A stretch of DNA of 61,353 bases, filler included, from Gemmatimonadota bacterium (lineage in GTDB: Bacteria > 4572-55 > J002): the NCBI GenBank assembly GCA_003697105.1. It is 3 parts of 3 records of this genome, joined end to end, with 100 filler letters (N's around TTAATTAATTAA, not from the genome) between each part and the next. Parts side by side here need not be neighbours in the genome. Positions count along the whole stretch, not along the records: positions 28,618 to 37,697 come from RFFQ01000182.1; 2 more parts are not named here. One strand, 5' to 3'. A model generated the notes under the pieces. The model did no database searches. It saw only the letters and a program-made list of their open reading frames with translations, and was not told where the DNA came from. The position numbers were made by a program, and so were the translations under genes. Shown piece after piece: positions 1 through 61,353 of the stretch. Positions within the stretch are counted from its first letter, which is position 1. Every line of letters starts with the position of its first letter.

Positions 1-1302
1 CAGGATGAAGCCATCCAAAAGTATTTTGATGCCAAAAATTACCATGCCTTACGCTCATTCCTGATCTTTTGGAGCGTGATTCTGCTAATCATCGCCATCA
101 TCACGCTGGTCGAACACGAATTTATCCGGTTTCTGCCGGTCGCCGCGCATGGACTCCTGATTTACCTCTACTTTCGCTATGGAAATCATCCCGATGTGGT
201 GGAACATTTCCGCCAGTTGACCATCTATTTTTTACTCCTCCAGTTCGTTTTGATCTCACTCTACGCTTATGATGGCGGTTCGGTGAGTGGGGCGGCATTC
301 ATGGCGATTATTCCCCTATTTTGGTTGCGGTTTAAGACCGTTGAATACCAGCAGTTAATTGGTATCCCTTGGATTGTTGCGGTCATCACCTATCTGATCC
401 AAGTGGCGGCGTTAGACCTCCCTTCTGGAGAAGATGTGGCAAACTTGATTGCCTTAACCGTCTTTAGTGGGGTCGTTTATGGGGTAGCAATAAACGTAAC
501 CCGCAAAAAGACCAAACAATTTTTAGCCCAATGGACCGTGGAATACGAACGCAACCACGACCGCCTCCGCATGAAGCAGGAATTAGAACATGCCCATGAA
601 ATCCAGATGAGTATGCTCCCCCAAACCAAACCGGATATTGCCGGATTTGATTTAGCCTCACTCTCCCTACCCGCTACAGAGGTGGGGGGCGATTATTATG
701 ACTACTTTCCGCTCTCGGATTCGCGCCTAGCGGTGGCAATCGGCGATGTTTCCGGTCATGGCGTTGCCAGTGGCTTGGTACTTTCCGGTGTGCGGAGCGG
801 TTTATATGTTCTCCACGACACAGACCGGCAAGCAAAAGACATCCTCGAACGCTTGAACCGGATGGTCAAAAAAACAACCGACCGGCGCATGTTTGTGACC
901 TTCTTATACGCCATTTTTGATCACGAGCGGAAACAACTGACCTTTTCCAGCGCCGGACAACCTCCTTTAGTGTGGTATGATTCCACCTCGAGCACTGTTC
1001 GTGAGATCGAACTCAAAGCATTACCGTTGGGGGCACTGTTCGAGACCACTTTTGAGGAAAAATTGGTTCCCTACCACACGGGGGACGTTTTCGTGATGTA
1101 TTCCGATGGTCTTACCGAGAGTACCAATAAACACCACGAAGAATATGGCGCAGACCGTCTGCACCAGCAATTGCAACAGGTCGCCGCGCAGGGCAAATCC
1201 GCACACCACATTCGGGATGCCTTACTAAATGATGTTTGGAATTTCAAAGGTGACCAAGATCAAAAGGATGACATCACGATGGTGGTCATCAAGATCCGTT
1301 GA
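1..1302 (+). CDS. Membrane-anchored PP2C/SpoIIE (RsbU-like) Ser/Thr phosphatase, 5'-truncated by the window edge
   Basis: Frame is open from base 1. About 5 N-terminal TM segments, then AHEIQMSMLP, EVGGDYYD, IGDVSGHG, MYSDGLTE and DDITMVV motifs of SpoIIE-type PP2C. Confidence 0.9.
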   Translation, partial: QDEAIQKYFDAKNYHALRSFLIFWSVILLIIAIITLVEHEFIRFLPVAAHGLLIYLYFRYGNHPDVVEHFRQLTIYFLLLQFVLISLYAYDGGSVSGAAFMAIIPLFWLRFKTVEYQQLIGIPWIVAVITYLIQVAALDLPSGEDVANLIALTVFSGVVYGVAINVTRKKTKQFLAQWTVEYERNHDRLRMKQELEHAHEIQMSMLPQTKPDIAGFDLASLSLPATEVGGDYYDYFPLSDSRLAVAIGDVSGHGVASGLVLSGVRSGLYVLHDTDRQAKDILERLNRMVKKTTDRRMFVTFLYAIFDHERKQLTFSSAGQPPLVWYDSTSSTVREIELKALPLGALFETTFEEKLVPYHTGDVFVMYSDGLTESTNKHHEEYGADRLHQQLQQVAAQGKSAHHIRDALLNDVWNFKGDQDQKDDITMVVIKIR

Positions 1303-1327
1303 CATTCACCCCGCTTTTTCGTATGAT
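1299..1327 (+). promoter_or_regulatory. sigma70-type promoter for the 1454-4787 operon
   Basis: TTGACA (1299-1304), 17-bp spacer, TATGAT (1322-1327). Confidence 0.7.
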
Positions 1328-1353
1328 CCCTAACATCTGATCTTTGACACCGA

Positions 1354-1415
1354 AATCCTAATCCCTGAATCCTAATTCCTGAATCCTGATCCCTGAATCC
1401 TGAATCCTAATCCCT
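1354..1415 (+). repeat. Short tandem repeat array of 7-mers (14-bp unit AATCCTAATCCCTG)
   Basis: aatcctaatccctg / aatcctaattcctg / aatcctgatccctg / aatcctg / aatcctaatccct, read directly. Confidence 0.9.
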
Positions 1416-1453
1416 TTTAACCCTTTTTAACTTCTAACAGAGTTGAGGTTTTC

Positions 1454-1666
1454 ATGGCAGGACAAGGCTCCGCCGGCAATGTGATTGCCGCGTTATGCAG
1501 TTTTTTCATCCCCGGTTTGGGGCAACTGGTACAAGGTCGCCCCATTACCGCATTGATTCATTTCGTCATGGCAGGTGTGGTCTGGTTTGTAACATTGGGG
1601 TTGTTCGGCTGGATTATCAACCTCTGGTCTACACTGGACGCCGCCCTTTTTAAGCCCAAGTATTAA
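1454..1666 (+). CDS. Small membrane protein (70 aa)
   Basis: GAGG RBS, SFFIPGLGQL motif and hydrophobic segments; first gene after the promoter. Confidence 0.8.
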   Translation: MAGQGSAGNVIAALCSFFIPGLGQLVQGRPITALIHFVMAGVVWFVTLGLFGWIINLWSTLDAALFKPKY

Positions 1667-1672
1667 ACGCTC

Positions 1673-2653
1673 ATGTTTGATCTGATCATCATTGGAGCGG
1701 GACCGGCAGGCTTAGCCTGTGCCATCGATGCTCAAAAGGCACATTTGCGCTATCTGATTGTAGATAAAGGGTGTATTGTCAATTCGATTTATCATTATCC
1801 AGAAGGAATGGACTTTTTTTCCACTTCGGAACTGCTCGAAATAGGCAATATTCCCTTCACCTCCCCCCTCAGTAAACCGAAACGGGAGGAGGCAATCGAG
1901 TACTACCGCCGTGTCGTGCGCCACTATGAACTGAATTTGCGGCAATACCACACGGTTATTGATGTCCGCCGGAAAAAAAATACGTTTGAGGTGGTCTCGC
2001 GTGACCGGCTCGGGCGGGAACATCACGATCAGACCCGGAATGTGGTTTTTGCTACCGGATTCTACGATCACCCGAACCGGTTAAATGTGGAGGGTGAGGA
2101 TTTACCGCACGTTTTCCATTACTACCGCTCTCCCCACCCCTTTTTTGGTAGCGAAGTGGTCGTCATCGGTGCGGGCAACTCCGCCACACAAGTGGCATTG
2201 GATTTATACCGCCATGATGCGAACGTCACGTTGGTACATCGCGGAGCAGATTTTAGCCGGGGCGTCAAATACTGGATCCGCCCGGACATCGAAAATCGGG
2301 TCAAAAATCGTGAAATCCGTGCCTTTTTTGAGACCCGCGTGATCAAAATCGAACCCGATCATATCCATCTAAAGCAGAATAGCCGGCGGATTGTTCTGAA
2401 AGCGGATTTTATCTTTGCCATGACCGGTTATCACCCAGATATGAGCCTGCTGACCCAGCTTGGTGTCACCCTAAAACCGGAAAATGACGCCCCCCACATC
2501 AACGAAGTTACCCATGAAACCAACGTTCCCGGCGTGTATGTTTGTGGCTCGATTGTTGCCGGACGAGACACCAACAAAATCTTTATTGAAAACGGACGTT
2601 TTCACGGTGAAACCATCGTCGGTTCTATTTTACGTTCAACCCCCAAGAGGTGA
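1673..2653 (+). CDS. ypdA: YpdA-family putative bacillithiol disulfide reductase (FAD/NADPH oxidoreductase)
   Basis: GAGPAG FAD motif, KGCIVNSIYHYP, FFSTSELLEIG, ATGFYD, VKYWIRPDIENR, IFIENGRFHG. Confidence 0.85.
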   Translation: MFDLIIIGAGPAGLACAIDAQKAHLRYLIVDKGCIVNSIYHYPEGMDFFSTSELLEIGNIPFTSPLSKPKREEAIEYYRRVVRHYELNLRQYHTVIDVRRKKNTFEVVSRDRLGREHHDQTRNVVFATGFYDHPNRLNVEGEDLPHVFHYYRSPHPFFGSEVVVIGAGNSATQVALDLYRHDANVTLVHRGADFSRGVKYWIRPDIENRVKNREIRAFFETRVIKIEPDHIHLKQNSRRIVLKADFIFAMTGYHPDMSLLTQLGVTLKPENDAPHINEVTHETNVPGVYVCGSIVAGRDTNKIFIENGRFHGETIVGSILRSTPKR

Positions 2654-2656
2654 AAC

Positions 2657-3043
2657 ATGACCTTTACCGATACCCTAAACCAGCATTTAGACGCCATCCG
2701 CACCCGCAACATTACCGCATTTTTGGCAACCGTTATTGAGGATGATTCCCTCAATTTGATTCTACCGAACGGTGCTTGGATCAACAATCGAGCCGATTTT
2801 GTCAAATTTCACGAAGAATGGTTCTCCGACACGGAATGGCACGCTGAATTTGAAGTACTTTCCACCATTGAGCGTAACGACATGGCACAAGCATTGGTGC
2901 AAATGGATTATTCCGATATGGACCCCGAGGGTGAGGAATATCACGCTACCATTTATCTAGGGTTGGTGTTTCTCCGGCAAAAGGAGCAGTGGGTGCTAAT
3001 CCACAGCCAGAACACCCCCATTCAGGACGAGGAAGAGGAGTGA
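2657..3043 (+). CDS. NTF2/SnoaL-like family protein
   Basis: 128 aa with an NTF2-like pattern ending in WVLIHSQNT; tightly coupled in the operon. Confidence 0.7.
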   Translation: MTFTDTLNQHLDAIRTRNITAFLATVIEDDSLNLILPNGAWINNRADFVKFHEEWFSDTEWHAEFEVLSTIERNDMAQALVQMDYSDMDPEGEEYHATIYLGLVFLRQKEQWVLIHSQNTPIQDEEEE

Positions 3044-4302
3044 TGATCGGACACATCATCAGCGTGGGGGATGAACTTCTCGCCGGACGGATTGTGGATT
3101 CCAACAGCGCCTACATTGCCCAACAATTAACTCTCGCGGGGGTTGAGGTCACCAAAATGGTAACGGTCGGAGATGAACCCGCATCGATTGTTGCCGCCTT
3201 AAACGCCGCCGCCACGGAAGCGCAGATTATCGTTGTCACCGGGGGTTTGGGTCCCACCAACGATGACCGCACGCGCCATGCACTGGCAGAGTTTGCCCGC
3301 GTCCCGTTGGAACTCAACCCAACCGCTCTGGACGCCTTGATCCGCCGTTACAAGGAGCGAAAATGGGGCAAAATGCCGGAAATAAACCAGATTCAAGCCT
3401 ATTTGCCCGCCGGAGCGACGCCAATGATTAACGAACACGGCTCGGCGTGTGGTATCCGGCAAAAAGTGGGACAAACCATAATTTACACCGTGCCCGGCGT
3501 CCCGTTTGAGATGCGCAACTTGGTGGATCAACAGATCATCCCAGATATATTGAAGATCAGTACAAACCCACCGCCGGTGGTGCGTTTCCTCAAATCCAGT
3601 GGCGTAGGAGAATCCAATATTTACGAAAAAATCAAAGACATTATTGAAACAAACACAGGAAAGATCGAATTTTCGTTTTATCCGCACCGCGCCCGCCATG
3701 TGGACATCTGTTTGACCGTTAAAAATCAGCCCGTAAACATCGCCAACGCTTGGCTTGACGCTATTCAACCAGAGCTGGAAGCCCGGCTGGGAGACCACAT
3801 TTTCGCAGTCTCTACCGATCCGGGTCTTTCATTGGAAACCCTTGTGCCGCAAATGCTGATTGCTTCCGGCAAAACCATTGCGGTGGCGGAATCCTGCACG
3901 GGTGGCTTGCTGGCAGATACCTTAACCGATGTACCGGGAGCATCCGCTTATTTTTTAACGGGCGTCACAGCATATAGTAATGATAGTAAAATCAAGGTAT
4001 TAGGTGTGGCAGAGCAACTCATCATCGAACACGGTGCCGTGAGTGAAGCCGTAGCAACGGCAATGGCAGCAGGTATGCGGCAGTTGGCAGACAGCGATGT
4101 TGCCCTCTCCACCACCGGCATTGCCGGACCCACCGGCGGCACGGCAGAAAAGCCGGTCGGGCAAGTGTACATCGGCTTTGCAAACCGGACACATGCCTAT
4201 GCCCACAAATATATCTTCACCGGTGACCGGCGCTATCACAAAATCCGCACAGTACATGTCGCCCTAAAACAATTGTGGCAGGAGCTACGTACCGCTTTAT
4301 GA
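3043..4302 (+). CDS. cinA: CinA competence/damage-inducible protein (MoCF-biosynth domain plus NMN deamidase domain)
   Basis: IISVGDELLAGRIVDSN, TGGLGPTNDD, AESCTGG, HGAVS, TGIAGPTGG. Start moved to the ATG at 3043 after GAGGAG. Confidence 0.92.
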   Translation: MIGHIISVGDELLAGRIVDSNSAYIAQQLTLAGVEVTKMVTVGDEPASIVAALNAAATEAQIIVVTGGLGPTNDDRTRHALAEFARVPLELNPTALDALIRRYKERKWGKMPEINQIQAYLPAGATPMINEHGSACGIRQKVGQTIIYTVPGVPFEMRNLVDQQIIPDILKISTNPPPVVRFLKSSGVGESNIYEKIKDIIETNTGKIEFSFYPHRARHVDICLTVKNQPVNIANAWLDAIQPELEARLGDHIFAVSTDPGLSLETLVPQMLIASGKTIAVAESCTGGLLADTLTDVPGASAYFLTGVTAYSNDSKIKVLGVAEQLIIEHGAVSEAVATAMAAGMRQLADSDVALSTTGIAGPTGGTAEKPVGQVYIGFANRTHAYAHKYIFTGDRRYHKIRTVHVALKQLWQELRTAL

Positions 4303-4787
4303 AATCGATTTTAATCGATCATCTCCGGCGCTACCCCGCCATGCACGTGCAAGACCTCTACAAATTGTGCCATCAGGCGGCACTGGGTAATGAGCATCTG
4401 TTAGCGGATCCAGACCACCTGCTGGACTACCTCGATCAAGAGCTTTCCCGCCTTGCCCCTGACGAAACCCAACCGTTACTAGAACCCATTTCCCCCACCG
4501 GTTTGGTGCGAGTACATTTACGCCCCTTTAAAGCAAAAAAAGGCGATCCGCAACGGCTTTTAACAGCCATGCAGCGAACCGCCCAAACGTTTCATCCTTC
4601 GGTCTCTCATTTACAGGAGTATTGGCAACTTGCACTCGATTTAGATCACGTTGATCCCCCACTTATGCGCCATTTTTTTGAGGCACGCCGGGCAGAAGAC
4701 TTCCCAGCAGTGCACCACTCGGAGGTGTACCGTGCGGCATACTCACCCGCATACCGGGTGGTGCTAAAACGGGAATTTGTGTTTTAA
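4299..4787 (+). CDS. Conserved hypothetical protein
   Basis: ATGA overlap with the cinA stop; QDLYKL, HHSEVYRAAYSPAYRVV motifs. Confidence 0.7.
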   Translation: MKSILIDHLRRYPAMHVQDLYKLCHQAALGNEHLLADPDHLLDYLDQELSRLAPDETQPLLEPISPTGLVRVHLRPFKAKKGDPQRLLTAMQRTAQTFHPSVSHLQEYWQLALDLDHVDPPLMRHFFEARRAEDFPAVHHSEVYRAAYSPAYRVVLKREFVF

Positions 4788-4823
4788 CCGGTGAGTCCCC
4801 GCACCAGAAGAGCACTCTGCTAC

Positions 4824-5405
4824 TCAAAAATCTCGCTTCAACAGTGCCAAAAACTCCTGCTCCAACGCTTTGCCCCGATTGCGCCCGTACCAAAGGTGCA
4901 TCGCTTTCATGATTTCCTCTTTTTCCTGACCGGCGGCTTTGCCTTCATCAAAAATGGCTTGTGCCGCTGCCGGACGGGGTCCCCACCTGAAAAGTTCTTT
5001 ACCATCGGCAGCGAATGCCACCAATTTGGGGATGCCCCGCTTGCCGTTGGTCAAATATTGGTCCATGATGTCCAGATTTTGGTCGCGTAGTAAAATCCGT
5101 AAATCTATTTTAGGGTTACACGCCGCCATTTTGATGATATATCCCAAATTTTGGGCAGAATCACCACACCAAGGCTCCGTGAGGACCATCCACAGTTGGG
5201 GTTCGGTGATGGCTTCAATTGTGGCACGAAGCTCATCTGACACCGTGTATGTCTTTTCAATCCGGTGACTGCGTTGCCAATTCAATTTCAGGTAATCCAA
5301 CTTATCGGACTCGCCTTTTTCAATCTCGGCGCGAAAATGCGCCATATACTGCGCCGGTGTCAATCCGTTATGCGGGCGTTTTTGCTCAAAAAAATCAGAA
5401 CCCAT
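4824..5405 (-). CDS. Thioredoxin-fold protein (CxxS, Thioredoxin_9-like)
   Basis: TEPWCGDS, RDQNLDIMDQYLTNG, WGPRP. Confidence 0.85.
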   Translation of the reverse strand: MGSDFFEQKRPHNGLTPAQYMAHFRAEIEKGESDKLDYLKLNWQRSHRIEKTYTVSDELRATIEAITEPQLWMVLTEPWCGDSAQNLGYIIKMAACNPKIDLRILLRDQNLDIMDQYLTNGKRGIPKLVAFAADGKELFRWGPRPAAAQAIFDEGKAAGQEKEEIMKAMHLWYGRNRGKALEQEFLALLKRDF

Positions 5406-5534
5406 TCAGAAGACTCCTTGTATTATCAAATAGTTAAAAAGTGATGCGTTTTTAGTAGCATTTTTCCGAAGCACTGTATATAATACGCAGGTGTAACAAA
5501 ATCAACAAGGGAGATTCAATTTTGGAGTAACCCC

Positions 5535-6368
5535 ATGATTCAGATTGTTTGCGCGTTGCATTGCGAGGCAAAACCACTTATCGAACTTTTGGAGCTAAAA
5601 AAAGATCACACGTCCGCCAAGTTTGATCTATTTCAGTCGAACGACGTACAACTGATTATTAGTGGCGTGGGTAAATTGCGGTCGGCGATTGCCACGACAT
5701 TCTTGATTCAGCGCACTTCGGAGACACGGCGAACCGTACTGTTTAACATTGGGGTTTGCGGTTCTGCCCATCCGGGAGATTCCATCGGGCAGTTGTTTTT
5801 GGTCCACAAAGTCACCGATCACGCGACACAGCGTAGTTATTTTTCCGATCTGCTCTTAGAACATCCGGTGGAAGAAGCCCCATTGGAGACATTCGACCAA
5901 CCGGTGACCGGTGAAGCACCCACAACCGATTTACATTTGGTGGATATGGAAGCCGCCGGATTTTTTGAAGCCGCCAGCATATTCCTTGCACCCAACCAGA
6001 TTTACGTCCTCAAAATCGTCTCGGATCATCTGGAGTGCCTGAAATTCGATAAACAGTTTGTCACCGGATTGGTGGCGAATCAATTGGACGCCATCCGAGC
6101 GATTCTTTTCGCTCAAAAGGCGGCGCTCCCTCACCCAACGGATGAAGTCTTGACGGAAGCGGATTATCGACTTATTTATGGGCTTCGGCAAAATTTACGG
6201 TTAACCGAGACCCAACTGCACCAAGTGGTTCTACAGGCAAAAGCGTATAAAATTCGGTTTCAGCAGGAGCTCGATGTCCTCCACCCGTTTACAACTCGTA
6301 CCATCCACCACAAAAGCGAACGCCGCGCCATCCTTGAGGAGATCCGGGAACGGCTCGGCGCGGTCTAA
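5535..6368 (+). CDS. Nucleoside phosphorylase/MTA-SAH nucleosidase-like protein
   Basis: ALHCEAKP, ISGVGK, NIGVCG, VDMEAAG, KIVSD. Confidence 0.75.
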   Translation: MIQIVCALHCEAKPLIELLELKKDHTSAKFDLFQSNDVQLIISGVGKLRSAIATTFLIQRTSETRRTVLFNIGVCGSAHPGDSIGQLFLVHKVTDHATQRSYFSDLLLEHPVEEAPLETFDQPVTGEAPTTDLHLVDMEAAGFFEAASIFLAPNQIYVLKIVSDHLECLKFDKQFVTGLVANQLDAIRAILFAQKAALPHPTDEVLTEADYRLIYGLRQNLRLTETQLHQVVLQAKAYKIRFQQELDVLHPFTTRTIHHKSERRAILEEIRERLGAV

Positions 6369-7365
6369 CCGCTACCGTCATCATTTTTCCCATATTTATG
6401 TTGAGCGGGACGCCCTCGCTTATCCCGATACGGAGCGTGTGTTCCGCAAATTTCCACATGCCCGCCGGATCGTGATTGACCACTATAAAGCGGTGTTCAA
6501 TCGCTCCAACCAGCATTTTCAACAGCAAAAAGCCAGCATGAAATTGATTTTGGCGGTCAAACGGGATCATTTTCTGTATGCAGGAAGCCCTGCCGCTCCA
6601 GACTTTGGGCATCCAAACTTTTTCTACAATGCCCTGATGCTAAACTGCTTATATAATTGTGATTATTGCTACTTACAAGGGATGTACCCGTCTGGCAACA
6701 CGGTGATGTTTGTCAATTCGGAAGATTATTTGGCGGCAACAGCGCAGAAGTTAAAAAATGGGGAGGAAATGTATCTGTGCATCTCGTACGATACCGATCT
6801 GCTGGCATTTGAGCATATCATCCCCTATGCCCACCGCTGGATTCAATTTGCCCGCCAACATCCCAATCTGCTGATCGAACTCCGCACGAAAAGTGCGAAT
6901 TTCAACGCAATTAAAACATTAAAGCCGGTAACCAACGTTATTTTAGCATGGACGCTCTCTCCGGCATCCATTACCAAAATTTACGAGAAAAAAACACCAT
7001 CCCTTAAAGCACGCCTCAATGCCATTAAAAAGGCGATGACCACCGGTTGGACGGTGAGACTCTGCTTCGATCCGTTGCTTCATGTACCCGATTGGCAAGA
7101 AATTTATACCGAGTTTGTGGAGCAGGTTTTCACCGCACTCAATCCAGAAAAAATTCAGGATGTGAGCATCGGCGTTTTTCGGATGAACTCCGGCTATTTG
7201 CACCGTATTCGGAAAATGCGGGAAGACTCGCCGGTACTTTATCACCCGGTGGATGTCGTCGAGAATGTGGCAACCTACCCGCAAACCGTCAAGGCGGAAA
7301 TGGAAGATTGGGTTTACCGGCAGGTACGCAAATACCTACCGGATGACCGTGTGTTTGCCCTTTAA
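6274..7365 (+). CDS. Spore photoproduct lyase-like radical SAM protein (start uncertain: ATG 6274 or TTG 6334)
   Basis: CLYNCDYCYLQ (CxxxCxxC), ELRTKS, WTLSP, RLCFDP; overlaps the upstream gene. Confidence 0.8.
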   Translation: MSSTRLQLVPSTTKANAAPSLRRSGNGSARSNRYRHHFSHIYVERDALAYPDTERVFRKFPHARRIVIDHYKAVFNRSNQHFQQQKASMKLILAVKRDHFLYAGSPAAPDFGHPNFFYNALMLNCLYNCDYCYLQGMYPSGNTVMFVNSEDYLAATAQKLKNGEEMYLCISYDTDLLAFEHIIPYAHRWIQFARQHPNLLIELRTKSANFNAIKTLKPVTNVILAWTLSPASITKIYEKKTPSLKARLNAIKKAMTTGWTVRLCFDPLLHVPDWQEIYTEFVEQVFTALNPEKIQDVSIGVFRMNSGYLHRIRKMREDSPVLYHPVDVVENVATYPQTVKAEMEDWVYRQVRKYLPDDRVFAL

Positions 7366-7400
7366 TCCTGTGAAATTTCCTTCTCTCCCCCCATCCCTGA

Positions 7401-8291
7401 CTACCGGTTTTGACCCCATTTGAGGGTCTGAATTAAAATTCCACTGATAATCAGAACCAACCCGATGATTGAAGTGATGGCAATCGCTTCCCCTAACACA
7501 AAATAGATAAACACCAGAGATAAAAACGGTGAAAGATAAACGAAATGGCTAATCGAGGCACTATCCCGCGCATGGTTGAGCGCTTGGAGCCAAAGCACAA
7601 AGGTCAAGCCCATCTCAAACAACCCGATGTATATTCCGCCAAGCAATCCTTTCAGCGGTGGGACGGTAAATTCCGAGAAGACCAGCATGGTGATGGTCAC
7701 ATACACCGTTCCGAAGATGAAACCGGAACAGAGTTTTAGCACGGGATCGCGTTCATCCTTGACGTTGAAAATCCAGAACAGTGCCCACACCACCGAACTA
7801 AACACCGCTAAAAAAACCCCCACCGGATCGCTGAATTGGAGCGCACCGGTGGGGTCACTGCCTCTGGAAATGACAATCACTCCACTAAAACTGATCAGGA
7901 GCGCCATCAAGGCTTGAAAAGTCAATTTTTGCCCCAACAGCGGCACGGAAAGCACCGAAAGCACCACGGGCCAGGTGTAATTGAGCGGTTGCGCCTGTTG
8001 CGCCGGCAGTAAATCGTACGCCTTGAACAAAATCAGATAATATAAAAATGGATTCAGCAGTCCTAACAGCGCGGACCCGAACCAATCCCGCCGGCTTTGG
8101 GTGAAAAGGTGCGGAATGTTCCCTTGCACCACCAATACAACCAACAAAACCAGCAATGACGATGCGGAAGCATAAAAAAGCATCTGGATAAAATCGAGGC
8201 TACGCAACGCAATTTTAAATGCCGTCGCTACCGTTGACCAAAATAAAACGGCAAGAGCAACAAAAAAGTAGGCTTTCGTTTGAGAAGTCAT
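7401..8291 (-). CDS. DMT/EamA family transporter
   Basis: About 10 TM segments in two EamA repeats; LFWSTVATAFK, LNYTWP. Confidence 0.88.
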   Translation of the reverse strand: MTSQTKAYFFVALAVLFWSTVATAFKIALRSLDFIQMLFYASASSLLVLLVVLVVQGNIPHLFTQSRRDWFGSALLGLLNPFLYYLILFKAYDLLPAQQAQPLNYTWPVVLSVLSVPLLGQKLTFQALMALLISFSGVIVISRGSDPTGALQFSDPVGVFLAVFSSVVWALFWIFNVKDERDPVLKLCSGFIFGTVYVTITMLVFSEFTVPPLKGLLGGIYIGLFEMGLTFVLWLQALNHARDSASISHFVYLSPFLSLVFIYFVLGEAIAITSIIGLVLIISGILIQTLKWGQNR

Positions 8292-8330
8292 CACATTATT
8301 GTCAGGTTGAAAATGAGAAAACCCAGCGCC

Positions 8331-10091
8331 TTACCGCAACAACACCATGGACGCCGTTATAGATTCGTGATCCGTTTGTAAGCGATAAAAATAGACACCA
8401 CTTTCCACCACCTGCTGTTGGTCATCCGTGCCATCCCACAGCACCGAATATTCACCCGGCGCTTGAGGCTGATCCACTACCGTGCGGATCAACCGTCCGG
8501 ACAGATCGTAAATCCGCAGGGTCACCTGACCGGTTTGAGGCAGGTGGTAGCGAATCGTGGTACGCGGATTAAACGGGTTGGGGAAGTTGCTCAACGAGAG
8601 CAGCGCCCCGGGGGTATCATATTGTGCCGGGTCTGGATCAACGGAGGTAAAATAATCCGCGGCGGCACTGGCATCGGCAATACCCCAGCCAAACAGATTA
8701 TCAGGACCGGCATCACCAGCGTCAACGGCGGTGTTCAAAAACGCCTCTCTTACTTCGGACATAGTCCAGGCGGGGTGTTTGCTCCAGACCGCCGCGGCGG
8801 CACCCGCAATGAGGGGGCACGACAGTGAGGTTCCAGAAGCGCGAGTATAGCCATGCGGATCGTTGGCATCCACGGTGAAGGTGGCGCGTCCTTGTGCCAT
8901 AATTTCTGGCTTGATACGCCCGTCATAAGTGGGTCCGATGGAGCTAAAACTGACGTATGCACCCAGCGAATCCACGGCACCGACGGCTAAAATCTCAAAG
9001 GCATCTGCCGGCGCATTCATGTAAGGATAATCGCTACCGCCGTTATTACCGTTGGAATTGCAGATTAATACGCCATTTTCCGCCGCCGTATTCGCCGCAA
9101 TCGTTGTGGTGGCGGTTTCGCCATCCATATCTTCGTACTCGTACCAATCGATGTAACCAAGCGAACTGCTCACCACGGACGCACCTTGATTTTCTGCCCA
9201 TTCGATGGCTTCTACCCAGTTATCTTCTTCTACGGGGGTTTCGCTGGTAACATCCTCTGTTTTGCACAAAATAACACTTGCCTCGTAAGCGGGGCTGATT
9301 AAGCGACCGGGAAAATATCCCACGGTTGCCCCCAAGGTCAGGGTGCCGTGCCGGTGCTGATTTGGATGATCGCCGCTTTCGTACCCCACATTCCCATCAT
9401 CATTGACGAAATCCCACTGGGCGATCACATTTAATTCTTCAAAAGCCTCATGAGCCAGATTGTAACCGGTATCCAGCATGGCAATAATGATCCCTTCTCC
9501 GGCGTACCCTTCTTCATGCAAGGGTGGAACATTGATCTGGTTCAGTTGGGTGTATGCCCCGCCGTAATCTTCTGGATCAAATTGGCGTTGCGTGGCTCGA
9601 GATCGGGTGGGATTCACCTCAACCGGCGAGAGGTCAACCGGCTCGGTGCGGCGTGTTTTTGCCACAAGTTGCACCCGCCGGATAAAATCAAACGGGATCA
9701 GTTGGTCGATTTGCCCGGCTTTAATGTCAATACTAATTGCATTGAGCCAGTTGGACGTTGCGCGATGTTTTTCAGCGAGGGCGATCACCTGTTCCACATA
9801 GGGGCGATAGACGGCAATGTCGCGGTAATCCACTATCTGGGATTTACCTTCTTTCAGGCGCCGGGTGATCGCCGGCGGCGAGAGCCGGTTCACCGCCGTT
9901 TGGAGGGCATCTTCCAGTTCCGACCGGGTTAAATCCCCCTTATCTTGAAAAAAGACCCACACCGTAAACACCTGATCGGCATTGGCGGTTTCTAACTGGG
10001 CAGCCAAACGGGGTGTAATCACTTCAGCAGCGACATCACTACCCCCAGCGAAGAGCAAAATGCTAATCCACATCAAAAACCGGTGTTTCAT
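8331..10091 (-). CDS. Secreted S8 (subtilisin-like) serine peptidase with C-terminal FlgD-Ig/T9SS-like sorting domain
   Basis: Signal peptide; catalytic LDTG, HGT and SGTSLSCP; C-terminal NFPNPFNP...IYDLSGRLIR...WDG...SGVYFYRL. Confidence 0.9.
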   Translation of the reverse strand: MKHRFLMWISILLFAGGSDVAAEVITPRLAAQLETANADQVFTVWVFFQDKGDLTRSELEDALQTAVNRLSPPAITRRLKEGKSQIVDYRDIAVYRPYVEQVIALAEKHRATSNWLNAISIDIKAGQIDQLIPFDFIRRVQLVAKTRRTEPVDLSPVEVNPTRSRATQRQFDPEDYGGAYTQLNQINVPPLHEEGYAGEGIIIAMLDTGYNLAHEAFEELNVIAQWDFVNDDGNVGYESGDHPNQHRHGTLTLGATVGYFPGRLISPAYEASVILCKTEDVTSETPVEEDNWVEAIEWAENQGASVVSSSLGYIDWYEYEDMDGETATTTIAANTAAENGVLICNSNGNNGGSDYPYMNAPADAFEILAVGAVDSLGAYVSFSSIGPTYDGRIKPEIMAQGRATFTVDANDPHGYTRASGTSLSCPLIAGAAAAVWSKHPAWTMSEVREAFLNTAVDAGDAGPDNLFGWGIADASAAADYFTSVDPDPAQYDTPGALLSLSNFPNPFNPRTTIRYHLPQTGQVTLRIYDLSGRLIRTVVDQPQAPGEYSVLWDGTDDQQQVVESGVYFYRLQTDHESITASMVLLR

Positions 10092-10142
10092 TATAACCTC
10101 CTATAAAATTTGGAAAATTAACGTTTGGTTACTCAAATGTGA

Positions 10143-10469
10143 TTAGTGATCTACGTTCACAACATCATCCAGCCATGCCAAATAGGCGTCTGATCCGGCG
10201 GTAATGGGCAGAGCGATCATCTCTGCCACCTCATACGGGTGGAGTTCGTCAACCGTCTGTTGGATGCCAGCAAGTTTGGACGCGTGCGTTTTAATAATGA
10301 GCAACAGTTCGGGATCATCGCAAATATCGCCCTGCCAACGGTAAATCGACCGAATTTGGGGTACAATATTAACACAGGCAGCCTGTTGGCGTTCAACCAG
10401 TGCCCGTGCCAATTTTTCGGCGTTTTCGGGTGTATCAATCGTCACATAGACCACACGAAAAGGGGTCAT
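10143..10469 (-). CDS. cutA: Divalent-cation tolerance protein CutA
   Basis: AACVNI, SIYRWQG, IKT, LHPYEV. Confidence 0.92.
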   Translation of the reverse strand: MTPFRVVYVTIDTPENAEKLARALVERQQAACVNIVPQIRSIYRWQGDICDDPELLLIIKTHASKLAGIQQTVDELHPYEVAEMIALPITAGSDAYLAWLDDVVNVDH

Positions 10470-10680
10470 TTTCGTTTCACCTCACTTTCACTGTGGATTC
10501 GTAAATACGAGCGATAGCTGTACACTGAATACTGCCCCCGCCTTGGAAAGTCAAGTTTGAAATTACGCAAGCATTACCCGAACAGCCGTCTTGATCGCAA
10601 AACTCATTGACAATCCAGAACTAACTGTGGTATGCTGGACTTGATTAATCAGAATACTTGGCTTTTCAAGGGAGGTCATA

Positions 10681-13600
10681 ATGATTCGTATCATCCTATT
10701 CGTACTCATTGCCGGAGGGTTATCACTTTTCGCAATGGTCAGCTTTTCCGCACCGGGGAAACATCCGGCAAATGCCTTTAACGCCGGCAACCAAGAGTTT
10801 GAAAAGAAAAATTATGTCAAAGCGTTGGACTATTACCAGCAGGCATTAGAACACGAAAAAAACTCCGAGAAGGCACTGGAAATTCAATATCAAATTGGAT
10901 TGTGCTATGTCCGGCTGAACCGAGAGAGGGACTACCGGCAGAAATTTGAGGAGTTCATTTCAGATTATCTGGAAACCACAAAAGGGACGATCTGGGAAGC
11001 CCGGGCATATTACCTAAAAGGGCTTGCTTTCCAGAACTACTATTATTACCCGGACGGGGAAATCCATCCATTTGAACAGGCACGGCTGATTTACAATGAC
11101 TATCTGAAGAGCAAAAAACTACGCGCTCAAGAACTGCTGGAAACCGACATCCGGTTGGCAGAAGCACTGGAAGCGCAAATTTACAATTACAGTTACCGCC
11201 GGATGGAGCATCAGCGGCAGGAGATGGATAATCCCCCCGCCGGTGACGATCCATTTTACGAAGAATGGGAACGGGAATCGTTGAAAGAAACAGACGCGAA
11301 ATACCACAAGGAATGGGAAATCCGCAAGCGAATTGTCTATTTGTTCCGTGAAATGTCGCGCTTGAGCAAAAAACCGGCGGATCAATTTACCGTGCACTAC
11401 AATTTGGCGCACTTTCTTCGCCGGCAAGCCCGCACGGAAATTTACACCCAGGAGGCCATCAAACGGTTTCGGGATGTCACCGCAGAAGCCCCCGATACCA
11501 AGCTCCGCGAGGATGCCCAATTTAGTATTGCCTTTTTCTACTTGGAGCAGGAAAATTGGCTCACAGCGGAAACTGAATTGGAAGCCCTGATCCGCAAATT
11601 CCCCACCTCACGGTGGGTCTCTGATGCCCGGCGAGCACTCCAGCAAATACGCAAAAAAGAACTTCGGATGGATGTCCAAACAGCCTTTTTGCCGGACCAA
11701 ACTCCTACGATTACCGTGACTACCCGGAACCTAAAAGCAGTCGAGTTCACCCTCTATCCCTTTGATTTTGCCGAATTTTTACAATCAGCAGCCGGGCTGA
11801 AAGCGGAGGCGTTGAACCATTTCAACGAGCTTTTCGGGGATATTGAGCAGGCGGTGAAATACGCTGATAAACCCCTCCACAAGTGGACAGAAACAGTCGA
11901 GGATCGCGACGATCACAATCCGGTGGCAACCGAGTTAACACTCGATTTAAATGAGATCAAAAAAGGTGAACCGGTCATCGGTACATATCTGCTGGTGGGC
12001 AAGCGCGGGCAAAATTCCACTGCCGCCTTGATTGTCGTCTCTGATCTTACCATCATCCAGCGTACCGCCGATGATAAAGTCGTCACTTTTGTAGCAGATG
12101 CCCTTAGCGGCGCTCCCGTCCCCAACGCGGAAGTAACGATCCTCAAGCACCAACATCAATTTCAAGGTGTTTCCGACGAAAACGGGCTTTTTGAAACCCA
12201 CACGGCGCTTAGTTCCTGTGCGGGGTATTCCTGTTTTATCGCCTCCTACGCTGTTGTGGGCAACCGGTTTGCCGCCACACCGCAACAATACGGCTATAGT
12301 TATCGCGAGGATCGCCGTCAGATACAGAGCTACACCATTACCGACCGTCCGGTGTACCGTCCCGAACAAATGGTTTACTTCAAACACATTTTCCGTGAAA
12401 ATCGGGACGGGGTTTACTTCCCATTGAACAACACAGATGTACGGGTAATCATTAAAGACCCGCGCTGGAGCACGGTGTTGGATACCACCCTTCAAACGAA
12501 TGAGTTCGGTTCTATTGCCGGATCATACACTCTGCCAGAAGAAGCGCCCTTAGGGGTATATCGATTTGAGCTTAGCCGTAAAAATCAACGGATCTACGCC
12601 GCCAGTGCACCCCAATTTCGGGTGGAGGAGTACAAACGCCCGGAAGTCAAACTCAATGTCAGTGCGGATGAGAGCAATTTGCGCGTTGGGGAAACGATCA
12701 AAATCACCTTAAATGCCGAGTATTACTTTGGCGGTGGCGTGGCGGATGCGGATGTAAATTACACCATCCGGCGGCAGAATTATCGCCCCACCTTTTATTC
12801 CGGCAATGAGTACGACTGGCTGTACGGGCGCGGTTTTGATGATGAGAACCGGGACCGCGGCTGGTGGTGGTATCGCTGGTGGTACTACGACCGCAACGAA
12901 ACGCTGATGACCTCCGGTAGTGCCAAAACGGACGCAGAGGGCAATGTGGAGATTGAAATCAAAACGGACGATCTACTGACAGACGAGTGGGAAGATGCCT
13001 ATCTCATCACCATCGAGGCGAATGTGACCGATGCCAGCCGCCGTCAGATTGATGCCCGCAAGGAGATCATCCTACCGGTGAGTGAATTTTATGCCTATGT
13101 GGAGAGTGAACGGAACTTTCTGCTCCCTAACGAGAAAGCCAAATTTACCATTTTCACCCTGACGCCCAACTACGCTCCTAAAGATGCCGATGGGACGGTG
13201 CGGGTACTCAAATTAACCCCGAAAGATGATCCCCAAGAAAATGAAGACCCCTACACCGAAAAAGAGATTTATTCTGAAGAGCTTAGCACTAAAAACGGGC
13301 GCGGCGAATTTATTTGGATACCGAAAGATGACGGGCGATTTCGCATCCGATTTGAGGCGCGGGATAAGCGCGAGGCGCTCGTCACCGGGCAGACCGAATT
13401 GTGGGTCGCCGGTGAGAAATTCTCCGGGCGAACCTATCGTTTTGCCAATCTGCAAGTGACCACCAACAAATCGACTTACGCCGAAGGTGAAACGGCGCAT
13501 CTGCTGATCACCACTGCCCAGAATGAGAGCCACGTCTTTTTGACGAGCGGAGCGAACCGCGACCTGTACGGGGCACAAGTCATCGCAATTAAAGGTGGCG

Positions 13601-16536
13601 CGAAGACAATCCCCCTGAAAATTACCGAGCAACACGTACCTAACTTTTTTATCACCGGTTATCAGGTGCAGAAGGGCGTGATCGAAACAGACAACCGGCA
13701 GGTGTTTGTGCCACCTGCCAAGCACTTCATTAACGTGGATTTGACTGCAGATAAAACCACCTATAAACCGGGTGAAACCGGTACGTTTACGCTGAAAACC
13801 ACCGATTCCCAAGGTAAACCGATTGTCGCCGAAGTGGCGCTGAGTGTGTTCGATGCCTCTTTGCTCTACATCCAAAATGAAACCTCCCCGGACATCCGCC
13901 GCTACTACTACGGCAGTCTGCGCGGGGACGCCACCGGCACGCAAAATTCATTCGATTACCGCCTTGCGCCGGTCAGTGAAGATAAAACCACCTACAAGGA
14001 TTATGAGCGACACGGCTACCCCGATGGCTGGTACGGTTTGAGTGATGGACTACGGTATGAGCTACTGGGTGAGGAGATCGATCAACGCACCGAACACATG
14101 AGCATGGGCGCCGCCGGAGAGGGACGCCAAGTCATGGCAATGGACATGGCAGCACCCGCGCCAATGGCGGAAGAAGCCCCCATGATGAAGTCTGCTCCTA
14201 CCGAGGAAGCCGAATTTACCGATGCGGATGAAACCCGCCGCGACGCCAATGAGAAGAAAAAAGAAGGGGCGAATGTCGAGCCAGAAGTACGCACCAACTT
14301 TGCCGAAACCGCGCTCTGGCGTCCGTTTGTCGTCACGGATGAAAATGGGGAGGCAACAGTTGATTGTGACTTCCCGGATGCACTGACCACGTGGCGGGCA
14401 AGCGCCAAAGCGGTCTCCGGTAAAACGCACGTGGGCGAGGCGATGACGGAAGTCCGCACCAAAAAAGAGGTGCTAGTGCGCCTGCAAGCACCTCGCTTTT
14501 TTGTGGAACGGGACGAAGTAGTGATCTCGGCAAACGTCCACAATTACAGTGAAACGGTGCAGGAATTAACGGTGGAATTAGGGATTAGGGATCAGGGATC
14601 AGGAGTTAGCAAATTGCTACGCTTGATCTCGGCGGAAAATCCGGTACAAATCACGTTAGCACCGAATTCCGAAGAGCGGGTCGATTGGCGAGTGGCAGTG
14701 GTCGGCAATGGCGAGGTGACAATCCGCGTCTCTGCCGCCTCTCCGCAGGATGGCGATGCGATGGAATTGACGTTTCCGGTTTTTGAATACGGCATCGAAA
14801 AGATGGTAGCCCATCTGGGCGACCTGCGCACAACGGATCAGGCGGAATTTACCCTGACCGTGCCGGATGAGATCAAGCAAGGGTCGCAGAACTTGCAAAT
14901 CGTCCTCTCGCCTTCACTGGCGGCGATCACCATCGATGCCCTGCCCTATCTGGCGGATTACCCCTACGGCTGTTTCGAGCAAACGATCAACCGCTTTGTA
15001 CCGGCAGTGCTGGTGGCGAAAACACTGCAGAACTTGGGAATGAATCTGGAAGATTTGGAACATGCGCGGAAAAACATCATGGCAAAAGAGCTTGCCGCCG
15101 GGCGCTACCGGCATCGGGAAAGTCCGGTTTACGACAGCCAAGAATTGCAACAGATGATCGATACCGGTTTGAATCGCATTCCTAAATTCCAGAACCGTGA
15201 CGGCGGGTTCGGCTGGTGGACACAGGATTCGCAATCCGACCCTTACATGACGGCGTTAGGTGTAAATTCGCTGATAATCGCCCAATCGTGCGATCTGAAT
15301 GTTAACCAAAATATGCTGCGCCGGGCGGTGAATTATCTGCAAAATTATGTGAAAACACGGGATAATGTGCCGGAGAATCTGCAAACGTATATTTACTATG
15401 CCCTCTCCAATTATGATCCAAAAAAGATCGACATGGAGGCGCTGGACACACTTTTTGGTCGGCGGGATGAACTTTCCTACTATTCTTGGGCGCTGTTAGG
15501 GTTGACCTATGCCAACAAAGTATTGGAAGAACTAGGCACGTTTCGGCGGGGGCAATTGATGGTGGCATCATTGGATGAACCATTAGTGGAGCAAAATTTA
15601 GACAGTCCGGCGTTTGAAAAGATGGATATTTTGCGGCAAAATTTACTAGACCGGATGCGTACAGATGACCAAAATGGCACGGCATTCTGGCAACCTGAAG
15701 GCAGTTATTGGTGGTATTGGTGGAATAATCGGGTAGAAACTACCGCCACCACTCTGCAATTTTTGAATCGGGTGGATCCACACAATGAGAATCTGCCGCG
15801 AGTGGTCAAATGGTTAGTCAATAATCGACGCGGCAATCGCTGGTACTCCACCAAAGATACCGCGCTTGGCGTGCATGTACTGCTGGAATACGCACGGTCA
15901 CAGGGGGAATTAGACGCCGATTACGAATTGACCGTTAAGATGGACGGGGAACCCCTGAAAGTCATTCGCGTCACACCGGAAAATTTGCTGACCTTTGATA
16001 ATAAAATTTTTGTGGAAGCGCCTGAATTGAACCGCGGTGAGCATCAAATTGAAATCAGCAAAAATGGCACGGGCAACCTCTATTATTCTGCCTTTGTGGA
16101 GTACTTCACACAGGAAGAACAGATTGAGGGCACCGGTAATGAAATTTTCATCACCCGGACATATTTTAAGAAAGCAGAAGCGGGGGGTGAAAAGCAAACA
16201 TTAGCGGATGGGGACCGGCTAAACAGTGGTGATGAAATTGAAGTGGAATTGACCATCCATGCCAAAAATGACTACGATTATTTGGTGTTTGAAGACATGA
16301 AACCGGCCGGGTGCGAGTTCACCCAATTGAAATCGGCTGGGGGTTACATGGAACTGCGCGACGAAAAGGCGGTTTTTTTCCGGCATTCACTCCGGCAGGG
16401 AGAGACAACGATTCGATATAACTTGCGGGCAGAAATTCCGGGCGATTTCCATGCACTGCCCACCAAGGGACTTGCCATGTACGCCCCGGATGTGCGATCC
16501 ATCAGTGATAGTTTTACCCTGAAGATTGAAGATTAA
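10681..16536 (+). CDS. Bacterial alpha-2-macroglobulin with N-terminal TPRs
   Basis: TDRPVYRP (MG2), FRVEEYKRP, VRTNFAETALW, FPDALTTW, thioester motif YPYGCFEQ, QNRDGGFGWW, AMYAP. Confidence 0.92.
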   Translation: MIRIILFVLIAGGLSLFAMVSFSAPGKHPANAFNAGNQEFEKKNYVKALDYYQQALEHEKNSEKALEIQYQIGLCYVRLNRERDYRQKFEEFISDYLETTKGTIWEARAYYLKGLAFQNYYYYPDGEIHPFEQARLIYNDYLKSKKLRAQELLETDIRLAEALEAQIYNYSYRRMEHQRQEMDNPPAGDDPFYEEWERESLKETDAKYHKEWEIRKRIVYLFREMSRLSKKPADQFTVHYNLAHFLRRQARTEIYTQEAIKRFRDVTAEAPDTKLREDAQFSIAFFYLEQENWLTAETELEALIRKFPTSRWVSDARRALQQIRKKELRMDVQTAFLPDQTPTITVTTRNLKAVEFTLYPFDFAEFLQSAAGLKAEALNHFNELFGDIEQAVKYADKPLHKWTETVEDRDDHNPVATELTLDLNEIKKGEPVIGTYLLVGKRGQNSTAALIVVSDLTIIQRTADDKVVTFVADALSGAPVPNAEVTILKHQHQFQGVSDENGLFETHTALSSCAGYSCFIASYAVVGNRFAATPQQYGYSYREDRRQIQSYTITDRPVYRPEQMVYFKHIFRENRDGVYFPLNNTDVRVIIKDPRWSTVLDTTLQTNEFGSIAGSYTLPEEAPLGVYRFELSRKNQRIYAASAPQFRVEEYKRPEVKLNVSADESNLRVGETIKITLNAEYYFGGGVADADVNYTIRRQNYRPTFYSGNEYDWLYGRGFDDENRDRGWWWYRWWYYDRNETLMTSGSAKTDAEGNVEIEIKTDDLLTDEWEDAYLITIEANVTDASRRQIDARKEIILPVSEFYAYVESERNFLLPNEKAKFTIFTLTPNYAPKDADGTVRVLKLTPKDDPQENEDPYTEKEIYSEELSTKNGRGEFIWIPKDDGRFRIRFEARDKREALVTGQTELWVAGEKFSGRTYRFANLQVTTNKSTYAEGETAHLLITTAQNESHVFLTSGANRDLYGAQVIAIKGGAKTIPLKITEQHVPNFFITGYQVQKGVIETDNRQVFVPPAKHFINVDLTADKTTYKPGETGTFTLKTTDSQGKPIVAEVALSVFDASLLYIQNETSPDIRRYYYGSLRGDATGTQNSFDYRLAPVSEDKTTYKDYERHGYPDGWYGLSDGLRYELLGEEIDQRTEHMSMGAAGEGRQVMAMDMAAPAPMAEEAPMMKSAPTEEAEFTDADETRRDANEKKKEGANVEPEVRTNFAETALWRPFVVTDENGEATVDCDFPDALTTWRASAKAVSGKTHVGEAMTEVRTKKEVLVRLQAPRFFVERDEVVISANVHNYSETVQELTVELGIRDQGSGVSKLLRLISAENPVQITLAPNSEERVDWRVAVVGNGEVTIRVSAASPQDGDAMELTFPVFEYGIEKMVAHLGDLRTTDQAEFTLTVPDEIKQGSQNLQIVLSPSLAAITIDALPYLADYPYGCFEQTINRFVPAVLVAKTLQNLGMNLEDLEHARKNIMAKELAAGRYRHRESPVYDSQELQQMIDTGLNRIPKFQNRDGGFGWWTQDSQSDPYMTALGVNSLIIAQSCDLNVNQNMLRRAVNYLQNYVKTRDNVPENLQTYIYYALSNYDPKKIDMEALDTLFGRRDELSYYSWALLGLTYANKVLEELGTFRRGQLMVASLDEPLVEQNLDSPAFEKMDILRQNLLDRMRTDDQNGTAFWQPEGSYWWYWWNNRVETTATTLQFLNRVDPHNENLPRVVKWLVNNRRGNRWYSTKDTALGVHVLLEYARSQGELDADYELTVKMDGEPLKVIRVTPENLLTFDNKIFVEAPELNRGEHQIEISKNGTGNLYYSAFVEYFTQEEQIEGTGNEIFITRTYFKKAEAGGEKQTLADGDRLNSGDEIEVELTIHAKNDYDYLVFEDMKPAGCEFTQLKSAGGYMELRDEKAVFFRHSLRQGETTIRYNLRAEIPGDFHALPTKGLAMYAPDVRSISDSFTLKIED
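14576..14609 (-). repeat. In-frame heptamer repeat inside the alpha-2-macroglobulin gene
   Basis: attaggg attaggg atcaggg atcagga gttag, the reverse complement of the 1354-1415 repeat type; encodes LGIRDQGSGVS. Confidence 0.75.
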
Positions 16537-16604
16537 GCCCCGGTGCAGGCGTGATTGAAAATCAAACCCCATTACGGTAAAGGTCACTCTTACAGGCATA
16601 AAAT

Positions 16605-16640
16605 AAAAACCCTAAGTAGATGATTTACTTAGGGTTAATC
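16605..16640. terminator. Intrinsic terminator between the convergent A2M gene and tRNA operon
   Basis: Stem AACCCTAAGTA/TACTTAGGGTT with a T-rich tail on the minus strand. Confidence 0.75.
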
Positions 16641-16646
16641 TTTTCA

Positions 16647-16722
<76 letters not shown>

Positions 16723-16730
16723 GGGTAATA

Positions 16731-16807
16731 TGGTGCGCCAGAGAGGATTCGAACCCCTGACACCCAGATCCGAAGTCTGGTGCTCTATCCAGCTGAGCTA
16801 CTGGCGC
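16731..16807 (-). tRNA. tRNA-Arg (anticodon TCG)
   Basis: GCGCCAGTAGCTCAGCTGGATAGAGCACCAGACT-TCG-GATCTGGGTGTCAGGGGTTCGAATCCTCTCTGGCGCACCA; cloverleaf with encoded CCA. Confidence 0.96.
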
Positions 16808-16828
16808 AAGTGCTAAATTGAACGCCCG

Positions 16829-16857
16829 AATATACAGCCAATCGGGTACCCTGTCAA
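16829..16857 (-). promoter_or_regulatory. sigma70-type promoter of the tRNA operon
   Basis: Minus strand TTGACA, 17 bp, TATATT. Confidence 0.7.
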
Positions 16858-16908
16858 GAATTTTCCCCGAATTGGGTTTAACCCTCGCCACCCAATCCGG
16901 GGAACGGG

Positions 16909-16937
16909 TTGACATTTATGCCGAACTACTGTATTTT
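16909..16937 (+). promoter_or_regulatory. Divergent sigma70-type promoter
   Basis: TTGACA, 17 bp, TATTTT; separated from the tRNA promoter by an inverted repeat at 16863-16904. Confidence 0.5.
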
Positions 16938-16987
16938 ATTGAGGTACTAAACCCATTAACTTTACATTTTTGGAAGGATTTTGCGTC

Positions 16988-18034
16988 ATGCGAATACCCG
17001 TCGTCCTGCTCTTGGGGTTGGTGCTTTGCGGAATAACCACAGTCTTTGCCGCAGAATCCAGCACCATTCATGGTTTTGTGTTGGATGAAAACGGCAATCC
17101 GTTGGAAAGTGTACGCATTTCAGTCACGGGCACGCAGCAATACGCCATCACCGGCCAAGATGGTACCTACACGATTGAGATCGAAAGCGGCTCATATCTG
17201 GTTCAAGCTTCCACACTAGATATGGTTTACGAACCGGCAATTAAATGGGTCGATCTGGCTCCAGATGAAGAAACTACCTTAAATTTTATCTTATTTAAGG
17301 AAGATAGCAAAATAGTAGATTGTAACCAAATAAACTTAGAACAGTTGCTCGCCTTATGGCGACAGTGCTACGATAATACCCGCTTTAACGACGTCATGGC
17401 TCAGGCACAAATTGATGGATGCCAACACTTCGTTCAAACGCTAGTCGATGTACTCGTCGATAACTGGGAGTACCAATCACGAGATTATGCCCGCCAAATT
17501 GATCAAATTCCGATGACACACCGTACTACCAGCGATTATGCCTCCCAAATTCAGAAACGGCGCTACTATTATAATCAGTTTAAAAATGCCCATTGGATAT
17601 TATCATGGTTGATTGAACCGCCGCCGTATCCGGTTTCGTCTTTTCCCAAAACGTTATGTCAAGACACACCCGTTAATGAAAAGTTGGCAGGCTATCTTAG
17701 CGATCCAGACCCCCGGATCAAAGCCATCGTAATCGATATTTTGGGAAGTGCCACCGATATTGCCTTGCTCCCGGGTCTGAAAGAAAGTTTGAAAAATCCG
17801 GAATGGCTCTCGATTTACGAATCCATGTATCAGGATTTCCGGTTAAGCCCCATGAATTTTGACATCTGGGATGCCATGTACAATTTTCATGAATTTATGA
17901 ATGTCGATTTTTCTACCACGTTGAAAACCTTAGCGGAAACACATCCCAGCCAATACGTGCGCCGGCGTTCTATGGCACAATTAACGGAATCCTACCCGGA
18001 TATTGCCAAGCAGGTGCGAGAGATTCAACATTGA
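16988..18034 (+). CDS. Secreted protein with carboxypeptidase-regulatory-like domain and C-terminal HEAT-like helices
   Basis: Signal peptide; IHGFVLDENGNPL...TGQDGTY beta-sandwich; LSDPDPRIK HEAT-like segment. Confidence 0.7.
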   Translation: MRIPVVLLLGLVLCGITTVFAAESSTIHGFVLDENGNPLESVRISVTGTQQYAITGQDGTYTIEIESGSYLVQASTLDMVYEPAIKWVDLAPDEETTLNFILFKEDSKIVDCNQINLEQLLALWRQCYDNTRFNDVMAQAQIDGCQHFVQTLVDVLVDNWEYQSRDYARQIDQIPMTHRTTSDYASQIQKRRYYYNQFKNAHWILSWLIEPPPYPVSSFPKTLCQDTPVNEKLAGYLSDPDPRIKAIVIDILGSATDIALLPGLKESLKNPEWLSIYESMYQDFRLSPMNFDIWDAMYNFHEFMNVDFSTTLKTLAETHPSQYVRRRSMAQLTESYPDIAKQVREIQH

Positions 18035-18064
18035 CCCAACTTGACCTTTTTCACATTAAATTTT

Positions 18065-18098
18065 ACCGAAGATTCGGGCCCGAATCTTCGGTTTTTTT
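18065..18098 (+). terminator. Perfect 28-bp palindrome with T-tract upstream of tyrS
   Basis: ACCGAAGATTCGGG|CCCGAATCTTCGGT followed by a T run. Confidence 0.75.
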
Positions 18099-18116
18099 GC
18101 ACTAGGAGACACTCAA

Positions 18117-19319
18117 ATGACCCTTGATCAACAAATTGCCGCGATCAAACGTGGTACGCAAAGTATTATCCCGGAAGCAGAACTCCGGCAAAAATTAGAA
18201 AAATCGCAAAAAACCGGCAAACCGTTAAAAGTAAAATTGGGGCTTGATCCCACCGCGCCGGATATTCATCTTGGTTTTGCCGTTGTTTTACGTAAATTGC
18301 GTCTATTTCAGGACTTAGGTCATGAAGTTATCATTATCATCGGAGATTTCACCGCCAGCATTGGAGACCCCAGCGGAAAATCCAAAACCCGACCCCAACT
18401 TTCCCCACAAGAAATTGCGGAAAATGCGAAGACCTACGCCGATCAATACTCCAAAATTTTGGATCGGGAAAAAACAACGGTACGCTTTAATAGCGAGTGG
18501 CTACAACCTCTTGATTTTGCCGATATTATCCGGTTGGCATCCAAATTAACCGTCGCACGAATTTTAGAACGGGACGACTTTCAAAATCGATTGAAGGAAG
18601 GGCGCGAATTACGCTTGCATGAAATTTTATACCCCGTTTGCCAGGCGTATGATTCGGTGGCGTTGGAATCCGATATTGAAATGGGGGGAACGGATCAGAT
18701 GTTCAACATTTTGCTGGGGCGCGATCTGCAACGAGAATTCGGACAAGACCCGCAAATTGGGCTGTTCATGCCGTTACTTGTCGGAACAGATGGGACGGAA
18801 AAGATGAGCAAAAGTCTGGGCAATTACATCGGCATTCATGAACCCCCGGCAGAGATGTATGGCAAAACCCTTTCCATCCCAGATAGTGCCCTTTACACCT
18901 ATTACGAACTTGCCAGCGATGTCAGTGATGAAGAACTGGCGGAAATCAAAGTTCAACTGGAAACCGGTACGGCAAATCCACGAGACCTCAAACGTCGCCT
19001 TGCCCGTAACATTGTCGCCCAATATCACAGTGAAGATGCCGCCTACGCCGCGGAAGCCGAATTTGACCGTATTTTTATTAAAAAAAGCATTCCAGAAGAC
19101 ATTCCAGAATACCCGCTCAGGGAAAAACCCGCTCGCTTGATTGCGATTATGGTCGATCTGGAGTTTGCCAAATCCAACGGAGAAGCCCGCCGGCTCATCC
19201 GGCAGGGTGGGGTGTACTTAAACGAGGAACGGGTTCAGGATGAAAATCTGGAAATTACCGGCGAACAGGAATTGATTTTGAAGGTCGGGAAGCGTAAATT
19301 TGCCCGGCTATTACCTTAG
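18117..19319 (+). CDS. tyrS: Tyrosine--tRNA ligase
   Basis: GLDPTAPDIHLG (HIGH), GGTDQ, KMSKS, C-terminal S4 domain. Confidence 0.97.
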   Translation: MTLDQQIAAIKRGTQSIIPEAELRQKLEKSQKTGKPLKVKLGLDPTAPDIHLGFAVVLRKLRLFQDLGHEVIIIIGDFTASIGDPSGKSKTRPQLSPQEIAENAKTYADQYSKILDREKTTVRFNSEWLQPLDFADIIRLASKLTVARILERDDFQNRLKEGRELRLHEILYPVCQAYDSVALESDIEMGGTDQMFNILLGRDLQREFGQDPQIGLFMPLLVGTDGTEKMSKSLGNYIGIHEPPAEMYGKTLSIPDSALYTYYELASDVSDEELAEIKVQLETGTANPRDLKRRLARNIVAQYHSEDAAYAAEAEFDRIFIKKSIPEDIPEYPLREKPARLIAIMVDLEFAKSNGEARRLIRQGGVYLNEERVQDENLEITGEQELILKVGKRKFARLLP

Positions 19320-19348
19320 CCCACCCGATATAATGGATGTGGGGTCTT

Positions 19349-20290
19349 ATGCAGTCAAAACGGATTCGGAATATGGGATTACGCATCATCGCCCTGTTGA
19401 TTGCGATCGTGCTATGGGTACATACATCTGGAGAGTCAATCCATGAACTCACAACAGAGATTCCCATCCATTATCGTAATCTACCGAGCGATCTCTCTTT
19501 TGCGGGCGACGTCCCCGAAACCATCAATGTGACGATTCATGCCCCGGGGTTTGATCTGCTCCAACTCCGCGCCACAGACTTTTACGGATTGTATGCCGAA
19601 CTCGACCTTAAAGCCGTCCAACCCGGTAAAGAGACCTTCAACCTCAACACAGAAAACATTCATTTACCGGAAGAATTGCGCATCCAATCCATTGAAATCC
19701 GCTCCCACAAACGATTAACCCTCCAAATCGATCCGCTGATCGAAAAAACATTGACGGTCATCCCCGCCGTGGCAATCAAGCCAAAAAATGGACATATTTT
19801 AGTTGATAATCTGCAGATCGATCCCCCCCAAGTGACAGCCAGAGGTCCCCAAAGCACCCTCCGTGAGATGACCAGCATCAAAACCGAAAAGATTCAAATC
19901 CGGGAAGCAGACCGCACCATCTCCCAACAGGTACCCCTCCAAATTCCGCCGAATAGCCATCTGAGTTGTAAACCCTCCCATGTTACCATTGAACAACGAG
20001 TTGAAGCGTTTTCCCGACAACGATTTATGGGAGTTCCGGTCAAACTGATCAACGTTCGTAACGGCTACAACGCCCGAACAGACCCCGAAACGGCAACGGT
20101 GCTTATTTCTGGAATCGCCTCTATTGTGGACTCTCTGACTCTAAACGATTTAGCGTGCACCATCGATGCCCGTTGGCGGCGTGAAGGCGAATTTACCCTT
20201 CCGGTGAAGGTACGCTACCCAGAATCCCCCTATATTTCCCTCGATCTGGTCATTCCGGAGGAATTTACCCTTATCATTACCCGAAATTAA
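19349..20290 (+). CDS. CdaR/YbbR-like protein
   Basis: N-terminal TM (ALLIAIVLW) followed by repeated YbbR-type beta domains (PETINVTI, PPQVTARGP, PETATVLISG). Confidence 0.8.
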   Translation: MQSKRIRNMGLRIIALLIAIVLWVHTSGESIHELTTEIPIHYRNLPSDLSFAGDVPETINVTIHAPGFDLLQLRATDFYGLYAELDLKAVQPGKETFNLNTENIHLPEELRIQSIEIRSHKRLTLQIDPLIEKTLTVIPAVAIKPKNGHILVDNLQIDPPQVTARGPQSTLREMTSIKTEKIQIREADRTISQQVPLQIPPNSHLSCKPSHVTIEQRVEAFSRQRFMGVPVKLINVRNGYNARTDPETATVLISGIASIVDSLTLNDLACTIDARWRREGEFTLPVKVRYPESPYISLDLVIPEEFTLIITRN

Positions 20291-20298
20291 GTGCCTTT

Positions 20299-21225
20299 AT
20301 GAAGCCAACGTGGTGGGACTTGCAATTTCCCAATGGACTACAATACGTGACAATTCCAGATACCAACAATGAACCCGTCCAAATTGCCTACGCGGAAAAA
20401 GGCACGGGAAAACCGCTGGTGTTGGTGCAAGGGTGGGGCAGTTGGAGTTACGCTTGGCGAAAAAACATCGATGCGCTGGCAGAACAGTTTCGGGTAATTT
20501 GCTTTGACGGTAAAGGGTATGGATATTCTGAAAAACGTCCCACCCGTGAAAAAGCCGGACACCAAATTGAGGAAACCTTTCACATTTTGGCGGCATTGAC
20601 CGCCGAACCGGTCATCATGGTGGCGGAATCACTGGGAAGCGTGATTGCACTCGCGATAGCTCAACACCATCCAGAGCGAATTTCCCATCTGATTCTGATC
20701 GATTGTGCCGTGTTCCCCCAAAAACTACCCAATATGGGGATGCAACTCCTAACATATCTACCGCTCATGGGGGTGCAACGCCTTGACGAATGGGGGTGGA
20801 TACGTTTATTCAGCCCGTTGATTCAGTGGATAACATACGTCGCACAGGGTGAAATTTACACCAACCAGTCAATCAGTTACGATGCGATAAAAACCGTTAT
20901 CGATCCATTTATACGAGAGCGGTACGCCGTAACGCAACTGGTACAAGACACTCAAATTGCCGCGCGGGAAATTCAAAAATACCGGAAACACCAGCCAAAT
21001 CTTTTATGGGAAATTCACAACCGGCTTTCGCAGGTCAAACAGCCCACACTGATTTTGTGGGGCGAGAATGACCACTGGTTTCCCCCTTCGGATGGCGAAA
21101 AATTGTGTAACCTTTTGCCCAATGCGCAGTTGAAGATCATCCCCAACTGCGGGCATCATGCGCCGGGAGATCAGCCCGAAATCGTCAATACGGAAATATT
21201 GAACTTTCTTCAACAGGAAAATTAA
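20299..21225 (+). CDS. Alpha/beta-fold hydrolase
   Basis: FDGKGYGYS, nucleophile elbow AESLG, WGEND, CGHH. Confidence 0.88.
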   Translation: MKPTWWDLQFPNGLQYVTIPDTNNEPVQIAYAEKGTGKPLVLVQGWGSWSYAWRKNIDALAEQFRVICFDGKGYGYSEKRPTREKAGHQIEETFHILAALTAEPVIMVAESLGSVIALAIAQHHPERISHLILIDCAVFPQKLPNMGMQLLTYLPLMGVQRLDEWGWIRLFSPLIQWITYVAQGEIYTNQSISYDAIKTVIDPFIRERYAVTQLVQDTQIAAREIQKYRKHQPNLLWEIHNRLSQVKQPTLILWGENDHWFPPSDGEKLCNLLPNAQLKIIPNCGHHAPGDQPEIVNTEILNFLQQEN

Positions 21226-21230
21226 AACTG

Positions 21231-22385
21231 ATGACAACCCCAACCCGCCAACCGCTCAATCTTCTTTTTGTGAACGGTATCCGCGAGCATATTTTTCGAG
21301 GCGGCGAGAAATGGATGCTTTTGACCGCCAGTGGATTGCATCAGCGGGGTCACACGGTCCTCATCAGCGGACGTCCCAATAGCGAGTGGATCAAGCGATG
21401 TGCCGCGGCAGGATTACCAGTCTATCCCACTCCCTTACGCGGTGATTTCTACCCGCCAGCGTGGCGTTTCTTCTATCAGTTGGTCAAAGCACATCATATT
21501 GACGGCGTCTGCCTCTCGATGGAAAAAGCGGTGCGGTTGTGTGGTGTGGCGGCAAAAATGGCGGGTGTTCCGGCGATCGTCTCTCGCAAAGGACTGATGC
21601 TGATGAAAAATGAACTGCTCTACCGTCTGGCATACCGCTACATCGTGGACCGCGTAATCACCAATTCGCACCAGTTAAAAACGGAAATGTGCCAATTTGA
21701 TTTCCTCTCACCGGAAAAAGTGAGTGTTGTTCACAACGGAGTGGAATTACCCCCGTTGATGAGTCAAAGCGAAAAGCAACAATTAAGAGAAAAATTCAAG
21801 TTACCCGTAAATGCGTTGATCATCGCCGGAGCGGGTCGATTTTCCCCCCAAAAGGGATTTACCGATTTAATCAATGCGTTTTTTCGCGTTCGTCAAACCC
21901 TCCCTCACGTCCATCTGGTATTGTTTGGCGACGGTGAAGAGAAACCCCAATTGGTCGATCAAACCAAAACGTTGTCCTTGACAAACGAGGTACACTTTTT
22001 AGGACACCAACAACCTTTACCGACATTAATACAACTGGCGGATTTGTTTGTACTTTCCTCACATTACGAAGGAATGCCCAACGTGGTACTAGAAGCCATG
22101 TCTGCCCAAGTTCCGGTGCTGTCAACGAACGTCAACGGCGTACCGGAATTAATTGAGGAAGGGGTTTCCGGAGTTACCGTCGAACCCCAAAACCCAGCAC
22201 AATTAGCACAACACATCATCGGGTTATTATCGGATGAATCCCGGCGAAAATCACTGGCAATCGCCGGACGACAGCGGGTCGAGCATCATTTTACCATCCG
22301 CCAGATGATTGACGGCATGGAAGCATTGTTTTACGACATTCTAGCCGAAAAAGGGAAGGGAAACAGTGAAGGTATTCATCACTAA
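21231..22385 (+). CDS. GT4 family glycosyltransferase
   Basis: GGEKW, HNGV, GRFSPQKG, EGMPNVVLEAM. Confidence 0.9.
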   Translation: MTTPTRQPLNLLFVNGIREHIFRGGEKWMLLTASGLHQRGHTVLISGRPNSEWIKRCAAAGLPVYPTPLRGDFYPPAWRFFYQLVKAHHIDGVCLSMEKAVRLCGVAAKMAGVPAIVSRKGLMLMKNELLYRLAYRYIVDRVITNSHQLKTEMCQFDFLSPEKVSVVHNGVELPPLMSQSEKQQLREKFKLPVNALIIAGAGRFSPQKGFTDLINAFFRVRQTLPHVHLVLFGDGEEKPQLVDQTKTLSLTNEVHFLGHQQPLPTLIQLADLFVLSSHYEGMPNVVLEAMSAQVPVLSTNVNGVPELIEEGVSGVTVEPQNPAQLAQHIIGLLSDESRRKSLAIAGRQRVEHHFTIRQMIDGMEALFYDILAEKGKGNSEGIHH

Positions 22386-23439
22386 CTCATCCCGCGTTTG
22401 GGGCGGAAACGAAAATTGGGCAGTCACCACTGCTGAAGGATTGCAGAATGCAGGTCACACGGTCAAGTTGATCCTCAAAGCCGGGGGAGCGGTACAAAAA
22501 CGGGCAACCGCACGCGGTCTGTCTGTAATCGCGCTGGAGCGATTCGGGGGCGACGCGGAGCTACCGGCTCTTCTCCGGTTTTACCGGTTATTCCGGCGCG
22601 AACAACCGGACGCAATTATTTTGACCAACACCAAGGATTATTGGGTTTGCGGCTTAACCAGCTATTTGGCAGGAGTACCAAAGCGGATTCTGCGCCTTTC
22701 AATGGTACGGCGCATTCAGAACAATATCAAATATAAACTGATTTACACGCGATTTAGCACTCACGTGATTGTAAACAGCCGAGAAGTGGAGACGGGTATC
22801 CGGCAATCCGCGGCGTGGTTGCAGTCGATCCCCATTGAGGTCGTTTATAACGGGGTTAGCCGCCTCAAGGTTTCACCACCGCGAGAACAACCGCTTGAGT
22901 TACCCTCAAATGCGTTTGTGATTGGCGCTTGTGCCAATATTACGACTCGTAAACGATTTGATTGGGTAATCCGGGCAGTGGCAGAATCATCTCCAGAATT
23001 GAATCACGCTCAGGTGGTACTGGTGGGCGAGGGTAGCGCCCTTCCCGACCTGCAAAAATTAGCCGAACAATTACATGTTACAAATCGCATACATTTCCCC
23101 GGTTATACCTCTGACCCACACCCGTGGTACCATCTGTTTGACCTAAATGTCTTGCCTTCGCAACAAGAAGGAATGCCGACTGCCATTCTGGAAGCCATGG
23201 CACAGGGGTGCCCCACCCTTGCCACCGATTGCGGCGGTGTACGGGAATTATTGAACAACGGCGAATGCGGGATGATTGTCGGGATCAATGATTACAACGG
23301 GTTCAAACAGGCATTGATTGATCTAGCATCCCAACCGGATCGATTAGCAACATACCGGAAAAACAGCATTGAACGGGTCAAAACACATTTTACGCACACG
23401 AAATTGATCGAACATCTCAACCGCATTTTAATGAGTTAA
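22366..23439 (+). CDS. GT4 family glycosyltransferase
   Basis: WGGNE, YNGV, EGMPTAILEAM. Confidence 0.9.
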   Translation: MKVFITNSSRVWGGNENWAVTTAEGLQNAGHTVKLILKAGGAVQKRATARGLSVIALERFGGDAELPALLRFYRLFRREQPDAIILTNTKDYWVCGLTSYLAGVPKRILRLSMVRRIQNNIKYKLIYTRFSTHVIVNSREVETGIRQSAAWLQSIPIEVVYNGVSRLKVSPPREQPLELPSNAFVIGACANITTRKRFDWVIRAVAESSPELNHAQVVLVGEGSALPDLQKLAEQLHVTNRIHFPGYTSDPHPWYHLFDLNVLPSQQEGMPTAILEAMAQGCPTLATDCGGVRELLNNGECGMIVGINDYNGFKQALIDLASQPDRLATYRKNSIERVKTHFTHTKLIEHLNRILMS

Positions 23440-23538
23440 TCTGGAAGCACCAACATGTCATAAACCCTCGACACGTTGGAAAACATCAGATGTGATCTGT
23501 CGTGCGTCCGCGGTGGAAGTGCCGGTCATCGTGACGGA

Positions 23539-24714
23539 TTACCCTTTAGCCGGATGGCAAAGCCGGTGGATTTCAGCCAGCATCAGTTTCCCCCGTTTTT
23601 GCCAGAGATACGCATCTGCCTGCTGTAGCGCCGCGTGAGTAAATTGGCGGTAAACGGCATTCGTTTTTAGAATATGGCGGATTCCTTGTGCCATTTCTGC
23701 GGGGTTTTCCGGGGTGAAAAATTGCGCCGCCCGCTCATCCGGTAAAAAGTTCCGAATGGCAGGTAGATCCGCGGTAACAATGGGAATCCCGTGTGAGAGA
23801 TAATCAAACAATTTATTCGGTGCGGTTAGGTAGCGGTTGTAGAACACATTTTTTAACGGAATGACGCCGATGGCAACCTTTTCTAACCAGTGATCGACTT
23901 CGACCGGTGGAATCCAGCCGGTAATGTGAATGCGGTCTTGCCAACCTGCTACGGTAATGTGGTGCTGAATGGGCGCAATTTCCCGGTCATCTCGTCCCCC
24001 GATGAGAACCAGTTTTAAATCTGGGTCTTCTAACAAGCGGAATGCTTCAAACAGAAATTCAACCCCTTTTTTCCACTCCAAACTACCAACATAGCCGATC
24101 AGTTTATGCCGAAACCGGTCAAATTGAGGGGGTTTAATGCGTAGCAATCCCGGCTTTGCCACGGTGATCGCGTGGTTGGGGAAATATTTTTGATACCATT
24201 GGGCTTGAGCTTCTTGAAGACATAGCACACCGGTCATTCGGGGAATAAACGTCCGCTCCAGCCAGCGATATTTTTTCGCATTTGCTGGCTTCAGGTCCGG
24301 GCGGATAGAAAGATCGAGGTAAAAATTATGCGGCTGGTAAAACACCGGAATTTGGGTGTGGAATTTTAACCAAGCCAAGTATGGTAGTGCGCCCGGATCC
24401 CGGGAGATGACCGCGTCGAGCGGTCGATGTTGGTGAAGTTGCCGAATTTGGCGAAACGCCTCCAGATAAAACCATTGGTTGGTACGTATTCCGAAGCGAG
24501 CCGTTCGCGGGAGCATGATCACCTGAAAATGAGGTAATTCCTCCAACTCAAAATTGGCAAAAAGAGATGTTGTGGTGAAATGGGGGTCTTTTTTTTGAGT
24601 AATAAGGATACACTCCGCCCCACCCAATGCCAAACCATAACCGTTTAACAGGGAAAAATTGACTGCCGGAATATTCGTATCCATCCGGACTTTATTGAGG
24701 TAAACAACTCTCAT
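23539..24714 (-). CDS. GT4 family glycosyltransferase
   Basis: YVGSLEWKKG, PNKLFDYL; ATG 24714 overlaps the miaA stop. Confidence 0.85.
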   Translation of the reverse strand: MRVVYLNKVRMDTNIPAVNFSLLNGYGLALGGAECILITQKKDPHFTTTSLFANFELEELPHFQVIMLPRTARFGIRTNQWFYLEAFRQIRQLHQHRPLDAVISRDPGALPYLAWLKFHTQIPVFYQPHNFYLDLSIRPDLKPANAKKYRWLERTFIPRMTGVLCLQEAQAQWYQKYFPNHAITVAKPGLLRIKPPQFDRFRHKLIGYVGSLEWKKGVEFLFEAFRLLEDPDLKLVLIGGRDDREIAPIQHHITVAGWQDRIHITGWIPPVEVDHWLEKVAIGVIPLKNVFYNRYLTAPNKLFDYLSHGIPIVTADLPAIRNFLPDERAAQFFTPENPAEMAQGIRHILKTNAVYRQFTHAALQQADAYLWQKRGKLMLAEIHRLCHPAKG

Positions 24715-25637
24715 CGCGGATGTTCCCATAAATGCAAAATTTCAGCGCAAATGTCTGCTGAGGACTGCTCTCCCACATCCAGCCATTGAATGCGCGGATT
24801 CGCCCGAAACCAAGTCAATTGACGCTTGGCATAACGGCGGCTGTTTTGCTTGATCTGATTTACCGCATCGGTTTGGGAGATGCGCCCTTGCAAATAGGCA
24901 ATCGATTCTTTGTAACCGATGGTATTTAAGGCATTTAGATCGGGTGAGAATCCGTGGTCTAAGATGGATTGGACTTCATCAAACAAACCCATTTCAATCA
25001 TCTGATCGACACGAAGTTCAATCCGTTGGTATAGTGCCGCCCGATCTCGGGTCAAGCCAATAAATAGAGGGTCATAGCGTGGATTCGATTGCGCCTGATG
25101 TTCGGTATGCCACGCGGTGAGGGTTTTACCGGTGCCGTGATACACTTCCAGCGCCCGTACTAGCCGCTTGCGGTCATGGGGGTGAATCCGGGCGGCGGAC
25201 GGAGGATCGACCTGACGCAGTTGGTCATACAAGCTCGCTAATGGTAAATTTTTCAGTTTGTTACGGATTTCAGGATCTGCCGGAGGTCCTGAAAAAAACC
25301 CCTCAATTAATGCGCGAATGTACAACCCAGAACCGCCCACGATCACCGGAGTTTTAGAACGTTTCCGCAACTGATCGATAATCCGGTGGCTATCAGTGGC
25401 AAACTGGGCGGCATCGTACGATTGATCGGGGCTTACAATATCAATTTGATGATGAAACACGGCGGCTTGTTCTTGCGGGGTCGGTTTTGCCGTGCCGATA
25501 TCGAGATAGCGGTATATTTGGCGGGAGTCTGCTGAGATAATTTCGCCGTTTAAATGGTGTGCCACCCGAATACCAAGGGCAGTTTTTCCCACCGCCGTGG
25601 GTCCGGCAATAATCACAAGATCATATGTATCTGGCAT
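24711..25637 (-). CDS. miaA: tRNA dimethylallyltransferase
   Basis: GPTAVGKT, SADSRQIY, DIGTAKP, VGGSGLY, YAKRQLTWF. Confidence 0.97.
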   Translation of the reverse strand: MPDTYDLVIIAGPTAVGKTALGIRVAHHLNGEIISADSRQIYRYLDIGTAKPTPQEQAAVFHHQIDIVSPDQSYDAAQFATDSHRIIDQLRKRSKTPVIVGGSGLYIRALIEGFFSGPPADPEIRNKLKNLPLASLYDQLRQVDPPSAARIHPHDRKRLVRALEVYHGTGKTLTAWHTEHQAQSNPRYDPLFIGLTRDRAALYQRIELRVDQMIEMGLFDEVQSILDHGFSPDLNALNTIGYKESIAYLQGRISQTDAVNQIKQNSRRYAKRQLTWFRANPRIQWLDVGEQSSADICAEILHLWEHPR

Positions 25638-25765
25638 GAAGGCACTTGCTCATTTCCGTTTCGGTCTATTGGGATAATTTTAATTGACAAACCTCGGGGG
25701 ATCCCCTAGAATGTCCATCATTCCGTTCATGTCTCTCCGCGAATTTTCCCAAATAGGATAAACTC

Positions 25766-26767
25766 ATGCGACGATTCATTGGATTTTGGGTGATGCTGAT
25801 GGTCTGTTTTGGCATTCATCCGATTCACGCCCAAGCACCCACCTTTCGTGGGGATAAAGTGTATAAAACGGATGGACAAATTTTAGTTGGTAAGGTGTTG
25901 AAGATTACGGTTCAAGAAGTATTGATTCAAGTTGAGCACGAGCGGACATCTCTTACAATACCCAGCTCTGAAATTGATCGCGTTCGACTAAAAAATGGTA
26001 CGGAAATCCAGTTTCCAATCGATGAAGATTATGTGGATATTGAAGGGACGCCCTACCAACGCAAGAAAGTAAAATCGACTCATGTCGAAAACAGTGCCGG
26101 CCTGTTTGTCAGCGGATTTCGTTATGAACCGTCCTTGAAATCATTCAATGCGTTCATCGATTATACAAATAATGAATTCACCAACATCTTTCCGGCTCAA
26201 GTCACCGGCGTCACCATTGAAGACCCTCTTGAACTCAAACATTTAGAGGGTAATTACGGCATTCATGCGGGTTTCCGCTATTATACCGATCCCGGGTGGT
26301 CGATTGCCCTCTCCTACGGCTATATGTCCACAGATAGTAAAGATGAATTCAGTTATTGGATTCAAAATACATTATATGAATATAAATTCCGGTATATCCT
26401 CAACGCTACGATTGTTGGATTGACGTTTCGTAGTAATCTTATCAAATCTGGGTGGGTTTCTCCGATTTTAGGTGGTGGATTTGACATCTATTCGATTCGT
26501 CGTAAATTGGAATTGGCGACTCCCGATCCCGAAGATACCATCACCCAAGTCGCAAAACAAGAATTTTTATATTTTGAAGACGATGCGCGAGGGGTGGGCA
26601 TCACAGGTTTAGGGGGATTGGAGCTCAACATTACCCGTAATTGGGCCGTGAATGCCGAAGCAAAATATACTTTTTACGGAAAAGCCACGACCAATTATAG
26701 TAAAACGTATGATGTCGAGATGGACGGATGGGCGGCAAGTGCCACCGTATTATTCTACTTCAAATAA
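25766..26767 (+). CDS. Outer-membrane beta-barrel protein
   Basis: Signal peptide, amphipathic beta strands, aromatic C-terminus (LFYFK). Confidence 0.7.
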   Translation: MRRFIGFWVMLMVCFGIHPIHAQAPTFRGDKVYKTDGQILVGKVLKITVQEVLIQVEHERTSLTIPSSEIDRVRLKNGTEIQFPIDEDYVDIEGTPYQRKKVKSTHVENSAGLFVSGFRYEPSLKSFNAFIDYTNNEFTNIFPAQVTGVTIEDPLELKHLEGNYGIHAGFRYYTDPGWSIALSYGYMSTDSKDEFSYWIQNTLYEYKFRYILNATIVGLTFRSNLIKSGWVSPILGGGFDIYSIRRKLELATPDPEDTITQVAKQEFLYFEDDARGVGITGLGGLELNITRNWAVNAEAKYTFYGKATTNYSKTYDVEMDGWAASATVLFYFK

Positions 26768-26928
26768 CATATTTATAATCAACAAGTTAAATCGCTTTAT
26801 CACCTAAAATTTGAGCGATTAATCTGAAACAAAAACTTACAAAAAAACCTAAAAAAAATATCTATAACCATCTGGAAATAAAAGAGTTAACTTCAACAAA
26901 ATCTGAGAAAAAATCCCTGAAATTTTTC

Positions 26929-26957
26929 TTGACATTTGAAATAATCTCCTGTATTAT
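26929..26957 (+). promoter_or_regulatory. sigma70-type promoter of dnaA
   Basis: TTGACA, 17 bp, TATTAT in an AT-rich intergenic region. Confidence 0.7.
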
Positions 26958-27040
26958 CGACAAACGCTCTTTTTATAAGCGGGATACGAAGGATATTCGA
27001 TTATTTTGGTGCATGACTATGCGGGGATGAAGGGAAGTTT

Positions 27041-28435
27041 ATGAGTTCCACAGCGGCTCAACTTTGGGAAAAGGTATTAGAAGGAATCCGATCGGAAGTC
27101 GATGAACAAAGTTACGAAACGTGGCTTGCCAGTGCAAAAGGCGTGTCACTCTCAACAGACTTTCTATATATTGAGGTCGAGAGTGATTTTGCTGCGAATT
27201 ATATTTATCGTAACATGAAGGATCAACTCGAAGCGGTGTTAAAAAAAACGGTCAACAATAAATCCGTTGGGATTAAATGTATCGTTGCTGAAGGTCAAGC
27301 CCCTCGCCCTCAACACGCGGAATCACCCGCACCTTCCACACTCCGCCCACCGGATCATTCTCGGAAACGGGTTTCCGGAGCCACCCCGGTTCAAACCCTT
27401 GAAAGCACTTTAAATCCGAAATACACATTTAGTGAATTTGTTGTCGGGAAAAGTAACCAGTTCGCCCATGCCGCAGCAAAAGGTGTGGCTGAAAAACCTG
27501 CCCAAATTTATAACCCGCTTTTTATCTACGGTGGTGTCGGTTTAGGAAAAACACACTTGATGCAAGCAATTGGGCATAGCGTTAAAGAACAACAGCCCCA
27601 GAGCAAAGTCTATTATGTTCAAGCCGAAAATTTCATGAATGAAATGATCCAATCGATCCAGCATGGTAATATCATGGATTTTCGGAATAAACACCGGAAT
27701 TTGGATGTATTATTGATAGATGATATTCAATTTATTGCCGGAAAAGAAAGTACGCAGGAAGAGTTTTTCCACACCTTTAATTCACTTCATGGGGCACACA
27801 AGCAGATTATTGTCACAAGTGACCGCCCTCCTAAAGAAATACCCACCTTGGAAGCACGGCTGGTATCTCGTTTTGAATGGGGGTTAATTACCGATATTCA
27901 ACCCCCAGATTTTGAAACACGGGTGGCAATTCTCCGAAAAAAAGCCGAATCCCACTCCCTTGAAATCCCCAACAATGTGATGCACTTCATTGCACACAAT
28001 ATTGATTCCAATATTCGAGAGCTAGAAGGCTCGCTGATCCGTTTAATTGCCTATGCCCAAATTAAAGACCTGCCCATCACGATTGAAATGGCAGGAGAGG
28101 TTCTTAAAGATATGATGGGTGAGGGAAATCACACTATCACAATTGATATTATTCAGCGGGTTGTTGGTGATTATTTTAATGTTTCAATGGCGGATCTCAT
28201 ATCCTCCAAGCGGCATAGCCACCTTGCCCGCTCGCGTCAAATCGCGATGTACCTCTCCCGGGAGTACACCAACGCCTCTCTGATTGAAATTGGGAAAAAT
28301 TTCGGTGATCGGGATCACGCCACGGTTATTCACGCCCATAAAAAAATTAAGAAAGAACTCTCGAAAGAGACGGAAACAGCTAAAGATATTAAAGAACTCA
28401 CCACAATACTTCAGGAGTGGCTGAACCAAAAATAA
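27041..28435 (+). CDS. dnaA: Chromosomal replication initiator DnaA (complete, domains I-IV)
   Basis: Domain I (LWEKVL...YETWL), Walker A GGVGLGKT, Walker B LLIDD, SNIRELEG, domain IV RQIAMYL...RDHATV. Confidence 0.97.
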   Translation: MSSTAAQLWEKVLEGIRSEVDEQSYETWLASAKGVSLSTDFLYIEVESDFAANYIYRNMKDQLEAVLKKTVNNKSVGIKCIVAEGQAPRPQHAESPAPSTLRPPDHSRKRVSGATPVQTLESTLNPKYTFSEFVVGKSNQFAHAAAKGVAEKPAQIYNPLFIYGGVGLGKTHLMQAIGHSVKEQQPQSKVYYVQAENFMNEMIQSIQHGNIMDFRNKHRNLDVLLIDDIQFIAGKESTQEEFFHTFNSLHGAHKQIIVTSDRPPKEIPTLEARLVSRFEWGLITDIQPPDFETRVAILRKKAESHSLEIPNNVMHFIAHNIDSNIRELEGSLIRLIAYAQIKDLPITIEMAGEVLKDMMGEGNHTITIDIIQRVVGDYFNVSMADLISSKRHSHLARSRQIAMYLSREYTNASLIEIGKNFGDRDHATVIHAHKKIKKELSKETETAKDIKELTTILQEWLNQK

Positions 28436-28440
28436 CAAAA

Positions 28441-28489
28441 CCCCTACATATTGTGTGTTGTAAAGTACTGACATCACAAGATATTGTGA
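28441..28489 (+). promoter_or_regulatory. Tandem NrdR-box-like motifs downstream of dnaA
   Basis: cccCtAcATaTtGtgt (28441-28456) and tcaCaAgATaTtGtga (28474-28489) fit the acaCwAtATaTwGtgt consensus; 33 bp start to start. Confidence 0.65.
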
Positions 28490-28517
28490 ATATCTATAAA
28501 AACAGATAACATAATTA

Positions 28518-28617
28518 NNNNNNNNNNNNNNNNNNNNNNNNNNNNNNNNNNNNNNNNNNNNTTAATTAATTAANNNNNNNNNNNNNNNNNNNNNNNNNNN
28601 NNNNNNNNNNNNNNNNN
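28518..28617. other. Artificial contig-joining spacer
   Basis: N-run with a central TTAATTAATTAA six-frame stop linker. Confidence 0.98.
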
Positions 28618-29537
28618 GCATAATCAATCTGAAACATACGGACGTTAAGCCCCGCGCCATACGTCATATCCCCTTCTTGATTACCCAACCGGAGTGCTAC
28701 CCGTTGCCCCAGGCGATACTCTAACCCGAAATACAAATCCCCGCTAACGGTATCACTGCCGAACTGCGCGGCGCTATTTCGCCCTTCAAACAACGTATTG
28801 AGGTCTCCGCTGAGGGTTACTTCCCCCAGCGGTGCGCCGGTTGTGAAGGCAAATCCCAACCGTAAACTTGGAGTGATGGTCTCCGTGGTACTCTCTTCGG
28901 TATCCCACACCAACGGGCTGGAGGTTGCATCTTTGAGCACGACGCCGACCAGCAGTCGCGGTGAAAGGGCATAAATGGCACCGACATCTAACCCTAACCC
29001 CCACGCATGATTATCAACCGTTTTTTTGTAGATCATCTTGACCGAACCGCCCACTTTCAACTTTAAGCTAAGATGGCGTCCATAGGAAAAATAGAGGGCA
29101 TTTTGGGCATCACTGCTCATTTTAATGTTGTCCAAATTGAGGGTTTCACCGGGGTCGAGGACGCCATTGCCATTTAGGTCATTCAAGGCACCGGTCGTCA
29201 CCGGAATATCACCGATACTGAGCCGCACCAAACTGAGAGATAACGTACCGTTTTCACCAAAAGGTTGGGCATATGCGCCATAATCGTAATTGGCAATATC
29301 GCCAAATTGCTCCGCGTGCATTAATACCAATTCCCGTTCGCCCACCCAAGAAAGTCCGGCAGGATTCCAGTAGCTGGCAGTGGCATCATCTGCCAAACCC
29401 GTATAAGCACTACCCATACCCAATGCCCGGGCGCCAACACCTAAACTGAGAAACTCCCCAGCGTATTTTGTGGCGTAACTCTGGGAACCCCATCCCACCA
29501 AAATAATAAGCACCAGTAAGGCGGTTTTCCGTAACAT
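28618..29537 (-). CDS. PorV/PorQ-like outer-membrane beta-barrel, 3'-truncated by the contig end
   Basis: FLSLGVGARALGMG, ASYWNPAGL, GLDVG, ALRLG, GAGL...QIDY. Confidence 0.82.
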
Positions 29538-29891
29538 GATCTCCTCCGTAAAACGTAAAGCGTCAGTTTTTTAGGATGTATTAAACCCCCCTTAGGCAGA
29601 AATGATGCCACGATAGCACCCGTCCCGTAAAATCCGCCCAAACATCAGAAATAGACTAACCTGTGAACGGTTTGCACGAGAGATTATTCGCCCCGGAAGC
29701 GAAGAATATCCCCCTGAAACTGTGGCAATTAATCGACAATGTACCCGAACGAATGACCTGATGAACCGCGCCAACCGGTTGCCAAGACACTGGTTTACAT
29801 CCAAAAAAGCCTTGACGGAAAATGGTAAACATGCTAGAGTTTTACTCTATTTGAGCCTTATTGTTTCGGATTACATCTTTAGGATAACCAC

Positions 29892-30950
29892 ATGGCAACT
29901 ACATCTTTACACCCGCCGGATCCGATTGCGGTAGTCGCACTGGGTGGTAATGCGATTACCCGCAAGGGTGAAGAAGGCAACATCCAACAGCAATTTGCTA
30001 ATACCCGTCAAGCCTTACCGGCAATTGTAGAACTCATCCAACGAGGGTATCGGGTCGTGATAACTCACGGCAATGGTCCTCAGGTAGGCAATCTGTTCTT
30101 GATGGTCGAAGCCACGCACGATTTCATCCCCGAATTACCTTTGGGAGTGTGTGTCGCTGATACACAAGGGCAAATGGGCTATATGATCCAGCAAAGTTTA
30201 CAGAATTTTCTTCGAGCGGGCGGCATCTCAACCCCAGTCGTCACCGTCGTGACACAGGTCGTCGTTGACCGCCAAGACCCCTCCTTTGACCACCCAACTA
30301 AACCTATCGGTAAATTCTACTCCCCCGAGGAAGCCGCCCAAATTCAAGCCGAAAAAGGTTATCACATGGTCGAAGATAGTGGGCGAGGTTGGCGAATCGT
30401 CGTGCCCTCACCTAAACCGGTGAAGGTGGTCGAAAAAGAGGTCATCTCCATGCTGTTAGAACACAATGTAATTGTGATCGCGGTGGGAGGTGGGGGTATT
30501 CCCGTGATCGAATTAGCAGAAAATCCAACAGACCCGCCTGACATTAAACACGATAAACAAAAACGTGCTCAGATTTTAGGCTTGGATTTAGCACCGGAAA
30601 TTTATGATGGGGTCGATGTTGTGATCGATAAAGATTTAGCCTCAGCCGTACTGGCAAATAACATTGGGGCGGATATGTTGATCATTTTAACCGGCGTCGA
30701 TCAAGTTTGTTTGAATTTTGGCAAACCAGAGGCAACACAGCTTGATCGATTAACACCCGCACAAGCCCAACGTTATTTAGCCGAGGGTCATTTCCCGCCG
30801 GGGAGTATGGGACCCAAAATTGAAGCCGCGGTCTCTTTTATTGAAAATGGCGGTAAAGAAGTCCTGATTACCTCGCTGGAACGCATCCGCGAGGCGTTGG
30901 ACGGGAAAACCGGTACCCGGTTGGGTGCTGAAACGGAACCCCTAAAGTGA
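29892..30950 (+). CDS. arcC: Carbamate kinase
   Basis: VALGGNA, THGNGPQVG, PTKPIG, VPSPKP, GGGGIPV, VIDKD, GSMGPK. Confidence 0.95.
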   Translation: MATTSLHPPDPIAVVALGGNAITRKGEEGNIQQQFANTRQALPAIVELIQRGYRVVITHGNGPQVGNLFLMVEATHDFIPELPLGVCVADTQGQMGYMIQQSLQNFLRAGGISTPVVTVVTQVVVDRQDPSFDHPTKPIGKFYSPEEAAQIQAEKGYHMVEDSGRGWRIVVPSPKPVKVVEKEVISMLLEHNVIVIAVGGGGIPVIELAENPTDPPDIKHDKQKRAQILGLDLAPEIYDGVDVVIDKDLASAVLANNIGADMLIILTGVDQVCLNFGKPEATQLDRLTPAQAQRYLAEGHFPPGSMGPKIEAAVSFIENGGKEVLITSLERIREALDGKTGTRLGAETEPLK

Positions 30951-30957
30951 GAAAATC

Positions 30958-32460
30958 ATGTTTAAAAAAGTACTCATCGCCAATCGGGGCGAAATTGCGG
31001 TTCGTGTGATGCGCGCATGCCGTGAAATGGGCATGAAATCCGTCGCGATTTATTCCGATGCCGACCGCATTGCGCGGCATGTCCGATTCGCAGATGAAGC
31101 CTACCGGGTCGGTGAACCCCCTTCCATTGAAAGTTATCTGCGGATGGAACGTATCATTGAGGTGGCGAGACAAGCCAACGCGGACGCCATCCATCCCGGC
31201 TACGGTTTTCTAGCCGAAAATGCCACCTTCGCGGAACAGTGCGAACAAAACGGTATCACCTTCGTCGGTCCCCCCTCCGGCGCCATTAGCGCCATGGGCG
31301 ATAAAATCACGGCACGAGATTTAGCCGCCAAAGCCAACGTACCGGTGGTACCGGGTGCAAATTTCTCTCTGGAAGATGAACCAATGGCGCGGAACATCGC
31401 CCACGAAATCGGATACCCCATCCTATTAAAGAGTGCCGGCGGTGGCGGCGGTAAAGGGATACGGATTGTCCGCCAACCGGAGGATTTGGAACGCTCTCTC
31501 CGCTCGGCACGCCATGAAGCGTATGCCGCGTTTGGCGATGATCGCGTGTATATGGAAAAATACATCGAAAATCCCCGCCATATCGAAATCCAAATCTTAG
31601 CAGATAAACACGGCAATGTGATTCATTTAGGTGAACGAGAATGTTCCATCCAACGGCGACACCAAAAATTGATTGAAGAAGCCCCCTCACCGGTCGTCTC
31701 GCCGGAAATGCGCCAACAGATGGGGGAATGTGCCATCCGCATTGCGAAAGCGGCGAATTATGTCAATGCCGGAACCGTCGAATTTATTGTTGATCCGGCG
31801 TTGAATTTTTATTTTTTAGAGATGAACACCCGGTTGCAAGTGGAACATCCGGTCACCGAACGTATTACCGGCTTGGACATTGTTAAAGAGCAATTTCAGA
31901 TTGCCGCCGGTCAGCCCCTCTCGATTTCGCAGAACGATGTCCAATTTCAGGGATGGGCAATTGAGTGCCGCATCAATGCGGAAGACCCGCTGAACCAGTT
32001 CCTACCATCCATCGGAAAGATTGAACAGCTAAACGAACCCGGCGGGAACGGCATCCGGGTGGATAGCGGTATCATCGAGGGGTGTACCGTCAGTGAATAT
32101 TACGACCCCATGCTGGCAAAATTGATTGTCTGGGCGCGATCCCGCACCGAGGCGATTGATCGAATGCGTTATGCCCTCCGGGAATTTCGGTTGGAAGGCA
32201 TTGCCACCAATGTCCCCTTTCACCAATTTGTAATGGAAGATGACGATTTCCGCGCCGGTCAAATTGATACCCACTATCTGGAGCGCAAATCCTTTGAAAT
32301 GACCATCGACCCCGCATTGGCGGAAGCCGCCGCGATAGCAGTCGCGTTGGAGGTTCACCAAGCACGAATGCAAGCCTCCCCAACCGCACCCTCCGCGCCA
32401 TTATCTGGGGCAGCCAATATGTGGAAAATGTCCGGTCGGCTCTCTCGTCTGCGGTACTGA
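30958..32460 (+). CDS. accC: Biotin carboxylase subunit of an acyl-CoA/pyruvate carboxylase
   Basis: KKVLIANRGEIA, HPGYGFLAEN, GGGGKG, ECSIQRRHQK, EMNTRLQVEHP, YYDPMLAK. Confidence 0.93.
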   Translation: MFKKVLIANRGEIAVRVMRACREMGMKSVAIYSDADRIARHVRFADEAYRVGEPPSIESYLRMERIIEVARQANADAIHPGYGFLAENATFAEQCEQNGITFVGPPSGAISAMGDKITARDLAAKANVPVVPGANFSLEDEPMARNIAHEIGYPILLKSAGGGGGKGIRIVRQPEDLERSLRSARHEAYAAFGDDRVYMEKYIENPRHIEIQILADKHGNVIHLGERECSIQRRHQKLIEEAPSPVVSPEMRQQMGECAIRIAKAANYVNAGTVEFIVDPALNFYFLEMNTRLQVEHPVTERITGLDIVKEQFQIAAGQPLSISQNDVQFQGWAIECRINAEDPLNQFLPSIGKIEQLNEPGGNGIRVDSGIIEGCTVSEYYDPMLAKLIVWARSRTEAIDRMRYALREFRLEGIATNVPFHQFVMEDDDFRAGQIDTHYLERKSFEMTIDPALAEAAAIAVALEVHQARMQASPTAPSAPLSGAANMWKMSGRLSRLRY

Positions 32461-32479
32461 GAAGGGGAGGAGCAAACCG

Positions 32480-33283
32480 ATGCAACTGGAAGGTCCGGTT
32501 CGACGATTCCAACTGGCACACGTTTACCGGGAATTGGCATACGAACGCCAAACCGGCATGTTGATCGTCAGTGATCGCAACCGCCAAGCCGGCATCTATT
32601 TTAGTAATGGACAACTTGTGTTCGCCAAACAATCCAGCCAGCAAGACCGGTTGGGAGACCGGTTGGTTGCCAAAGGATATATCACCGAGGATCAACTGCG
32701 GGAGGCAATCACCATCCAACGCCGTTCCGATGAAACCCGCCGGTTAGGGCGGATTTTGATCGATGAACAGTTCGTGGGAGCCGCCATCATAGAGCAGTTG
32801 ATGCAGGATCAAATTAAAGAGGTCGTGCTTGAAGTCTTGGATTGGAATTCCGGCACATACCGGTTTATGACCGGCATGTCCCCCCCAGAAGAAGATGTCC
32901 TTCTTCAGATAGCTATTGAAAATTTGATCTTGGAAGGTCTGCGGCGCCGGGTCCAATGGGAAGATGTTCGGACGGATTTTGTCCCCGCCGAAACCGTTTT
33001 CGGATTGAAACCTCGGCCCAATAGGGCGGATATTACCTTGCACCTCACTGCTGAAGAATGGAACACCCTGACGCAGGTCAATGGTATCCGGACGCTGGAC
33101 GAACTCCGAAAAACATCGACCTTAGATGCCGATGAGACCGGGCGAATCCTGTATATTTTGTACCAAACCGGACTTATCCATCCCGTCAACGGAACGCTTG
33201 TAGAAGATAAACTGCACCTCAGCGAGAAAGTAGCACACCTGAACCAGCTCTTGGAGGCATTTTTGACTACTGCAAAGGCGTAA
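32480..33283 (+). CDS. DUF4388-domain protein with MshEN-like (RLG) repeats
   Basis: MQLEG...RQTGML...IYFSNGQLVFA N-terminus; RLGDRLVAKGYITEDQLREAITIQ and RLGRILI; WNSGTYRF; ENLILEGLRR. Confidence 0.8.
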   Translation: MQLEGPVRRFQLAHVYRELAYERQTGMLIVSDRNRQAGIYFSNGQLVFAKQSSQQDRLGDRLVAKGYITEDQLREAITIQRRSDETRRLGRILIDEQFVGAAIIEQLMQDQIKEVVLEVLDWNSGTYRFMTGMSPPEEDVLLQIAIENLILEGLRRRVQWEDVRTDFVPAETVFGLKPRPNRADITLHLTAEEWNTLTQVNGIRTLDELRKTSTLDADETGRILYILYQTGLIHPVNGTLVEDKLHLSEKVAHLNQLLEAFLTTAKA

Positions 33284-33286
33284 TTC

Positions 33287-34012
33287 ATGCCGGAAACTGC
33301 GTACCAGCATCTTATCGCGACATTGGATGCAAGCTTAGAGCGCATCCTGCAAGCCTTTTTTGCGGAAGACCCCCGCCGGGTATCATTTGATGTGGAAACG
33401 TGGATGTCACAAATGAACTCGGTCGCGCAAAGTTATGTGGCACCCGTCCAAAAGCTGATGCGCTTACAGCACCTTCTCGACGATGCCGGGGAGCAATTCC
33501 AATCGGGTGAATTGCCACTGCCGGTCTTACAACGCCTAATGCAATTGCTCACCGATCTGCGAACCTCCCGCTTTTCCGGTGAATTTTACCATGCCATTCA
33601 AACCGGTGAAGTGCAAGCGGAACAGATAGACCACTTATTAAACGGTATTTTCCGATTTATCATCCTCCACACCCCGGAAACCGAACTGCTGATCCCCGGG
33701 GAAAAAGGACAATGGCAACAGGTGGTACTCCACAAAGGGGAAATCCACCCAGAAGACCACGAAAAAGAATTTTTAAGCTACTTATTAACCTACCAAATTG
33801 ACGCCTTGTTGCATCGCTACCACGAACAAGATCGATTGTATGACATCGCAAACGAACATCTACACGTCCTCGAAGAACGTTATTCCCGCGAGGATGAGCT
33901 TTTCGTGGGGATGATGATTTACTATTTGCAGCTACGCCACCAACCGGTTGACGATCTCATCCGGCGCTTCAAGGCGATACGGCAAGCACAACCGGATTTT
34001 ATTGACTTTTGA
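33287..34012 (+). CDS. Hypothetical all-helical protein
   Basis: 241-aa ORF 3 bp after the DUF4388 gene and abutting the next gene; no motif recognised. Confidence 0.7.
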   Translation: MPETAYQHLIATLDASLERILQAFFAEDPRRVSFDVETWMSQMNSVAQSYVAPVQKLMRLQHLLDDAGEQFQSGELPLPVLQRLMQLLTDLRTSRFSGEFYHAIQTGEVQAEQIDHLLNGIFRFIILHTPETELLIPGEKGQWQQVVLHKGEIHPEDHEKEFLSYLLTYQIDALLHRYHEQDRLYDIANEHLHVLEERYSREDELFVGMMIYYLQLRHQPVDDLIRRFKAIRQAQPDFIDF

Positions 34013-34032
34013 CGGGAGCCATCCACAACATC

Positions 34033-36114
34033 ATGAGTTTCCTAGACCAAAAATTGATTCCACATTATGTGTTCGATACCTATGTGGTGGGGCACAATAA
34101 TCGATTAGCATTTGCTGCCGCTAAGGGTGTAGCAGAGAACCCGGCTTATACGTACAACCCCTTATTCATTTACAGCAGTGTAGGGTTAGGCAAAACGCAC
34201 CTATTGAACGCCATTGGCAACGCAATCGTTCAGAGTAACCCGCAAATGAAAGTGGTATATAGCTCGCTAGAAGTGGTGATGGAGAGCCTCACCGGGCACA
34301 TGAGCCGGGGTACTCTAAATGAATTTCGATTCTCATTTGAAGAAATTGATGTCTTGCTCCTCGATGATGTCCAGTTTTTAATTGGGCGTGAAGAAAAGCA
34401 AGAAGAATTTATCCGTATTTTTGATATGCTGTTGATGAATTTAAAACAACTGGTCTTTACCTCGGATCGTCCCCCAACGGATATGACCACCCTAGAAGAA
34501 CGGTTGCGTTCTCGCTTTCAGGGCGGATTGATCGTTGATATCCAACATCCCGATTTAGAAACACGAATCGCCATCCTCCAACGAAAAATTAAAGAAACCG
34601 GACGTACAGTACCCCCCGAAGTCGTCCATAAAATTGCCGAGAATGTCCCGACCAATGTGCGGGAATTAGAAGGCGCTTTGAACAAAGTATTGGCACATGC
34701 CCTGCTGACCGACCGCGAGATTTCGCTGGAAGTCGCCCGTGAAGCATTGGGTGAAAAACCCGCCCCAGCGCCGGAAGTCAAAACGCTGGAAGAATTCCAA
34801 AAAGAACAAGAAGCCCTTTCCAACGAATTTTCGGACTTTTTGAGCGGCGTTTCCGAAAAAGTGGAAGGTATCGCCATCGAAATCAGCCAACACCAACGCG
34901 AAAAAGATGAACTCCGCGAAAAAATTAAAATGTGGGAGCATCGTGGATTTGAGGTCGATAGCATCCGCCAAGCACTCCGCGGCACCATAGAAGATGCCAA
35001 ACGTGCCTATCAGGAATTTGAACAAAACGTGCACCGGCTTATGGAATTACAAGACGAACTTAGCGCACTGGAGGTGCCCAAAGAGGAACTATTTGAGGTT
35101 CGCCGAATTCAAGCCCGCTTATTTGATCCAGCCGCCGTGGCGTGGTGTGAGCAAGCCATCGCGACCCTACGGGAAAAGTTGGAAACCGAACAGTTTGATT
35201 TTGACCTCCCCCTAGATGATTATCATTTTGAAGATTATATCGTGGGCGAAAGCAACAAAATGGTCTATCGGGCGGCACAATTGATCGCGGAAGCGCCGGG
35301 TGAACGCTATAACCCGCTGTTTATTCACGGAGGCGTCGGCGTGGGGAAAACACATCTGCTCAATGCCATCGGAAACCGTATCCTCCAAAAGTACCCTCAG
35401 CGGAAAGTGGCGTACCTCAGTGCCGAAAAATTCACCAATGAACTGATTCAGGCAATTAGTGATAATCAAGTAGAGAAATTTCGAGCGAAATACCGGTCAG
35501 TGGATGTACTTATGATCGATGACATTCAATTTTTAGCCGGGCGGGAACGCACGCAGGAGGAATTTTTCCACTCCTTCAATGCCCTGTACACCGTCCATAA
35601 GGCGATCATCCTGACCAGTGATCGCTCCCCCAAAGAACTTACCACACTGGAAGACCGCCTCCGATCCCGCTTTGAAGGCGGATTAGTTGCGGAAATCAAA
35701 GCCCCGACTAAAGAAGTCCGTACCCAGTTGATTGAACGCATTTTAACCCGCGAAAACATTACGATGGAGCCGGCGCTGATCAACCATATCGCCGATACCA
35801 TCCAGACCAATATCCGCGAGTTGATCGGCGCCGTAAACCGGATTGTTGCCAACTGCGTCCTCAATGATCTACCCCCGACCCAGGAGATCGTTGATGCGGT
35901 ACTGGTCGAGGTTGCCGGGACAAGCAAACCCGCCGTCACCGCTGCAACCCCCGCAGGACAAGCGCCGATTTCCACATGGGAACAGACACTGTTGGCACAG
36001 ATTCCGAAAATCGAACAGCACTGGCGAACCCTAGATGTGTTACTGCATCATGACTACCTAACAGATGAATATCGTGTGGAAAAAGTGCTCCAACTGGCTG
36101 ATGATAATAGCTAA
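34033..36114 (+). CDS. Tandem DnaA-type AAA+ ATPase (two domain-III modules, no domain I or IV)
   Basis: Module 1: YNPLFIYSSVGLGKT, LLLDD, RLRSRF, NVRELEG. Module 2: YNPLFIHGGVGVGKT, LMIDD, RLRSRF, NIRELIG. Helical linker between them. Alternative TTG start at 34009. Confidence 0.88.
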   Translation: MSFLDQKLIPHYVFDTYVVGHNNRLAFAAAKGVAENPAYTYNPLFIYSSVGLGKTHLLNAIGNAIVQSNPQMKVVYSSLEVVMESLTGHMSRGTLNEFRFSFEEIDVLLLDDVQFLIGREEKQEEFIRIFDMLLMNLKQLVFTSDRPPTDMTTLEERLRSRFQGGLIVDIQHPDLETRIAILQRKIKETGRTVPPEVVHKIAENVPTNVRELEGALNKVLAHALLTDREISLEVAREALGEKPAPAPEVKTLEEFQKEQEALSNEFSDFLSGVSEKVEGIAIEISQHQREKDELREKIKMWEHRGFEVDSIRQALRGTIEDAKRAYQEFEQNVHRLMELQDELSALEVPKEELFEVRRIQARLFDPAAVAWCEQAIATLREKLETEQFDFDLPLDDYHFEDYIVGESNKMVYRAAQLIAEAPGERYNPLFIHGGVGVGKTHLLNAIGNRILQKYPQRKVAYLSAEKFTNELIQAISDNQVEKFRAKYRSVDVLMIDDIQFLAGRERTQEEFFHSFNALYTVHKAIILTSDRSPKELTTLEDRLRSRFEGGLVAEIKAPTKEVRTQLIERILTRENITMEPALINHIADTIQTNIRELIGAVNRIVANCVLNDLPPTQEIVDAVLVEVAGTSKPAVTAATPAGQAPISTWEQTLLAQIPKIEQHWRTLDVLLHHDYLTDEYRVEKVLQLADDNS

Positions 36115-36619
36115 CCTTGGCATTTTGGTAGGGATAGGGGGATGCCAGCCTCAGGCGGACGTGCGGCAGACGACATCCAAAACCGGGAAAATAGAGCCGG
36201 ATATTCAGACCTGCTTCCCGATCTTACCTGCGACGGTGCGCACAGTGCCCACTCGCATCGATTCGCTCACCCACCCCTGGGTCTTCCAACGGCTGGGAAC
36301 GGTAGCACCGGAGATTCACCCCCTAGATCAGGCTCGCGCGACCTATTCCTTGGAGGGGGATTCCGTGGAAGTAACCCTTTTTGAATTTGATAGCCTGAAA
36401 ACGGCACGTCACTGGATTTCCACGTTAAATGATGCCGGTTGCCAACCGGATTCCACATGGGGCAACGGTGGTTTTTATGATACATTTACCATTGCTTTCC
36501 GTGACGGTGTCTATGGCGTACATTTACAACGGTTTTCCCGCTCCGACACTGGCCGGATAATTATGCACCAATTGGCGGCAAAACTCGACGAACTTTTGAC
36601 CCGAAAGGATACCCTGTGA
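36101..36619 (+). CDS. Putative lipoprotein
   Basis: Hydrophobic N-terminus ending in a lipobox-like IGGC; overlaps both neighbours. Confidence 0.6.
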   Translation: MIIANLGILVGIGGCQPQADVRQTTSKTGKIEPDIQTCFPILPATVRTVPTRIDSLTHPWVFQRLGTVAPEIHPLDQARATYSLEGDSVEVTLFEFDSLKTARHWISTLNDAGCQPDSTWGNGGFYDTFTIAFRDGVYGVHLQRFSRSDTGRIIMHQLAAKLDELLTRKDTL

Positions 36620-37590
36620 AATATGTTTGGCTATATGGACTCATCCTACTAATACACCTCGCTTCTGCCAAAGGTAGCCCAGCCGCACAAGCTCTGGTGA
36701 ACAATATGGGATTAAGTGGCGGACTGGCAGAATGGTCACCGGATGGGCGGCAACTCGTTTTTGTGTCCACCGAAGGGTCCCGGCGCGGTATGGCAACCAA
36801 TCTCTGGATTATCAACGCCAACGGTAGTGGCAAAAAAATGATTACCGATAATAGTTCTTGGGATAGTTATCCTTCGTGGTCGCCGGATGGAACACGCATT
36901 ATCTATTCCTCACACCCAGATGGTCGCCCGAAAGAGCGGCATCTTTGGGTGATAAACCGCAACGGAAGTAACAAACAGCGCCTATCCACCCCTGTGAGCA
37001 ATCCAACCGCCCCGCAAATTTCACCTTCAGGACGCGAAGTCCTCTTTGTCTCAGGCGATAACCGTATCTGGAAAATGAATCTGGATGGCACAAATGCCTG
37101 CCAACTGACTCACCAAAAATCAACCCATCCCAGTTGGTCACCCAATGGACGGCATATCCTATTTGCGCAATACAGTCCCAAAACCCGTTACGACATCTGG
37201 GTGATGGATGCCGACGGCGAAAACCCACGACCCATTTCCACAGACATGCACAATGAATCCCACCCGCGCCTTTCACCCGACGGGTCAATGATTCTTTATG
37301 AAGTGTGGGATTTGCAAACCCGCTCCCGGCGCATCTGGGTCATGAATGCGGACGGAACCAATAAACACCCCTTGAACACAGGTGGTCAAGAAGATGGAAT
37401 GCCGCGGTGGTCACCGGACGGTCACATGATAGTTTTCAATTCCTGGGACCAACAAGAGCACAACCGGTTACAAATCCTTCCGGCGCCGCGTCCACCGTCA
37501 CAACCGCGATCGCTGCCCCGCCCCGTCCGGGTAATCCCCCCACGCCAACAGTGGACCACGGATAAAACCCCCGTGAAGCCCGCTACCCCC
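36616..37590 (+). CDS. Secreted TolB-like beta-propeller (PD40 repeats); 3' end unresolved
   Basis: Six W/ISPxG repeats with IWVMNADG-type segments; runs into poly-C at the contig end. Confidence 0.85.
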
Positions 37591-37697
37591 CCACCCCCCC
37601 CCCCCCCCCCCCACCCCCCCCCCCGCCCCCCCCCCCCCCCCCACCCCCCCCCCCCCCCCCCCACCCCCCCCCCCCCCCCCCCCCACCCCCCCCCCCC
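37585..37697. other. Poly-C low-complexity contig end (probable sequencing artefact)
   Basis: More than 100 nt of almost pure C directly before the spacer. Confidence 0.8.
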
Positions 37698-37797
37698 NNN
37701 NNNNNNNNNNNNNNNNNNNNNNNNNNNNNNNNNNNNNNNNNTTAATTAATTAANNNNNNNNNNNNNNNNNNNNNNNNNNNNNNNNNNNNNNNNNNNN
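37698..37797. other. Artificial contig-joining spacer
   Basis: N-run with a TTAATTAATTAA linker. Confidence 0.98.
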
Positions 37798-38016
37798 ATA
37801 TGTTATTTCATTAATTGTAGTGGATTCCCGATTTGCTGTCAATGAGTATTTGTAGGGTGGAAAAAATTTGGTCACTGGATTCCTTACCGGGGTTGCGAAT
37901 ATTTATAACTTATTCTTTATAAATACTTTACTGAAGTGGTATTACTTCTGCATTAGCGATTTCACAACCGACTTTCTTCACTATAGCATCCCACCTCAGG
38001 GAACCGGTGGCAATCG

Positions 38017-41000
38017 ATGAAATTCATTATCTTCATTTTACTCTCAAGCCTGATTATCGTTTCCGGTATGTGGGGGCTGGAAGCGGCGGAGTTACCGGAG
38101 TTGGAAGCCCAGATTCAGTATGAGAGCCACAAACTGGAACAGGTAACACAAGCCCTCCATGCGCTCCAAAACACCGGCGATACCTCTCCGTTTGAGGTGG
38201 CAGAGATTCTCTTTGCGGCAGGACTATATGCCGCTGCCGCTCCGCTGTATAAACAGGTGATCTCTGATACCACGTTGAGCCATGATGTGGATTTAGCGTA
38301 TTTTCGGTTGATTCGGCTTTCTTACGCGTTACATCAATTTGAAAATCTGCGTGCCTACCATGCCAGTTTGATCCGGAATTACCCCCATTCCCAGTGGGTT
38401 TCATTAGCAAGTTATCTAGCCGCCCTTAGTTACTATCAAGAACGAGATTGGCAAGGGGTTACCCGCACCGCACAATGGGTCGTAGCGGAACATCCGGCAT
38501 ATAGTTATGCCCAACATCTACTGGGACATAGTTATCTCCAATTGAATCAATATGAGGCTGCCGAGGTTGCCTTTCAAAATGCGCTGAAAACCTCAGCCGG
38601 TGACGCCCTTTGTGAAAAAGCCCGGTTTGGCTTGGCGGAAACATACCGGCGTACTCAAAAATATGATCAAGCATTGAATTTTTATCAGATGATTTCAACA
38701 AAAAGTGCGATTTACCCGGATGTACGGTTTGCCCAAGGCTGGCTGTTGATCGAACAGGGTAACATCGAGGCCGGATCCCTTGTATTACAGCAAGTCATGA
38801 CGGACTTTCCACGAACCCCAGCGGCGGCAAATGCGGCGGTTGCCTTAGGACATCTAGCTTTAAACCAACATCAATATGTGCGAGCAGACGATTTATACCA
38901 TACGGCAATTATGGATTTTATTGCGATCAATCCATTTTATCTTCCGGCGGAGCAGGCATTGGTGCGTAAAATTGCCGCTGAGAAAAAGTGGATTGCGATG
39001 CAAAAGGTCAAATTAGCCAGCATGACCGAAAATGCCGGTGATGACTGGGCATTTCAGGCTAAAATTTACGATCAGATGGATGTCTTGGAAGCGTTGACCA
39101 GTGAAATTACCGAACTGGAAGTACAATTGACCGGCACCCAGATCGAAGCAAAACGAGAACGGTTGTTGAACGAAATTGCAAGCGAACAAAATCGGGTTTG
39201 GGAACTCCAAAATGCCCTCAGTCAATTACAACAACGGGGACAACTCGCCGTACAGGCAACTACCGTCGAGACCGAGTTGCAAGCCCTCATCCATGCGTTA
39301 GATGACTTGGAATACTCATATAATGACTTCCAGTATGAGAAAATTCAGCAACTTGCTGATGCGGAATATGGCTTAGTTGCGACAGCATACGCGATGGCGG
39401 CAGAGGGGTTGATCCCTTATGAAATGGCGGCTCATCGTCACCAAACCTTTTTGGATATTTATCCCAACAGTAAATATTTACCCCGCGTATTATTGCAAGC
39501 CGCGGAATTGGCATACCTTATTGAGCATGAAAAATTTTTAGCCGGATGGGTCGAGCAACCCGATCACCGGCAAGCACTCCGCTATTACCAGCAGGTGATC
39601 GATTTTGATCCACAAGGCGAGTTGGCAGAAGCGGCATATTATGGTGCGGGCTATTGCTACAGCGAAATGGGTGATTTGGAAGCCGCCGCCACCACATTTG
39701 AGGCACTTGTTACCGCGTTTCCAACCAGTATGTATGCCGCCGATAGTTACCTGCGTTGGGGGGACGCTTTGCTTGCACTCAATCAGCCCGAACAGGCGGC
39801 AGAAGCCTATCAAGCGGTGTTGCCCTTTGAAGAAGACCCGCTTTCTGCACGAGCGTTGTTCCGGTTAGGGAAAATGTACTACCAAATGGAAGCCTACGAA
39901 CAGTCCATCACGGCATTTGCTCAAGTGGTGGATGATCAGCATTACCGGGCGTTGATTACTCCTGAAGAATATCAGCAAGCACAGCATTGGGTACTCAATA
40001 GTTTGCTTACCTTTGAAGATGCGCCAGAAGTTGCCCGCCGTACCCTACAACGTGCCGGAGCGCAGACCTATGCTTACGAGGTAATGACCCGTTTAGCCGA
40101 GGTTTATCAGGTATTGGATAAGACAGATGCCGCGTTCGCCATGTACCAACACCTTCTGGAGATGGCACCGTTGCACCCGCACGCACCCCAAATTAGCCTG
40201 AAAATGATAAATTGTAAGGATTCATTGAATGTCGATCAACTCTGGCGGCAAAAGCGGCTTGTTTTTGAACGATACCAACCCCACAGTGAGTGGTACCGGG
40301 CACAGTCCCCGGAAGTCCAGCAGCGCACGGCTCAATGGGTAGAAGATGGGATGTACACCCTTGCCGCTGAGGCGCACCAACAAGGGCATTATCGTGACGC
40401 GATTGAGCTATATTCACAATTTCTGACATACTTTCCAAAGTCGGAACGTGCCCTAGCTGTCAACTTTTATCGCGGAGAATGTTATTGGGAAATGGGGCAA
40501 TTTGAGAAGGCACGGCTCGATTACCAATTTGTGGCACTTGCTCCCGACAATCCCTTTCATGTGGATGCCGCGTACACCGTCATTGCTTGCTTGGATACTC
40601 TGAACCGTATTGCCCCCAATCCCCAAACTGAATATGAATTGTTACAAGCTTGCACCAAATTTATCAAATTGACCTCAGATGACCCCCGCCGGGCTGAGGT
40701 CCTGCTGAAGCAAGGTGAACTGTATTTGAACCAACATGACTACGACCGCGCCGCGGAGATTTATACGTATGTCGCGCAAAATTATCAGGCAGACCCTGAT
40801 GTCTATCCGGTAGCACTGGAACTGACCGTGCATGCTTATGAACTCGCGGGGAAACGGGATGTAGCCACATCCTGGCGCCAACAAATTTATGCCGATAACC
40901 GCGTTGGTACGGCATTAAAAGCTAAAATGCGTGACCAATTGCGGGCAGATGTTTACCGGCAGGTAAATGATTTGAAGGCGCAAGGTGACCTGCTGGGTGC

Positions 41001-42306
41001 CGTCGCAGAGCTTGAACGCTTTGCGGCGTCGCACTCCGATTGGGTAGCGGTCGATGTCCTTTGGTGGGATGCCGCACAACTGGGTCGGCAAGCCGGTACG
41101 TGGGATCAGGCGGCTCGGTGCTATCAACGAATCGTTCAAGATTATCCGGCGTCGGAATATGTGCCGCGGGCGCTGTTTCGGTGGGGGGAATGCTTGAGCG
41201 AGATGGAAGATTGGCGGTCTGCGCGAGATGTGTTTTTAGCCTTTGCCCAGCGGTATCCGGATCAGGAACTGGTATTGGAAGCTCGCTGCCGGGCAGTATT
41301 GGCATTGACCCAAACAAATCCAGATGAAAACCGAATCCGGCAGGAATGCCAAATGATCCTTGCGGAGTCACCCTCTCCCATCGCTTCGTTGACAGATCGA
41401 TTGTGGTTAGCGCGTTGTGCTTATCTGCTGGCAGAAATGGATTACGAGGCATTCCAGACGATTGCACTCGTAGAACCGCTCGACCAGAATTTTGCCGCCA
41501 AACAGCATCACATGGATAATGCGTTGCATCAGTATAGCCGTGTGGTCGATCTGGCAGTGGCAGAGACAACACTACCGGCGTTGTTTCGTATTGGGCAGAT
41601 TTATGAGCGCTTTTTAGTCGATTTATGGACATCGGAACGCCCGGCTGGTTTGGATGAGGCGGAACGGATGGCGTATAACGTCCAGTTGGAGGACCAATTA
41701 ATCGCCTACGAAGCAAAAGCACTGGCGGCATATCAGGCAGTACAAGCGCAAGCGGCTGCAAATCAATTAGCGGCGGATTGGCAGTACCGGGCGCAAACTC
41801 GGGAGACCCAAATCAAACAGCGGCTCTATTTGGAAACGGAGCAGGTGGTGAGCGATGCCCAGTGGAAGGTCAGCGTGGAGGACGTTCCGCACTGGATAGA
41901 TACGCATTTTGACGATCAAAATTGGCAGTCTGTTAAGACTGTACCAGCGCCGGGCATCACCAGCGTTGTCGCCTTTACTTCTTTAAGCGAAGCGGCGGCA
42001 TCGGCGTGGGTGTGGTATCCCGAACCCATCCCGCAGATTCGTCTGCGCCGTACATTTACGCAAGGGCTAGTACCCTTGCCACATGACCTCAATATTTGGA
42101 GCATCACCCCGCCACGAGTATGGATCAATGGCGAGGCGGTTGTTTTGCACCGTACACAACAGGCAATGCAGTACCGGGCGGAAATCACCCCCTATTTACA
42201 AGCCGGGCTCAACGCCATTGCGATTGAGGCGACCATTCCCTCACCAAGCCAGCAGGGCATCCGGATTGAAAGCCGCCCGCAGATGATGCAGTCCCGCCAC
42301 GAATAG
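38017..42306 (+). CDS. Large secreted multi-TPR protein with coiled coil and C-terminal beta-sandwich domain
   Basis: Signal peptide; many TPRs with 'YPxS' caps; C-terminal WKVS...WIDTHFDDQNW...RLRRTF...VWING...LQAGLNAIAIE as in glycosidase jelly-roll domains. Confidence 0.85.
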   Translation: MKFIIFILLSSLIIVSGMWGLEAAELPELEAQIQYESHKLEQVTQALHALQNTGDTSPFEVAEILFAAGLYAAAAPLYKQVISDTTLSHDVDLAYFRLIRLSYALHQFENLRAYHASLIRNYPHSQWVSLASYLAALSYYQERDWQGVTRTAQWVVAEHPAYSYAQHLLGHSYLQLNQYEAAEVAFQNALKTSAGDALCEKARFGLAETYRRTQKYDQALNFYQMISTKSAIYPDVRFAQGWLLIEQGNIEAGSLVLQQVMTDFPRTPAAANAAVALGHLALNQHQYVRADDLYHTAIMDFIAINPFYLPAEQALVRKIAAEKKWIAMQKVKLASMTENAGDDWAFQAKIYDQMDVLEALTSEITELEVQLTGTQIEAKRERLLNEIASEQNRVWELQNALSQLQQRGQLAVQATTVETELQALIHALDDLEYSYNDFQYEKIQQLADAEYGLVATAYAMAAEGLIPYEMAAHRHQTFLDIYPNSKYLPRVLLQAAELAYLIEHEKFLAGWVEQPDHRQALRYYQQVIDFDPQGELAEAAYYGAGYCYSEMGDLEAAATTFEALVTAFPTSMYAADSYLRWGDALLALNQPEQAAEAYQAVLPFEEDPLSARALFRLGKMYYQMEAYEQSITAFAQVVDDQHYRALITPEEYQQAQHWVLNSLLTFEDAPEVARRTLQRAGAQTYAYEVMTRLAEVYQVLDKTDAAFAMYQHLLEMAPLHPHAPQISLKMINCKDSLNVDQLWRQKRLVFERYQPHSEWYRAQSPEVQQRTAQWVEDGMYTLAAEAHQQGHYRDAIELYSQFLTYFPKSERALAVNFYRGECYWEMGQFEKARLDYQFVALAPDNPFHVDAAYTVIACLDTLNRIAPNPQTEYELLQACTKFIKLTSDDPRRAEVLLKQGELYLNQHDYDRAAEIYTYVAQNYQADPDVYPVALELTVHAYELAGKRDVATSWRQQIYADNRVGTALKAKMRDQLRADVYRQVNDLKAQGDLLGAVAELERFAASHSDWVAVDVLWWDAAQLGRQAGTWDQAARCYQRIVQDYPASEYVPRALFRWGECLSEMEDWRSARDVFLAFAQRYPDQELVLEARCRAVLALTQTNPDENRIRQECQMILAESPSPIASLTDRLWLARCAYLLAEMDYEAFQTIALVEPLDQNFAAKQHHMDNALHQYSRVVDLAVAETTLPALFRIGQIYERFLVDLWTSERPAGLDEAERMAYNVQLEDQLIAYEAKALAAYQAVQAQAAANQLAADWQYRAQTRETQIKQRLYLETEQVVSDAQWKVSVEDVPHWIDTHFDDQNWQSVKTVPAPGITSVVAFTSLSEAAASAWVWYPEPIPQIRLRRTFTQGLVPLPHDLNIWSITPPRVWINGEAVVLHRTQQAMQYRAEITPYLQAGLNAIAIEATIPSPSQQGIRIESRPQMMQSRHE

Positions 42307-42317
42307 ATACTCCCGCG

Positions 42318-42665
42318 TTATTTATCCATCCAATCTTGACGCTGCCGGTGGAATAACTCCAGAATCTCTGGGGTAACCGGCTGTTGTAGCGCATCCATTT
42401 TTTGGATAAGCTGAAGGTCGATCCCGCCTCGATGCAATCCACAGGCTTTTAAATCGACAAAATCCATGTAGGGATATACCACCAAGCTAAATTCCGTGAA
42501 ATAGCCGTCAAATGCCCGTACCCGTTGCCCCTCATGGACAAACCACATCTGGGTATCCTGCGATTTGCGCATTTCGTTGAGGATTTCAGAAGGAATGTGG
42601 CGGATGTTCCAACACTGACCCGTATCTGCTTGAATTTGATGATTTACATGTTCGATGATGTTCAT
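42318..42665 (-). CDS. Hypothetical protein
   Basis: 115-aa ORF with ATGA overlap to the upstream gene. Confidence 0.6.
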   Translation of the reverse strand: MNIIEHVNHQIQADTGQCWNIRHIPSEILNEMRKSQDTQMWFVHEGQRVRAFDGYFTEFSLVVYPYMDFVDLKACGLHRGGIDLQLIQKMDALQQPVTPEILELFHRQRQDWMDK

Positions 42666-43516
42666 TGGTTTATCTCCATGATATGCCGAATCGATTCTAA
42701 CATTTGTAGATGGACTGCCAGTGGAAATCCATCGATGAGCATTTTCGGAATACCGGTTATCCCATCAACCGCTCCTGCCCTGATCAATGCTTGCAATACA
42801 TCGTGTTCGACATGAGGTTCAGGCATCACGGATTCGCCGCTCAGTACGGATAATCCGGCTAAAAGCGCCCATGTACCCCAATTGGAGACACCACAAGTGA
42901 TCAAAAAGTCGGTTGTGGTGGTGCTGGCGATGGTTTCACCATGGGGGATATAGGCTTGAACCAGACCGAACCGTTTACCCATACCGATTTCATTACCGCC
43001 ATCACCAATGCCCGTTGTTCGGATGCCCCTTGAACGCGCCGTGATAATTAGGCAGTCCATCGGCGCGGTGTAAGCGGTGATAGATTCCCCGCGCATGCTG
43101 TAATAATTGCCATCCCTTGCCACACCCGCCCGCTCAATTGCCACCAGATGGTCAAATCCTTTATCTAATTGATGTGTTACAAAGACATCTGTATTTTCAA
43201 AGGGATATTCAACCAATGGAATGTCAGGTGCAACGGTATCCAGTCCGGCACGCAAAAGGGGTAGGTTGGGTGCATCCGTAAAAATTACCGGATATTTACC
43301 GAGTTTGGCGAGTCCCCTTGCCAGCGCAATGGCACCGGGAGGTCCATCGGTTTCACCGGTACCGGCACGAAGGACATAGAACCCGGTCAAAATTCCGACC
43401 CGGTTAGCGGTAAATAGGGCTTTGGTTGCTTGTTGTAGGTCACCGGGGACGCGTAATGGGGCGATGCTCCGTTTTCCAATATCGTAGGCAATGTGGTTTT
43501 CTAGCGATTGAAACAT
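42662..43516 (-). CDS. DUF4392 / D-glutamate cyclase-like protein
   Basis: LTGF, ETDGPPGA, AIERAG, YYSMRG, GIGDGGNEIGMG, VSNWG. Start moved to ATG 43516. Confidence 0.85.
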   Translation of the reverse strand: MFQSLENHIAYDIGKRSIAPLRVPGDLQQATKALFTANRVGILTGFYVLRAGTGETDGPPGAIALARGLAKLGKYPVIFTDAPNLPLLRAGLDTVAPDIPLVEYPFENTDVFVTHQLDKGFDHLVAIERAGVARDGNYYSMRGESITAYTAPMDCLIITARSRGIRTTGIGDGGNEIGMGKRFGLVQAYIPHGETIASTTTTDFLITCGVSNWGTWALLAGLSVLSGESVMPEPHVEHDVLQALIRAGAVDGITGIPKMLIDGFPLAVHLQMLESIRHIMEINQ

Positions 43517-43544
43517 GAATGAACCGTTATCCGTGAGCCGTGAC

Positions 43545-43646
43545 CCAAACTCCCGAATCAAGATTTAGGGATTAGGATTTCGGGGTTCATGTAATTCCCG
43601 AACTCATAAACTCCTCAACTCCCGAACTCCCCAACTCCCGAACTCA
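43545..43646 (+). repeat. Composite repeat, copy 1 (heptamer core plus AACTCCCG-type octamers)
   Basis: ccaaactcccgaatcaagatttagggattaggatttcggggttcatgtaattc followed by octamer repeats. Confidence 0.9.
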
Positions 43647-44150
43647 CAAAAATTCAGTTTTGATCTGCTGGATCCATGTCTCAATTCGCTGTTCTGTAAG
43701 ATGATATTCAGTATCTTCGTCCAGCGGCAATCCGACAAATCGACCGTTCACGACCGCTCGGGATTTTTGGAACTTATAACCTTTGGTTGAATAAAATCCA
43801 ATGATCTCTGCCCCTCGCTCGATCAACTTTTCGTACAAAATCCCTATCCCATCACAAAAAAATTGAGGAAAGCGGAAGCAGTCGCCCAACCCAAAAATTG
43901 CGACTTTTTTGCCTTTGAAATCAATATGATCCAGTTGGGGGAAAAAATCTAACCAATCATCTTGTAGTTCCCCGTCGTACCACGTAGAGACACCTAAAAT
44001 CAACTGATCCCATTGAGCGATGTCATCCGGTGTCGTATCAACAATGTTTTGGACCAGCGCAATTTGATTCGGCATCATCTGTTGGATCAGTTTGGCGATT
44101 TCCTCTGTTGCACCCGTGGTGCTACCGTAAAATAAAGCAATATTTTTCAT
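43644..44150 (-). CDS. fldA: Long-chain flavodoxin
   Basis: FYGSTTGATE, STWYDGELQDDW, FGLGD, FVGLPLDED. Confidence 0.93.
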   Translation of the reverse strand: MKNIALFYGSTTGATEEIAKLIQQMMPNQIALVQNIVDTTPDDIAQWDQLILGVSTWYDGELQDDWLDFFPQLDHIDFKGKKVAIFGLGDCFRFPQFFCDGIGILYEKLIERGAEIIGFYSTKGYKFQKSRAVVNGRFVGLPLDEDTEYHLTEQRIETWIQQIKTEFL

Positions 44151-44209
44151 GAATTACTCAATAATTTAATAATGAATGAGGTAGTTGCCTGTCCGCAGTT
44201 AGCAGTGAG

Positions 44210-44319
44210 CCAAACTCCCAAATCAGGATTTAGGGATTAGGATTTAGGGGTTCATGTAATTCTCTAACTCCCGAACTCCTCAACTCCCAGATTCCTCAAC
44301 TCCCAAACTCCCCAACTCA
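44210..44319 (+). repeat. Composite repeat, copy 2 (direct repeat of 43545-43646)
   Basis: ccaaactcccaaatcaggatttagggattaggatttaggggttcatgtaattc; 3 mismatches in 53 bp against copy 1, then octamers. Confidence 0.9.
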
Positions 44320-46095
44320 TTCCGGTTTAATGGCTTCAAAATAGTCTTTCACATATCCTTGATAGCCACGCGGTATTTCGGCTTGATTGAGCGCCGCTTC
44401 AGCCGCCTGCCGGTAGTCTAGGTACATTTCATAGGCGGGTCGATTTGCGATTTCGCCACTTGGTAAGGCCGTTGTCTCGGCTTGTCCGGCGAACTCACCC
44501 TCGCCTAATTTTCCGGTAACTCGTGTTCCTTTGGTGGTGACTTCTGTTCGACGGGGGTCATACAACCGGTGGTAGGCTTCCACCTGAGAGCGGGGGGCTT
44601 CACCTTGCCGATGTTGCTGTGAGGGTTCGTTTTTTACTTCCTTGCCGGATTCCTGTGCCAAATTGGTAGATTCTGTTCCCCAGTCACCTGTACCGGATTG
44701 AGCATGTCCTTGCCCAGAAGCGTTTTGTGGTTGGGGCGTACCCCCTGATACCGCCTCTTCCGGTGACGTTCCAGATTGCGGGTTTTGTTCGGATGGATTG
44801 GATGTGCCGGATGGCTCGCCATCTTGCCCAATTTGACCGGATGAGATACTGGGATTATCATCAAAGGTTTGGGCATATTTCTCCGCCTGTTGCATTTGCT
44901 GCGAAGCACCGGCGATGGTTTGCTTGCTATCCCGTACCTGATCGAGTGCTTCCTGCATTGCCTGATGTTGGGCGAGCTGTTGCTCGGCAGATTTCATTTC
45001 CTGTTCTAATGCCGCTATGGCGTCCTCAATGGCATCTGCCGCCTCCTGTTGATCACCTTGATCGAGTTCAGCGGCAGCATCCGCTAGATGATCTCCTGCT
45101 GTTTCCATGTCCATCTGATCCAAATTTTGGGACATGTGATCGAGAGCTTTTGCGACATCTTTTTGTTCCGATTTGGTAAAAGACTCGTTTTGTAATGCCT
45201 GCGAGAGTTTTTCTAATTGTCGTTTGGCTTTTGCGAGTTCCTGCGCTTTTTGTGAGGCGAGCCGGTGCCGGTTTACATCTGCGGTTTGGTTTTCTGCCAG
45301 TTCATTTGTCGAATTGTTTTGTGCCGCTTCTAGCTGTTTCACCGCCTGACGGAGCTTCTTTGTATCCCATTGCGCCAGTTCTTGTTTTTGCTGTTCCGTA
45401 ATCTGTTGTTCCATTTGGGAGAGCTTGCGGAGTGCTTCTTTTTTATCGATTTGCTGTTTTTGGAGCTGTTTGGCAATTTGCTTCATCTTTTCTGCCATCT
45501 TTCGTACCTCATCCAACTCTTTTTCAATCGCCTTATCTTGAAGCTGGCCGGCGTATTTTTCCAGTTCTTTTGCCTCTTTGTGAATGAGTGCTACGGTATC
45601 GGGGTCTGTTGGCGCGGAGTGTCCGGGAAAATCTGGCAATACAATAAGCCCGATCAACAGCACACCCAGAGAGAACACCCAACGGGATTGGCGAGGCAAA
45701 ACGTACGGTACCACGCTTTGGGGGTCCAGTTGGTTGGCGATAGTGCGGGCATCATCTAACAGGGGTTTGGTAAAAGGGGAGATCGGATCGGCAGCGAATT
45801 CCAAAGCACTGCTAAGCCGTTCTTGTGAATGGGTGCGGGCATCTGCCACCCGGGCGGCATGGCTACGGGTAACCGGTTTCATCATGCCGCTGAATATTCC
45901 GCCTGCCATGCCGGCGGCGATTATCCCCCAACACATCAGCCCGACCGGTAGAGGTACTACTATCCCCTTGGAAAGCATCACCAGCCCACAGCAGAGCGCA
46001 AGGCTGATCAGCAAGAAAAATACAATCTGCTGAATGAGATGCACCCAACGCAGCCGCCGCTGAATCTGATCCAATTTGTAATAGAGGGATTCCAT
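44317..46095 (-). CDS. Membrane-anchored coiled-coil protein of the type found in MoxR/vWA/DUF58 clusters
   Basis: Three TMs, ERLSSALEF, long coiled coil, G/S/Q-rich linker, C-terminal IPRGYQGYVKDYF. Start at ATG 46095 after AAAGGA. Confidence 0.78.
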   Translation of the reverse strand: MESLYYKLDQIQRRLRWVHLIQQIVFFLLISLALCCGLVMLSKGIVVPLPVGLMCWGIIAAGMAGGIFSGMMKPVTRSHAARVADARTHSQERLSSALEFAADPISPFTKPLLDDARTIANQLDPQSVVPYVLPRQSRWVFSLGVLLIGLIVLPDFPGHSAPTDPDTVALIHKEAKELEKYAGQLQDKAIEKELDEVRKMAEKMKQIAKQLQKQQIDKKEALRKLSQMEQQITEQQKQELAQWDTKKLRQAVKQLEAAQNNSTNELAENQTADVNRHRLASQKAQELAKAKRQLEKLSQALQNESFTKSEQKDVAKALDHMSQNLDQMDMETAGDHLADAAAELDQGDQQEAADAIEDAIAALEQEMKSAEQQLAQHQAMQEALDQVRDSKQTIAGASQQMQQAEKYAQTFDDNPSISSGQIGQDGEPSGTSNPSEQNPQSGTSPEEAVSGGTPQPQNASGQGHAQSGTGDWGTESTNLAQESGKEVKNEPSQQHRQGEAPRSQVEAYHRLYDPRRTEVTTKGTRVTGKLGEGEFAGQAETTALPSGEIANRPAYEMYLDYRQAAEAALNQAEIPRGYQGYVKDYFEAIKPE

Positions 46096-46228
46096 GACAT
46101 ATCCTTTGTTCATCAACTCATAACAGCCAACTGTTGGAATGTAACGAGTCTGGTAGGTGGGTGTCAATGAAAAAGCCTGTGAACCCTTAAATGGTGCACA
46201 GGCGTATTCTAAAGCTATTGAACCTTGG

Positions 46229-47437
46229 CTATGCCGCCGTATGGGGGGGTTGTTTTAACTCCTCCAGTAGGGTATGTACCGCTTGTTCCCCGTTCGTATC
46301 ATTGGTTTGCCGGTAGATTTTCAAAGCGTCCTCGGCAAGTTTTCGGGCTAATTCGGGGCGTTGTTCCGCTTGATACACCCGTGCCAAACCCAAATTGGCA
46401 CCTGCCATAAGATGGCTCAGGGTGGTATCCTCAGCGGCAAGTGAGATCGTTTTGATGTACCATTTACTAGCATCGCCCCAATCCTTTTGGGTCAATGCCA
46501 ACTGTCCCAAATTATAGCTGTATTCGGCTTGTTTTGCTGTTTTTCTGACCCGTTCCGCCAGATAAAATGCGTGCTTAAAATATTGCTGGGCAATCTCCGG
46601 CTTGTGTTGGTGTTGAGCGTATTCTCCCAACCGATTATAGACCATTCCGAAAATATCGTAATAAATATCCCGGTCAAAACTGGGGTCTTTGCGGATAAAC
46701 TGGTGTACTGCCAGCTGAACGTCTTCCAATAATTTCGATTTTTCTGGGGTATCGTCCGGTTCACCAATCCACGTGTCTTGGCTGATAATATTTTCGTCGG
46801 AAAGTTGCTGAATAATAAAATCTAAGTCCCGGTATTGTACCAGTTCCCGGATAATCAGGGAATAGCGCCCGGAATTCCCCCAGAGGGTGAAATCCATACT
46901 CAGTTTTTTCTTTTCTTCTTGGGTGAGATCATGAATTCCTTGCAGAATAAACTCGGCTTCATTCTGGAAGCGCTCTTTATCAATGATGTTGTTGTGGAGT
47001 TTTTTGATTTCGCGGTCGATACGCTGGGTCAGTTTGCGGTTGATGGAGGTATTGAGGTAATCGTAAATGAAATCCCGAAGTGTTTTGAGTTGGGGCGTAT
47101 TTTCCCCTTGGGAGACGGTCGGCACTGCCACGGTGGAGATCACGCCAATAAACAGCCCAGCCCCCAATAAGCTTTGCAAACTTTTGTTTAGGAAGAGGTC
47201 ATTCCCAAAACTGATGCCCAGCGCCGCCAGAGCATACGTAACCCCCGCCGCACCACAGGCAGAAACAAACACGTAAAAATAGGCGGAAAAAAATCCGGCA
47301 AGATACCGTTGGGTGGTTGGATACTTGCGGGCTAAATCCACCCATGCAAAGATAATCCCCAAAAAAAAGCCCCACACTGCCGGATTCACGGTGGCGGGGT
47401 TAACCAGATTTTGTAAGGTTGAAAGTACCGTTGCCAT
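46229..47437 (-). CDS. Protein with about 3 N-terminal TM segments and C-terminal TPRs
   Basis: Three hydrophobic segments in residues 20-105; TPRs VYNRLG, YSYNLGQLA, ANLGLARVY. Confidence 0.75.
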   Translation of the reverse strand: MATVLSTLQNLVNPATVNPAVWGFFLGIIFAWVDLARKYPTTQRYLAGFFSAYFYVFVSACGAAGVTYALAALGISFGNDLFLNKSLQSLLGAGLFIGVISTVAVPTVSQGENTPQLKTLRDFIYDYLNTSINRKLTQRIDREIKKLHNNIIDKERFQNEAEFILQGIHDLTQEEKKKLSMDFTLWGNSGRYSLIIRELVQYRDLDFIIQQLSDENIISQDTWIGEPDDTPEKSKLLEDVQLAVHQFIRKDPSFDRDIYYDIFGMVYNRLGEYAQHQHKPEIAQQYFKHAFYLAERVRKTAKQAEYSYNLGQLALTQKDWGDASKWYIKTISLAAEDTTLSHLMAGANLGLARVYQAEQRPELARKLAEDALKIYRQTNDTNGEQAVHTLLEELKQPPHTAA

Positions 47438-47440
47438 GAG

Positions 47441-48028
47441 TTATTTTTGTTTAACCTGTTGGATGACGTTGGCGATGGTCGAAAAGGGATCAGTGGTGAT
47501 ATTCGGAATCTCAACCACATATTTGCTCTCCAAAAAGAGCGGGAAATGCGGCTTTTTCGGGGTGAGCACCAGATGAATGAAGGGGATATTTTGCTGGCTC
47601 AGTTCGATCAATACCCGGGCGAGGTCGTTATCGCGCCAAGGCTCCACATGCCCGGTCACGATCAATCCGGTTTCAAAAGTGCAAGTCATCCCCGAAATAA
47701 GCGCGTTCCAATCATCAAAAATGGAAAGCTGGTAATCCTGCATCAAATGGGTTTTGGTTTGTTCGGCAAATTCAGCGTCTTCCCGGTGATAGCCAAGGAA
47801 GGCATCAAAATGATGCTCGGGGGCACTCTGTTTGGTTATTGGGGGAGTGGCATTTAGTTGCTGGATTATTTTCAGTTCCCGCTGAAGTTCCTTGAGTTCG
47901 GATTCCGTTGATTCGATTTGCTTTGCCAGCTTAAATTTAAGGGCGGAATCCGTTTCGTGAATATAGGCTTGTCGTAGCCGGGTTAATTTCTCGTTTAGAA
48001 GCTCGTGAAGATCGCCTCGTTTATTCAT
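47441..48028 (-). CDS. TIR-like domain protein with N-terminal helical hairpin
   Basis: FDAFLGYHREDAEFA...IFDDWNALISG matches the bacterial TIR N-terminus; GAGGTGG RBS before ATG 48028. Confidence 0.7.
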   Translation of the reverse strand: MNKRGDLHELLNEKLTRLRQAYIHETDSALKFKLAKQIESTESELKELQRELKIIQQLNATPPITKQSAPEHHFDAFLGYHREDAEFAEQTKTHLMQDYQLSIFDDWNALISGMTCTFETGLIVTGHVEPWRDNDLARVLIELSQQNIPFIHLVLTPKKPHFPLFLESKYVVEIPNITTDPFSTIANVIQQVKQK

Positions 48029-48113
48029 GTTCCACCTCAGTTTCCTCAAATACGTTCCGCGCTATTTCATTTTCTCATTGTAAACCGGTGGCGGATGCTT
48101 GTCAACGGAAATA

Positions 48114-48986
48114 TTACCGGACAAAATTGCGGTGTCGTAAATAGTTGAGAATTAAATCTTCAAAAGGGATGTTCGTGGTAGCGCGAATATGCCGGATGCC
48201 TCGTTTCCGGCAATAAGATTCAATTTCATTACAAAATGCTTGCACCGTCCGGCGATAGGCATTGAGGGTGCGTTCCCCGGTGCTAATTTCGCAGGTTTCC
48301 CCGGTTTCCGCATCCGTCAGTTTGAGATCGCCGGTAACGGTGGGGTTTATCTCTTCCGGGCTGAGCAGATGGATGGTGAAGACCTCAAAGTTACGGTGTA
48401 GAAACCGTTTGAGTGCCATCTGGTAGCCCTGCGGGTCTAAAAAGTCGGAAATCAGAAGAGCCACACCGGTGCGCTTGATGCGTAAACTGTAGTCTGCGGC
48501 GGCGCGATGTAGATTTGTACCGTCCTTGGGTTCAAGTTGTTCCAGCTCTTTCAATATTCGGAAAATCTGCCCCTTACCGCGCACGGGGGGGATCATTCGT
48601 ACCAATTTTGCATTGAACGTTGCGACACTAACCCGGTCAAGGTTCACTAAGCTGATATAGGCAAGGGCGGCGGCGATTTTAGCGGCATATTCCAGTTTGG
48701 TAGGTGTTCCAAAATTCATGGAAGCGCTGGTATCGATCAGGATATACACATGAAGGTCTTCTTCCTCTAAAAACAACTTGAGAAAGAGCCGTTCCAACCG
48801 CCCAAAGATATTCCAATCCACATAGCGGAAGTCATCGCCAACCGAATAGGTTTTATAATCGGCAAATTCGACACTATGTCCCCAGCGGGAGCTCCGACGT
48901 TCCCCCGACGTTGCTCCGCGATGAATTTGTTTGGAAAGTAGGGTTAATCGTTCAAGTTTGGCTAAAAAATCGGCATCCAGTACCAT
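48114..48986 (-). CDS. DUF58 family protein
   Basis: SVEFADYKTY, GDDFRYVDWN, IDTSASM, LISDFL. Confidence 0.92.
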   Translation of the reverse strand: MVLDADFLAKLERLTLLSKQIHRGATSGERRSSRWGHSVEFADYKTYSVGDDFRYVDWNIFGRLERLFLKLFLEEEDLHVYILIDTSASMNFGTPTKLEYAAKIAAALAYISLVNLDRVSVATFNAKLVRMIPPVRGKGQIFRILKELEQLEPKDGTNLHRAAADYSLRIKRTGVALLISDFLDPQGYQMALKRFLHRNFEVFTIHLLSPEEINPTVTGDLKLTDAETGETCEISTGERTLNAYRRTVQAFCNEIESYCRKRGIRHIRATTNIPFEDLILNYLRHRNFVR

Positions 48987-49308
48987 AGACCGCTCCCGCA
49001 AAAGATGGCAAGAGACAAAGACACCTGCTAAACCTAGTTATTAACTCTCGTAAAATCAAGGATAAAGGTCGATTATTCCAGTGGAAAAAACCGTTGACGC
49101 TGACCCTGTTTTACCGTATTATTTTAGATACACTTTAATTTTCATCAGGGTACTTTCCAATCATCCATTTTATTTTTACCCTCATTTTTCCACCACGTAT
49201 CACGTTTGTTCATGTGTCTAGGATGTGTTGGAAGGCACATCACCGATATCTATAATAACTCACAAGTTTTGTTTAATCCCACTATAACGCTAAAGGAGGT
49301 ATCTCTTC

Positions 49309-50367
49309 ATGAAAAATGCCCTCCATTGGGCAAGAGCAATCCTGACGATCTGTTCTATTTTATTTTTCGTTTTGCTACTCAATGATGGTTCTTCAATGGG
49401 TGCCGTTATCGGGTTTATTGTCGGATTCGCTATCGCTATCACAATCATTAGCATTGAAATGATTTTTGCAAAGTTGACGGCAAAACAGATCGCATTTGGA
49501 CTTTTTGGCTTATTAGCAGGATTGCTCGTTGCAAATTTACTGGGTTATACCATTATCCATATTACGCAATTGCAAACCACTGAAGCGATCCAATCTGGTT
49601 TATTGATCGCGTTTAATCTCTGCTTTGCCTATTTAGGCATTATTACCGGCATTCGGAAACGTGATGAGTTTCGGATTTCACCTTTTTTTCAGGGAGCAGG
49701 TGGTGCGAGTTCAAGTAAAGTGCTGGATACGAGTGTCATTATCGATGGGCGTATTGCCGACATCTGTGAAACTGGCTTTTTAGAAGGCACGCTGTTGATC
49801 CCCAAATTTGTTCTGCAGGAATTGCAATATATTGCGGATTCTGCGGATGCCCTCAAACGCAACCGTGGGCGACGCGGCTTAGATATTCTCAAAAAAATTC
49901 AGGAACAAAATGACGTGGCGGTGGTGATCGATGATCGCGATTTCCCGGATTTGAAAGAAGTCGATTCCAAATTGGTCAAATTGGCAGAGACCATCAAAGG
50001 AAAAATTTTAACCAACGATTTCAATCTGAATAAAGTCGCCGAATTGCACGGTGTACCGGTGCTCAACATCAATGAATTAGCGAATGCATTAAAACCGGTC
50101 GTCTTACCCAATGAAGAAATGCGCATCCGGTTGATGAAACGCGGTAAAGAATACGATCAAGGGGTGGGCTATCTGGAAGATGGCACCATGGTTGTGGTGG
50201 ATGAAGCCCGCAATTATATTGGTAAAACCGTGGATGTTGTAGTGACGAGCGTACTCCAAACGACTGCTGGACGGATGATCTTCTCCAAACTAAAAAGCAC
50301 TGATAGCAGTTCCTCCGGGACAGGACAATCCACCGGTGGTTCCAATTGGAACACGTCCCGCTACTAA
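49309..50367 (+). CDS. PIN/TRAM domain membrane protein (YacL-like)
   Basis: 4 TMs, LDTSVIIDGRI, RGRRGLD, TNDFNLNKVA, GVGYLEDGTMVVV, QTTAGRMIF. Confidence 0.93.
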   Translation: MKNALHWARAILTICSILFFVLLLNDGSSMGAVIGFIVGFAIAITIISIEMIFAKLTAKQIAFGLFGLLAGLLVANLLGYTIIHITQLQTTEAIQSGLLIAFNLCFAYLGIITGIRKRDEFRISPFFQGAGGASSSKVLDTSVIIDGRIADICETGFLEGTLLIPKFVLQELQYIADSADALKRNRGRRGLDILKKIQEQNDVAVVIDDRDFPDLKEVDSKLVKLAETIKGKILTNDFNLNKVAELHGVPVLNINELANALKPVVLPNEEMRIRLMKRGKEYDQGVGYLEDGTMVVVDEARNYIGKTVDVVVTSVLQTTAGRMIFSKLKSTDSSSSGTGQSTGGSNWNTSRY

Positions 50368-50415
50368 AAGAGAGACGCTTTTGAGAGTATAATGGGACCA
50401 TCCAAAGTTGCGATG

Positions 50416-50453
50416 AAAGGATGCTAGGCATAGATAAGCATCCTTTTCTTTTT
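50416..50453 (+). terminator. Intrinsic terminator
   Basis: Stem AAAGGATGCT/AGCATCCTTT followed by a T-rich tail. Confidence 0.75.
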
Positions 50454-50473
50454 GCTTGACAAGTTCGGACGTG

Positions 50474-50493
50474 TACTGTAATTATAAACAGGT
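50474..50493 (+). promoter_or_regulatory. Putative LexA operator (SOS box) over the lexA promoter
   Basis: TA-CTGT-AATTATAA-ACAG-GT (CTGT-N8-ACAG at 50476-50491), just downstream of TTGACA at 50456. Confidence 0.7.
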
Positions 50494-50520
50494 TTAACAT
50501 TCATTCAGGAGGATAATTTG

Positions 50521-51144
50521 ATGGCACGTTCGTTAGAATTAACCAAAAAGCAAAAAGCTGTGCTGAATTACATTGAAACGTACTACGCTCGCAAAGGTTT
50601 CTCTCCTACTTATGAGGAAATTGCGGAGCGTTTCGGTTTTGGCTCGTATAACTCGGTAACGGATTATATCAAAGTACTCAAGAAAAAGGGCTATCTGGAC
50701 AATGAAGCCGGCAAAAGCCGGGGAATTGTTCCAATCCGGATCGCCCGAAATTGGTCGATCCCTTTGGTCGGGACGATCACCGCCGGAGAGCCTATTGAAG
50801 CGGTGCAAAATATTGAAACGTATCTTAATTTGAGCACCATGGGCATTGATAACCGTAACGAAGATAAATTTGCCCTGCGAGTCCGGGGTAATTCGATGAT
50901 CAATCGCGGTATTCGGGATGGGGATATTGTAATTATTCGTAAACAGAAAGAAGTCGGCAAGCGGGATGTTGCCGCCGTTCGAGTTGGCAATGATGCCACC
51001 CTGAAATATGTAGAACGTACCAAAACACGAATCAAACTCGTTCCCGATAATAACCGAATGAAACCGCTCAGTTACAAGATAAGCCCGGAGCTGGACATCG
51101 AGGTTTTAGGCAAAGTGATCGGGTTATACCGGGATGGTGTGTAA
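50521..51144 (+). CDS. lexA: SOS repressor LexA
   Basis: LTKKQ...PTYEEIA winged HTH, Ala-Gly cleavage site (TAGEP), Ser (GNSM) and Lys (TLK) dyad. Confidence 0.93.
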   Translation: MARSLELTKKQKAVLNYIETYYARKGFSPTYEEIAERFGFGSYNSVTDYIKVLKKKGYLDNEAGKSRGIVPIRIARNWSIPLVGTITAGEPIEAVQNIETYLNLSTMGIDNRNEDKFALRVRGNSMINRGIRDGDIVIIRKQKEVGKRDVAAVRVGNDATLKYVERTKTRIKLVPDNNRMKPLSYKISPELDIEVLGKVIGLYRDGV

Positions 51145-51932
51145 TGGCACGGGCGACCTTATTGGCGATTGATATTGGCAATACCCATACGGTGATCGGA
51201 GTTTATCACGCCACACAATTACTTTATCTGTGGCGGATCAACAGCGACCGTGAGCGCACCGTTGATGAGGTTGGTGTATGGGTGCACGACCTTTTCCGGA
51301 TTCATACCATTGATCCGGCAACACTCCAACACGGGATTATCGCCTCCGTTGTGCCACGCTTAACCCGCACATTTACGGAGATGATGATGCGATACTTCGA
51401 TCTTTCGCCGTTGGTTGTGACACATCAAATTCCATTAGGTATTGAACTTCGCGTAGATTATCCGGCGGAAGTGGGTGCGGATCGTTTGGTCAACTCCGTC
51501 GCGGCATTGCATTTGTATGCGGATAACTGTATTGTGGTCGATTTTGGTACGGCGACCACGTTTGATGTGGTAGCGAAAGAGGGTGCATACTTGGGCGGCG
51601 TGATTTCACCCGGTATCCAGACCGCCGCCAGTAGTTTGGCGGATAATGCGGCACAACTGTACCGGGTTCCGTTGACGAAACCTCCCCGTGTAATCGGTAA
51701 AAGCACTATTGAAGCAATGCAAGCGGGTATTTTTTATGGGGCTGTAGGACAATGTGATGCCATTGTTCGCCAATTGAAGGCGGAGTGGGGTGTTGAATCC
51801 TGTAAAGTGATCGCAACGGGGGGACTCGCAACCCTTCTCGTGACCGATTCCCATGAAATCGAGACCGTACATGAGGATTTGACCTTACTTGGTTTGCGTC
51901 TGATTGCGGAGCGGAATTTCAGTACTACATAA
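51144..51932 (+). CDS. coaX: Type III pantothenate kinase
   Basis: IDIGNT, ASVVP, VGADR, VDFGTATT, GGVISPG, ATGG. Confidence 0.95.
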   Translation: MARATLLAIDIGNTHTVIGVYHATQLLYLWRINSDRERTVDEVGVWVHDLFRIHTIDPATLQHGIIASVVPRLTRTFTEMMMRYFDLSPLVVTHQIPLGIELRVDYPAEVGADRLVNSVAALHLYADNCIVVDFGTATTFDVVAKEGAYLGGVISPGIQTAASSLADNAAQLYRVPLTKPPRVIGKSTIEAMQAGIFYGAVGQCDAIVRQLKAEWGVESCKVIATGGLATLLVTDSHEIETVHEDLTLLGLRLIAERNFSTT

Positions 51933-51958
51933 TCCTTAAGCTGGTGTTTCCCCAATTG

Positions 51959-51994
51959 AAAACCCTGACCGGTTCATAGCCGAGAGGGTTTTTG
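51959..51994 (+). terminator. Probable intrinsic terminator
   Basis: AAAACCCT...AGGGTTTTT inverted repeat after coaX. Confidence 0.55.
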
Positions 51995-52171
51995 TAGTTT
52001 TAAACCGCCGGTGTTCCGCCGGCATCTGTCTAACCCTAATTTTATGCACCCCGCCACGTGTGTTACTCTCTGCGCTTGACAATTTGTGGTGGCAATGCTA
52101 AGTTCACCCCTCAATTATCTCCGAGGCAAGCGGTGTTTAACTTTTTACTTTTATCTGAAAGGGTTTTATTG

Positions 52172-54301
52172 ATGAATATCGGGTTGAAAAGGAGCATAGT
52201 GATGATGGGAGTCACGCTTTTCCCGCTAATGTTGTTTGCAGATGACCAAATCGTACCACCCATTGCTCCCCAAATTCCGTATGTGGATACACTGTTTGGG
52301 GAGATTCGGACAGACCCGTACCATTGGTTGCGCGATCGAGAGAATCCAGAAGTTATCCGCTATCTGGAAGCAGAAAATCAATACACAGAAGCCATGACCC
52401 AGCACACTGCCGGTCTGCAAGAAACCTTATTTCAGGAGATGAAATCGCGGATTAAAGAGACGGATGAATCGGTACCGGTACATTTGGATGATTATTTTTA
52501 CTATTGGCGGGAGGAAGAAGGGCAACAGTATGCAATTTACTGCCGTAAAAAAGGTGGGTTGGATGCCCCAGAAGAAATTTTGCTCAATGAAAATCAATTG
52601 GCGAAAGGGCATGATTTTTTTGATCTTGGTACTGCCCGAGTTAGTACCGATCACAACCTGCTGGTATTTGCGGTAGATACAACCGGATATGAACAATATA
52701 CCTTGTATATCAAGGATTTGCGTGCGGGGATGCTCCTACCGGATCGGATACCGCATACCAGTGGCAATGTGCGTTGGGCAACAGATAATCAAACCCTTTT
52801 TTATACCACATTAGATGAAACCCAGCGCCCGTACCGGTTGTACCGTCACCGGTTGGGCACCGATCCCGCTCAGGATACGCTACTGTACCAAGAAGATGAC
52901 GGCGCCTTTTTCGCCGCTATTACCCGTTCCAAAAGTAAAAAATATCTTTTCTTAACGCTGAATAGTAAGACGACCTCCGAGGTACACTACCTCCCCGCCG
53001 GGAATCCAAGTGGCACATTTACGGTGATACACGCACGCGAACCGGAATTGGAATATGATGTGGAACATCACGGGGATTATTTTTACATCTTGACCAATGC
53101 GGATGATGCCAGAAATTACAAATTGATGAGAACCCCCGTGGATCAACCTGAACGGGATCACTGGGAAACCGTCATTCCCCACCGGGATTCAGTTCGGATT
53201 GATGATATTGAAGTGTTTCAGGATTATTTGGTGATTGTAGAACGGGAAAATGGTATAACCCAACTGCGAATCCGGCATTTAGAACGTGGGGAGGAACACT
53301 TCATTGCCTTTCCTGAACCAAGTTACACCTGCTACTTGCGGGATAATCCCACTTTCGAGACTACAAAACTACGTTTTGTGTATTCCTCATTTTTGACTCC
53401 CCCATCCGTTTTTGATTACGATATGGCAACCCAGGAGCGTACCTTACTGAAACAACGGGAGGTTCTTGGCGGATTTAACCCGGATAATTACCGTGCCGAG
53501 CGCATCTGGGCAACCGCACAGGATGGTACACGTATCCCCATTTCGTTGATGTATGCCGCCACCGATCCCGGGCAACACGACCGGACACCTCATCCCCTCT
53601 ATTTGACGGGATACGGGGCGTACAGTGACAACTATGACCCCTATTTTTCGTCCAACCGGTTGAGTTTAGTCGATCGGGGATTTGTGTATGCCATCGCACA
53701 CATTCGAGGTGGCGGTGAAATGGGGCGGGATTGGTACGATGCCGGACGGCTGTTGAACAAAAAAAATAGCTTCACGGATTTTATCGCTTGTGCCGAACAT
53801 CTGATTACCACCGGATATACGTCGTCCGATCAACTGGTGATTAGTGGCGGGAGTGCGGGCGGTTTGCTGATGGGTGCCGTGACCAACATGCGCCCCGACT
53901 TGTTCCAGATTGTCGTGGCTGAGGTGCCTTTTGTGGATGTGCTCAACACGATGCTAGACCCTACCATCCCGTTAACGATCACGGAATACGATGAGTGGGG
54001 TAACCCACAGGAGCGTATCTATTATGATTACATCCGTTCTTACTCGCCCTATGACAACGTCACGGCGCAAGCATATCCCCACATGATCGTTACGGCCGGA
54101 TTAAACGATTCACGGGTAGGCTATTGGGAACCGGCAAAGTGGGTAGCAAAATTGCGCTCGCTCAAAACGGATGATCATTTGCTGATCCTAAAGACCAATA
54201 TGGGCGCAGGTCATGGGGGAGCATCGGGGCGATACGATTATTTGCGGGAAATCGCTTTTGAATATGCGGTCATCTTGGATTTGCTCGGTATGGCGGAATG
54301 A
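52172..54301 (+). CDS. ptrB: S9A family oligopeptidase B, with likely signal peptide
   Basis: DPYHWLRD, YLEAEN, HIRGGGEMG, GGSAGG nucleophile, EYDEWGNP, DSRV, AGHGG. Confidence 0.92.
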   Translation: MNIGLKRSIVMMGVTLFPLMLFADDQIVPPIAPQIPYVDTLFGEIRTDPYHWLRDRENPEVIRYLEAENQYTEAMTQHTAGLQETLFQEMKSRIKETDESVPVHLDDYFYYWREEEGQQYAIYCRKKGGLDAPEEILLNENQLAKGHDFFDLGTARVSTDHNLLVFAVDTTGYEQYTLYIKDLRAGMLLPDRIPHTSGNVRWATDNQTLFYTTLDETQRPYRLYRHRLGTDPAQDTLLYQEDDGAFFAAITRSKSKKYLFLTLNSKTTSEVHYLPAGNPSGTFTVIHAREPELEYDVEHHGDYFYILTNADDARNYKLMRTPVDQPERDHWETVIPHRDSVRIDDIEVFQDYLVIVERENGITQLRIRHLERGEEHFIAFPEPSYTCYLRDNPTFETTKLRFVYSSFLTPPSVFDYDMATQERTLLKQREVLGGFNPDNYRAERIWATAQDGTRIPISLMYAATDPGQHDRTPHPLYLTGYGAYSDNYDPYFSSNRLSLVDRGFVYAIAHIRGGGEMGRDWYDAGRLLNKKNSFTDFIACAEHLITTGYTSSDQLVISGGSAGGLLMGAVTNMRPDLFQIVVAEVPFVDVLNTMLDPTIPLTITEYDEWGNPQERIYYDYIRSYSPYDNVTAQAYPHMIVTAGLNDSRVGYWEPAKWVAKLRSLKTDDHLLILKTNMGAGHGGASGRYDYLREIAFEYAVILDLLGMAE

Positions 54302-54383
54302 AAAAAGCCTAAAAAAGTACTTTCACCGGAAAAACGCCGGTGGCGAACCCGCAGATCAACGCTCCATTCCCGAAAATACCGCT

Positions 54384-55472
54384 TTAATGGTGTTCCGCCT
54401 CGAACGTTTTGACCCACTCCCGAATTTCCGCACGATCCGAGGCATGGACAAAGGAGTTATACACCTTAAAGAAGTTCCCTTTATCGACAATTTGGGGATA
54501 GACCATCTTACATGCCATGACCCGGTTGGTGCTATGGACAAAGGTCTCTAAAATATCGATCACCTGATCAACCGTGTAGTAATTATGCGTGGAAGCATCC
54601 TCTAAAATATTGAGCCGGTTTCGCTCGAAAGGTTCATTTTCCAGCACGGCGAGTAAAGCGGTGAAATCTGCGGGTCGCATTGCCTCCCGGATTTCAAGGG
54701 GATCGAAATCGGGTAAAACGGGATCCGCGGTAACGGGAATCGGGGTAATTTTTTGTTCGTAAAACCGGTGATTGCGATAGATAAGATGCGTCCGGTAGCC
54801 CCCCCGAACCTGAACTGTCGTTTCAGCTATTATGGACCCGCCATAGCCCCGTTCGGGTAGGAAAAGTTGAATCTGATGGGCACCGGCAAGAATATCACAA
54901 ATGACGGTACCCTTCCGATTTGGCATCACCCGGACACCATTGATTAAGAGGAAGGTCGCGCGGTCGTCGTCCAATCTCAATTCGAGTTGCCCGCGTTCTC
55001 TGGAGGTGTTTTCGGGAAGGTGTGACCGAACTAAAACGGTGCTAAGTTTATTGGCAAGTTCTGCCACTGCCAGATCCATTTGGTCTAAATGGTCTGCCCG
55101 GGCGCTCACGCCCGAACCGGGCAAAAACTGCCCCGTAGCAACCTCCACCACCCGTGCATCCAACCGAATGACTCGCCCTAAATTGACAAAGGACCCCATC
55201 ACAATCCGGTCGGGTGTCAAGGCTTTGGTGACCTGAATTGCTTTTGCCGGAGTGCTGGCTGTTTGGGAGCGTAACGCATCCCGGTTGAGCAGAAGCAGTG
55301 CCTCATGTTTACTCAGTTCGGTCACCAGCATATCGGCAATGGCTTCGCTCAGATAATCATATTGAAATGTACCGTTATTCTCAAAATCCAGTACGGCTAT
55401 ACGGGACGGCGCTGGTATGGCGGTTGCCCCGCTAAAAAGGGTCACGAGAACAACCCATGCTAGGATTCGCAT
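54384..55472 (-). CDS. Secreted protein with CsgG/FlgO-like N-terminal domain and DUF4476-like C-terminal domain
   Basis: RIAVLDFEN...LVTEL...RLDARVVEVATG; C-terminal MRPADF...YPQIVDKGNFFKV. Confidence 0.65.
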   Translation of the reverse strand: MRILAWVVLVTLFSGATAIPAPSRIAVLDFENNGTFQYDYLSEAIADMLVTELSKHEALLLLNRDALRSQTASTPAKAIQVTKALTPDRIVMGSFVNLGRVIRLDARVVEVATGQFLPGSGVSARADHLDQMDLAVAELANKLSTVLVRSHLPENTSRERGQLELRLDDDRATFLLINGVRVMPNRKGTVICDILAGAHQIQLFLPERGYGGSIIAETTVQVRGGYRTHLIYRNHRFYEQKITPIPVTADPVLPDFDPLEIREAMRPADFTALLAVLENEPFERNRLNILEDASTHNYYTVDQVIDILETFVHSTNRVMACKMVYPQIVDKGNFFKVYNSFVHASDRAEIREWVKTFEAEHH

Positions 55473-55475
55473 GTT

Positions 55476-56897
55476 TTACTCTTCTTCTATGTATGCCATT
55501 CCGATCTGCTTTAGATGTTCCAGATCGGTGGTGTTGCTTGCTTCTACGTACAGCCGAACCACCGGTTCTGTACCGGACAGCCGGATCAACATCCAACGGG
55601 AATCATCAAAAATGAATTTGGTACCATCAATGGTAACAACCTTTTCGACGGTCAACTCTCCGAAGCGGGTTGGCGGTGTTTTTAGTTTTTCCCGGACGGA
55701 TGCCATCCGTTGCGGGGTCAGATGCAGATTCACCCGTTCGTTGAGCACCGTACCGGTTTTTGCGTATAGGTCTTTCAACTGTTGGGAGAGCGTTTTGCCG
55801 CTCACGGCGACCATCTCCGCCGCCAAAAGGCATGCCAAAATACCATCTTTTTCCGGGACATGGTGACGGATGGTCAAACCGGCGCTCTCTTCCCCGCCAA
55901 TGGTGATCGCATCTTTGCTGATTAAATCCCCAATCCATTTAAAGCCGACCGGTGTTTCGTGTAGTTCAATACCATGCTGTTGGGCAACTTTATCAACCAA
56001 CTGGCTGGTGGCGACGGATCGAGCCGCGCCTTTTTTCCAACCACGTGTGGTGATCAAGTGATCCAGAGCCATCGCTAAAAACGCATTGGGATTGATGAAT
56101 GTTCCGCCATTATCGACGATGCCGTAGCGGTCGGCATCACCATCGACCGCCAAACCCAAGTGGTAAGAGCGATCGCGCATGATATTGAGCATCTCTTTGA
56201 GGGTTTCGGGGGAAGGTTCGGGTTGCGCCCCGCCAAACAGCGGGTCTCGAAAGTCATGCACCACTGTAATTTCGCACCCGGCACGTTCCAGCAGGGTGGA
56301 AAGATACCCCCGTCCCGCTCCGTACAACGGGTCAACGACGATCTTCAAATTCGCGTTTTGAATGGCATCCACATCAATTTTGTCCAGAACCGCCGCAAAA
56401 TAATCTTCACGGGGGTCGATCCGTGTCAGCAGGCCTTCCGCTGTGGCATCCTCAACGGATTTAATCTGGAATTCCGGGTGTTGCATCAGCTCGTTTGCCC
56501 GTCGCTCAATCTGCCGGGTGGTTTCCGGTAAGGCGGGACCTCCCCAAGCCGGTGAAAATTTCAGCCCGTTGTATTCCGGTGGATTATGGCTGGCAGTAAA
56601 ATTGATGCCACCGGCTGCTTTCCGGCGCAAAATCTCAAACGCAATCGTTGGAGTCGGGGTCGCCCGGTCACAGATAAATACGGGGATACCATTGCCACAC
56701 AAGATTTCCGCCGTGGTGTGGGCAAAATTTTCGGACATAAAGCGGCTATCATAACCAATCACTACGCCACCGGCAGGATTTTCGGTTTTTTTGATGTAAT
56801 CGGCGATCGCTTGGGAAACGACCCGCACATTATGAAAGGTAAATTCATCTGCGATAATTGCCCGCCAACCGGACGTTCCAAATTTGATTGTAGCCAT
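55476..56897 (-). CDS. Phosphoglucomutase/phosphomannomutase family protein
   Basis: KFGTSGWR, TASHNP, DGDADR, GGEESAG, SGTEP. Confidence 0.95.
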   Translation of the reverse strand: MATIKFGTSGWRAIIADEFTFHNVRVVSQAIADYIKKTENPAGGVVIGYDSRFMSENFAHTTAEILCGNGIPVFICDRATPTPTIAFEILRRKAAGGINFTASHNPPEYNGLKFSPAWGGPALPETTRQIERRANELMQHPEFQIKSVEDATAEGLLTRIDPREDYFAAVLDKIDVDAIQNANLKIVVDPLYGAGRGYLSTLLERAGCEITVVHDFRDPLFGGAQPEPSPETLKEMLNIMRDRSYHLGLAVDGDADRYGIVDNGGTFINPNAFLAMALDHLITTRGWKKGAARSVATSQLVDKVAQQHGIELHETPVGFKWIGDLISKDAITIGGEESAGLTIRHHVPEKDGILACLLAAEMVAVSGKTLSQQLKDLYAKTGTVLNERVNLHLTPQRMASVREKLKTPPTRFGELTVEKVVTIDGTKFIFDDSRWMLIRLSGTEPVVRLYVEASNTTDLEHLKQIGMAYIEEE

Positions 56898-56921
56898 TGT
56901 CCTCTCCTGTTAAGCTCGGAT

Positions 56922-58367
56922 TTAACGTAGAAAAATAAATGTTATCAGGATAAAAACCGGAAAAAGAATAAGCGCCGCTCGTAACATATATCCAAAAAAT
57001 GAAGGCATCGGTGTACCTTTATTTTCGACAATAGACCGCACCATAAAATTGGGTCCATTGCCAATATAGGAATTTGCACCCATAAAGACCGCCCCCAAAC
57101 TGATGGCTTTTAGCAGTTGTTCCCCTGCATGCCCTATCTGATCTTTTAGTAAAATCAAATCGCCTATTTGGTGAAGGGTCACCGAATATTGGGATTCAAT
57201 CACGCCTTGGGCAATAGACCCAAAGGTGAGGTATGTCGGCGCATTATCGAGCACGGATGATAGTAATCCGGTTGACCAAAAAAATTGCCACGGCTCAACA
57301 ATACCCAGCGTTCCCCCTTTTGCTTTTAGGATCAGCATCGCTGGGATCATGGTCGTAAAAATGCCCGCAAACAGGACGGCAACTTCTTTCACCGGATAAA
57401 AATTAAACTCGTTCTTCTGATGGACTTCTTGGGGGGTGCGGAGGTACGAGACAATCGCCGCTAGGGCAATGACTCCATCGCGAGTCAAGCCCGCCCACAT
57501 TTCTGGTTGTGGCAGGTGCAACCGCTCATAAGCGGTATGAATTTCAGACGTCATTAGTACTGCTCCCAGTACAATACCCAACGGAATAAAATTACGGATG
57601 CCTTCTAACCCGAAGGTTTCGCCGCTATTGGGGGTCTCGGAGAGGCTTTCCTTCCGGTATGCTATTGTATCCCACACGAAAAAGATCGTAATCAACATAC
57701 CAACGGCAGTCAACCATTCCGGGAAGAGGTGCAACGTCCAGAAAAAGGGTACCCCGCGTAAAAAACCTAAAAAGAGCGGGGGATCGCCAAGTGGGGTTAA
57801 ACAACCACCAATGTTGCTCACCAAAAAGATAAAAAACAGCGGAATATGGGCGATATTCTGGCGGTGTTTGTTTGCCCGGAGTACCGGCCGGATGAGTAAC
57901 ATACTGGCGCCCGGCGTTCCTATGAAATTTGCCAGTATCGCTCCAACACCCAAAAAACTGGTATTTACAACCGGTGTTCCCTTCAATTCGCCACGAATGT
58001 AAATCCCTCCAGAAATTGTGAATAGCGCCCCGACATACACAATAAAGGAGATATATTCAAGCCCGGTGTGAACCAACTGGTGATAATCAATGAACAAAAA
58101 ATAAATAAACATTGGGCCGCCCCAAATGGCGGAAACCAAGGCTTGGTTCCGGGTGAGATGCCACCAATGCGCCTTTATCAGTGGAATCACCGCAATACTG
58201 ATGAGCATTGCCGCAAACGGAAGAACCGTCCACAGCGGTAAGACTGTCCCAAGGGATGGGCTACTATGCTCCATTGCATCGCCGGCGGCTTGTGCCAATG
58301 CGGGTACTGCCCCAAACACCAACAAGCCCAGCGACAAAATAGGTCTCCTGAAGAACGATTTGAGCAT
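56922..58367 (-). CDS. Putative Na+/H+ antiporter (IT/ArsB-NhaD superfamily)
   Basis: More than 10 TMs; NIGGCLTPLGDPPL, LDNAPTY, YIGNGPNFMV. Start uncertain. Confidence 0.82.
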   Translation of the reverse strand: MLKSFFRRPILSLGLLVFGAVPALAQAAGDAMEHSSPSLGTVLPLWTVLPFAAMLISIAVIPLIKAHWWHLTRNQALVSAIWGGPMFIYFLFIDYHQLVHTGLEYISFIVYVGALFTISGGIYIRGELKGTPVVNTSFLGVGAILANFIGTPGASMLLIRPVLRANKHRQNIAHIPLFFIFLVSNIGGCLTPLGDPPLFLGFLRGVPFFWTLHLFPEWLTAVGMLITIFFVWDTIAYRKESLSETPNSGETFGLEGIRNFIPLGIVLGAVLMTSEIHTAYERLHLPQPEMWAGLTRDGVIALAAIVSYLRTPQEVHQKNEFNFYPVKEVAVLFAGIFTTMIPAMLILKAKGGTLGIVEPWQFFWSTGLLSSVLDNAPTYLTFGSIAQGVIESQYSVTLHQIGDLILLKDQIGHAGEQLLKAISLGAVFMGANSYIGNGPNFMVRSIVENKGTPMPSFFGYMLRAALILFPVFILITFIFLR

Positions 58368-58383
58368 CAGTTCAATTTTCTGG

Positions 58384-58983
58384 CTAATGAACAATGAATT
58401 TTAAGACCACAAACCCTAAGATCAACAAGATAGTAAACAAAATAGCGAGGATGTCAAAATATTTTTCGATGAAGGTACGGATGCTTGCCCCAAAGAGGAA
58501 GATCAAGCCTCCGACGAAAAAAAACCGGAATCCACGTCCGATAATCGAGGCACCCACAAAGGTCAAAAAATTAAAATGAAAGACTCCAGAAGCGATGGTG
58601 AACACCTTGTAAGGAATGGGGGTGATGGCGGCAACTAAGATGCCCCAAAAGCCATAGGTATCATACCAAAATTGGATTTTCGCCATTACCGCCTGCCCGT
58701 GATAAAACTCAACGATCTGAACACCGATGGTATCGTAAGCAAATAATCCGATTCCATAGCCTAGCATACCCCCCACAACCGAACCAGTCGTGCAGATCAA
58801 GGCGTATAAGAAGGACTTGCGGGGGATGGAAACGGCAAGGGCAATCAGGAGCACATCGGGGGGAATCGGGAAGAATGAAGATTCCGCAAATGCTAACAGG
58901 AAGAGCGCCGGCACGGCATACGGTGTTTCTGCCCAGTGCAATACCCAGTCATACAACCGGCGGATTATGTTCGGTTTTGCCAC
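58384..58983 (-). CDS. YqaA/DedA (VTT domain) membrane protein
   Basis: AFAESSFFPIPPD, TPIPYKVFTIASG; GTG start after GGAGGT. Confidence 0.9.
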   Translation of the reverse strand: MAKPNIIRRLYDWVLHWAETPYAVPALFLLAFAESSFFPIPPDVLLIALAVSIPRKSFLYALICTTGSVVGGMLGYGIGLFAYDTIGVQIVEFYHGQAVMAKIQFWYDTYGFWGILVAAITPIPYKVFTIASGVFHFNFLTFVGASIIGRGFRFFFVGGLIFLFGASIRTFIEKYFDILAILFTILLILGFVVLKFIVH

Positions 58984-59726
58984 AAATTGACCTCCCACTC
59001 CCGAATATGAGAAATGGTTTCATAGTGCGTTAAGTCCAGATGAATTGGGGTAATCGAGATGTAATCATTCTCGATGGCATAGGTGTCGGTATCCGTGCCC
59101 AAATCCGTGTTGACGGGTGTACCCGCAAGCCAGTAATAATTGCGTCCCCGCGGGTCTTCTTTTTTAACTACTGGATTCTGGTAGGTGCGTTTCCCCAATC
59201 GTGTGATGCGCACTCCCCGAATCTCACCGGCGTCAACTGCCGGAATATTGACATTCAACAGGACATCCTGTGGCAGACCGTGTTCCAGCACCTGTTTAAC
59301 TAAGGTGGCGGCAAAATCGGCGGCAACTTGATAGTTTTCCGATTCATAACTTGCCAGCGAAAACGCAATGGCGGGAACGCCCAACAAAGTACTCTCCATG
59401 GCGGCGGCAACTGTGCCGGAATAGGTAACGTCATCTGCTAGATTGGGACCTCGATTAATACCGGAGACCAGAATATCGGGTTGCCGGTCTAATAAGGAAC
59501 GGAGTGCCAACATCACGGAATCCGTGGGTGTGCCACTTACCGCGATGGTTTCTGAATCAAGATGGGTTGCCCGAATCGGTTGGTGAAAGGTGAGCGAGTG
59601 GCTTGTGGCGCTTTGTTCACGGTCGGGAGCGACGATAATGGTCTCTCCGAGAGTTCGCATGGCGTCGCGTAAGGCTTGGATTCCCGGCGCCTGAACACCA
59701 TCATCATTGCTAATTAAAATGTACAT
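58965..59726 (-). CDS. surE: 5'/3'-nucleotidase SurE
   Basis: ILISNDDG, GTPTD, SGINRGPN, YSGTVAAAME. Confidence 0.96.
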   Translation of the reverse strand: MYILISNDDGVQAPGIQALRDAMRTLGETIIVAPDREQSATSHSLTFHQPIRATHLDSETIAVSGTPTDSVMLALRSLLDRQPDILVSGINRGPNLADDVTYSGTVAAAMESTLLGVPAIAFSLASYESENYQVAADFAATLVKQVLEHGLPQDVLLNVNIPAVDAGEIRGVRITRLGKRTYQNPVVKKEDPRGRNYYWLAGTPVNTDLGTDTDTYAIENDYISITPIHLDLTHYETISHIREWEVNLWQNRT

Positions 59727-59741
59727 ATTTTCCTATATTTT

Positions 59742-60215
59742 TTAAGAGGTTAGCGTCGATACGATGCGTTGAAGTTCTGTTTCGAGTGTCTGAATCTGGT
59801 TGAGATCGATGTAAATCACATTTTCGCTGGGGGTCTGTGCTTCTTGGTGCGAGATCACCACAAACGAAAGATGCGGGTATGCGCGGGCATAATCTTCTAG
59901 CGGCGCTGGATCATCCGGTAGGACAACCACAACCAACTGTACCGGATTTGCCAACGCGATGTCCAGTGCCGCCAATGGTCGCGCATCCCGGTCGGGTATA
60001 AACTCCAACCAATCCATCTGACCGGTCTGGGACGTGGAGATAATTGTCTGGTTTAGAATTCGCGTAAGGGTTGCCGGTTCATTCGGGGCGTGAATGACGG
60101 CTCCTAAAATGGAAGGGGTTCTTCCCTCCTCGGCGGGGGTTTCCCAACCCAGCCATGAGGTGCATTGCTGGGGCAGACTCACCAGTAACAACATTCCCAC
60201 TAACATGGGTTTCAT
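59742..60215 (-). CDS. Hypothetical exported protein, possibly a degenerate BMP-like binding domain
   Basis: ATGA overlap with the upstream stop; hydrophobic N-terminus; YARAYPHLSFVVI resembles the BMP 'AxxYPxxxF' motif. Confidence 0.5.
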   Translation of the reverse strand: MKPMLVGMLLLVSLPQQCTSWLGWETPAEEGRTPSILGAVIHAPNEPATLTRILNQTIISTSQTGQMDWLEFIPDRDARPLAALDIALANPVQLVVVVLPDDPAPLEDYARAYPHLSFVVISHQEAQTPSENVIYIDLNQIQTLETELQRIVSTLTS

Positions 60216-61042
60216 GTCAAATTTTTTTCGATTGCGTCTAAACAAGATAGAAGGTAGATGGTGCGGTACGTTTCGATCATATTGACACCAACCAGCGAAA
60301 TCTGATAACCATCCACCCGTTGGACCCCGGGGATCCATTCTGCAATATCGCACAACGTTGTCCGGGGGAAAGTTGCCTTGAGATGGATGGGAGGTTCGAT
60401 AATATAGGGCGGGATTTCATTTGCTTTGACAATGGCGGTGCGGGCGGCGCTTTGAATTTCCTGACAAACATGGTGCGGGTGTAAACAGCGTGCCGCCATA
60501 GACGAATACGCAATTTTCGTTGCCACCGTTTGGGTACCGGGTAGCATTTCATGCACACTATCAATGAGCGACGCATCCCCAGTGACCAAGCCAACCGGAA
60601 TCGAATAATGTCCGGCAACGGCGGCTAATACGCCAACTTCACCATAAGCGCGATCATTAATTTCGATATGCATCACTTCGCTCAAATGCGCCAGGGAAAA
60701 CCCTTTGCCAGAACTGAGATCGGAATGAAATCCCATTAGAAAGACCATATCACAGGGTTCAGCAAAGGTGGCAAATTCGGCTCCAATTTGGGAGGTCAGG
60801 GGACCGCTGATCAACTCCACATCTTCATAAAGATCGACATGCGTGATGTTGCGCATGCTGCCGTAAAAATCCCGAACAATGACTTTCGTGGCACCCGCTT
60901 CAATCGCACCGGTGACCGCGGCATTGATTTCGTCGATTTGTAACTGGCGGATACGGTTATATTCGTGAGGGTTGATCTGCTTCCAGTCTGCACAAACTAC
61001 CCCGCCAACACCTTCTAAATTGGCAATGATAAATATTCTCAC
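60212..61042 (-). CDS. M55 (DppA-like) D-aminopeptidase family protein with substituted metal ligands
   Basis: NLEGVGGV, EINAAVTGA, GFH, GE, VTGD, VATK, family-type C-terminus. Confidence 0.8.
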   Translation of the reverse strand: MRIFIIANLEGVGGVVCADWKQINPHEYNRIRQLQIDEINAAVTGAIEAGATKVIVRDFYGSMRNITHVDLYEDVELISGPLTSQIGAEFATFAEPCDMVFLMGFHSDLSSGKGFSLAHLSEVMHIEINDRAYGEVGVLAAVAGHYSIPVGLVTGDASLIDSVHEMLPGTQTVATKIAYSSMAARCLHPHHVCQEIQSAARTAIVKANEIPPYIIEPPIHLKATFPRTTLCDIAEWIPGVQRVDGYQISLVGVNMIETYRTIYLLSCLDAIEKNLT

Positions 61043-61319
61043 GGATTTTTCCTGCGGGTTCGTGTAAAATTGAAGGCAACATAGTGCGCTGGTAGTCTAC
61101 GATATATCCCGCGTTACGTCAAGCAAATTTTCTCAGGAGAACTACCCCAGCAGAGGGGACGCTCCACCGGACCCCACTGCTAACGGAAACAGAGGTTATT
61201 GAAATAACTCTTGAAAACCGGTCTAAGGCGTATTAAGTTGGGGCAACCGAAAATTAGGTTCTGTTGACATTTCGTAATTTGTTTATGACATATTGTTTCT
61301 TTGAAAGGAGAAACGCCCT

Positions 61320-61353
61320 ATGTCATCAAAATTACGAACGGATCAATGGTCAA
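61320..61353 (+). CDS. Start of a CDS truncated by the window edge
   Basis: AAGGAG RBS followed by ATG and an open frame to the end. Confidence 0.45.
   Translation, partial: MSSKLRTDQWS

Follow-up and report, generated by a model that had tools for sequence, protein, structure and literature searches.

The locus examined here raises two questions: what a DnaA-like ATPase with two AAA+ modules does in a bacterium whose DNA also encodes a normal DnaA elsewhere in the same window, and whether the four genes packed around it act with it. The initial annotation of the window, the 61,353-nt stretch of DNA that was analysed, proposed a single five-gene module joining c-di-GMP or an envelope signal to the ATPase. 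The window is composed of three contigs, and the joints between them are N44-TTAATTAATTAA-N44 spacers. Contig B (28618-37697; 9,080 bp) holds all five genes together with arcC and accC (Table 1). The analysis takes contigs A and B to derive from the same organism.

The initial annotation was right that five closely spaced, co-directional genes follow arcC and accC on one contig. The string begins with arcC, and the successive gaps from there through accC to gene 5 are 7, 19, 3, -4, -50, and -4 bp, with gene 4 overlapping the end of gene 3. A ribosome-binding site, GGGGAGGAG, is located between the accC stop codon and the ATG of gene 1 at 32480. The domain matches described below are far stronger than chance would give. 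However, such tight spacing is not distinctive, because in 17 of the 30 other pairs of adjacent, co-directional genes that the window contains, the gap likewise does not exceed 20 bp. Unrelated window genes, including the tyrS-YbbR-hydrolase-glycosyltransferases series and the LexA-pantothenate kinase pair, are packed equally tightly. Neither promoter-like sites (11 observed versus 9.0 +/- 3.4 expected) nor terminator-like sites (9 observed versus 12.3 +/- 3.9 expected) set the five genes apart. The string formed by arcC, accC, and the five genes mixes unrelated functions.

Table 1. Coordinates of the five genes, their subfeatures, and flanking features, counted along the window.
Feature	Position	Strand	Details
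arcC, carbamate kinase	29892..30950	+	TIGR00746, 391.1 bits (cut-off 358.25); Pfam AA_kinase; context only
accC, biotin carboxylase	30958..32460	+	TIGR00514, 669.9 bits (cut-off 626.5); context only
Five ORFs	32480-33283, 33287-34012, 34009-36114, 36065-36619, 36616-contig end	+	
Gene 1, cytoplasmic PATAN/DUF4388 protein	32480..33283	+	267 aa; Pfam PF14332
MshEN-type c-di-GMP motif pair in gene 1	32648..32812	+	residues 57-80, 7-residue spacer, residues 88-111
Gene 2, helical orphan	33287..34012	+	241 aa; no known family
Gene 3, tandem DnaA domain-III (AAA+) protein	34009..36114	+	701 aa from TTG 34009
N-module of gene 3, full domain III	34036..34761	+	48.7% identity to the DnaA encoded in the window
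Family-specific linker of gene 3	34762..35157	+	~130 aa; conserved blocks EFxSFLSD, W..EGYRT..LE, FRDPER
C-module of gene 3, full domain III	35158..35928	+	47.5% identity to the DnaA encoded in the window
Short C-terminal tail of gene 3	35929..36114	+	family consensus D.fFLDdEK.VW.wpD...R
Gene 4, putative exported lipoprotein	36101..36619	+	172 aa from ATG 36101; ORF open from 36065
Gene 5, secreted PD40 beta-propeller, 3' end missing	36616..37585	+	Pfam PD40, 4 stretches
Poly-C run	37586..37697		112 nt; Tandem Repeats Finder period 1, 112 copies, 89% matches

The assignment of gene 3 as a tandem DnaA ATPase holds. Pfam Bac_DnaA matches the protein in two stretches (E 2.4e-126), and the DnaA model TIGR00362 also aligns in 2 stretches with a score of 633 bits. 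Translation more likely begins at the ATG at 34033, giving 693 aa, than at the TTG at 34009; this ATG is preceded at 14 nt by a GGGAG ribosome-binding site, and the database copy of the protein is 693 aa long. The two modules share 45% identity with one another, and their best solved relatives are the DnaA chains 8btg and 8bv3. In DnaA, domain I is involved in helicase and partner binding, and domain IV binds the DnaA box. No Pfam match to either DnaA_N (PF11638) or Bac_DnaA_C (PF08299) was found in gene 3. The DnaA protein encoded elsewhere in the window carries domains N, III, and C according to Pfam, with domain I (PF11638) matching at E 2.1e-11. The linker of gene 3 yielded nothing in Pfam or the PDB beyond coiled-coil-type noise, and its tail has no Pfam match. 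When linker and tail were compared with DnaA using hhalign, the probabilities were 0.2% for domains I-II and at most 0.5% for domain IV. Because both regions are conserved in the family, a conserved partner is implied.

Exactly two full domain-III matches are present in all of the best 120 database matches listed. Among these 120, the 11 that carry organism names are all from Gemmatimonadota. In a phylogenetic tree, N-modules, C-modules, and 81 ordinary DnaA proteins form three separate groups (support 0.85-0.97), where the ordinary set is biased in being drawn as 80 loci, mostly of Bacillota and Chloroflexota, from one genome scan that yielded only ordinary dnaA loci. Members are named 'DnaA/Hda family protein' by NCBI. 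The family is uncharacterised and common in Gemmatimonadota, and the tandem ATPase is the sole widely conserved, and puzzling, member of the five genes.

Residues of the two modules were mapped by E. coli DnaA numbering from the K-12 record, with percentages calculated over 120 family members. The roles of the mapped residues, including those of V211 (H-motif), R245 (B-motif), and R227 (AID-1), follow the relevant portions of PMC5742627. Equivalents of K178, D235/D236, D269, R281, R285, L290, and R334 are retained at 93-100% across both modules, and the window protein itself has those of K178, D235/6, D269, R281, R285, and R334 in its N-module and its C-module. Thus Walker A/B, sensor I, box VII, the arginine finger, AID-2, and sensor 2 are retained in each. 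The modules diverge at three other sites. The V211 position is H in 84% of N-modules and I in 99% of C-modules, the R245 position is E in 97% and R in 98%, respectively, and the R227 position is G, Q, or A in N-modules and R in 99% of C-modules. For this set of sites, the window protein has T/E/E in its N-module and I/R/R in its C-module. By alignment, therefore, the H-motif and B-motif residues that contact single-stranded DNA (ssDNA) and the AID-1 residue are kept in the C-module only and have been lost from the N-module. In addition, 97-100% of N-modules and C-modules alike have G in place of W288 of DnaA, a change that could alter the oligomer interface.

Like DnaA from B. subtilis (8btg) and E. 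coli, each module of gene 3 represents a complete domain III with ATPase and arginine-finger residues, and the C-module shares the H-motif, B-motif, and AID-1 residues. The protein differs from DnaA by having two modules per chain without domains I and IV. It also lacks the helix-turn-helix that binds the DnaA box, has G at the W288 position, and has no ssDNA residues in its N-module. With Hda and HdaA it shares the status of a domain-III-only protein whose genome also carries a normal dnaA, but Hda is a single module whereas gene 3 is tandem and much closer to DnaA. Hda acts in the regulatory inactivation of DnaA and stimulates hydrolysis of DnaA-bound ATP. Classification of gene 3 as Hda was rejected on its TIGR03420 score of 183.2 bits (two stretches summed), which is below the cut-off of 194.8. 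Furthermore, a beta-clamp-binding-like motif, sought with two patterns, occurs at none of 120 N-termini and at 1 of 120 C-termini in the gene 3 family, and therefore an Hda-style mechanism that depends on the clamp is unlikely.

Our preferred reading, to which we assign slightly less than an even chance, is that the tandem ATPase is a DnaA-mimicking accessory factor or regulator of replication initiation. Judged by residue conservation, the protein would engage the DnaA initiation complex by mimicking DnaA. Its C-module would enter the DnaA-ATP/ssDNA filament head-to-tail, whereas its N-module might offer or accept an arginine finger but would be incapable of extending the DNA-bound filament. 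A protein that joins the filament by one module and cannot extend it by the other would therefore be expected to cap DnaA oligomers, remodel them, or trigger ATP hydrolysis within them. By analogy, it might follow the logic of Hda or of DnaC while being neither.

An unlikely alternative is that the locus is no functional unit at all, with five unrelated neighbours and a tandem ATPase employed in some nucleic-acid or protein-remodelling task other than replication. This is compatible with the equally dense packing of the tyrS and LexA gene groups, with the lack of any promoter or terminator signal marking off the five genes, and with a conserved linker and tail that match nothing known. However, the C-module retains, at 98-99%, exactly those DnaA residues that serve origin ssDNA and the contacts specific to ATP-DnaA, and this retention would be hard to explain if the protein had no DnaA-like activity.

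It is improbable that the tandem ATPase is instead a replicative-helicase loader or primosome factor of the DnaC/DnaI kind, rather than a regulator of DnaA. DnaC, DnaI, and IstB belong to the same AAA+ clade, likewise have no double-stranded DNA-binding domain, and work via ATP-dependent oligomer contacts, which is a point in common with gene 3. In this clade, loaders attach to DnaA filaments, and the ssDNA-binding residues kept in the C-module would also suit such a role. The corresponding models do match gene 3, but at low scores that all fall short of their cut-offs (IstB 106.6, DnaI 74.6, and DnaC 34.4 bits), in comparison with 633 bits for DnaA. Moreover, there is no Pfam match outside the AAA+ modules and hence no recognisable helicase-binding N-terminal domain, which distinguishes gene 3 from the loaders.

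Gene 1 is the member of the locus through which c-di-GMP could enter. The DUF4388 domain proposed for it is matched by Pfam PF14332 in two stretches with 91.3 bits (gathering score 25; E 6.2e-26), and no hydrophobic segment was found in the protein. The proposed MshEN-type motif is also borne out, as an alpha-clip pair. The NCBIfam model NF053729 ('c-di-GMP_motif, MshE-related') matches residues 57-111 at 53.4 bits (cut-off 38) and is covered from position 1 to position 53 of 53. The same model is matched by all eight members of the gene 1 PATAN subfamily (E <=0.001), which consists of gene 1 and 7 detectable relatives. Among solved structures, the gene 1 profile matches stretch 301-358 of chain 6f8l_G, corresponding to PilF GSPII-C (E 4e-15 for the whole chain), as well as Geobacter PilB (1e-10) and MshE-N 5htl (2e-9). 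The string quoted in the initial annotation corresponds to motif I (RLGDRLVAKGYITEDQLREAITIQ, residues 57-80), while the second repeat, described there as partial, is in fact a full-length copy (RLGRILIDEQFVGAAIIEQLMQDQ, residues 88-111).

The two motifs nonetheless depart from the 24-residue MshEN consensus, whose strict and relaxed forms were taken from PMC5013675. Neither motif of gene 1 fits the strict form. Motif I fits the relaxed form, and motif II deviates from it solely in having Q instead of G/A/S at position 10; both relaxed motifs are intact in one of the eight subfamily members. The motifs are separated by 7 residues rather than the 5 of MshEN. PilF GSPII-C and Geobacter PilB can be aligned to this spacing with no gap. 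PilF GSPII-C binds c-di-GMP, according to a part of PMC11731258.

Gene 1 shares with the MshEN and GSPII domains of V. cholerae MshE and T. thermophilus PilF two 24-residue RLG...Q motifs, a gap-free profile alignment to PilF GSPII-C, and a score above the NCBIfam cut-off. It differs in its 7-residue spacer, in the Q of motif II, and in lacking a C-terminal subdomain, as no match to the alpha/beta subdomain of MshEN (T2SSE_N, PF05157) was found up to E 10. The motif pair lies within a PATAN domain, and c-di-GMP binding by it is putative. With PATAN proteins (PixE, PixG, PatA, and stand-alone forms), gene 1 shares DUF4388 and a two-helical-repeat insert. Sections of bioRxiv 10.1101/2021.06.11.447907, citing Makarova 2006, describe such an insert in PATAN domains and compare it with the N1 repeats found in ATPases of pili and secretion systems. 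The combination of a PATAN domain with an MshE-type motif is already known. Unlike those proteins, gene 1 has no receiver domain, and the genes around it are neither pilus nor MglA/MglB genes. Its C-terminal region appears weakly winged-helix-like, which we treat as a lead only because the matches of the family profile to MarR-type chains are weak (profile positions 180-263, E 0.004). Overall, a role for gene 1 as c-di-GMP receptor or adaptor is plausible.

Gene 2 was annotated as an unknown protein, and it has no match in Pfam, NCBIfam, or PADLOC. Like the other partners of the ATPase, it is lineage-restricted. A word-index search recovered nothing besides the gene 2 protein, and an exhaustive search of 1.84 billion representative proteins gave 4 relatives. 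Their alignment reveals a conserved C-terminal block, RYSREDELF...YYL...RF. Searches of the Atlas and the PDB returned nothing usable.

For the last two genes, the initial descriptions stand in part. The N-terminus of gene 4 (MIIANLGILVGIGGC) has a hydrophobic stretch ending in IGGC, a putative lipobox cysteine, as read by eye, and thus its identity as a lipoprotein is putative; it has no Pfam or NCBIfam match. In the Atlas, a lead with a feature score of 0.91 and a TM of 0.61-0.62 points to lipoproteins of the DUF6599 kind. Gene 5, described as a TolB propeller, does carry PD40 repeats, its Pfam matches being confined to PD40 and other propeller families, and like TolB it would form a periplasmic beta-propeller preceded by a signal-peptide-like N-terminus. 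It was rejected as a TolB orthologue, scoring 149.8 bits with TIGR02800 against a cut-off of 343, with no match to the TolB N-terminal domain and, in contrast to TolB, no tol-pal genes nearby on the contig. The gene is cut off by the contig end, where the poly-C run is probably an assembly artefact; an apparent proline-rich tail of the protein is false because it is encoded by this run. Most probably, genes 4 and 5 are envelope genes with no relation to the rest. A PorV-type secretion gene is also present in the genome and, together with the nearest named relatives, suggests that the genome is of the FCB type.

These observations bear on the proposal that the five genes together constitute a single signalling module, in which a c-di-GMP or envelope cue reaches the DnaA-like ATPase and links cell cycle with polarity or motility. 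We consider this improbable for the set as a whole, although several features are in its favour. The gaps on either side of gene 2 are 3 and -4 bp and that between genes 4 and 5 is -4 bp, the MshEN-type domain is real and kept in 8/8 subfamily members, and each of genes 1-3 is detectable in about 4-5 lineages outside Gemmatimonadota, which is compatible with co-occurrence. PATAN domains are also known protein-protein adaptors, that of PixE binding PilB1 and PilC in the account given in part of bioRxiv 10.1101/2021.06.11.447907. However, adjacency, the one argument joining c-di-GMP to the ATPase, does not discriminate, because arcC, accC, and unrelated window genes are equally tight and the string would take in arcC and accC just as well. 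The products of genes 4 and 5 leave the cytoplasm, those of genes 1-3 stay in it and have no membrane segment, and no membrane protein connects the two sets. The ATPase family is large, whereas the PATAN subfamily and gene 2 have just 7 and 4 detectable relatives, and no relative of gene 1 or gene 2 was found among the Gemmatimonadota-like organisms of the best 120 ATPase matches listed. None of the 7 PATAN relatives has a contig-length fingerprint in common with the 120 ATPase relatives listed, a comparison of little power. The intactness of both relaxed motifs in a single subfamily member also counts against the module.

A narrower arrangement is conceivable. In this lineage, to judge by adjacency, the PATAN protein and the 241-aa orphan may feed into the ATPase, and control of the tandem ATPase by c-di-GMP is speculative. 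The most elaborate version, a covalent DnaA mimic whose C-module sits in the origin filament and whose DNA-blind N-module terminates or fires that filament, with c-di-GMP gating in this lineage through the PATAN/MshEN protein and the orphan, is a very long shot, but if true it would provide direct second-messenger input to replication initiation.

Regulators of DnaA vary by group: Proteobacteria have Hda, Bacillota have YabA, SirA, and Soj, and most phyla have no known DnaA regulator. Should the PATAN/MshEN protein not control the ATPase, the locus would be an ordinary mixed operon containing a PATAN-MshEN gene of a described kind; should it do so, c-di-GMP would be tied directly to initiation. 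A tandem ATPase encoded beside a normal dnaA is a concrete candidate for a DnaA regulator or accessory factor. If the elaborate version with c-di-GMP gating is true, the family would represent a phylum-wide, DnaA-derived regulator of initiation in Gemmatimonadota and related FCB bacteria.

Seven + strand genes lie in tight series on contig B, with arcC and accC followed by genes 1 to 5 at successive spacings of 7, 19, 3, −4, −50 and −4 bp. The overlaps shrink with the likelier start codons. For the ATPase gene (gene 3) this is the ATG at 34033, which is preceded by a GGGAG site and agrees with the database copy; for the lipoprotein gene (gene 4) it is the ATG at 36101, in agreement with the Atlas copy. 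GC content is 0.42-0.53 along the whole window, on which ground we assume that one organism supplied all three contigs. Because the window consists of three joined contigs and is not continuous sequence, genes that flank a filler stretch are not neighbours. The initial annotation described this gene string and its parts much as they appear here, including an MshEN-type motif in gene 1, a gene 2 product without a known family, a tandem DnaA ATPase and a putative lipoprotein. Its name for gene 5 (TolB) was over-called, and the second RLG repeat of gene 1 was under-called.

Coordinates of contigs, filler and features along the 61,353-nucleotide stretch
Feature	Coordinates	Strand	Remarks
Contig A	1-28517
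Contig B	28618-37697		9,080 bp; holds all five genes
Contig C	37798-61353
Filler between contigs	28518-28617 and 37698-37797		N44-TTAATTAATTAA-N44
arcC	29892-30950	+
accC	30958-32460	+
Gene 1 (PATAN)	32480-33283	+
Gene 2 (unknown)	33287-34012	+
Gene 3 (tandem ATPase)	34009-36114	+
Gene 4 (putative lipoprotein)	36065-36619	+
Gene 5 (PD40)	36616 to contig B end	+	cut off by contig end
Poly-C run	37586-37697		112 nt; contig B end
Subtilase	8331-10091	-	C-terminal FlgD_ig-type domain
Bacterial alpha-2-macroglobulin	10681-16536	+	1,951 aa; MG2, A2M, bait-region, TED and bMG10 domains
tRNA-Lys (CTT) and tRNA-Arg (TCG)	16647-16807	-	side by side
Normal dnaA	27041-28435	+	domains N, III and C; end of contig A
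PorV/PorQ-family type IX secretion gene	28618-29537	-	NF033709, 112.7 bits vs cut-off 90
TPR-repeat protein	38017-42306	+	1,429 aa; contig C start
Four-gene cluster	44317-49001	-	DUF58/VWA protein, 202-aa protein, TPR protein, 616-aa protein

Gene 3 encodes two complete DnaA domain-III (AAA+) modules, termed here the N-module and the C-module, and lacks domains I and IV. The protein scores 633 bits with the DnaA model and 183 bits with that of Hda, which is under the Hda cut-off of 194.8. Identity to the window's own DnaA is 48.7% for the N-module and 47.5% for the C-module, and the modules share 45% identity between themselves. Each of the 120 relatives listed as the best of 8,000 scored candidates has two full domain-III matches and no more. 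These proteins, which represent the tandem family, are 632-716 aa long, and all 11 entries among them that name an organism come from Gemmatimonadota. In a tree built with 81 DnaA sequences (80 dnaA loci from a contig profile search plus the window's own), N-modules, C-modules and DnaA form three distinct groups with support of 0.85-0.97, which fits one old duplication. Since contig A carries a normal dnaA, a standard initiator is present besides the tandem protein, provided that the contigs share one genome.

Residues of the tandem family were mapped via the E. coli K-12 dnaA record, with roles taken from PMC5742627. Positions K178, D235/D236, D269, R281, R285, L290 and R334 (E. coli numbering) are kept in 93-100% of both modules. 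At V211 of the H-motif, 84% of N-modules have H and 99% of C-modules have I. Position R245 of the B-motif is E in 97% of N-modules and R in 98% of C-modules, and R227 of AID-1 is G, Q or A in the former and R in 99% of the latter. Position W288 is occupied by G in 97-100% across both modules, and the protein encoded in the window has the same residue pattern as its family. This tryptophan of DnaA box VII is W in 96% of the 81 DnaA sequences, and its replacement by G in both modules is a signature of the family (P0001-P0120).

The linker of about 130 aa between the modules and the short C-terminal tail contain conserved blocks specific to the tandem family. Neither region has a Pfam or PDB match, with nothing below E 0.03 in the PDB search with the linker. 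Vestigial DnaA domains I-II or IV are rejected as their source (hhalign probability ≤0.5%), and an Hda-like clamp-binding motif was looked for in the family and is absent. Searches beyond the listed relatives returned no tandem form. Among 107 matching records in a plasmid tblastn search, none covers at least 80% of the query. A contig search with the tandem-family alignment, which used patterns shared with DnaA, returned 80 loci from Bacillota, Chloroflexota and other groups, none of them tandem. Each has a tblastn match of about 0.7-1.0 kb, the length of one domain III, and we take them to be ordinary dnaA. A literature search found no paper on tandem DnaA-domain proteins, which is no proof of absence.

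Gene 1 matches Pfam DUF4388 with 91.3 bits (cut-off 25). FrgA and PA3740 presumably carry this domain as well. The RLG...Q motif, whose second repeat had been described as partial, is present in two full copies (residues 57-80 and 88-111) that are 7 residues apart. NCBIfam model NF053729 ('c-di-GMP_motif, MshE-related') scores 53.4 bits on gene 1, above its cut-off of 38, and matches all eight members of the PATAN subfamily, which comprises gene 1 and seven relatives. The only one of these relatives to bear a name is from Zixiibacteriota. The subfamily profile also matches solved chains, including PilF (6f8l_G; whole-chain E 4e-15, with GSPII-C as the best stretch), Geobacter PilB (1e-10) and MshE-N (2e-9), and aligns to all three without gaps across the motif-pair stretch.

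The MshEN definition in PMC5013675 has two 24-residue motifs separated by a 5-residue spacer and includes a relaxed pattern, whereas the spacer in gene 1 has 7 residues. Neither gene 1 motif matches the strict pattern as given there. Motif I fits the relaxed pattern and motif II misses it at position 10 only, and both relaxed motifs are intact in just one of the eight PATAN-subfamily members. According to PMC11731258, GSPII-C binds c-di-GMP and departures from the consensus may be tolerated, and for this reason the predicted binding of c-di-GMP by gene 1 is plausible, though not assured. The combination of PATAN with an MshEN-type insert is of a known kind and is not new. As described in a preprint (bioRxiv 10.1101/2021.06.11.447907), PATAN is a protein-binding output domain, many PATAN domains contain an insert of two helical repeats of the type that begins pilus and secretion ATPases, and some DUF4388 proteins carry a GspE_N annotation. 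PMC5013675 names FrgA and PA3740 as MshEN proteins with uncharacterised domains. A literature search found no paper testing c-di-GMP binding by a PATAN insert, although the supplementary lists of MshEN proteins and their architectures in PMC5013675 may already include such proteins or tests of them.

The 241-aa product of gene 2 has no family match in Pfam, NCBIfam or PADLOC, and a word-index search recovered the protein itself alone. When 1.84 billion representatives were searched exhaustively with HMMER, four relatives emerged, one at E 2.9e-21 and three near 1e-4, all similar in length and sharing a C-terminal block with gene 2. The Atlas model is of low confidence (pLDDT 0.65) and has no Atlas structural neighbour over TM 0.35. 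A PDB sequence search with the family gave noise only, with nothing below E 0.03.

Genes 4 and 5 encode putative envelope proteins. The N-terminus of gene 4 is hydrophobic and ends in IGGC, as in the lipoprotein that had been proposed; Atlas offers DUF6599 lipoproteins as a lead, and a PDB sequence search returned nothing below E 0.03. Gene 5 carries a signal-peptide-like N-terminus and PD40 repeats, the propeller element of the earlier description, but the TolB model reaches only 149.8 bits against a cut-off of 343. The poly-C run translates into a proline-rich tail of gene 5; it appears to be an artefact of sequencing or assembly, and the tail would then be false.

Several other features occur in the window. 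The PorV/PorQ-family gene is clipped by the start of contig B and lies 354 bp from arcC, in divergent orientation. Its presence, like the Zixiibacteriota origin of the only named relative of gene 1, suggests that the bacterium is of FCB type. In the four-gene cluster on contig C, Pfam gave no significant match for the 202-aa protein and none at all for the 616-aa protein; the cluster presumably resembles Bat/MoxR-type aerotolerance operons. FlgD_ig-type domains such as that of the subtilase often serve as secretion sorting tags in FCB-group bacteria.

The proposal that the five genes form one system draws entirely on their adjacency. This is weak support here because spacings of 20 bp or less occur in 17 of the 30 co-directional pairs outside the five genes in the window, including plainly unrelated pairs. 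A scan for promoter-like and terminator-like sites found both at chance level, and Rfam identified only the two tRNAs in the window, with no riboswitch or regulatory RNA. Genes 1-3 contain no hydrophobic segment, and no membrane protein joins them with genes 4 and 5. Roadblock/MglB, which the initial annotation had named, has no Pfam match in any window ORF scanned. PADLOC defence models do not match four of the five proteins and give weak generic AAA+ matches only for the ATPase (best E 3e-7). The three cytoplasmic proteins also differ in their spread, with at least 120 relatives of the ATPase, seven of the PATAN protein and four of the gene 2 protein, a pattern that speaks against a module required throughout the ATPase family. 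Further relatives of the gene 1 and gene 2 proteins could, however, be hidden by rapid divergence. None of the seven PATAN relatives was paired by contig fingerprint with an ATPase relative listed among the best 120 of 8,000 scored candidates.

Control of the tandem ATPase by c-di-GMP through its neighbouring genes is an attractive idea of low probability. The tandem family is uncharacterised, and the two halves of its proteins clearly divide the work between them. Tentatively, and with slightly less than even confidence, we read the protein as a DnaA-mimicking accessory factor or regulator of initiation.

Follow-up and report, generated by a model that had tools for sequence, protein, structure and literature searches.

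In bacteria, DnaA domain III is seen as the engine dedicated to opening the origin. To our knowledge, its only well-known paralogue is Hda, which consists of one module of ~230 aa and carries a clamp-binding motif at its N-terminus. Chains with two AAA+ modules are found among the type II tandem AAA+ proteins (p97/VCP, NSF, Rix7), in which one module is strict and one partly degenerate; these are hexameric rings of the classic clade. MglA/MglB with PATAN proteins and Frz-type chemosensory systems are represented in Myxococcus and Thermus, and PATAN regulators in cyanobacteria; the systems described are without a DnaA-like ATPase. In PMC4316618, MglA genes are reported close to PATAN genes, and the word 'DnaA' occurs 0 times. 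A literature search, with subscription journals outside its coverage, found no paper that combines 'PATAN domain' with 'DnaA' or that places DnaA-like genes in MglA/PATAN clusters. With the same coverage no functional study of a tandem DnaA protein was found, so the architecture described below does not appear to have been characterised already, a possibility that an earlier note on this DNA had raised. The window analysed here (the whole stretch of DNA, 61,353 nt, three parts joined with filler) contains at 34033..36114 on the + strand a gene for such a protein, a tandem DnaA-like ATPase of 693 aa. It is a member of a large, conserved and uncharacterised family of tandem DnaA domain III ATPases, which has lost domains I and IV and whose two modules come from an old duplication and form clades apart from true DnaA.

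The gene was delimited by its translation, by two Bac_DnaA stretches, by full-length homologues and by contigs that span it. The frame is open on the + strand from 34009 to 36114; the ATG at 34033 gives 693 aa, with the stop codon at 36112-36114. This start agrees with the N-termini of homologues, and the sequence GGGAG sits 14 nt 5' of the ATG. Scans for promoters and terminators gave results no different from those obtained with shuffles. In the window, a run of N lies ~1.6 kb downstream of the gene. One 9064-nt Logan contig of run X1 covers positions 32400-36700 and a 3629-nt Logan contig of run X2 covers 32400-35602, each with 0 differences, although both runs may represent the source study. 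The same two-module architecture is seen in hundreds of independent assemblies. The earlier note had allowed for a misassembled fusion, and one could suppose that two dnaA-like fragments were joined in assembly, or that the gene is a decaying duplicate, with the N run 3' of the gene as a hint of trouble. This explanation is refuted for practical purposes, and its chance is close to nil: the contigs of two runs extend from module 1 through the middle domain into module 2 without a difference, the reading frame is uninterrupted and every motif is intact, and 119/120 homologues have an identical architecture.

Module 1 (residues 8-245; 34054..34767, +) comprises a DnaA domain III AAA+ core with its lid, as judged from Pfam, alignment with DnaA, conservation in the family and pLDDT values mostly >90. 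It is followed by a flexible, low-confidence segment (residues 246-261; 34768..34815, +) that is variable and gapped in the homologue alignment and has pLDDT <50 at residues 245-260. A helical middle domain (residues 262-391; 34816..35205, +) leads to module 2 (residues 392-632; 35206..35928, +), a second DnaA domain III AAA+ core with a diverged lid, identified by Pfam, alignment and family conservation. The C-terminal tail (residues 633-693; 35929..36111, +) has pLDDT values of 33-62 and a conserved Trp-containing motif near its end, which corresponds to columns 701-735 of the homologue alignment.

Pfam places Bac_DnaA (PF00308) on two stretches of the protein (E 2.3e-126, 418.5 bits), and neither DnaA_N (PF11638) nor Bac_DnaA_C (PF08299) was found in the whole protein at E<=0.01; this is the result of 2, 0 and 0 matches that the earlier note expected from its claim that domains I and IV are absent. 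The last 69 aa matched no Pfam family at E<=10, and a domain IV-like C-terminal helix-turn-helix was thus detected neither in the whole protein nor in this segment. The NCBIfam DnaA model aligns twice, through profile positions 105-343 of 437 only, and the curated DnaA equivalog model gives 634 bits, where its cut-off is 343.9. Aligned with each other over 238 aa, the two modules show 45% identity; with the canonical DnaA of the window they show 46% and 48%, the close resemblance that had been noticed from the sequence alone. When read in translation, Walker A (GLGKT/GVGKT), Walker B (DD), TSDR, RLRSRF and N.RE are intact in both modules of the window protein, as the earlier note had said of Walker A, Walker B, arginine finger and sensor II. 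In an AlphaFold2 model pLDDT exceeds 90 across most of both modules, while the placement of the modules relative to one another is uncertain (pTM 0.42). The top PDB match is Bacillus subtilis DnaA domain III (8bv3_A; TM 0.96 on the target, rmsd 1.4 A, 51% identity), to which module 2 is very close. The two Bac_DnaA stretches and this structural match bear out the description of two complete domain III modules.

Each module thus shares with DnaA a full domain III, including Walker A and B, TSDR, the box VII arginines and the sensor II arginine. The tandem protein differs from DnaA in having two modules per chain, in the absence of domain I and of the domain IV helix-turn-helix, in the separate clades of its modules, in the replacement of the Trp of RFEWGL by Gly, and in its genetic context, which is one of signalling rather than dnaA-dnaN. 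Like Hda/HdaA, it is a DnaA domain III paralogue that keeps the arginine finger and lacks domains I and IV; unlike Hda, it has two modules and a helical domain. The Hda model TIGR03420 reaches 183.2 bits, when two stretches are summed, against a cut-off of 194.8, and the HdaA models give 43-60 bits against cut-offs of 297-300. The modules are therefore much closer to DnaA models than to Hda models (634 vs 183 bits), and inspection by eye of the N-termini in the homologue alignment revealed no conserved motif resembling a clamp-binding motif. The earlier note's view that the protein is not Hda agrees with the two modules and with the Hda score below cut-off. The similarity to p97/VCP, NSF and Rix7 lies in the arrangement of two modules in one chain, one strict and one partly degenerate. 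The modules of the tandem protein, however, belong to the initiator clade, a 130-aa helical domain lies between them, and rings are not indicated; the type II proteins are distant Foldseek matches (TM ~0.27).

Some weak scores pointed elsewhere. There is a match to IstB_IS21 of 66 bits over two stretches, and PADLOC AAA+ models give at most 28.3 bits, so that the protein could in principle be a mobile-element or anti-phage ATPase, an IstB/DnaC-type helper that merely resembles DnaA. These values express a generic AAA+ likeness and are far under the 418.5 bits for Bac_DnaA. No transposase, integrase or defence gene was found near the gene in the window, and throughout the phylum the gene occurs in one copy and in conserved synteny. 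We disfavour this explanation and consider it very improbable, since the scores are weak and the context is not that of a mobile element.

When the best homologues were collected, 119/120 had exactly two Bac_DnaA modules. Their median length is 649 aa, with two-module chains of ~635-716 aa; the closest relative, P0002, is 70% identical, and relatives are named 'DnaA/Hda family protein' in databases. The architecture had been treated implicitly as a singular case, which is wrong: it defines a large family, found in 119/120 homologues and, as judged by the middle domain, in 134/201 of the Gemmatimonadota species genomes sampled (130/197 if four genomes flagged as unpublished are set aside). The middle domain was not found in samples of 81 genomes each from two other phyla, those to which one Krumholzibacteriota locus and one Sumerlaeota locus belong. 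A profile scan of genome contigs, which used motifs common to ordinary DnaA, found the tandem form at 3/80 loci (L001, L002, L009); a scan of metagenome contigs gave 25 loci, each an ordinary single-module DnaA, and no tandem protein.

Conservation across the family differs between the modules. In module 1 the Walker A K, the Walker B DD and TSDR are each present in 119/119 sequences, the arginine finger in 118/119 and the sensor II R in 117/119. In module 2 the arginine finger is invariant (119/119), the Walker A K is found in 113/119, the sensor II R in 101/119 and the D of TSDR in 71/119. Module 2 is thus intact in the window protein and partly degenerate in the family. Of 81 columns that are at least 90% conserved in DnaA, module 1 keeps 52 and module 2 keeps 35. 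Among these two sets the losses are complementary: module 1 retains 12 of 15 lid columns and module 2 only 3, and for the TQEEFFHTFN stretch (12 columns) module 2 retains 7 and module 1 only 2. At the Trp of RFEWGL, which is 93% conserved in DnaA, both modules have Gly in 90% of cases.

In a tree of modules, DnaA (45 rows), module 1 (20) and module 2 (20) each form one side of a branch, with support of 97/95, 98/94 and 100/98, respectively; this tree has no root, and neither Hda nor any other outgroup was included in it. Module 1 and module 2 of the window protein are orthologous to module 1 and module 2 of the family, respectively, and the canonical DnaA of the window groups with true DnaA. 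Since each module groups apart from the other and from true DnaA, the duplication is old and the modules were not copied from the local dnaA.

The segment between the modules had been described as a helical linker of ~150 aa. It is helical, as claimed, but it is not a mere tether: conserved columns, a fold model and a profile search identify residues 262-391 as a conserved folded domain with one copy of a ~95-aa repeat, and a tail of 61 aa follows module 2. When folded alone it gives five helices with pLDDT 95.3 and pTM 0.79, and the segment of the window protein aligns with the corresponding Gemmatimonadota segments. The domain has no Pfam family, and a Foldseek search found no PDB match at E<=0.001 (best E 2.3). 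Its best VIA Z is 6.8 (Embp 6gv5, EzrA 4uxv, EbhA 2dgj); because this value falls in the range of generic helical bundles, we give the fold no name.

A profile of the middle domain matches 451 proteins, including arrays of 4-23 copies, and the repeat occurs in long proteins of both bacteria and archaea. Some of these proteins carry a single DnaA module (P0251, P0252, P0255, P0267, P0320, P0352, P0364). They resemble the tandem protein in combining the helical unit with a DnaA domain III module that lacks domain IV, and in the two sequences read, P0252 and P0320, RFEGGL likewise replaces RFEWGL. They differ in having 6-8 copies of the repeat, one module and often C-terminal zinc ribbons. Their DnaA module shows no resolved sister relation to module 1 or module 2 in the tree. 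A PATAN-like N-terminus in the repeat-array protein P0250 was considered and found to be unsupported (hhalign probability 0.5, E 0.12). With no Pfam model and with its repetition in long proteins, the middle domain deserves a family definition of its own.

The neighbourhood of the gene was compared among Gemmatimonadota loci. A gene for an MglA-like GTPase lies directly upstream on the same strand, and a PATAN gene directly downstream, in 22/22 loci. The stop of the GTPase gene overlaps the start of the ATPase gene by 4 nt in 9/12 loci, the count being restricted to the 12 in which both ORFs were cleanly called. TVPGQ and NKxD are invariant in the neighbouring GTPase; Thr in a TVPGQ-type motif is given as a hallmark of MglA in PMC3000849. 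Around these loci are genes for MglB-like/Roadblock, TPR, CheA, CheC, CheR or CheD, CheB and CheW proteins, and in the four loci examined further (L117, L119, L122, L128) the tandem gene lies inside a Che operon. When two genome lists were compared by hand, an MglA-like match was present in 134/134 genomes positive for the middle domain and in 23/67 negative ones. Eight Gemmatimonadota PATAN proteins were compared with the c-di-GMP model: 4 score above the cut-off, 2 below, and 2 do not match. The Gemmatimonadota cluster shares with the MglA/MglB, PATAN and Frz-type systems an MglA-type GTPase, an MglB/Roadblock-like protein, PATAN, TPR and Che components, whereas the window shares only the PATAN gene.

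In the window, this PATAN (DUF4388) gene (32480..33283, +; 267 aa, DUF4388 E 6.2e-26) is two genes upstream of the tandem ATPase gene on the same strand. Its product carries an MshE-related c-di-GMP-binding motif at residues 57-111, in the same position as in Gemmatimonadota PATAN proteins; it reaches 53.4 bits with NF053729 (cut-off 38) and is 27-36% identical to the PATAN proteins that flank Gemmatimonadota homologues. The intervening ORF (33287..34012, +; 241 aa), whose stop is 20 nt before the ATPase ATG, fills the position taken by the MglA-like GTPase gene at Gemmatimonadota loci. It has no Pfam or NCBIfam match, and among 5.8 billion clusters it recovered only itself; an Atlas search likewise yielded no usable match. 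As a candidate GTPase it was rejected, being unrelated by hhalign (probability 0.06). No MglA-like GTPase gene was found within the 61-kb window, and no Che gene (CheA, CheR/CheD, CheB, CheW) among its ORFs of at least 150 aa. In the window, then, the link to signalling is through the PATAN neighbour alone.

The window also holds a canonical dnaA (27041..28435, +; 464 aa), which serves as a comparator and lies outside the system. Its product has domains I, III and IV (DnaA_N, Bac_DnaA, Bac_DnaA_C), scores 571.8 bits with TIGR00362 over profile positions 1-435, and gives 95.2 bits with Bac_DnaA_C. In the window, 5.6 kb separates it from the tandem ATPase gene. DnaA-box-like sites are not enriched there (20 vs 14.7 +/- 3.5 expected; 6/100 shuffles reach 20). 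The best named TyrRS hits obtained for the window, at ~60-62% identity, belong to Armatimonadota, Poribacteria, Ignavibacteriales and Latescibacteria and did not place its lineage. In 4/4 Gemmatimonadota genomes with a canonical DnaA match, dnaA is on another contig or 2.3 Mb off. Given this lack of linkage and the 22/22 GTPase-PATAN loci, the 5.6-kb proximity in the window looks coincidental.

These neighbourhoods bear on the first idea of the earlier note, that the protein regulates the DnaA filament. It would dock on DnaA through AAA+ contacts and cap the filament, co-polymerise with it or stimulate hydrolysis of DnaA-ATP in the manner of Hda, with no DNA binding of its own. Much in the protein is compatible with such a role: the 46-48% identity to the window DnaA, the nearness of module 2 to the B. 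subtilis domain, and arginine fingers kept in 118/119 and 119/119 sequences. Given this identity and the arginine finger, the modules may still be capable of docking on DnaA or of binding single-stranded DNA. The role of Hda may also be vacant, no Hda match over cut-off having been found in two Gemmatimonadota genomes tested, and in the window dnaA is 5.6 kb away. However, the gene never adjoins dnaA in the 4 Gemmatimonadota genomes checked; it is always flanked by MglA-like and PATAN genes, and lies in a Che operon where this was examined. A conserved N-terminal motif like that for clamp binding was not seen by eye, and the change from Trp to Gly in RFEWGL, in 90% of both modules, would alter the protomer interface. 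We consider this role rather unlikely. Of the alternatives in the earlier note, a signalling ATPase derived by repurposing is favoured by gene context. An action on the DnaA filament, by capping it, co-polymerising with it or stimulating hydrolysis in it, finds no support as the main reading, there being no dnaA linkage in 4/4 genomes and MglA-like and PATAN flanks at 22/22 loci.

The tandem protein is, at about an even chance by our estimate, an ATP-driven component of a signalling module, derived from DnaA and standing outside the origin machinery. This estimate draws on sequence and gene order, and gene neighbourhood is an association, not a mechanism. The signalling module would consist of PATAN proteins with a c-di-GMP-binding motif; in Gemmatimonadota a chemosensory (Che) pathway and a pair of small GTPase proteins of the MglA/MglB type would belong to it as well. 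The catalytic ATP site would be module 1. Module 2 would provide the invariant arginine finger, in a head-to-tail arrangement like that of DnaA protomers, either within a chain or between chains; because the placement of the modules is uncertain (pTM 0.42), an intramolecular arginine finger stays conjecture. ATP might drive a switch between an open form of the protein and one that is closed or oligomeric, and the helical domain and the tail may be docking surfaces for PATAN or TPR partners.

A signalling context joined to strongly DnaA-like modules could also mean that the protein is a coupling device, which passes input from PATAN/c-di-GMP, MglA and Che to DnaA, single-stranded DNA or the origin and so ties polarity or motility to replication or segregation. 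Module 2 keeps 7/12 of the DnaA-conserved columns in the TQEEFFHTFN stretch, a region that we take to contribute to single-strand contacts in the DnaA-ssDNA structure 3r8f. Coupling would, however, require two sets of interactions, and the protein has no detectable DNA-binding domain and no linkage to replication or segregation genes; we think it unlikely, a little more so than regulation of the filament. With similarly small probability, the tandem protein could be an output or scaffold of polarity and chemosensory signalling, an oligomeric switch read by PATAN/c-di-GMP and MglA-type proteins that still touches the chromosome. If that were true, motility or polarity state would be linked directly, at the molecular level, to replication initiation by way of DnaA, the origin or single-stranded DNA, and the long proteins that join the helical repeat to a DnaA module would point to a broader class, so far undescribed, of 'DnaA-module plus helical-rod' machines.

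The family also poses a problem for annotation. The tandem protein passes the DnaA equivalog model, and in JGI records its relatives bear the name 'chromosomal replication initiator protein DnaA'. As a result, a genome of this kind may seem to possess a second dnaA, which can mislead any method that locates the origin by this gene. For the Gemmatimonadota, the finding is of a phylum-wide family in which the DnaA engine has been duplicated, origin recognition dropped, and the gene placed in a cluster with small-GTPase, PATAN and chemotaxis genes. The sequences suggest that here the AAA+ module of an initiator has been put to use in a role other than replication.

The tandem ATPase gene, on the + strand of the window, reads from a TTG at 34009 or an ATG at 34033 to 36114 in an ORF scan. 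We took the ATG as the start, because homologues begin at the equivalent position and a GGGAG lies 14 nt upstream of it, right behind the TGA of the preceding ORF; the product is then 693 aa. Pfam Bac_DnaA matches this protein in two stretches (E 2.3e-126, 418.5 bits), and neither DnaA_N nor Bac_DnaA_C was found in a scan of the whole protein. The last 69 residues have no Pfam family match even at E<=10. The NCBIfam DnaA model likewise aligns twice, each time over its domain III portion only, and the NCBIfam Hda model scores under its cut-off. Thus the description in the earlier note, of two DnaA domain III modules with neither domain I nor domain IV and a poor fit to Hda, was borne out, as was its statement that the ATPase motifs are complete in both modules, which a residue check confirmed. 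The two modules, M1 (residues 8-245) and M2 (residues 392-632), are 45% identical to each other; against the canonical DnaA of the window (27041-28435), which carries all three Pfam domains, their identities are 46% and 48%. An AlphaFold2 model built with 21 homologues has a mean pLDDT of 83.9, with M1 and M2 mostly above 90, and the closest PDB structure is domain III of Bacillus subtilis DnaA (8bv3_A; TM 0.96 on the target, rmsd 1.4 A, 51% identity).

The fusion is very unlikely to be an artefact. A 9064-nt contig from sequencing run X1 spans 32400-36700 of the window with 0 differences, and a 3629-nt contig from run X2 spans 32400-35602, which takes in M1, the middle domain and part of M2; the check for misassembly proposed in the earlier note was thus carried out, and the fusion is crossed. 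Both runs are hot-spring metagenomes from a single study and may be the window's own source, so recurrence of the architecture elsewhere is the stronger argument. These contigs, with the same architecture in other assemblies, rule out an assembly error as the origin of the fusion.

The best 120 database relatives are 635-716 aa long and align over 86-98% of the query at 35-70% identity, and 119 of them have exactly two module matches. Where a name is given, Gemmatimonadota MAGs have 'DnaA/Hda family protein' and JGI records have 'chromosomal replication initiator protein (DnaA)'. The curated DnaA equivalog model TIGR00362 gives the tandem ATPase 634 bits, summed over two stretches, against a cut-off of 343.9. 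Given this pass and the JGI naming of relatives P0011-P0120, genomes with the family can seem to carry two dnaA genes. In the ESM Atlas the family fills several clusters, 60-133 members in size, and Gemmatimonadota is their commonest origin. For a genome survey we built a profile from the middle domain only, which sidesteps true DnaA. Of 201 species genomes sampled from the phylum to which locus L001, a Gemmatimonadota MAG, belongs, 134 were positive (130 of 197 without four genomes flagged unpublished), nearly all of these with one match; in two other phyla, 81 genomes sampled from each gave no match. The window lineage itself lies outside Gemmatimonadota. Its G+C content is about 49%, its TyrRS has best named matches of only about 60-62% identity spread over several phyla, and the nearest relative of its tandem ATPase (P0002) is 70% identical. 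Hundreds of family sequences are already in the databases under generic or wrong names; the window gene therefore adds a new and divergent member to a family that exists there but is unstudied. Some members depart from the common form: M1 and M2 are in different frames at L123 (7965-9943; a frameshift or sequencing error), M1 is shortened to profile positions 3-167 at L117 (8233-9951), and M2 lacks its lid at four Gemmatimonadota loci (L125, L129, L131 and L132), where the profile match stops at 166-176 of about 240.

The stretch between the modules, which the earlier note took for a plain helical linker of about 150 aa, is a folded domain. Residues 262-391 are conserved throughout the family and, modelled alone from 21 sequences, form five helices with a pLDDT of 95.3 and a pTM of 0.79. 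This domain belongs to no Pfam family and has no significant neighbour in the PDB (best Foldseek E 2.3); in VIA the top score, Z 6.8, is with Embp, EzrA and EbhA, whose helical repeats form rods, and lies at the noise level for helical bundles. A profile of the domain, run against 1.84 billion representatives, matched 451 proteins at E<=0.001; among the 150 matches listed, at least 34 proteins contain 4-23 tandem copies of the helical unit. When all 34 were scanned against Pfam, seven had 6-8 copies and one Bac_DnaA module, followed in most by zinc ribbons; two began with DUF835, one of them named from Thermoplasmata archaea, and one had a KaiC-like ATPase domain. The proteins that combine an array with a DnaA module indicate that the helical unit is an independent module, joined to DnaA-type ATPases more than once. 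Within the proteins P0248-P0385 the unit is a repeat of about 95 aa; the largest arrays have 23 copies, and the longest protein, from a Candidatus Wallbacteria MAG, has 3143 aa.

The two modules differ in what they conserve. Over the 119 two-module proteins, the Walker A Lys is kept in 119 of M1 and 113 of M2, the first Walker B Asp in all of both, and the second in 119 and 114, respectively. The TSDR Asp and Arg are invariant in M1 (119/119 each) and kept in only 71/119 and 73/119 of M2, and the sensor II Arg is present in 117 of M1 and 101 of M2. The Box VII arginine finger is found in 118/119 of M1 and in every M2. All seven residues are present in both modules of the window protein. Of the 81 alignment columns in which true DnaA is at least 90% conserved, M1 keeps 52 and M2 35, and the losses are complementary: 12/15 lid and box VIII columns are kept in M1 and 3/15 in M2, while the TQEEFFHTFN stretch behind Walker B keeps 7/12 columns in M2 and 2/12 in M1. 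The Trp of RFEWGL, 93% conserved in DnaA, is Gly in 90% of M1 and of M2; RFEGGL also occurs in both of the array-plus-DnaA proteins examined (n=2). In AAA+ initiators, adjacent DnaA protomers supply arginine fingers to each other. By the same arrangement, M1 would be the obligatory ATPase site and would hydrolyse ATP, and the invariant M2 finger may serve the M1 site; with a pTM of 0.42 for the whole protein, a finger contact within one chain is not readable from the model.

A maximum-likelihood tree was made from 85 domain III sequences: 20 M1, 20 M2 and 45 true DnaA, the last drawn from many phyla and with the window's own and four Gemmatimonadota sequences among them. True DnaA, M1 and M2 each fall on one side of a branch (support 97/95, 98/94 and 100/98, respectively), although the tree, unrooted and with no Hda, DnaC or Orc outgroup, gives no order of events. 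A separate quick tree agrees with the three-group split; in it, the window M1 and M2 cluster with those of P0002 and P0003 in sub-trees of matching shape, and the duplication is therefore older than the split of the window lineage from Gemmatimonadota. Neither M1 nor M2 was copied recently from the resident dnaA. Identity as DnaA was rejected, since domains I and IV are absent and the modules form separate clades, and identity as Hda was rejected in membership tests.

Gene order in Gemmatimonadota was scored with home-made profiles at 22 loci (20 regions on long contigs, L001 and L002). In all 22, an MglA-like small GTPase gene lies immediately upstream of the tandem ATPase gene on the same strand, and a PATAN (DUF4388) gene immediately downstream; 20 loci have a further PATAN gene 1.3-3 kb upstream, and the remaining two end short of that point. 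Of the 12 loci where the ORF caller separated both genes, nine have a 4-nt overlap between the GTPase stop and the ATPase start and one has a 1-nt overlap; in the other two, 2-3 nt lie between them. The P-loop, TVPGQ and NKxD of the GTPase are invariant; an MglA hallmark, according to PMC3000849, is a Thr where this motif usually has Asp. By Pfam and NCBIfam, the order is CheA, CheC/CheX, a TPR protein of about 900 aa, PATAN-TPR, TPR-Roadblock, one or two Roadblock/MglB-like genes, GTPase, tandem ATPase, PATAN-TPR, CheR or CheD, CheB, two CheW, a TPR protein and a peptidase, the outer Che genes having been examined at L117, L119, L122 and L128. A mobile-element or defence role for the tandem ATPase is very unlikely. 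By hand comparison of two genome lists, an MglA-like match (E<=1e-30) is present in 134/134 middle-domain-positive genomes versus 23/67 negative ones. Two MglA-like genes are present in most positive genomes. The copy that adjoins the tandem ATPase scores about 1e-90 to 1e-126 and the second, elsewhere, about 1e-70 to 1e-86, several second copies having an in-frame TGA or TAA inside the match.

The window shows part of this setting. Five successive + strand genes, with gaps of 8, 20, 4 and 20 nt, encode a carbamate-kinase-like protein, a biotin carboxylase, a 267-aa PATAN protein (32480-33283), a 241-aa protein and the tandem ATPase. The 241-aa ORF is an orphan and not GTPase-like; no MglA-like gene was found within the 61-kb window, and no Che genes among its ORFs of 150 aa or more. 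Residues 57-111 of the PATAN protein match the model of an MshE-related c-di-GMP-binding motif with 53.4 bits (cut-off 38), and the protein is 27-36% identical to Gemmatimonadota PATAN proteins, of which eight were tested: four have the motif above cut-off, two below and two not at all, in the same position as in the window. At L114, L117 and L119, as in the window, it occupies a fixed site (about residues 57-112) within the DUF4388/PATAN domain. This suggests that the PATAN subfamily with the inserted motif acts as c-di-GMP receptors. The window and Gemmatimonadota lineages are very distant, with tandem ATPases about 40% identical, and the neighbour they share is the PATAN/c-di-GMP protein. 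Downstream, a gene for a probable lipoprotein and one for a PD40 beta-propeller protein (36616-37749) look unrelated to the tandem ATPase; the long proline-rich tail of the latter enters a run of N at a scaffold gap, so its 3' end is incomplete. Elsewhere, a bacterial protein of 1951 aa resembling alpha-2-macroglobulin is encoded at 10681-16536; it has MG2, A2M, bait-region, TED and bMG10 domains.

The first proposal of the earlier note was that the protein caps the DnaA filament or stimulates hydrolysis in it. M1 and M2 are indeed strongly DnaA-like, and no Hda scored over cut-off in the two Gemmatimonadota genomes tested; yet there is no genomic evidence for such a role, which we consider improbable. 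Canonical dnaA is on a separate contig from the tandem ATPase gene in three Gemmatimonadota genomes (G082, G186 and G196) and 2.3 Mb away on the same contig in G108; the fragmented MAG G001 gave no domain IV match. The canonical dnaA lies in the stretch of the window with the lowest G+C (0.415, 26001-28000), which may be the origin region, and DnaA-box consensus sites with at most one mismatch are not enriched window-wide (20 versus 14.7 expected). A hybrid role, in which a signalling input is handed on to DnaA or the chromosome, seems somewhat less probable still.

In the literature we found neither a tandem DnaA-domain-III protein nor an MglA/PATAN/Che cluster with a DnaA-like gene. PMC4316618 reports that MglA genes occur near PATAN genes and that MglA is present in Gemmatimonadetes; the word DnaA is absent from it. 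The reading we favour, with middling confidence, is that the tandem ATPase would be an ATP-dependent switch or assembly platform working inside a PATAN/c-di-GMP, MglA/MglB and Che signalling system, in which M1 would hydrolyse ATP aided by the M2 finger and the helical domain and C-terminal tail may be docking surfaces.
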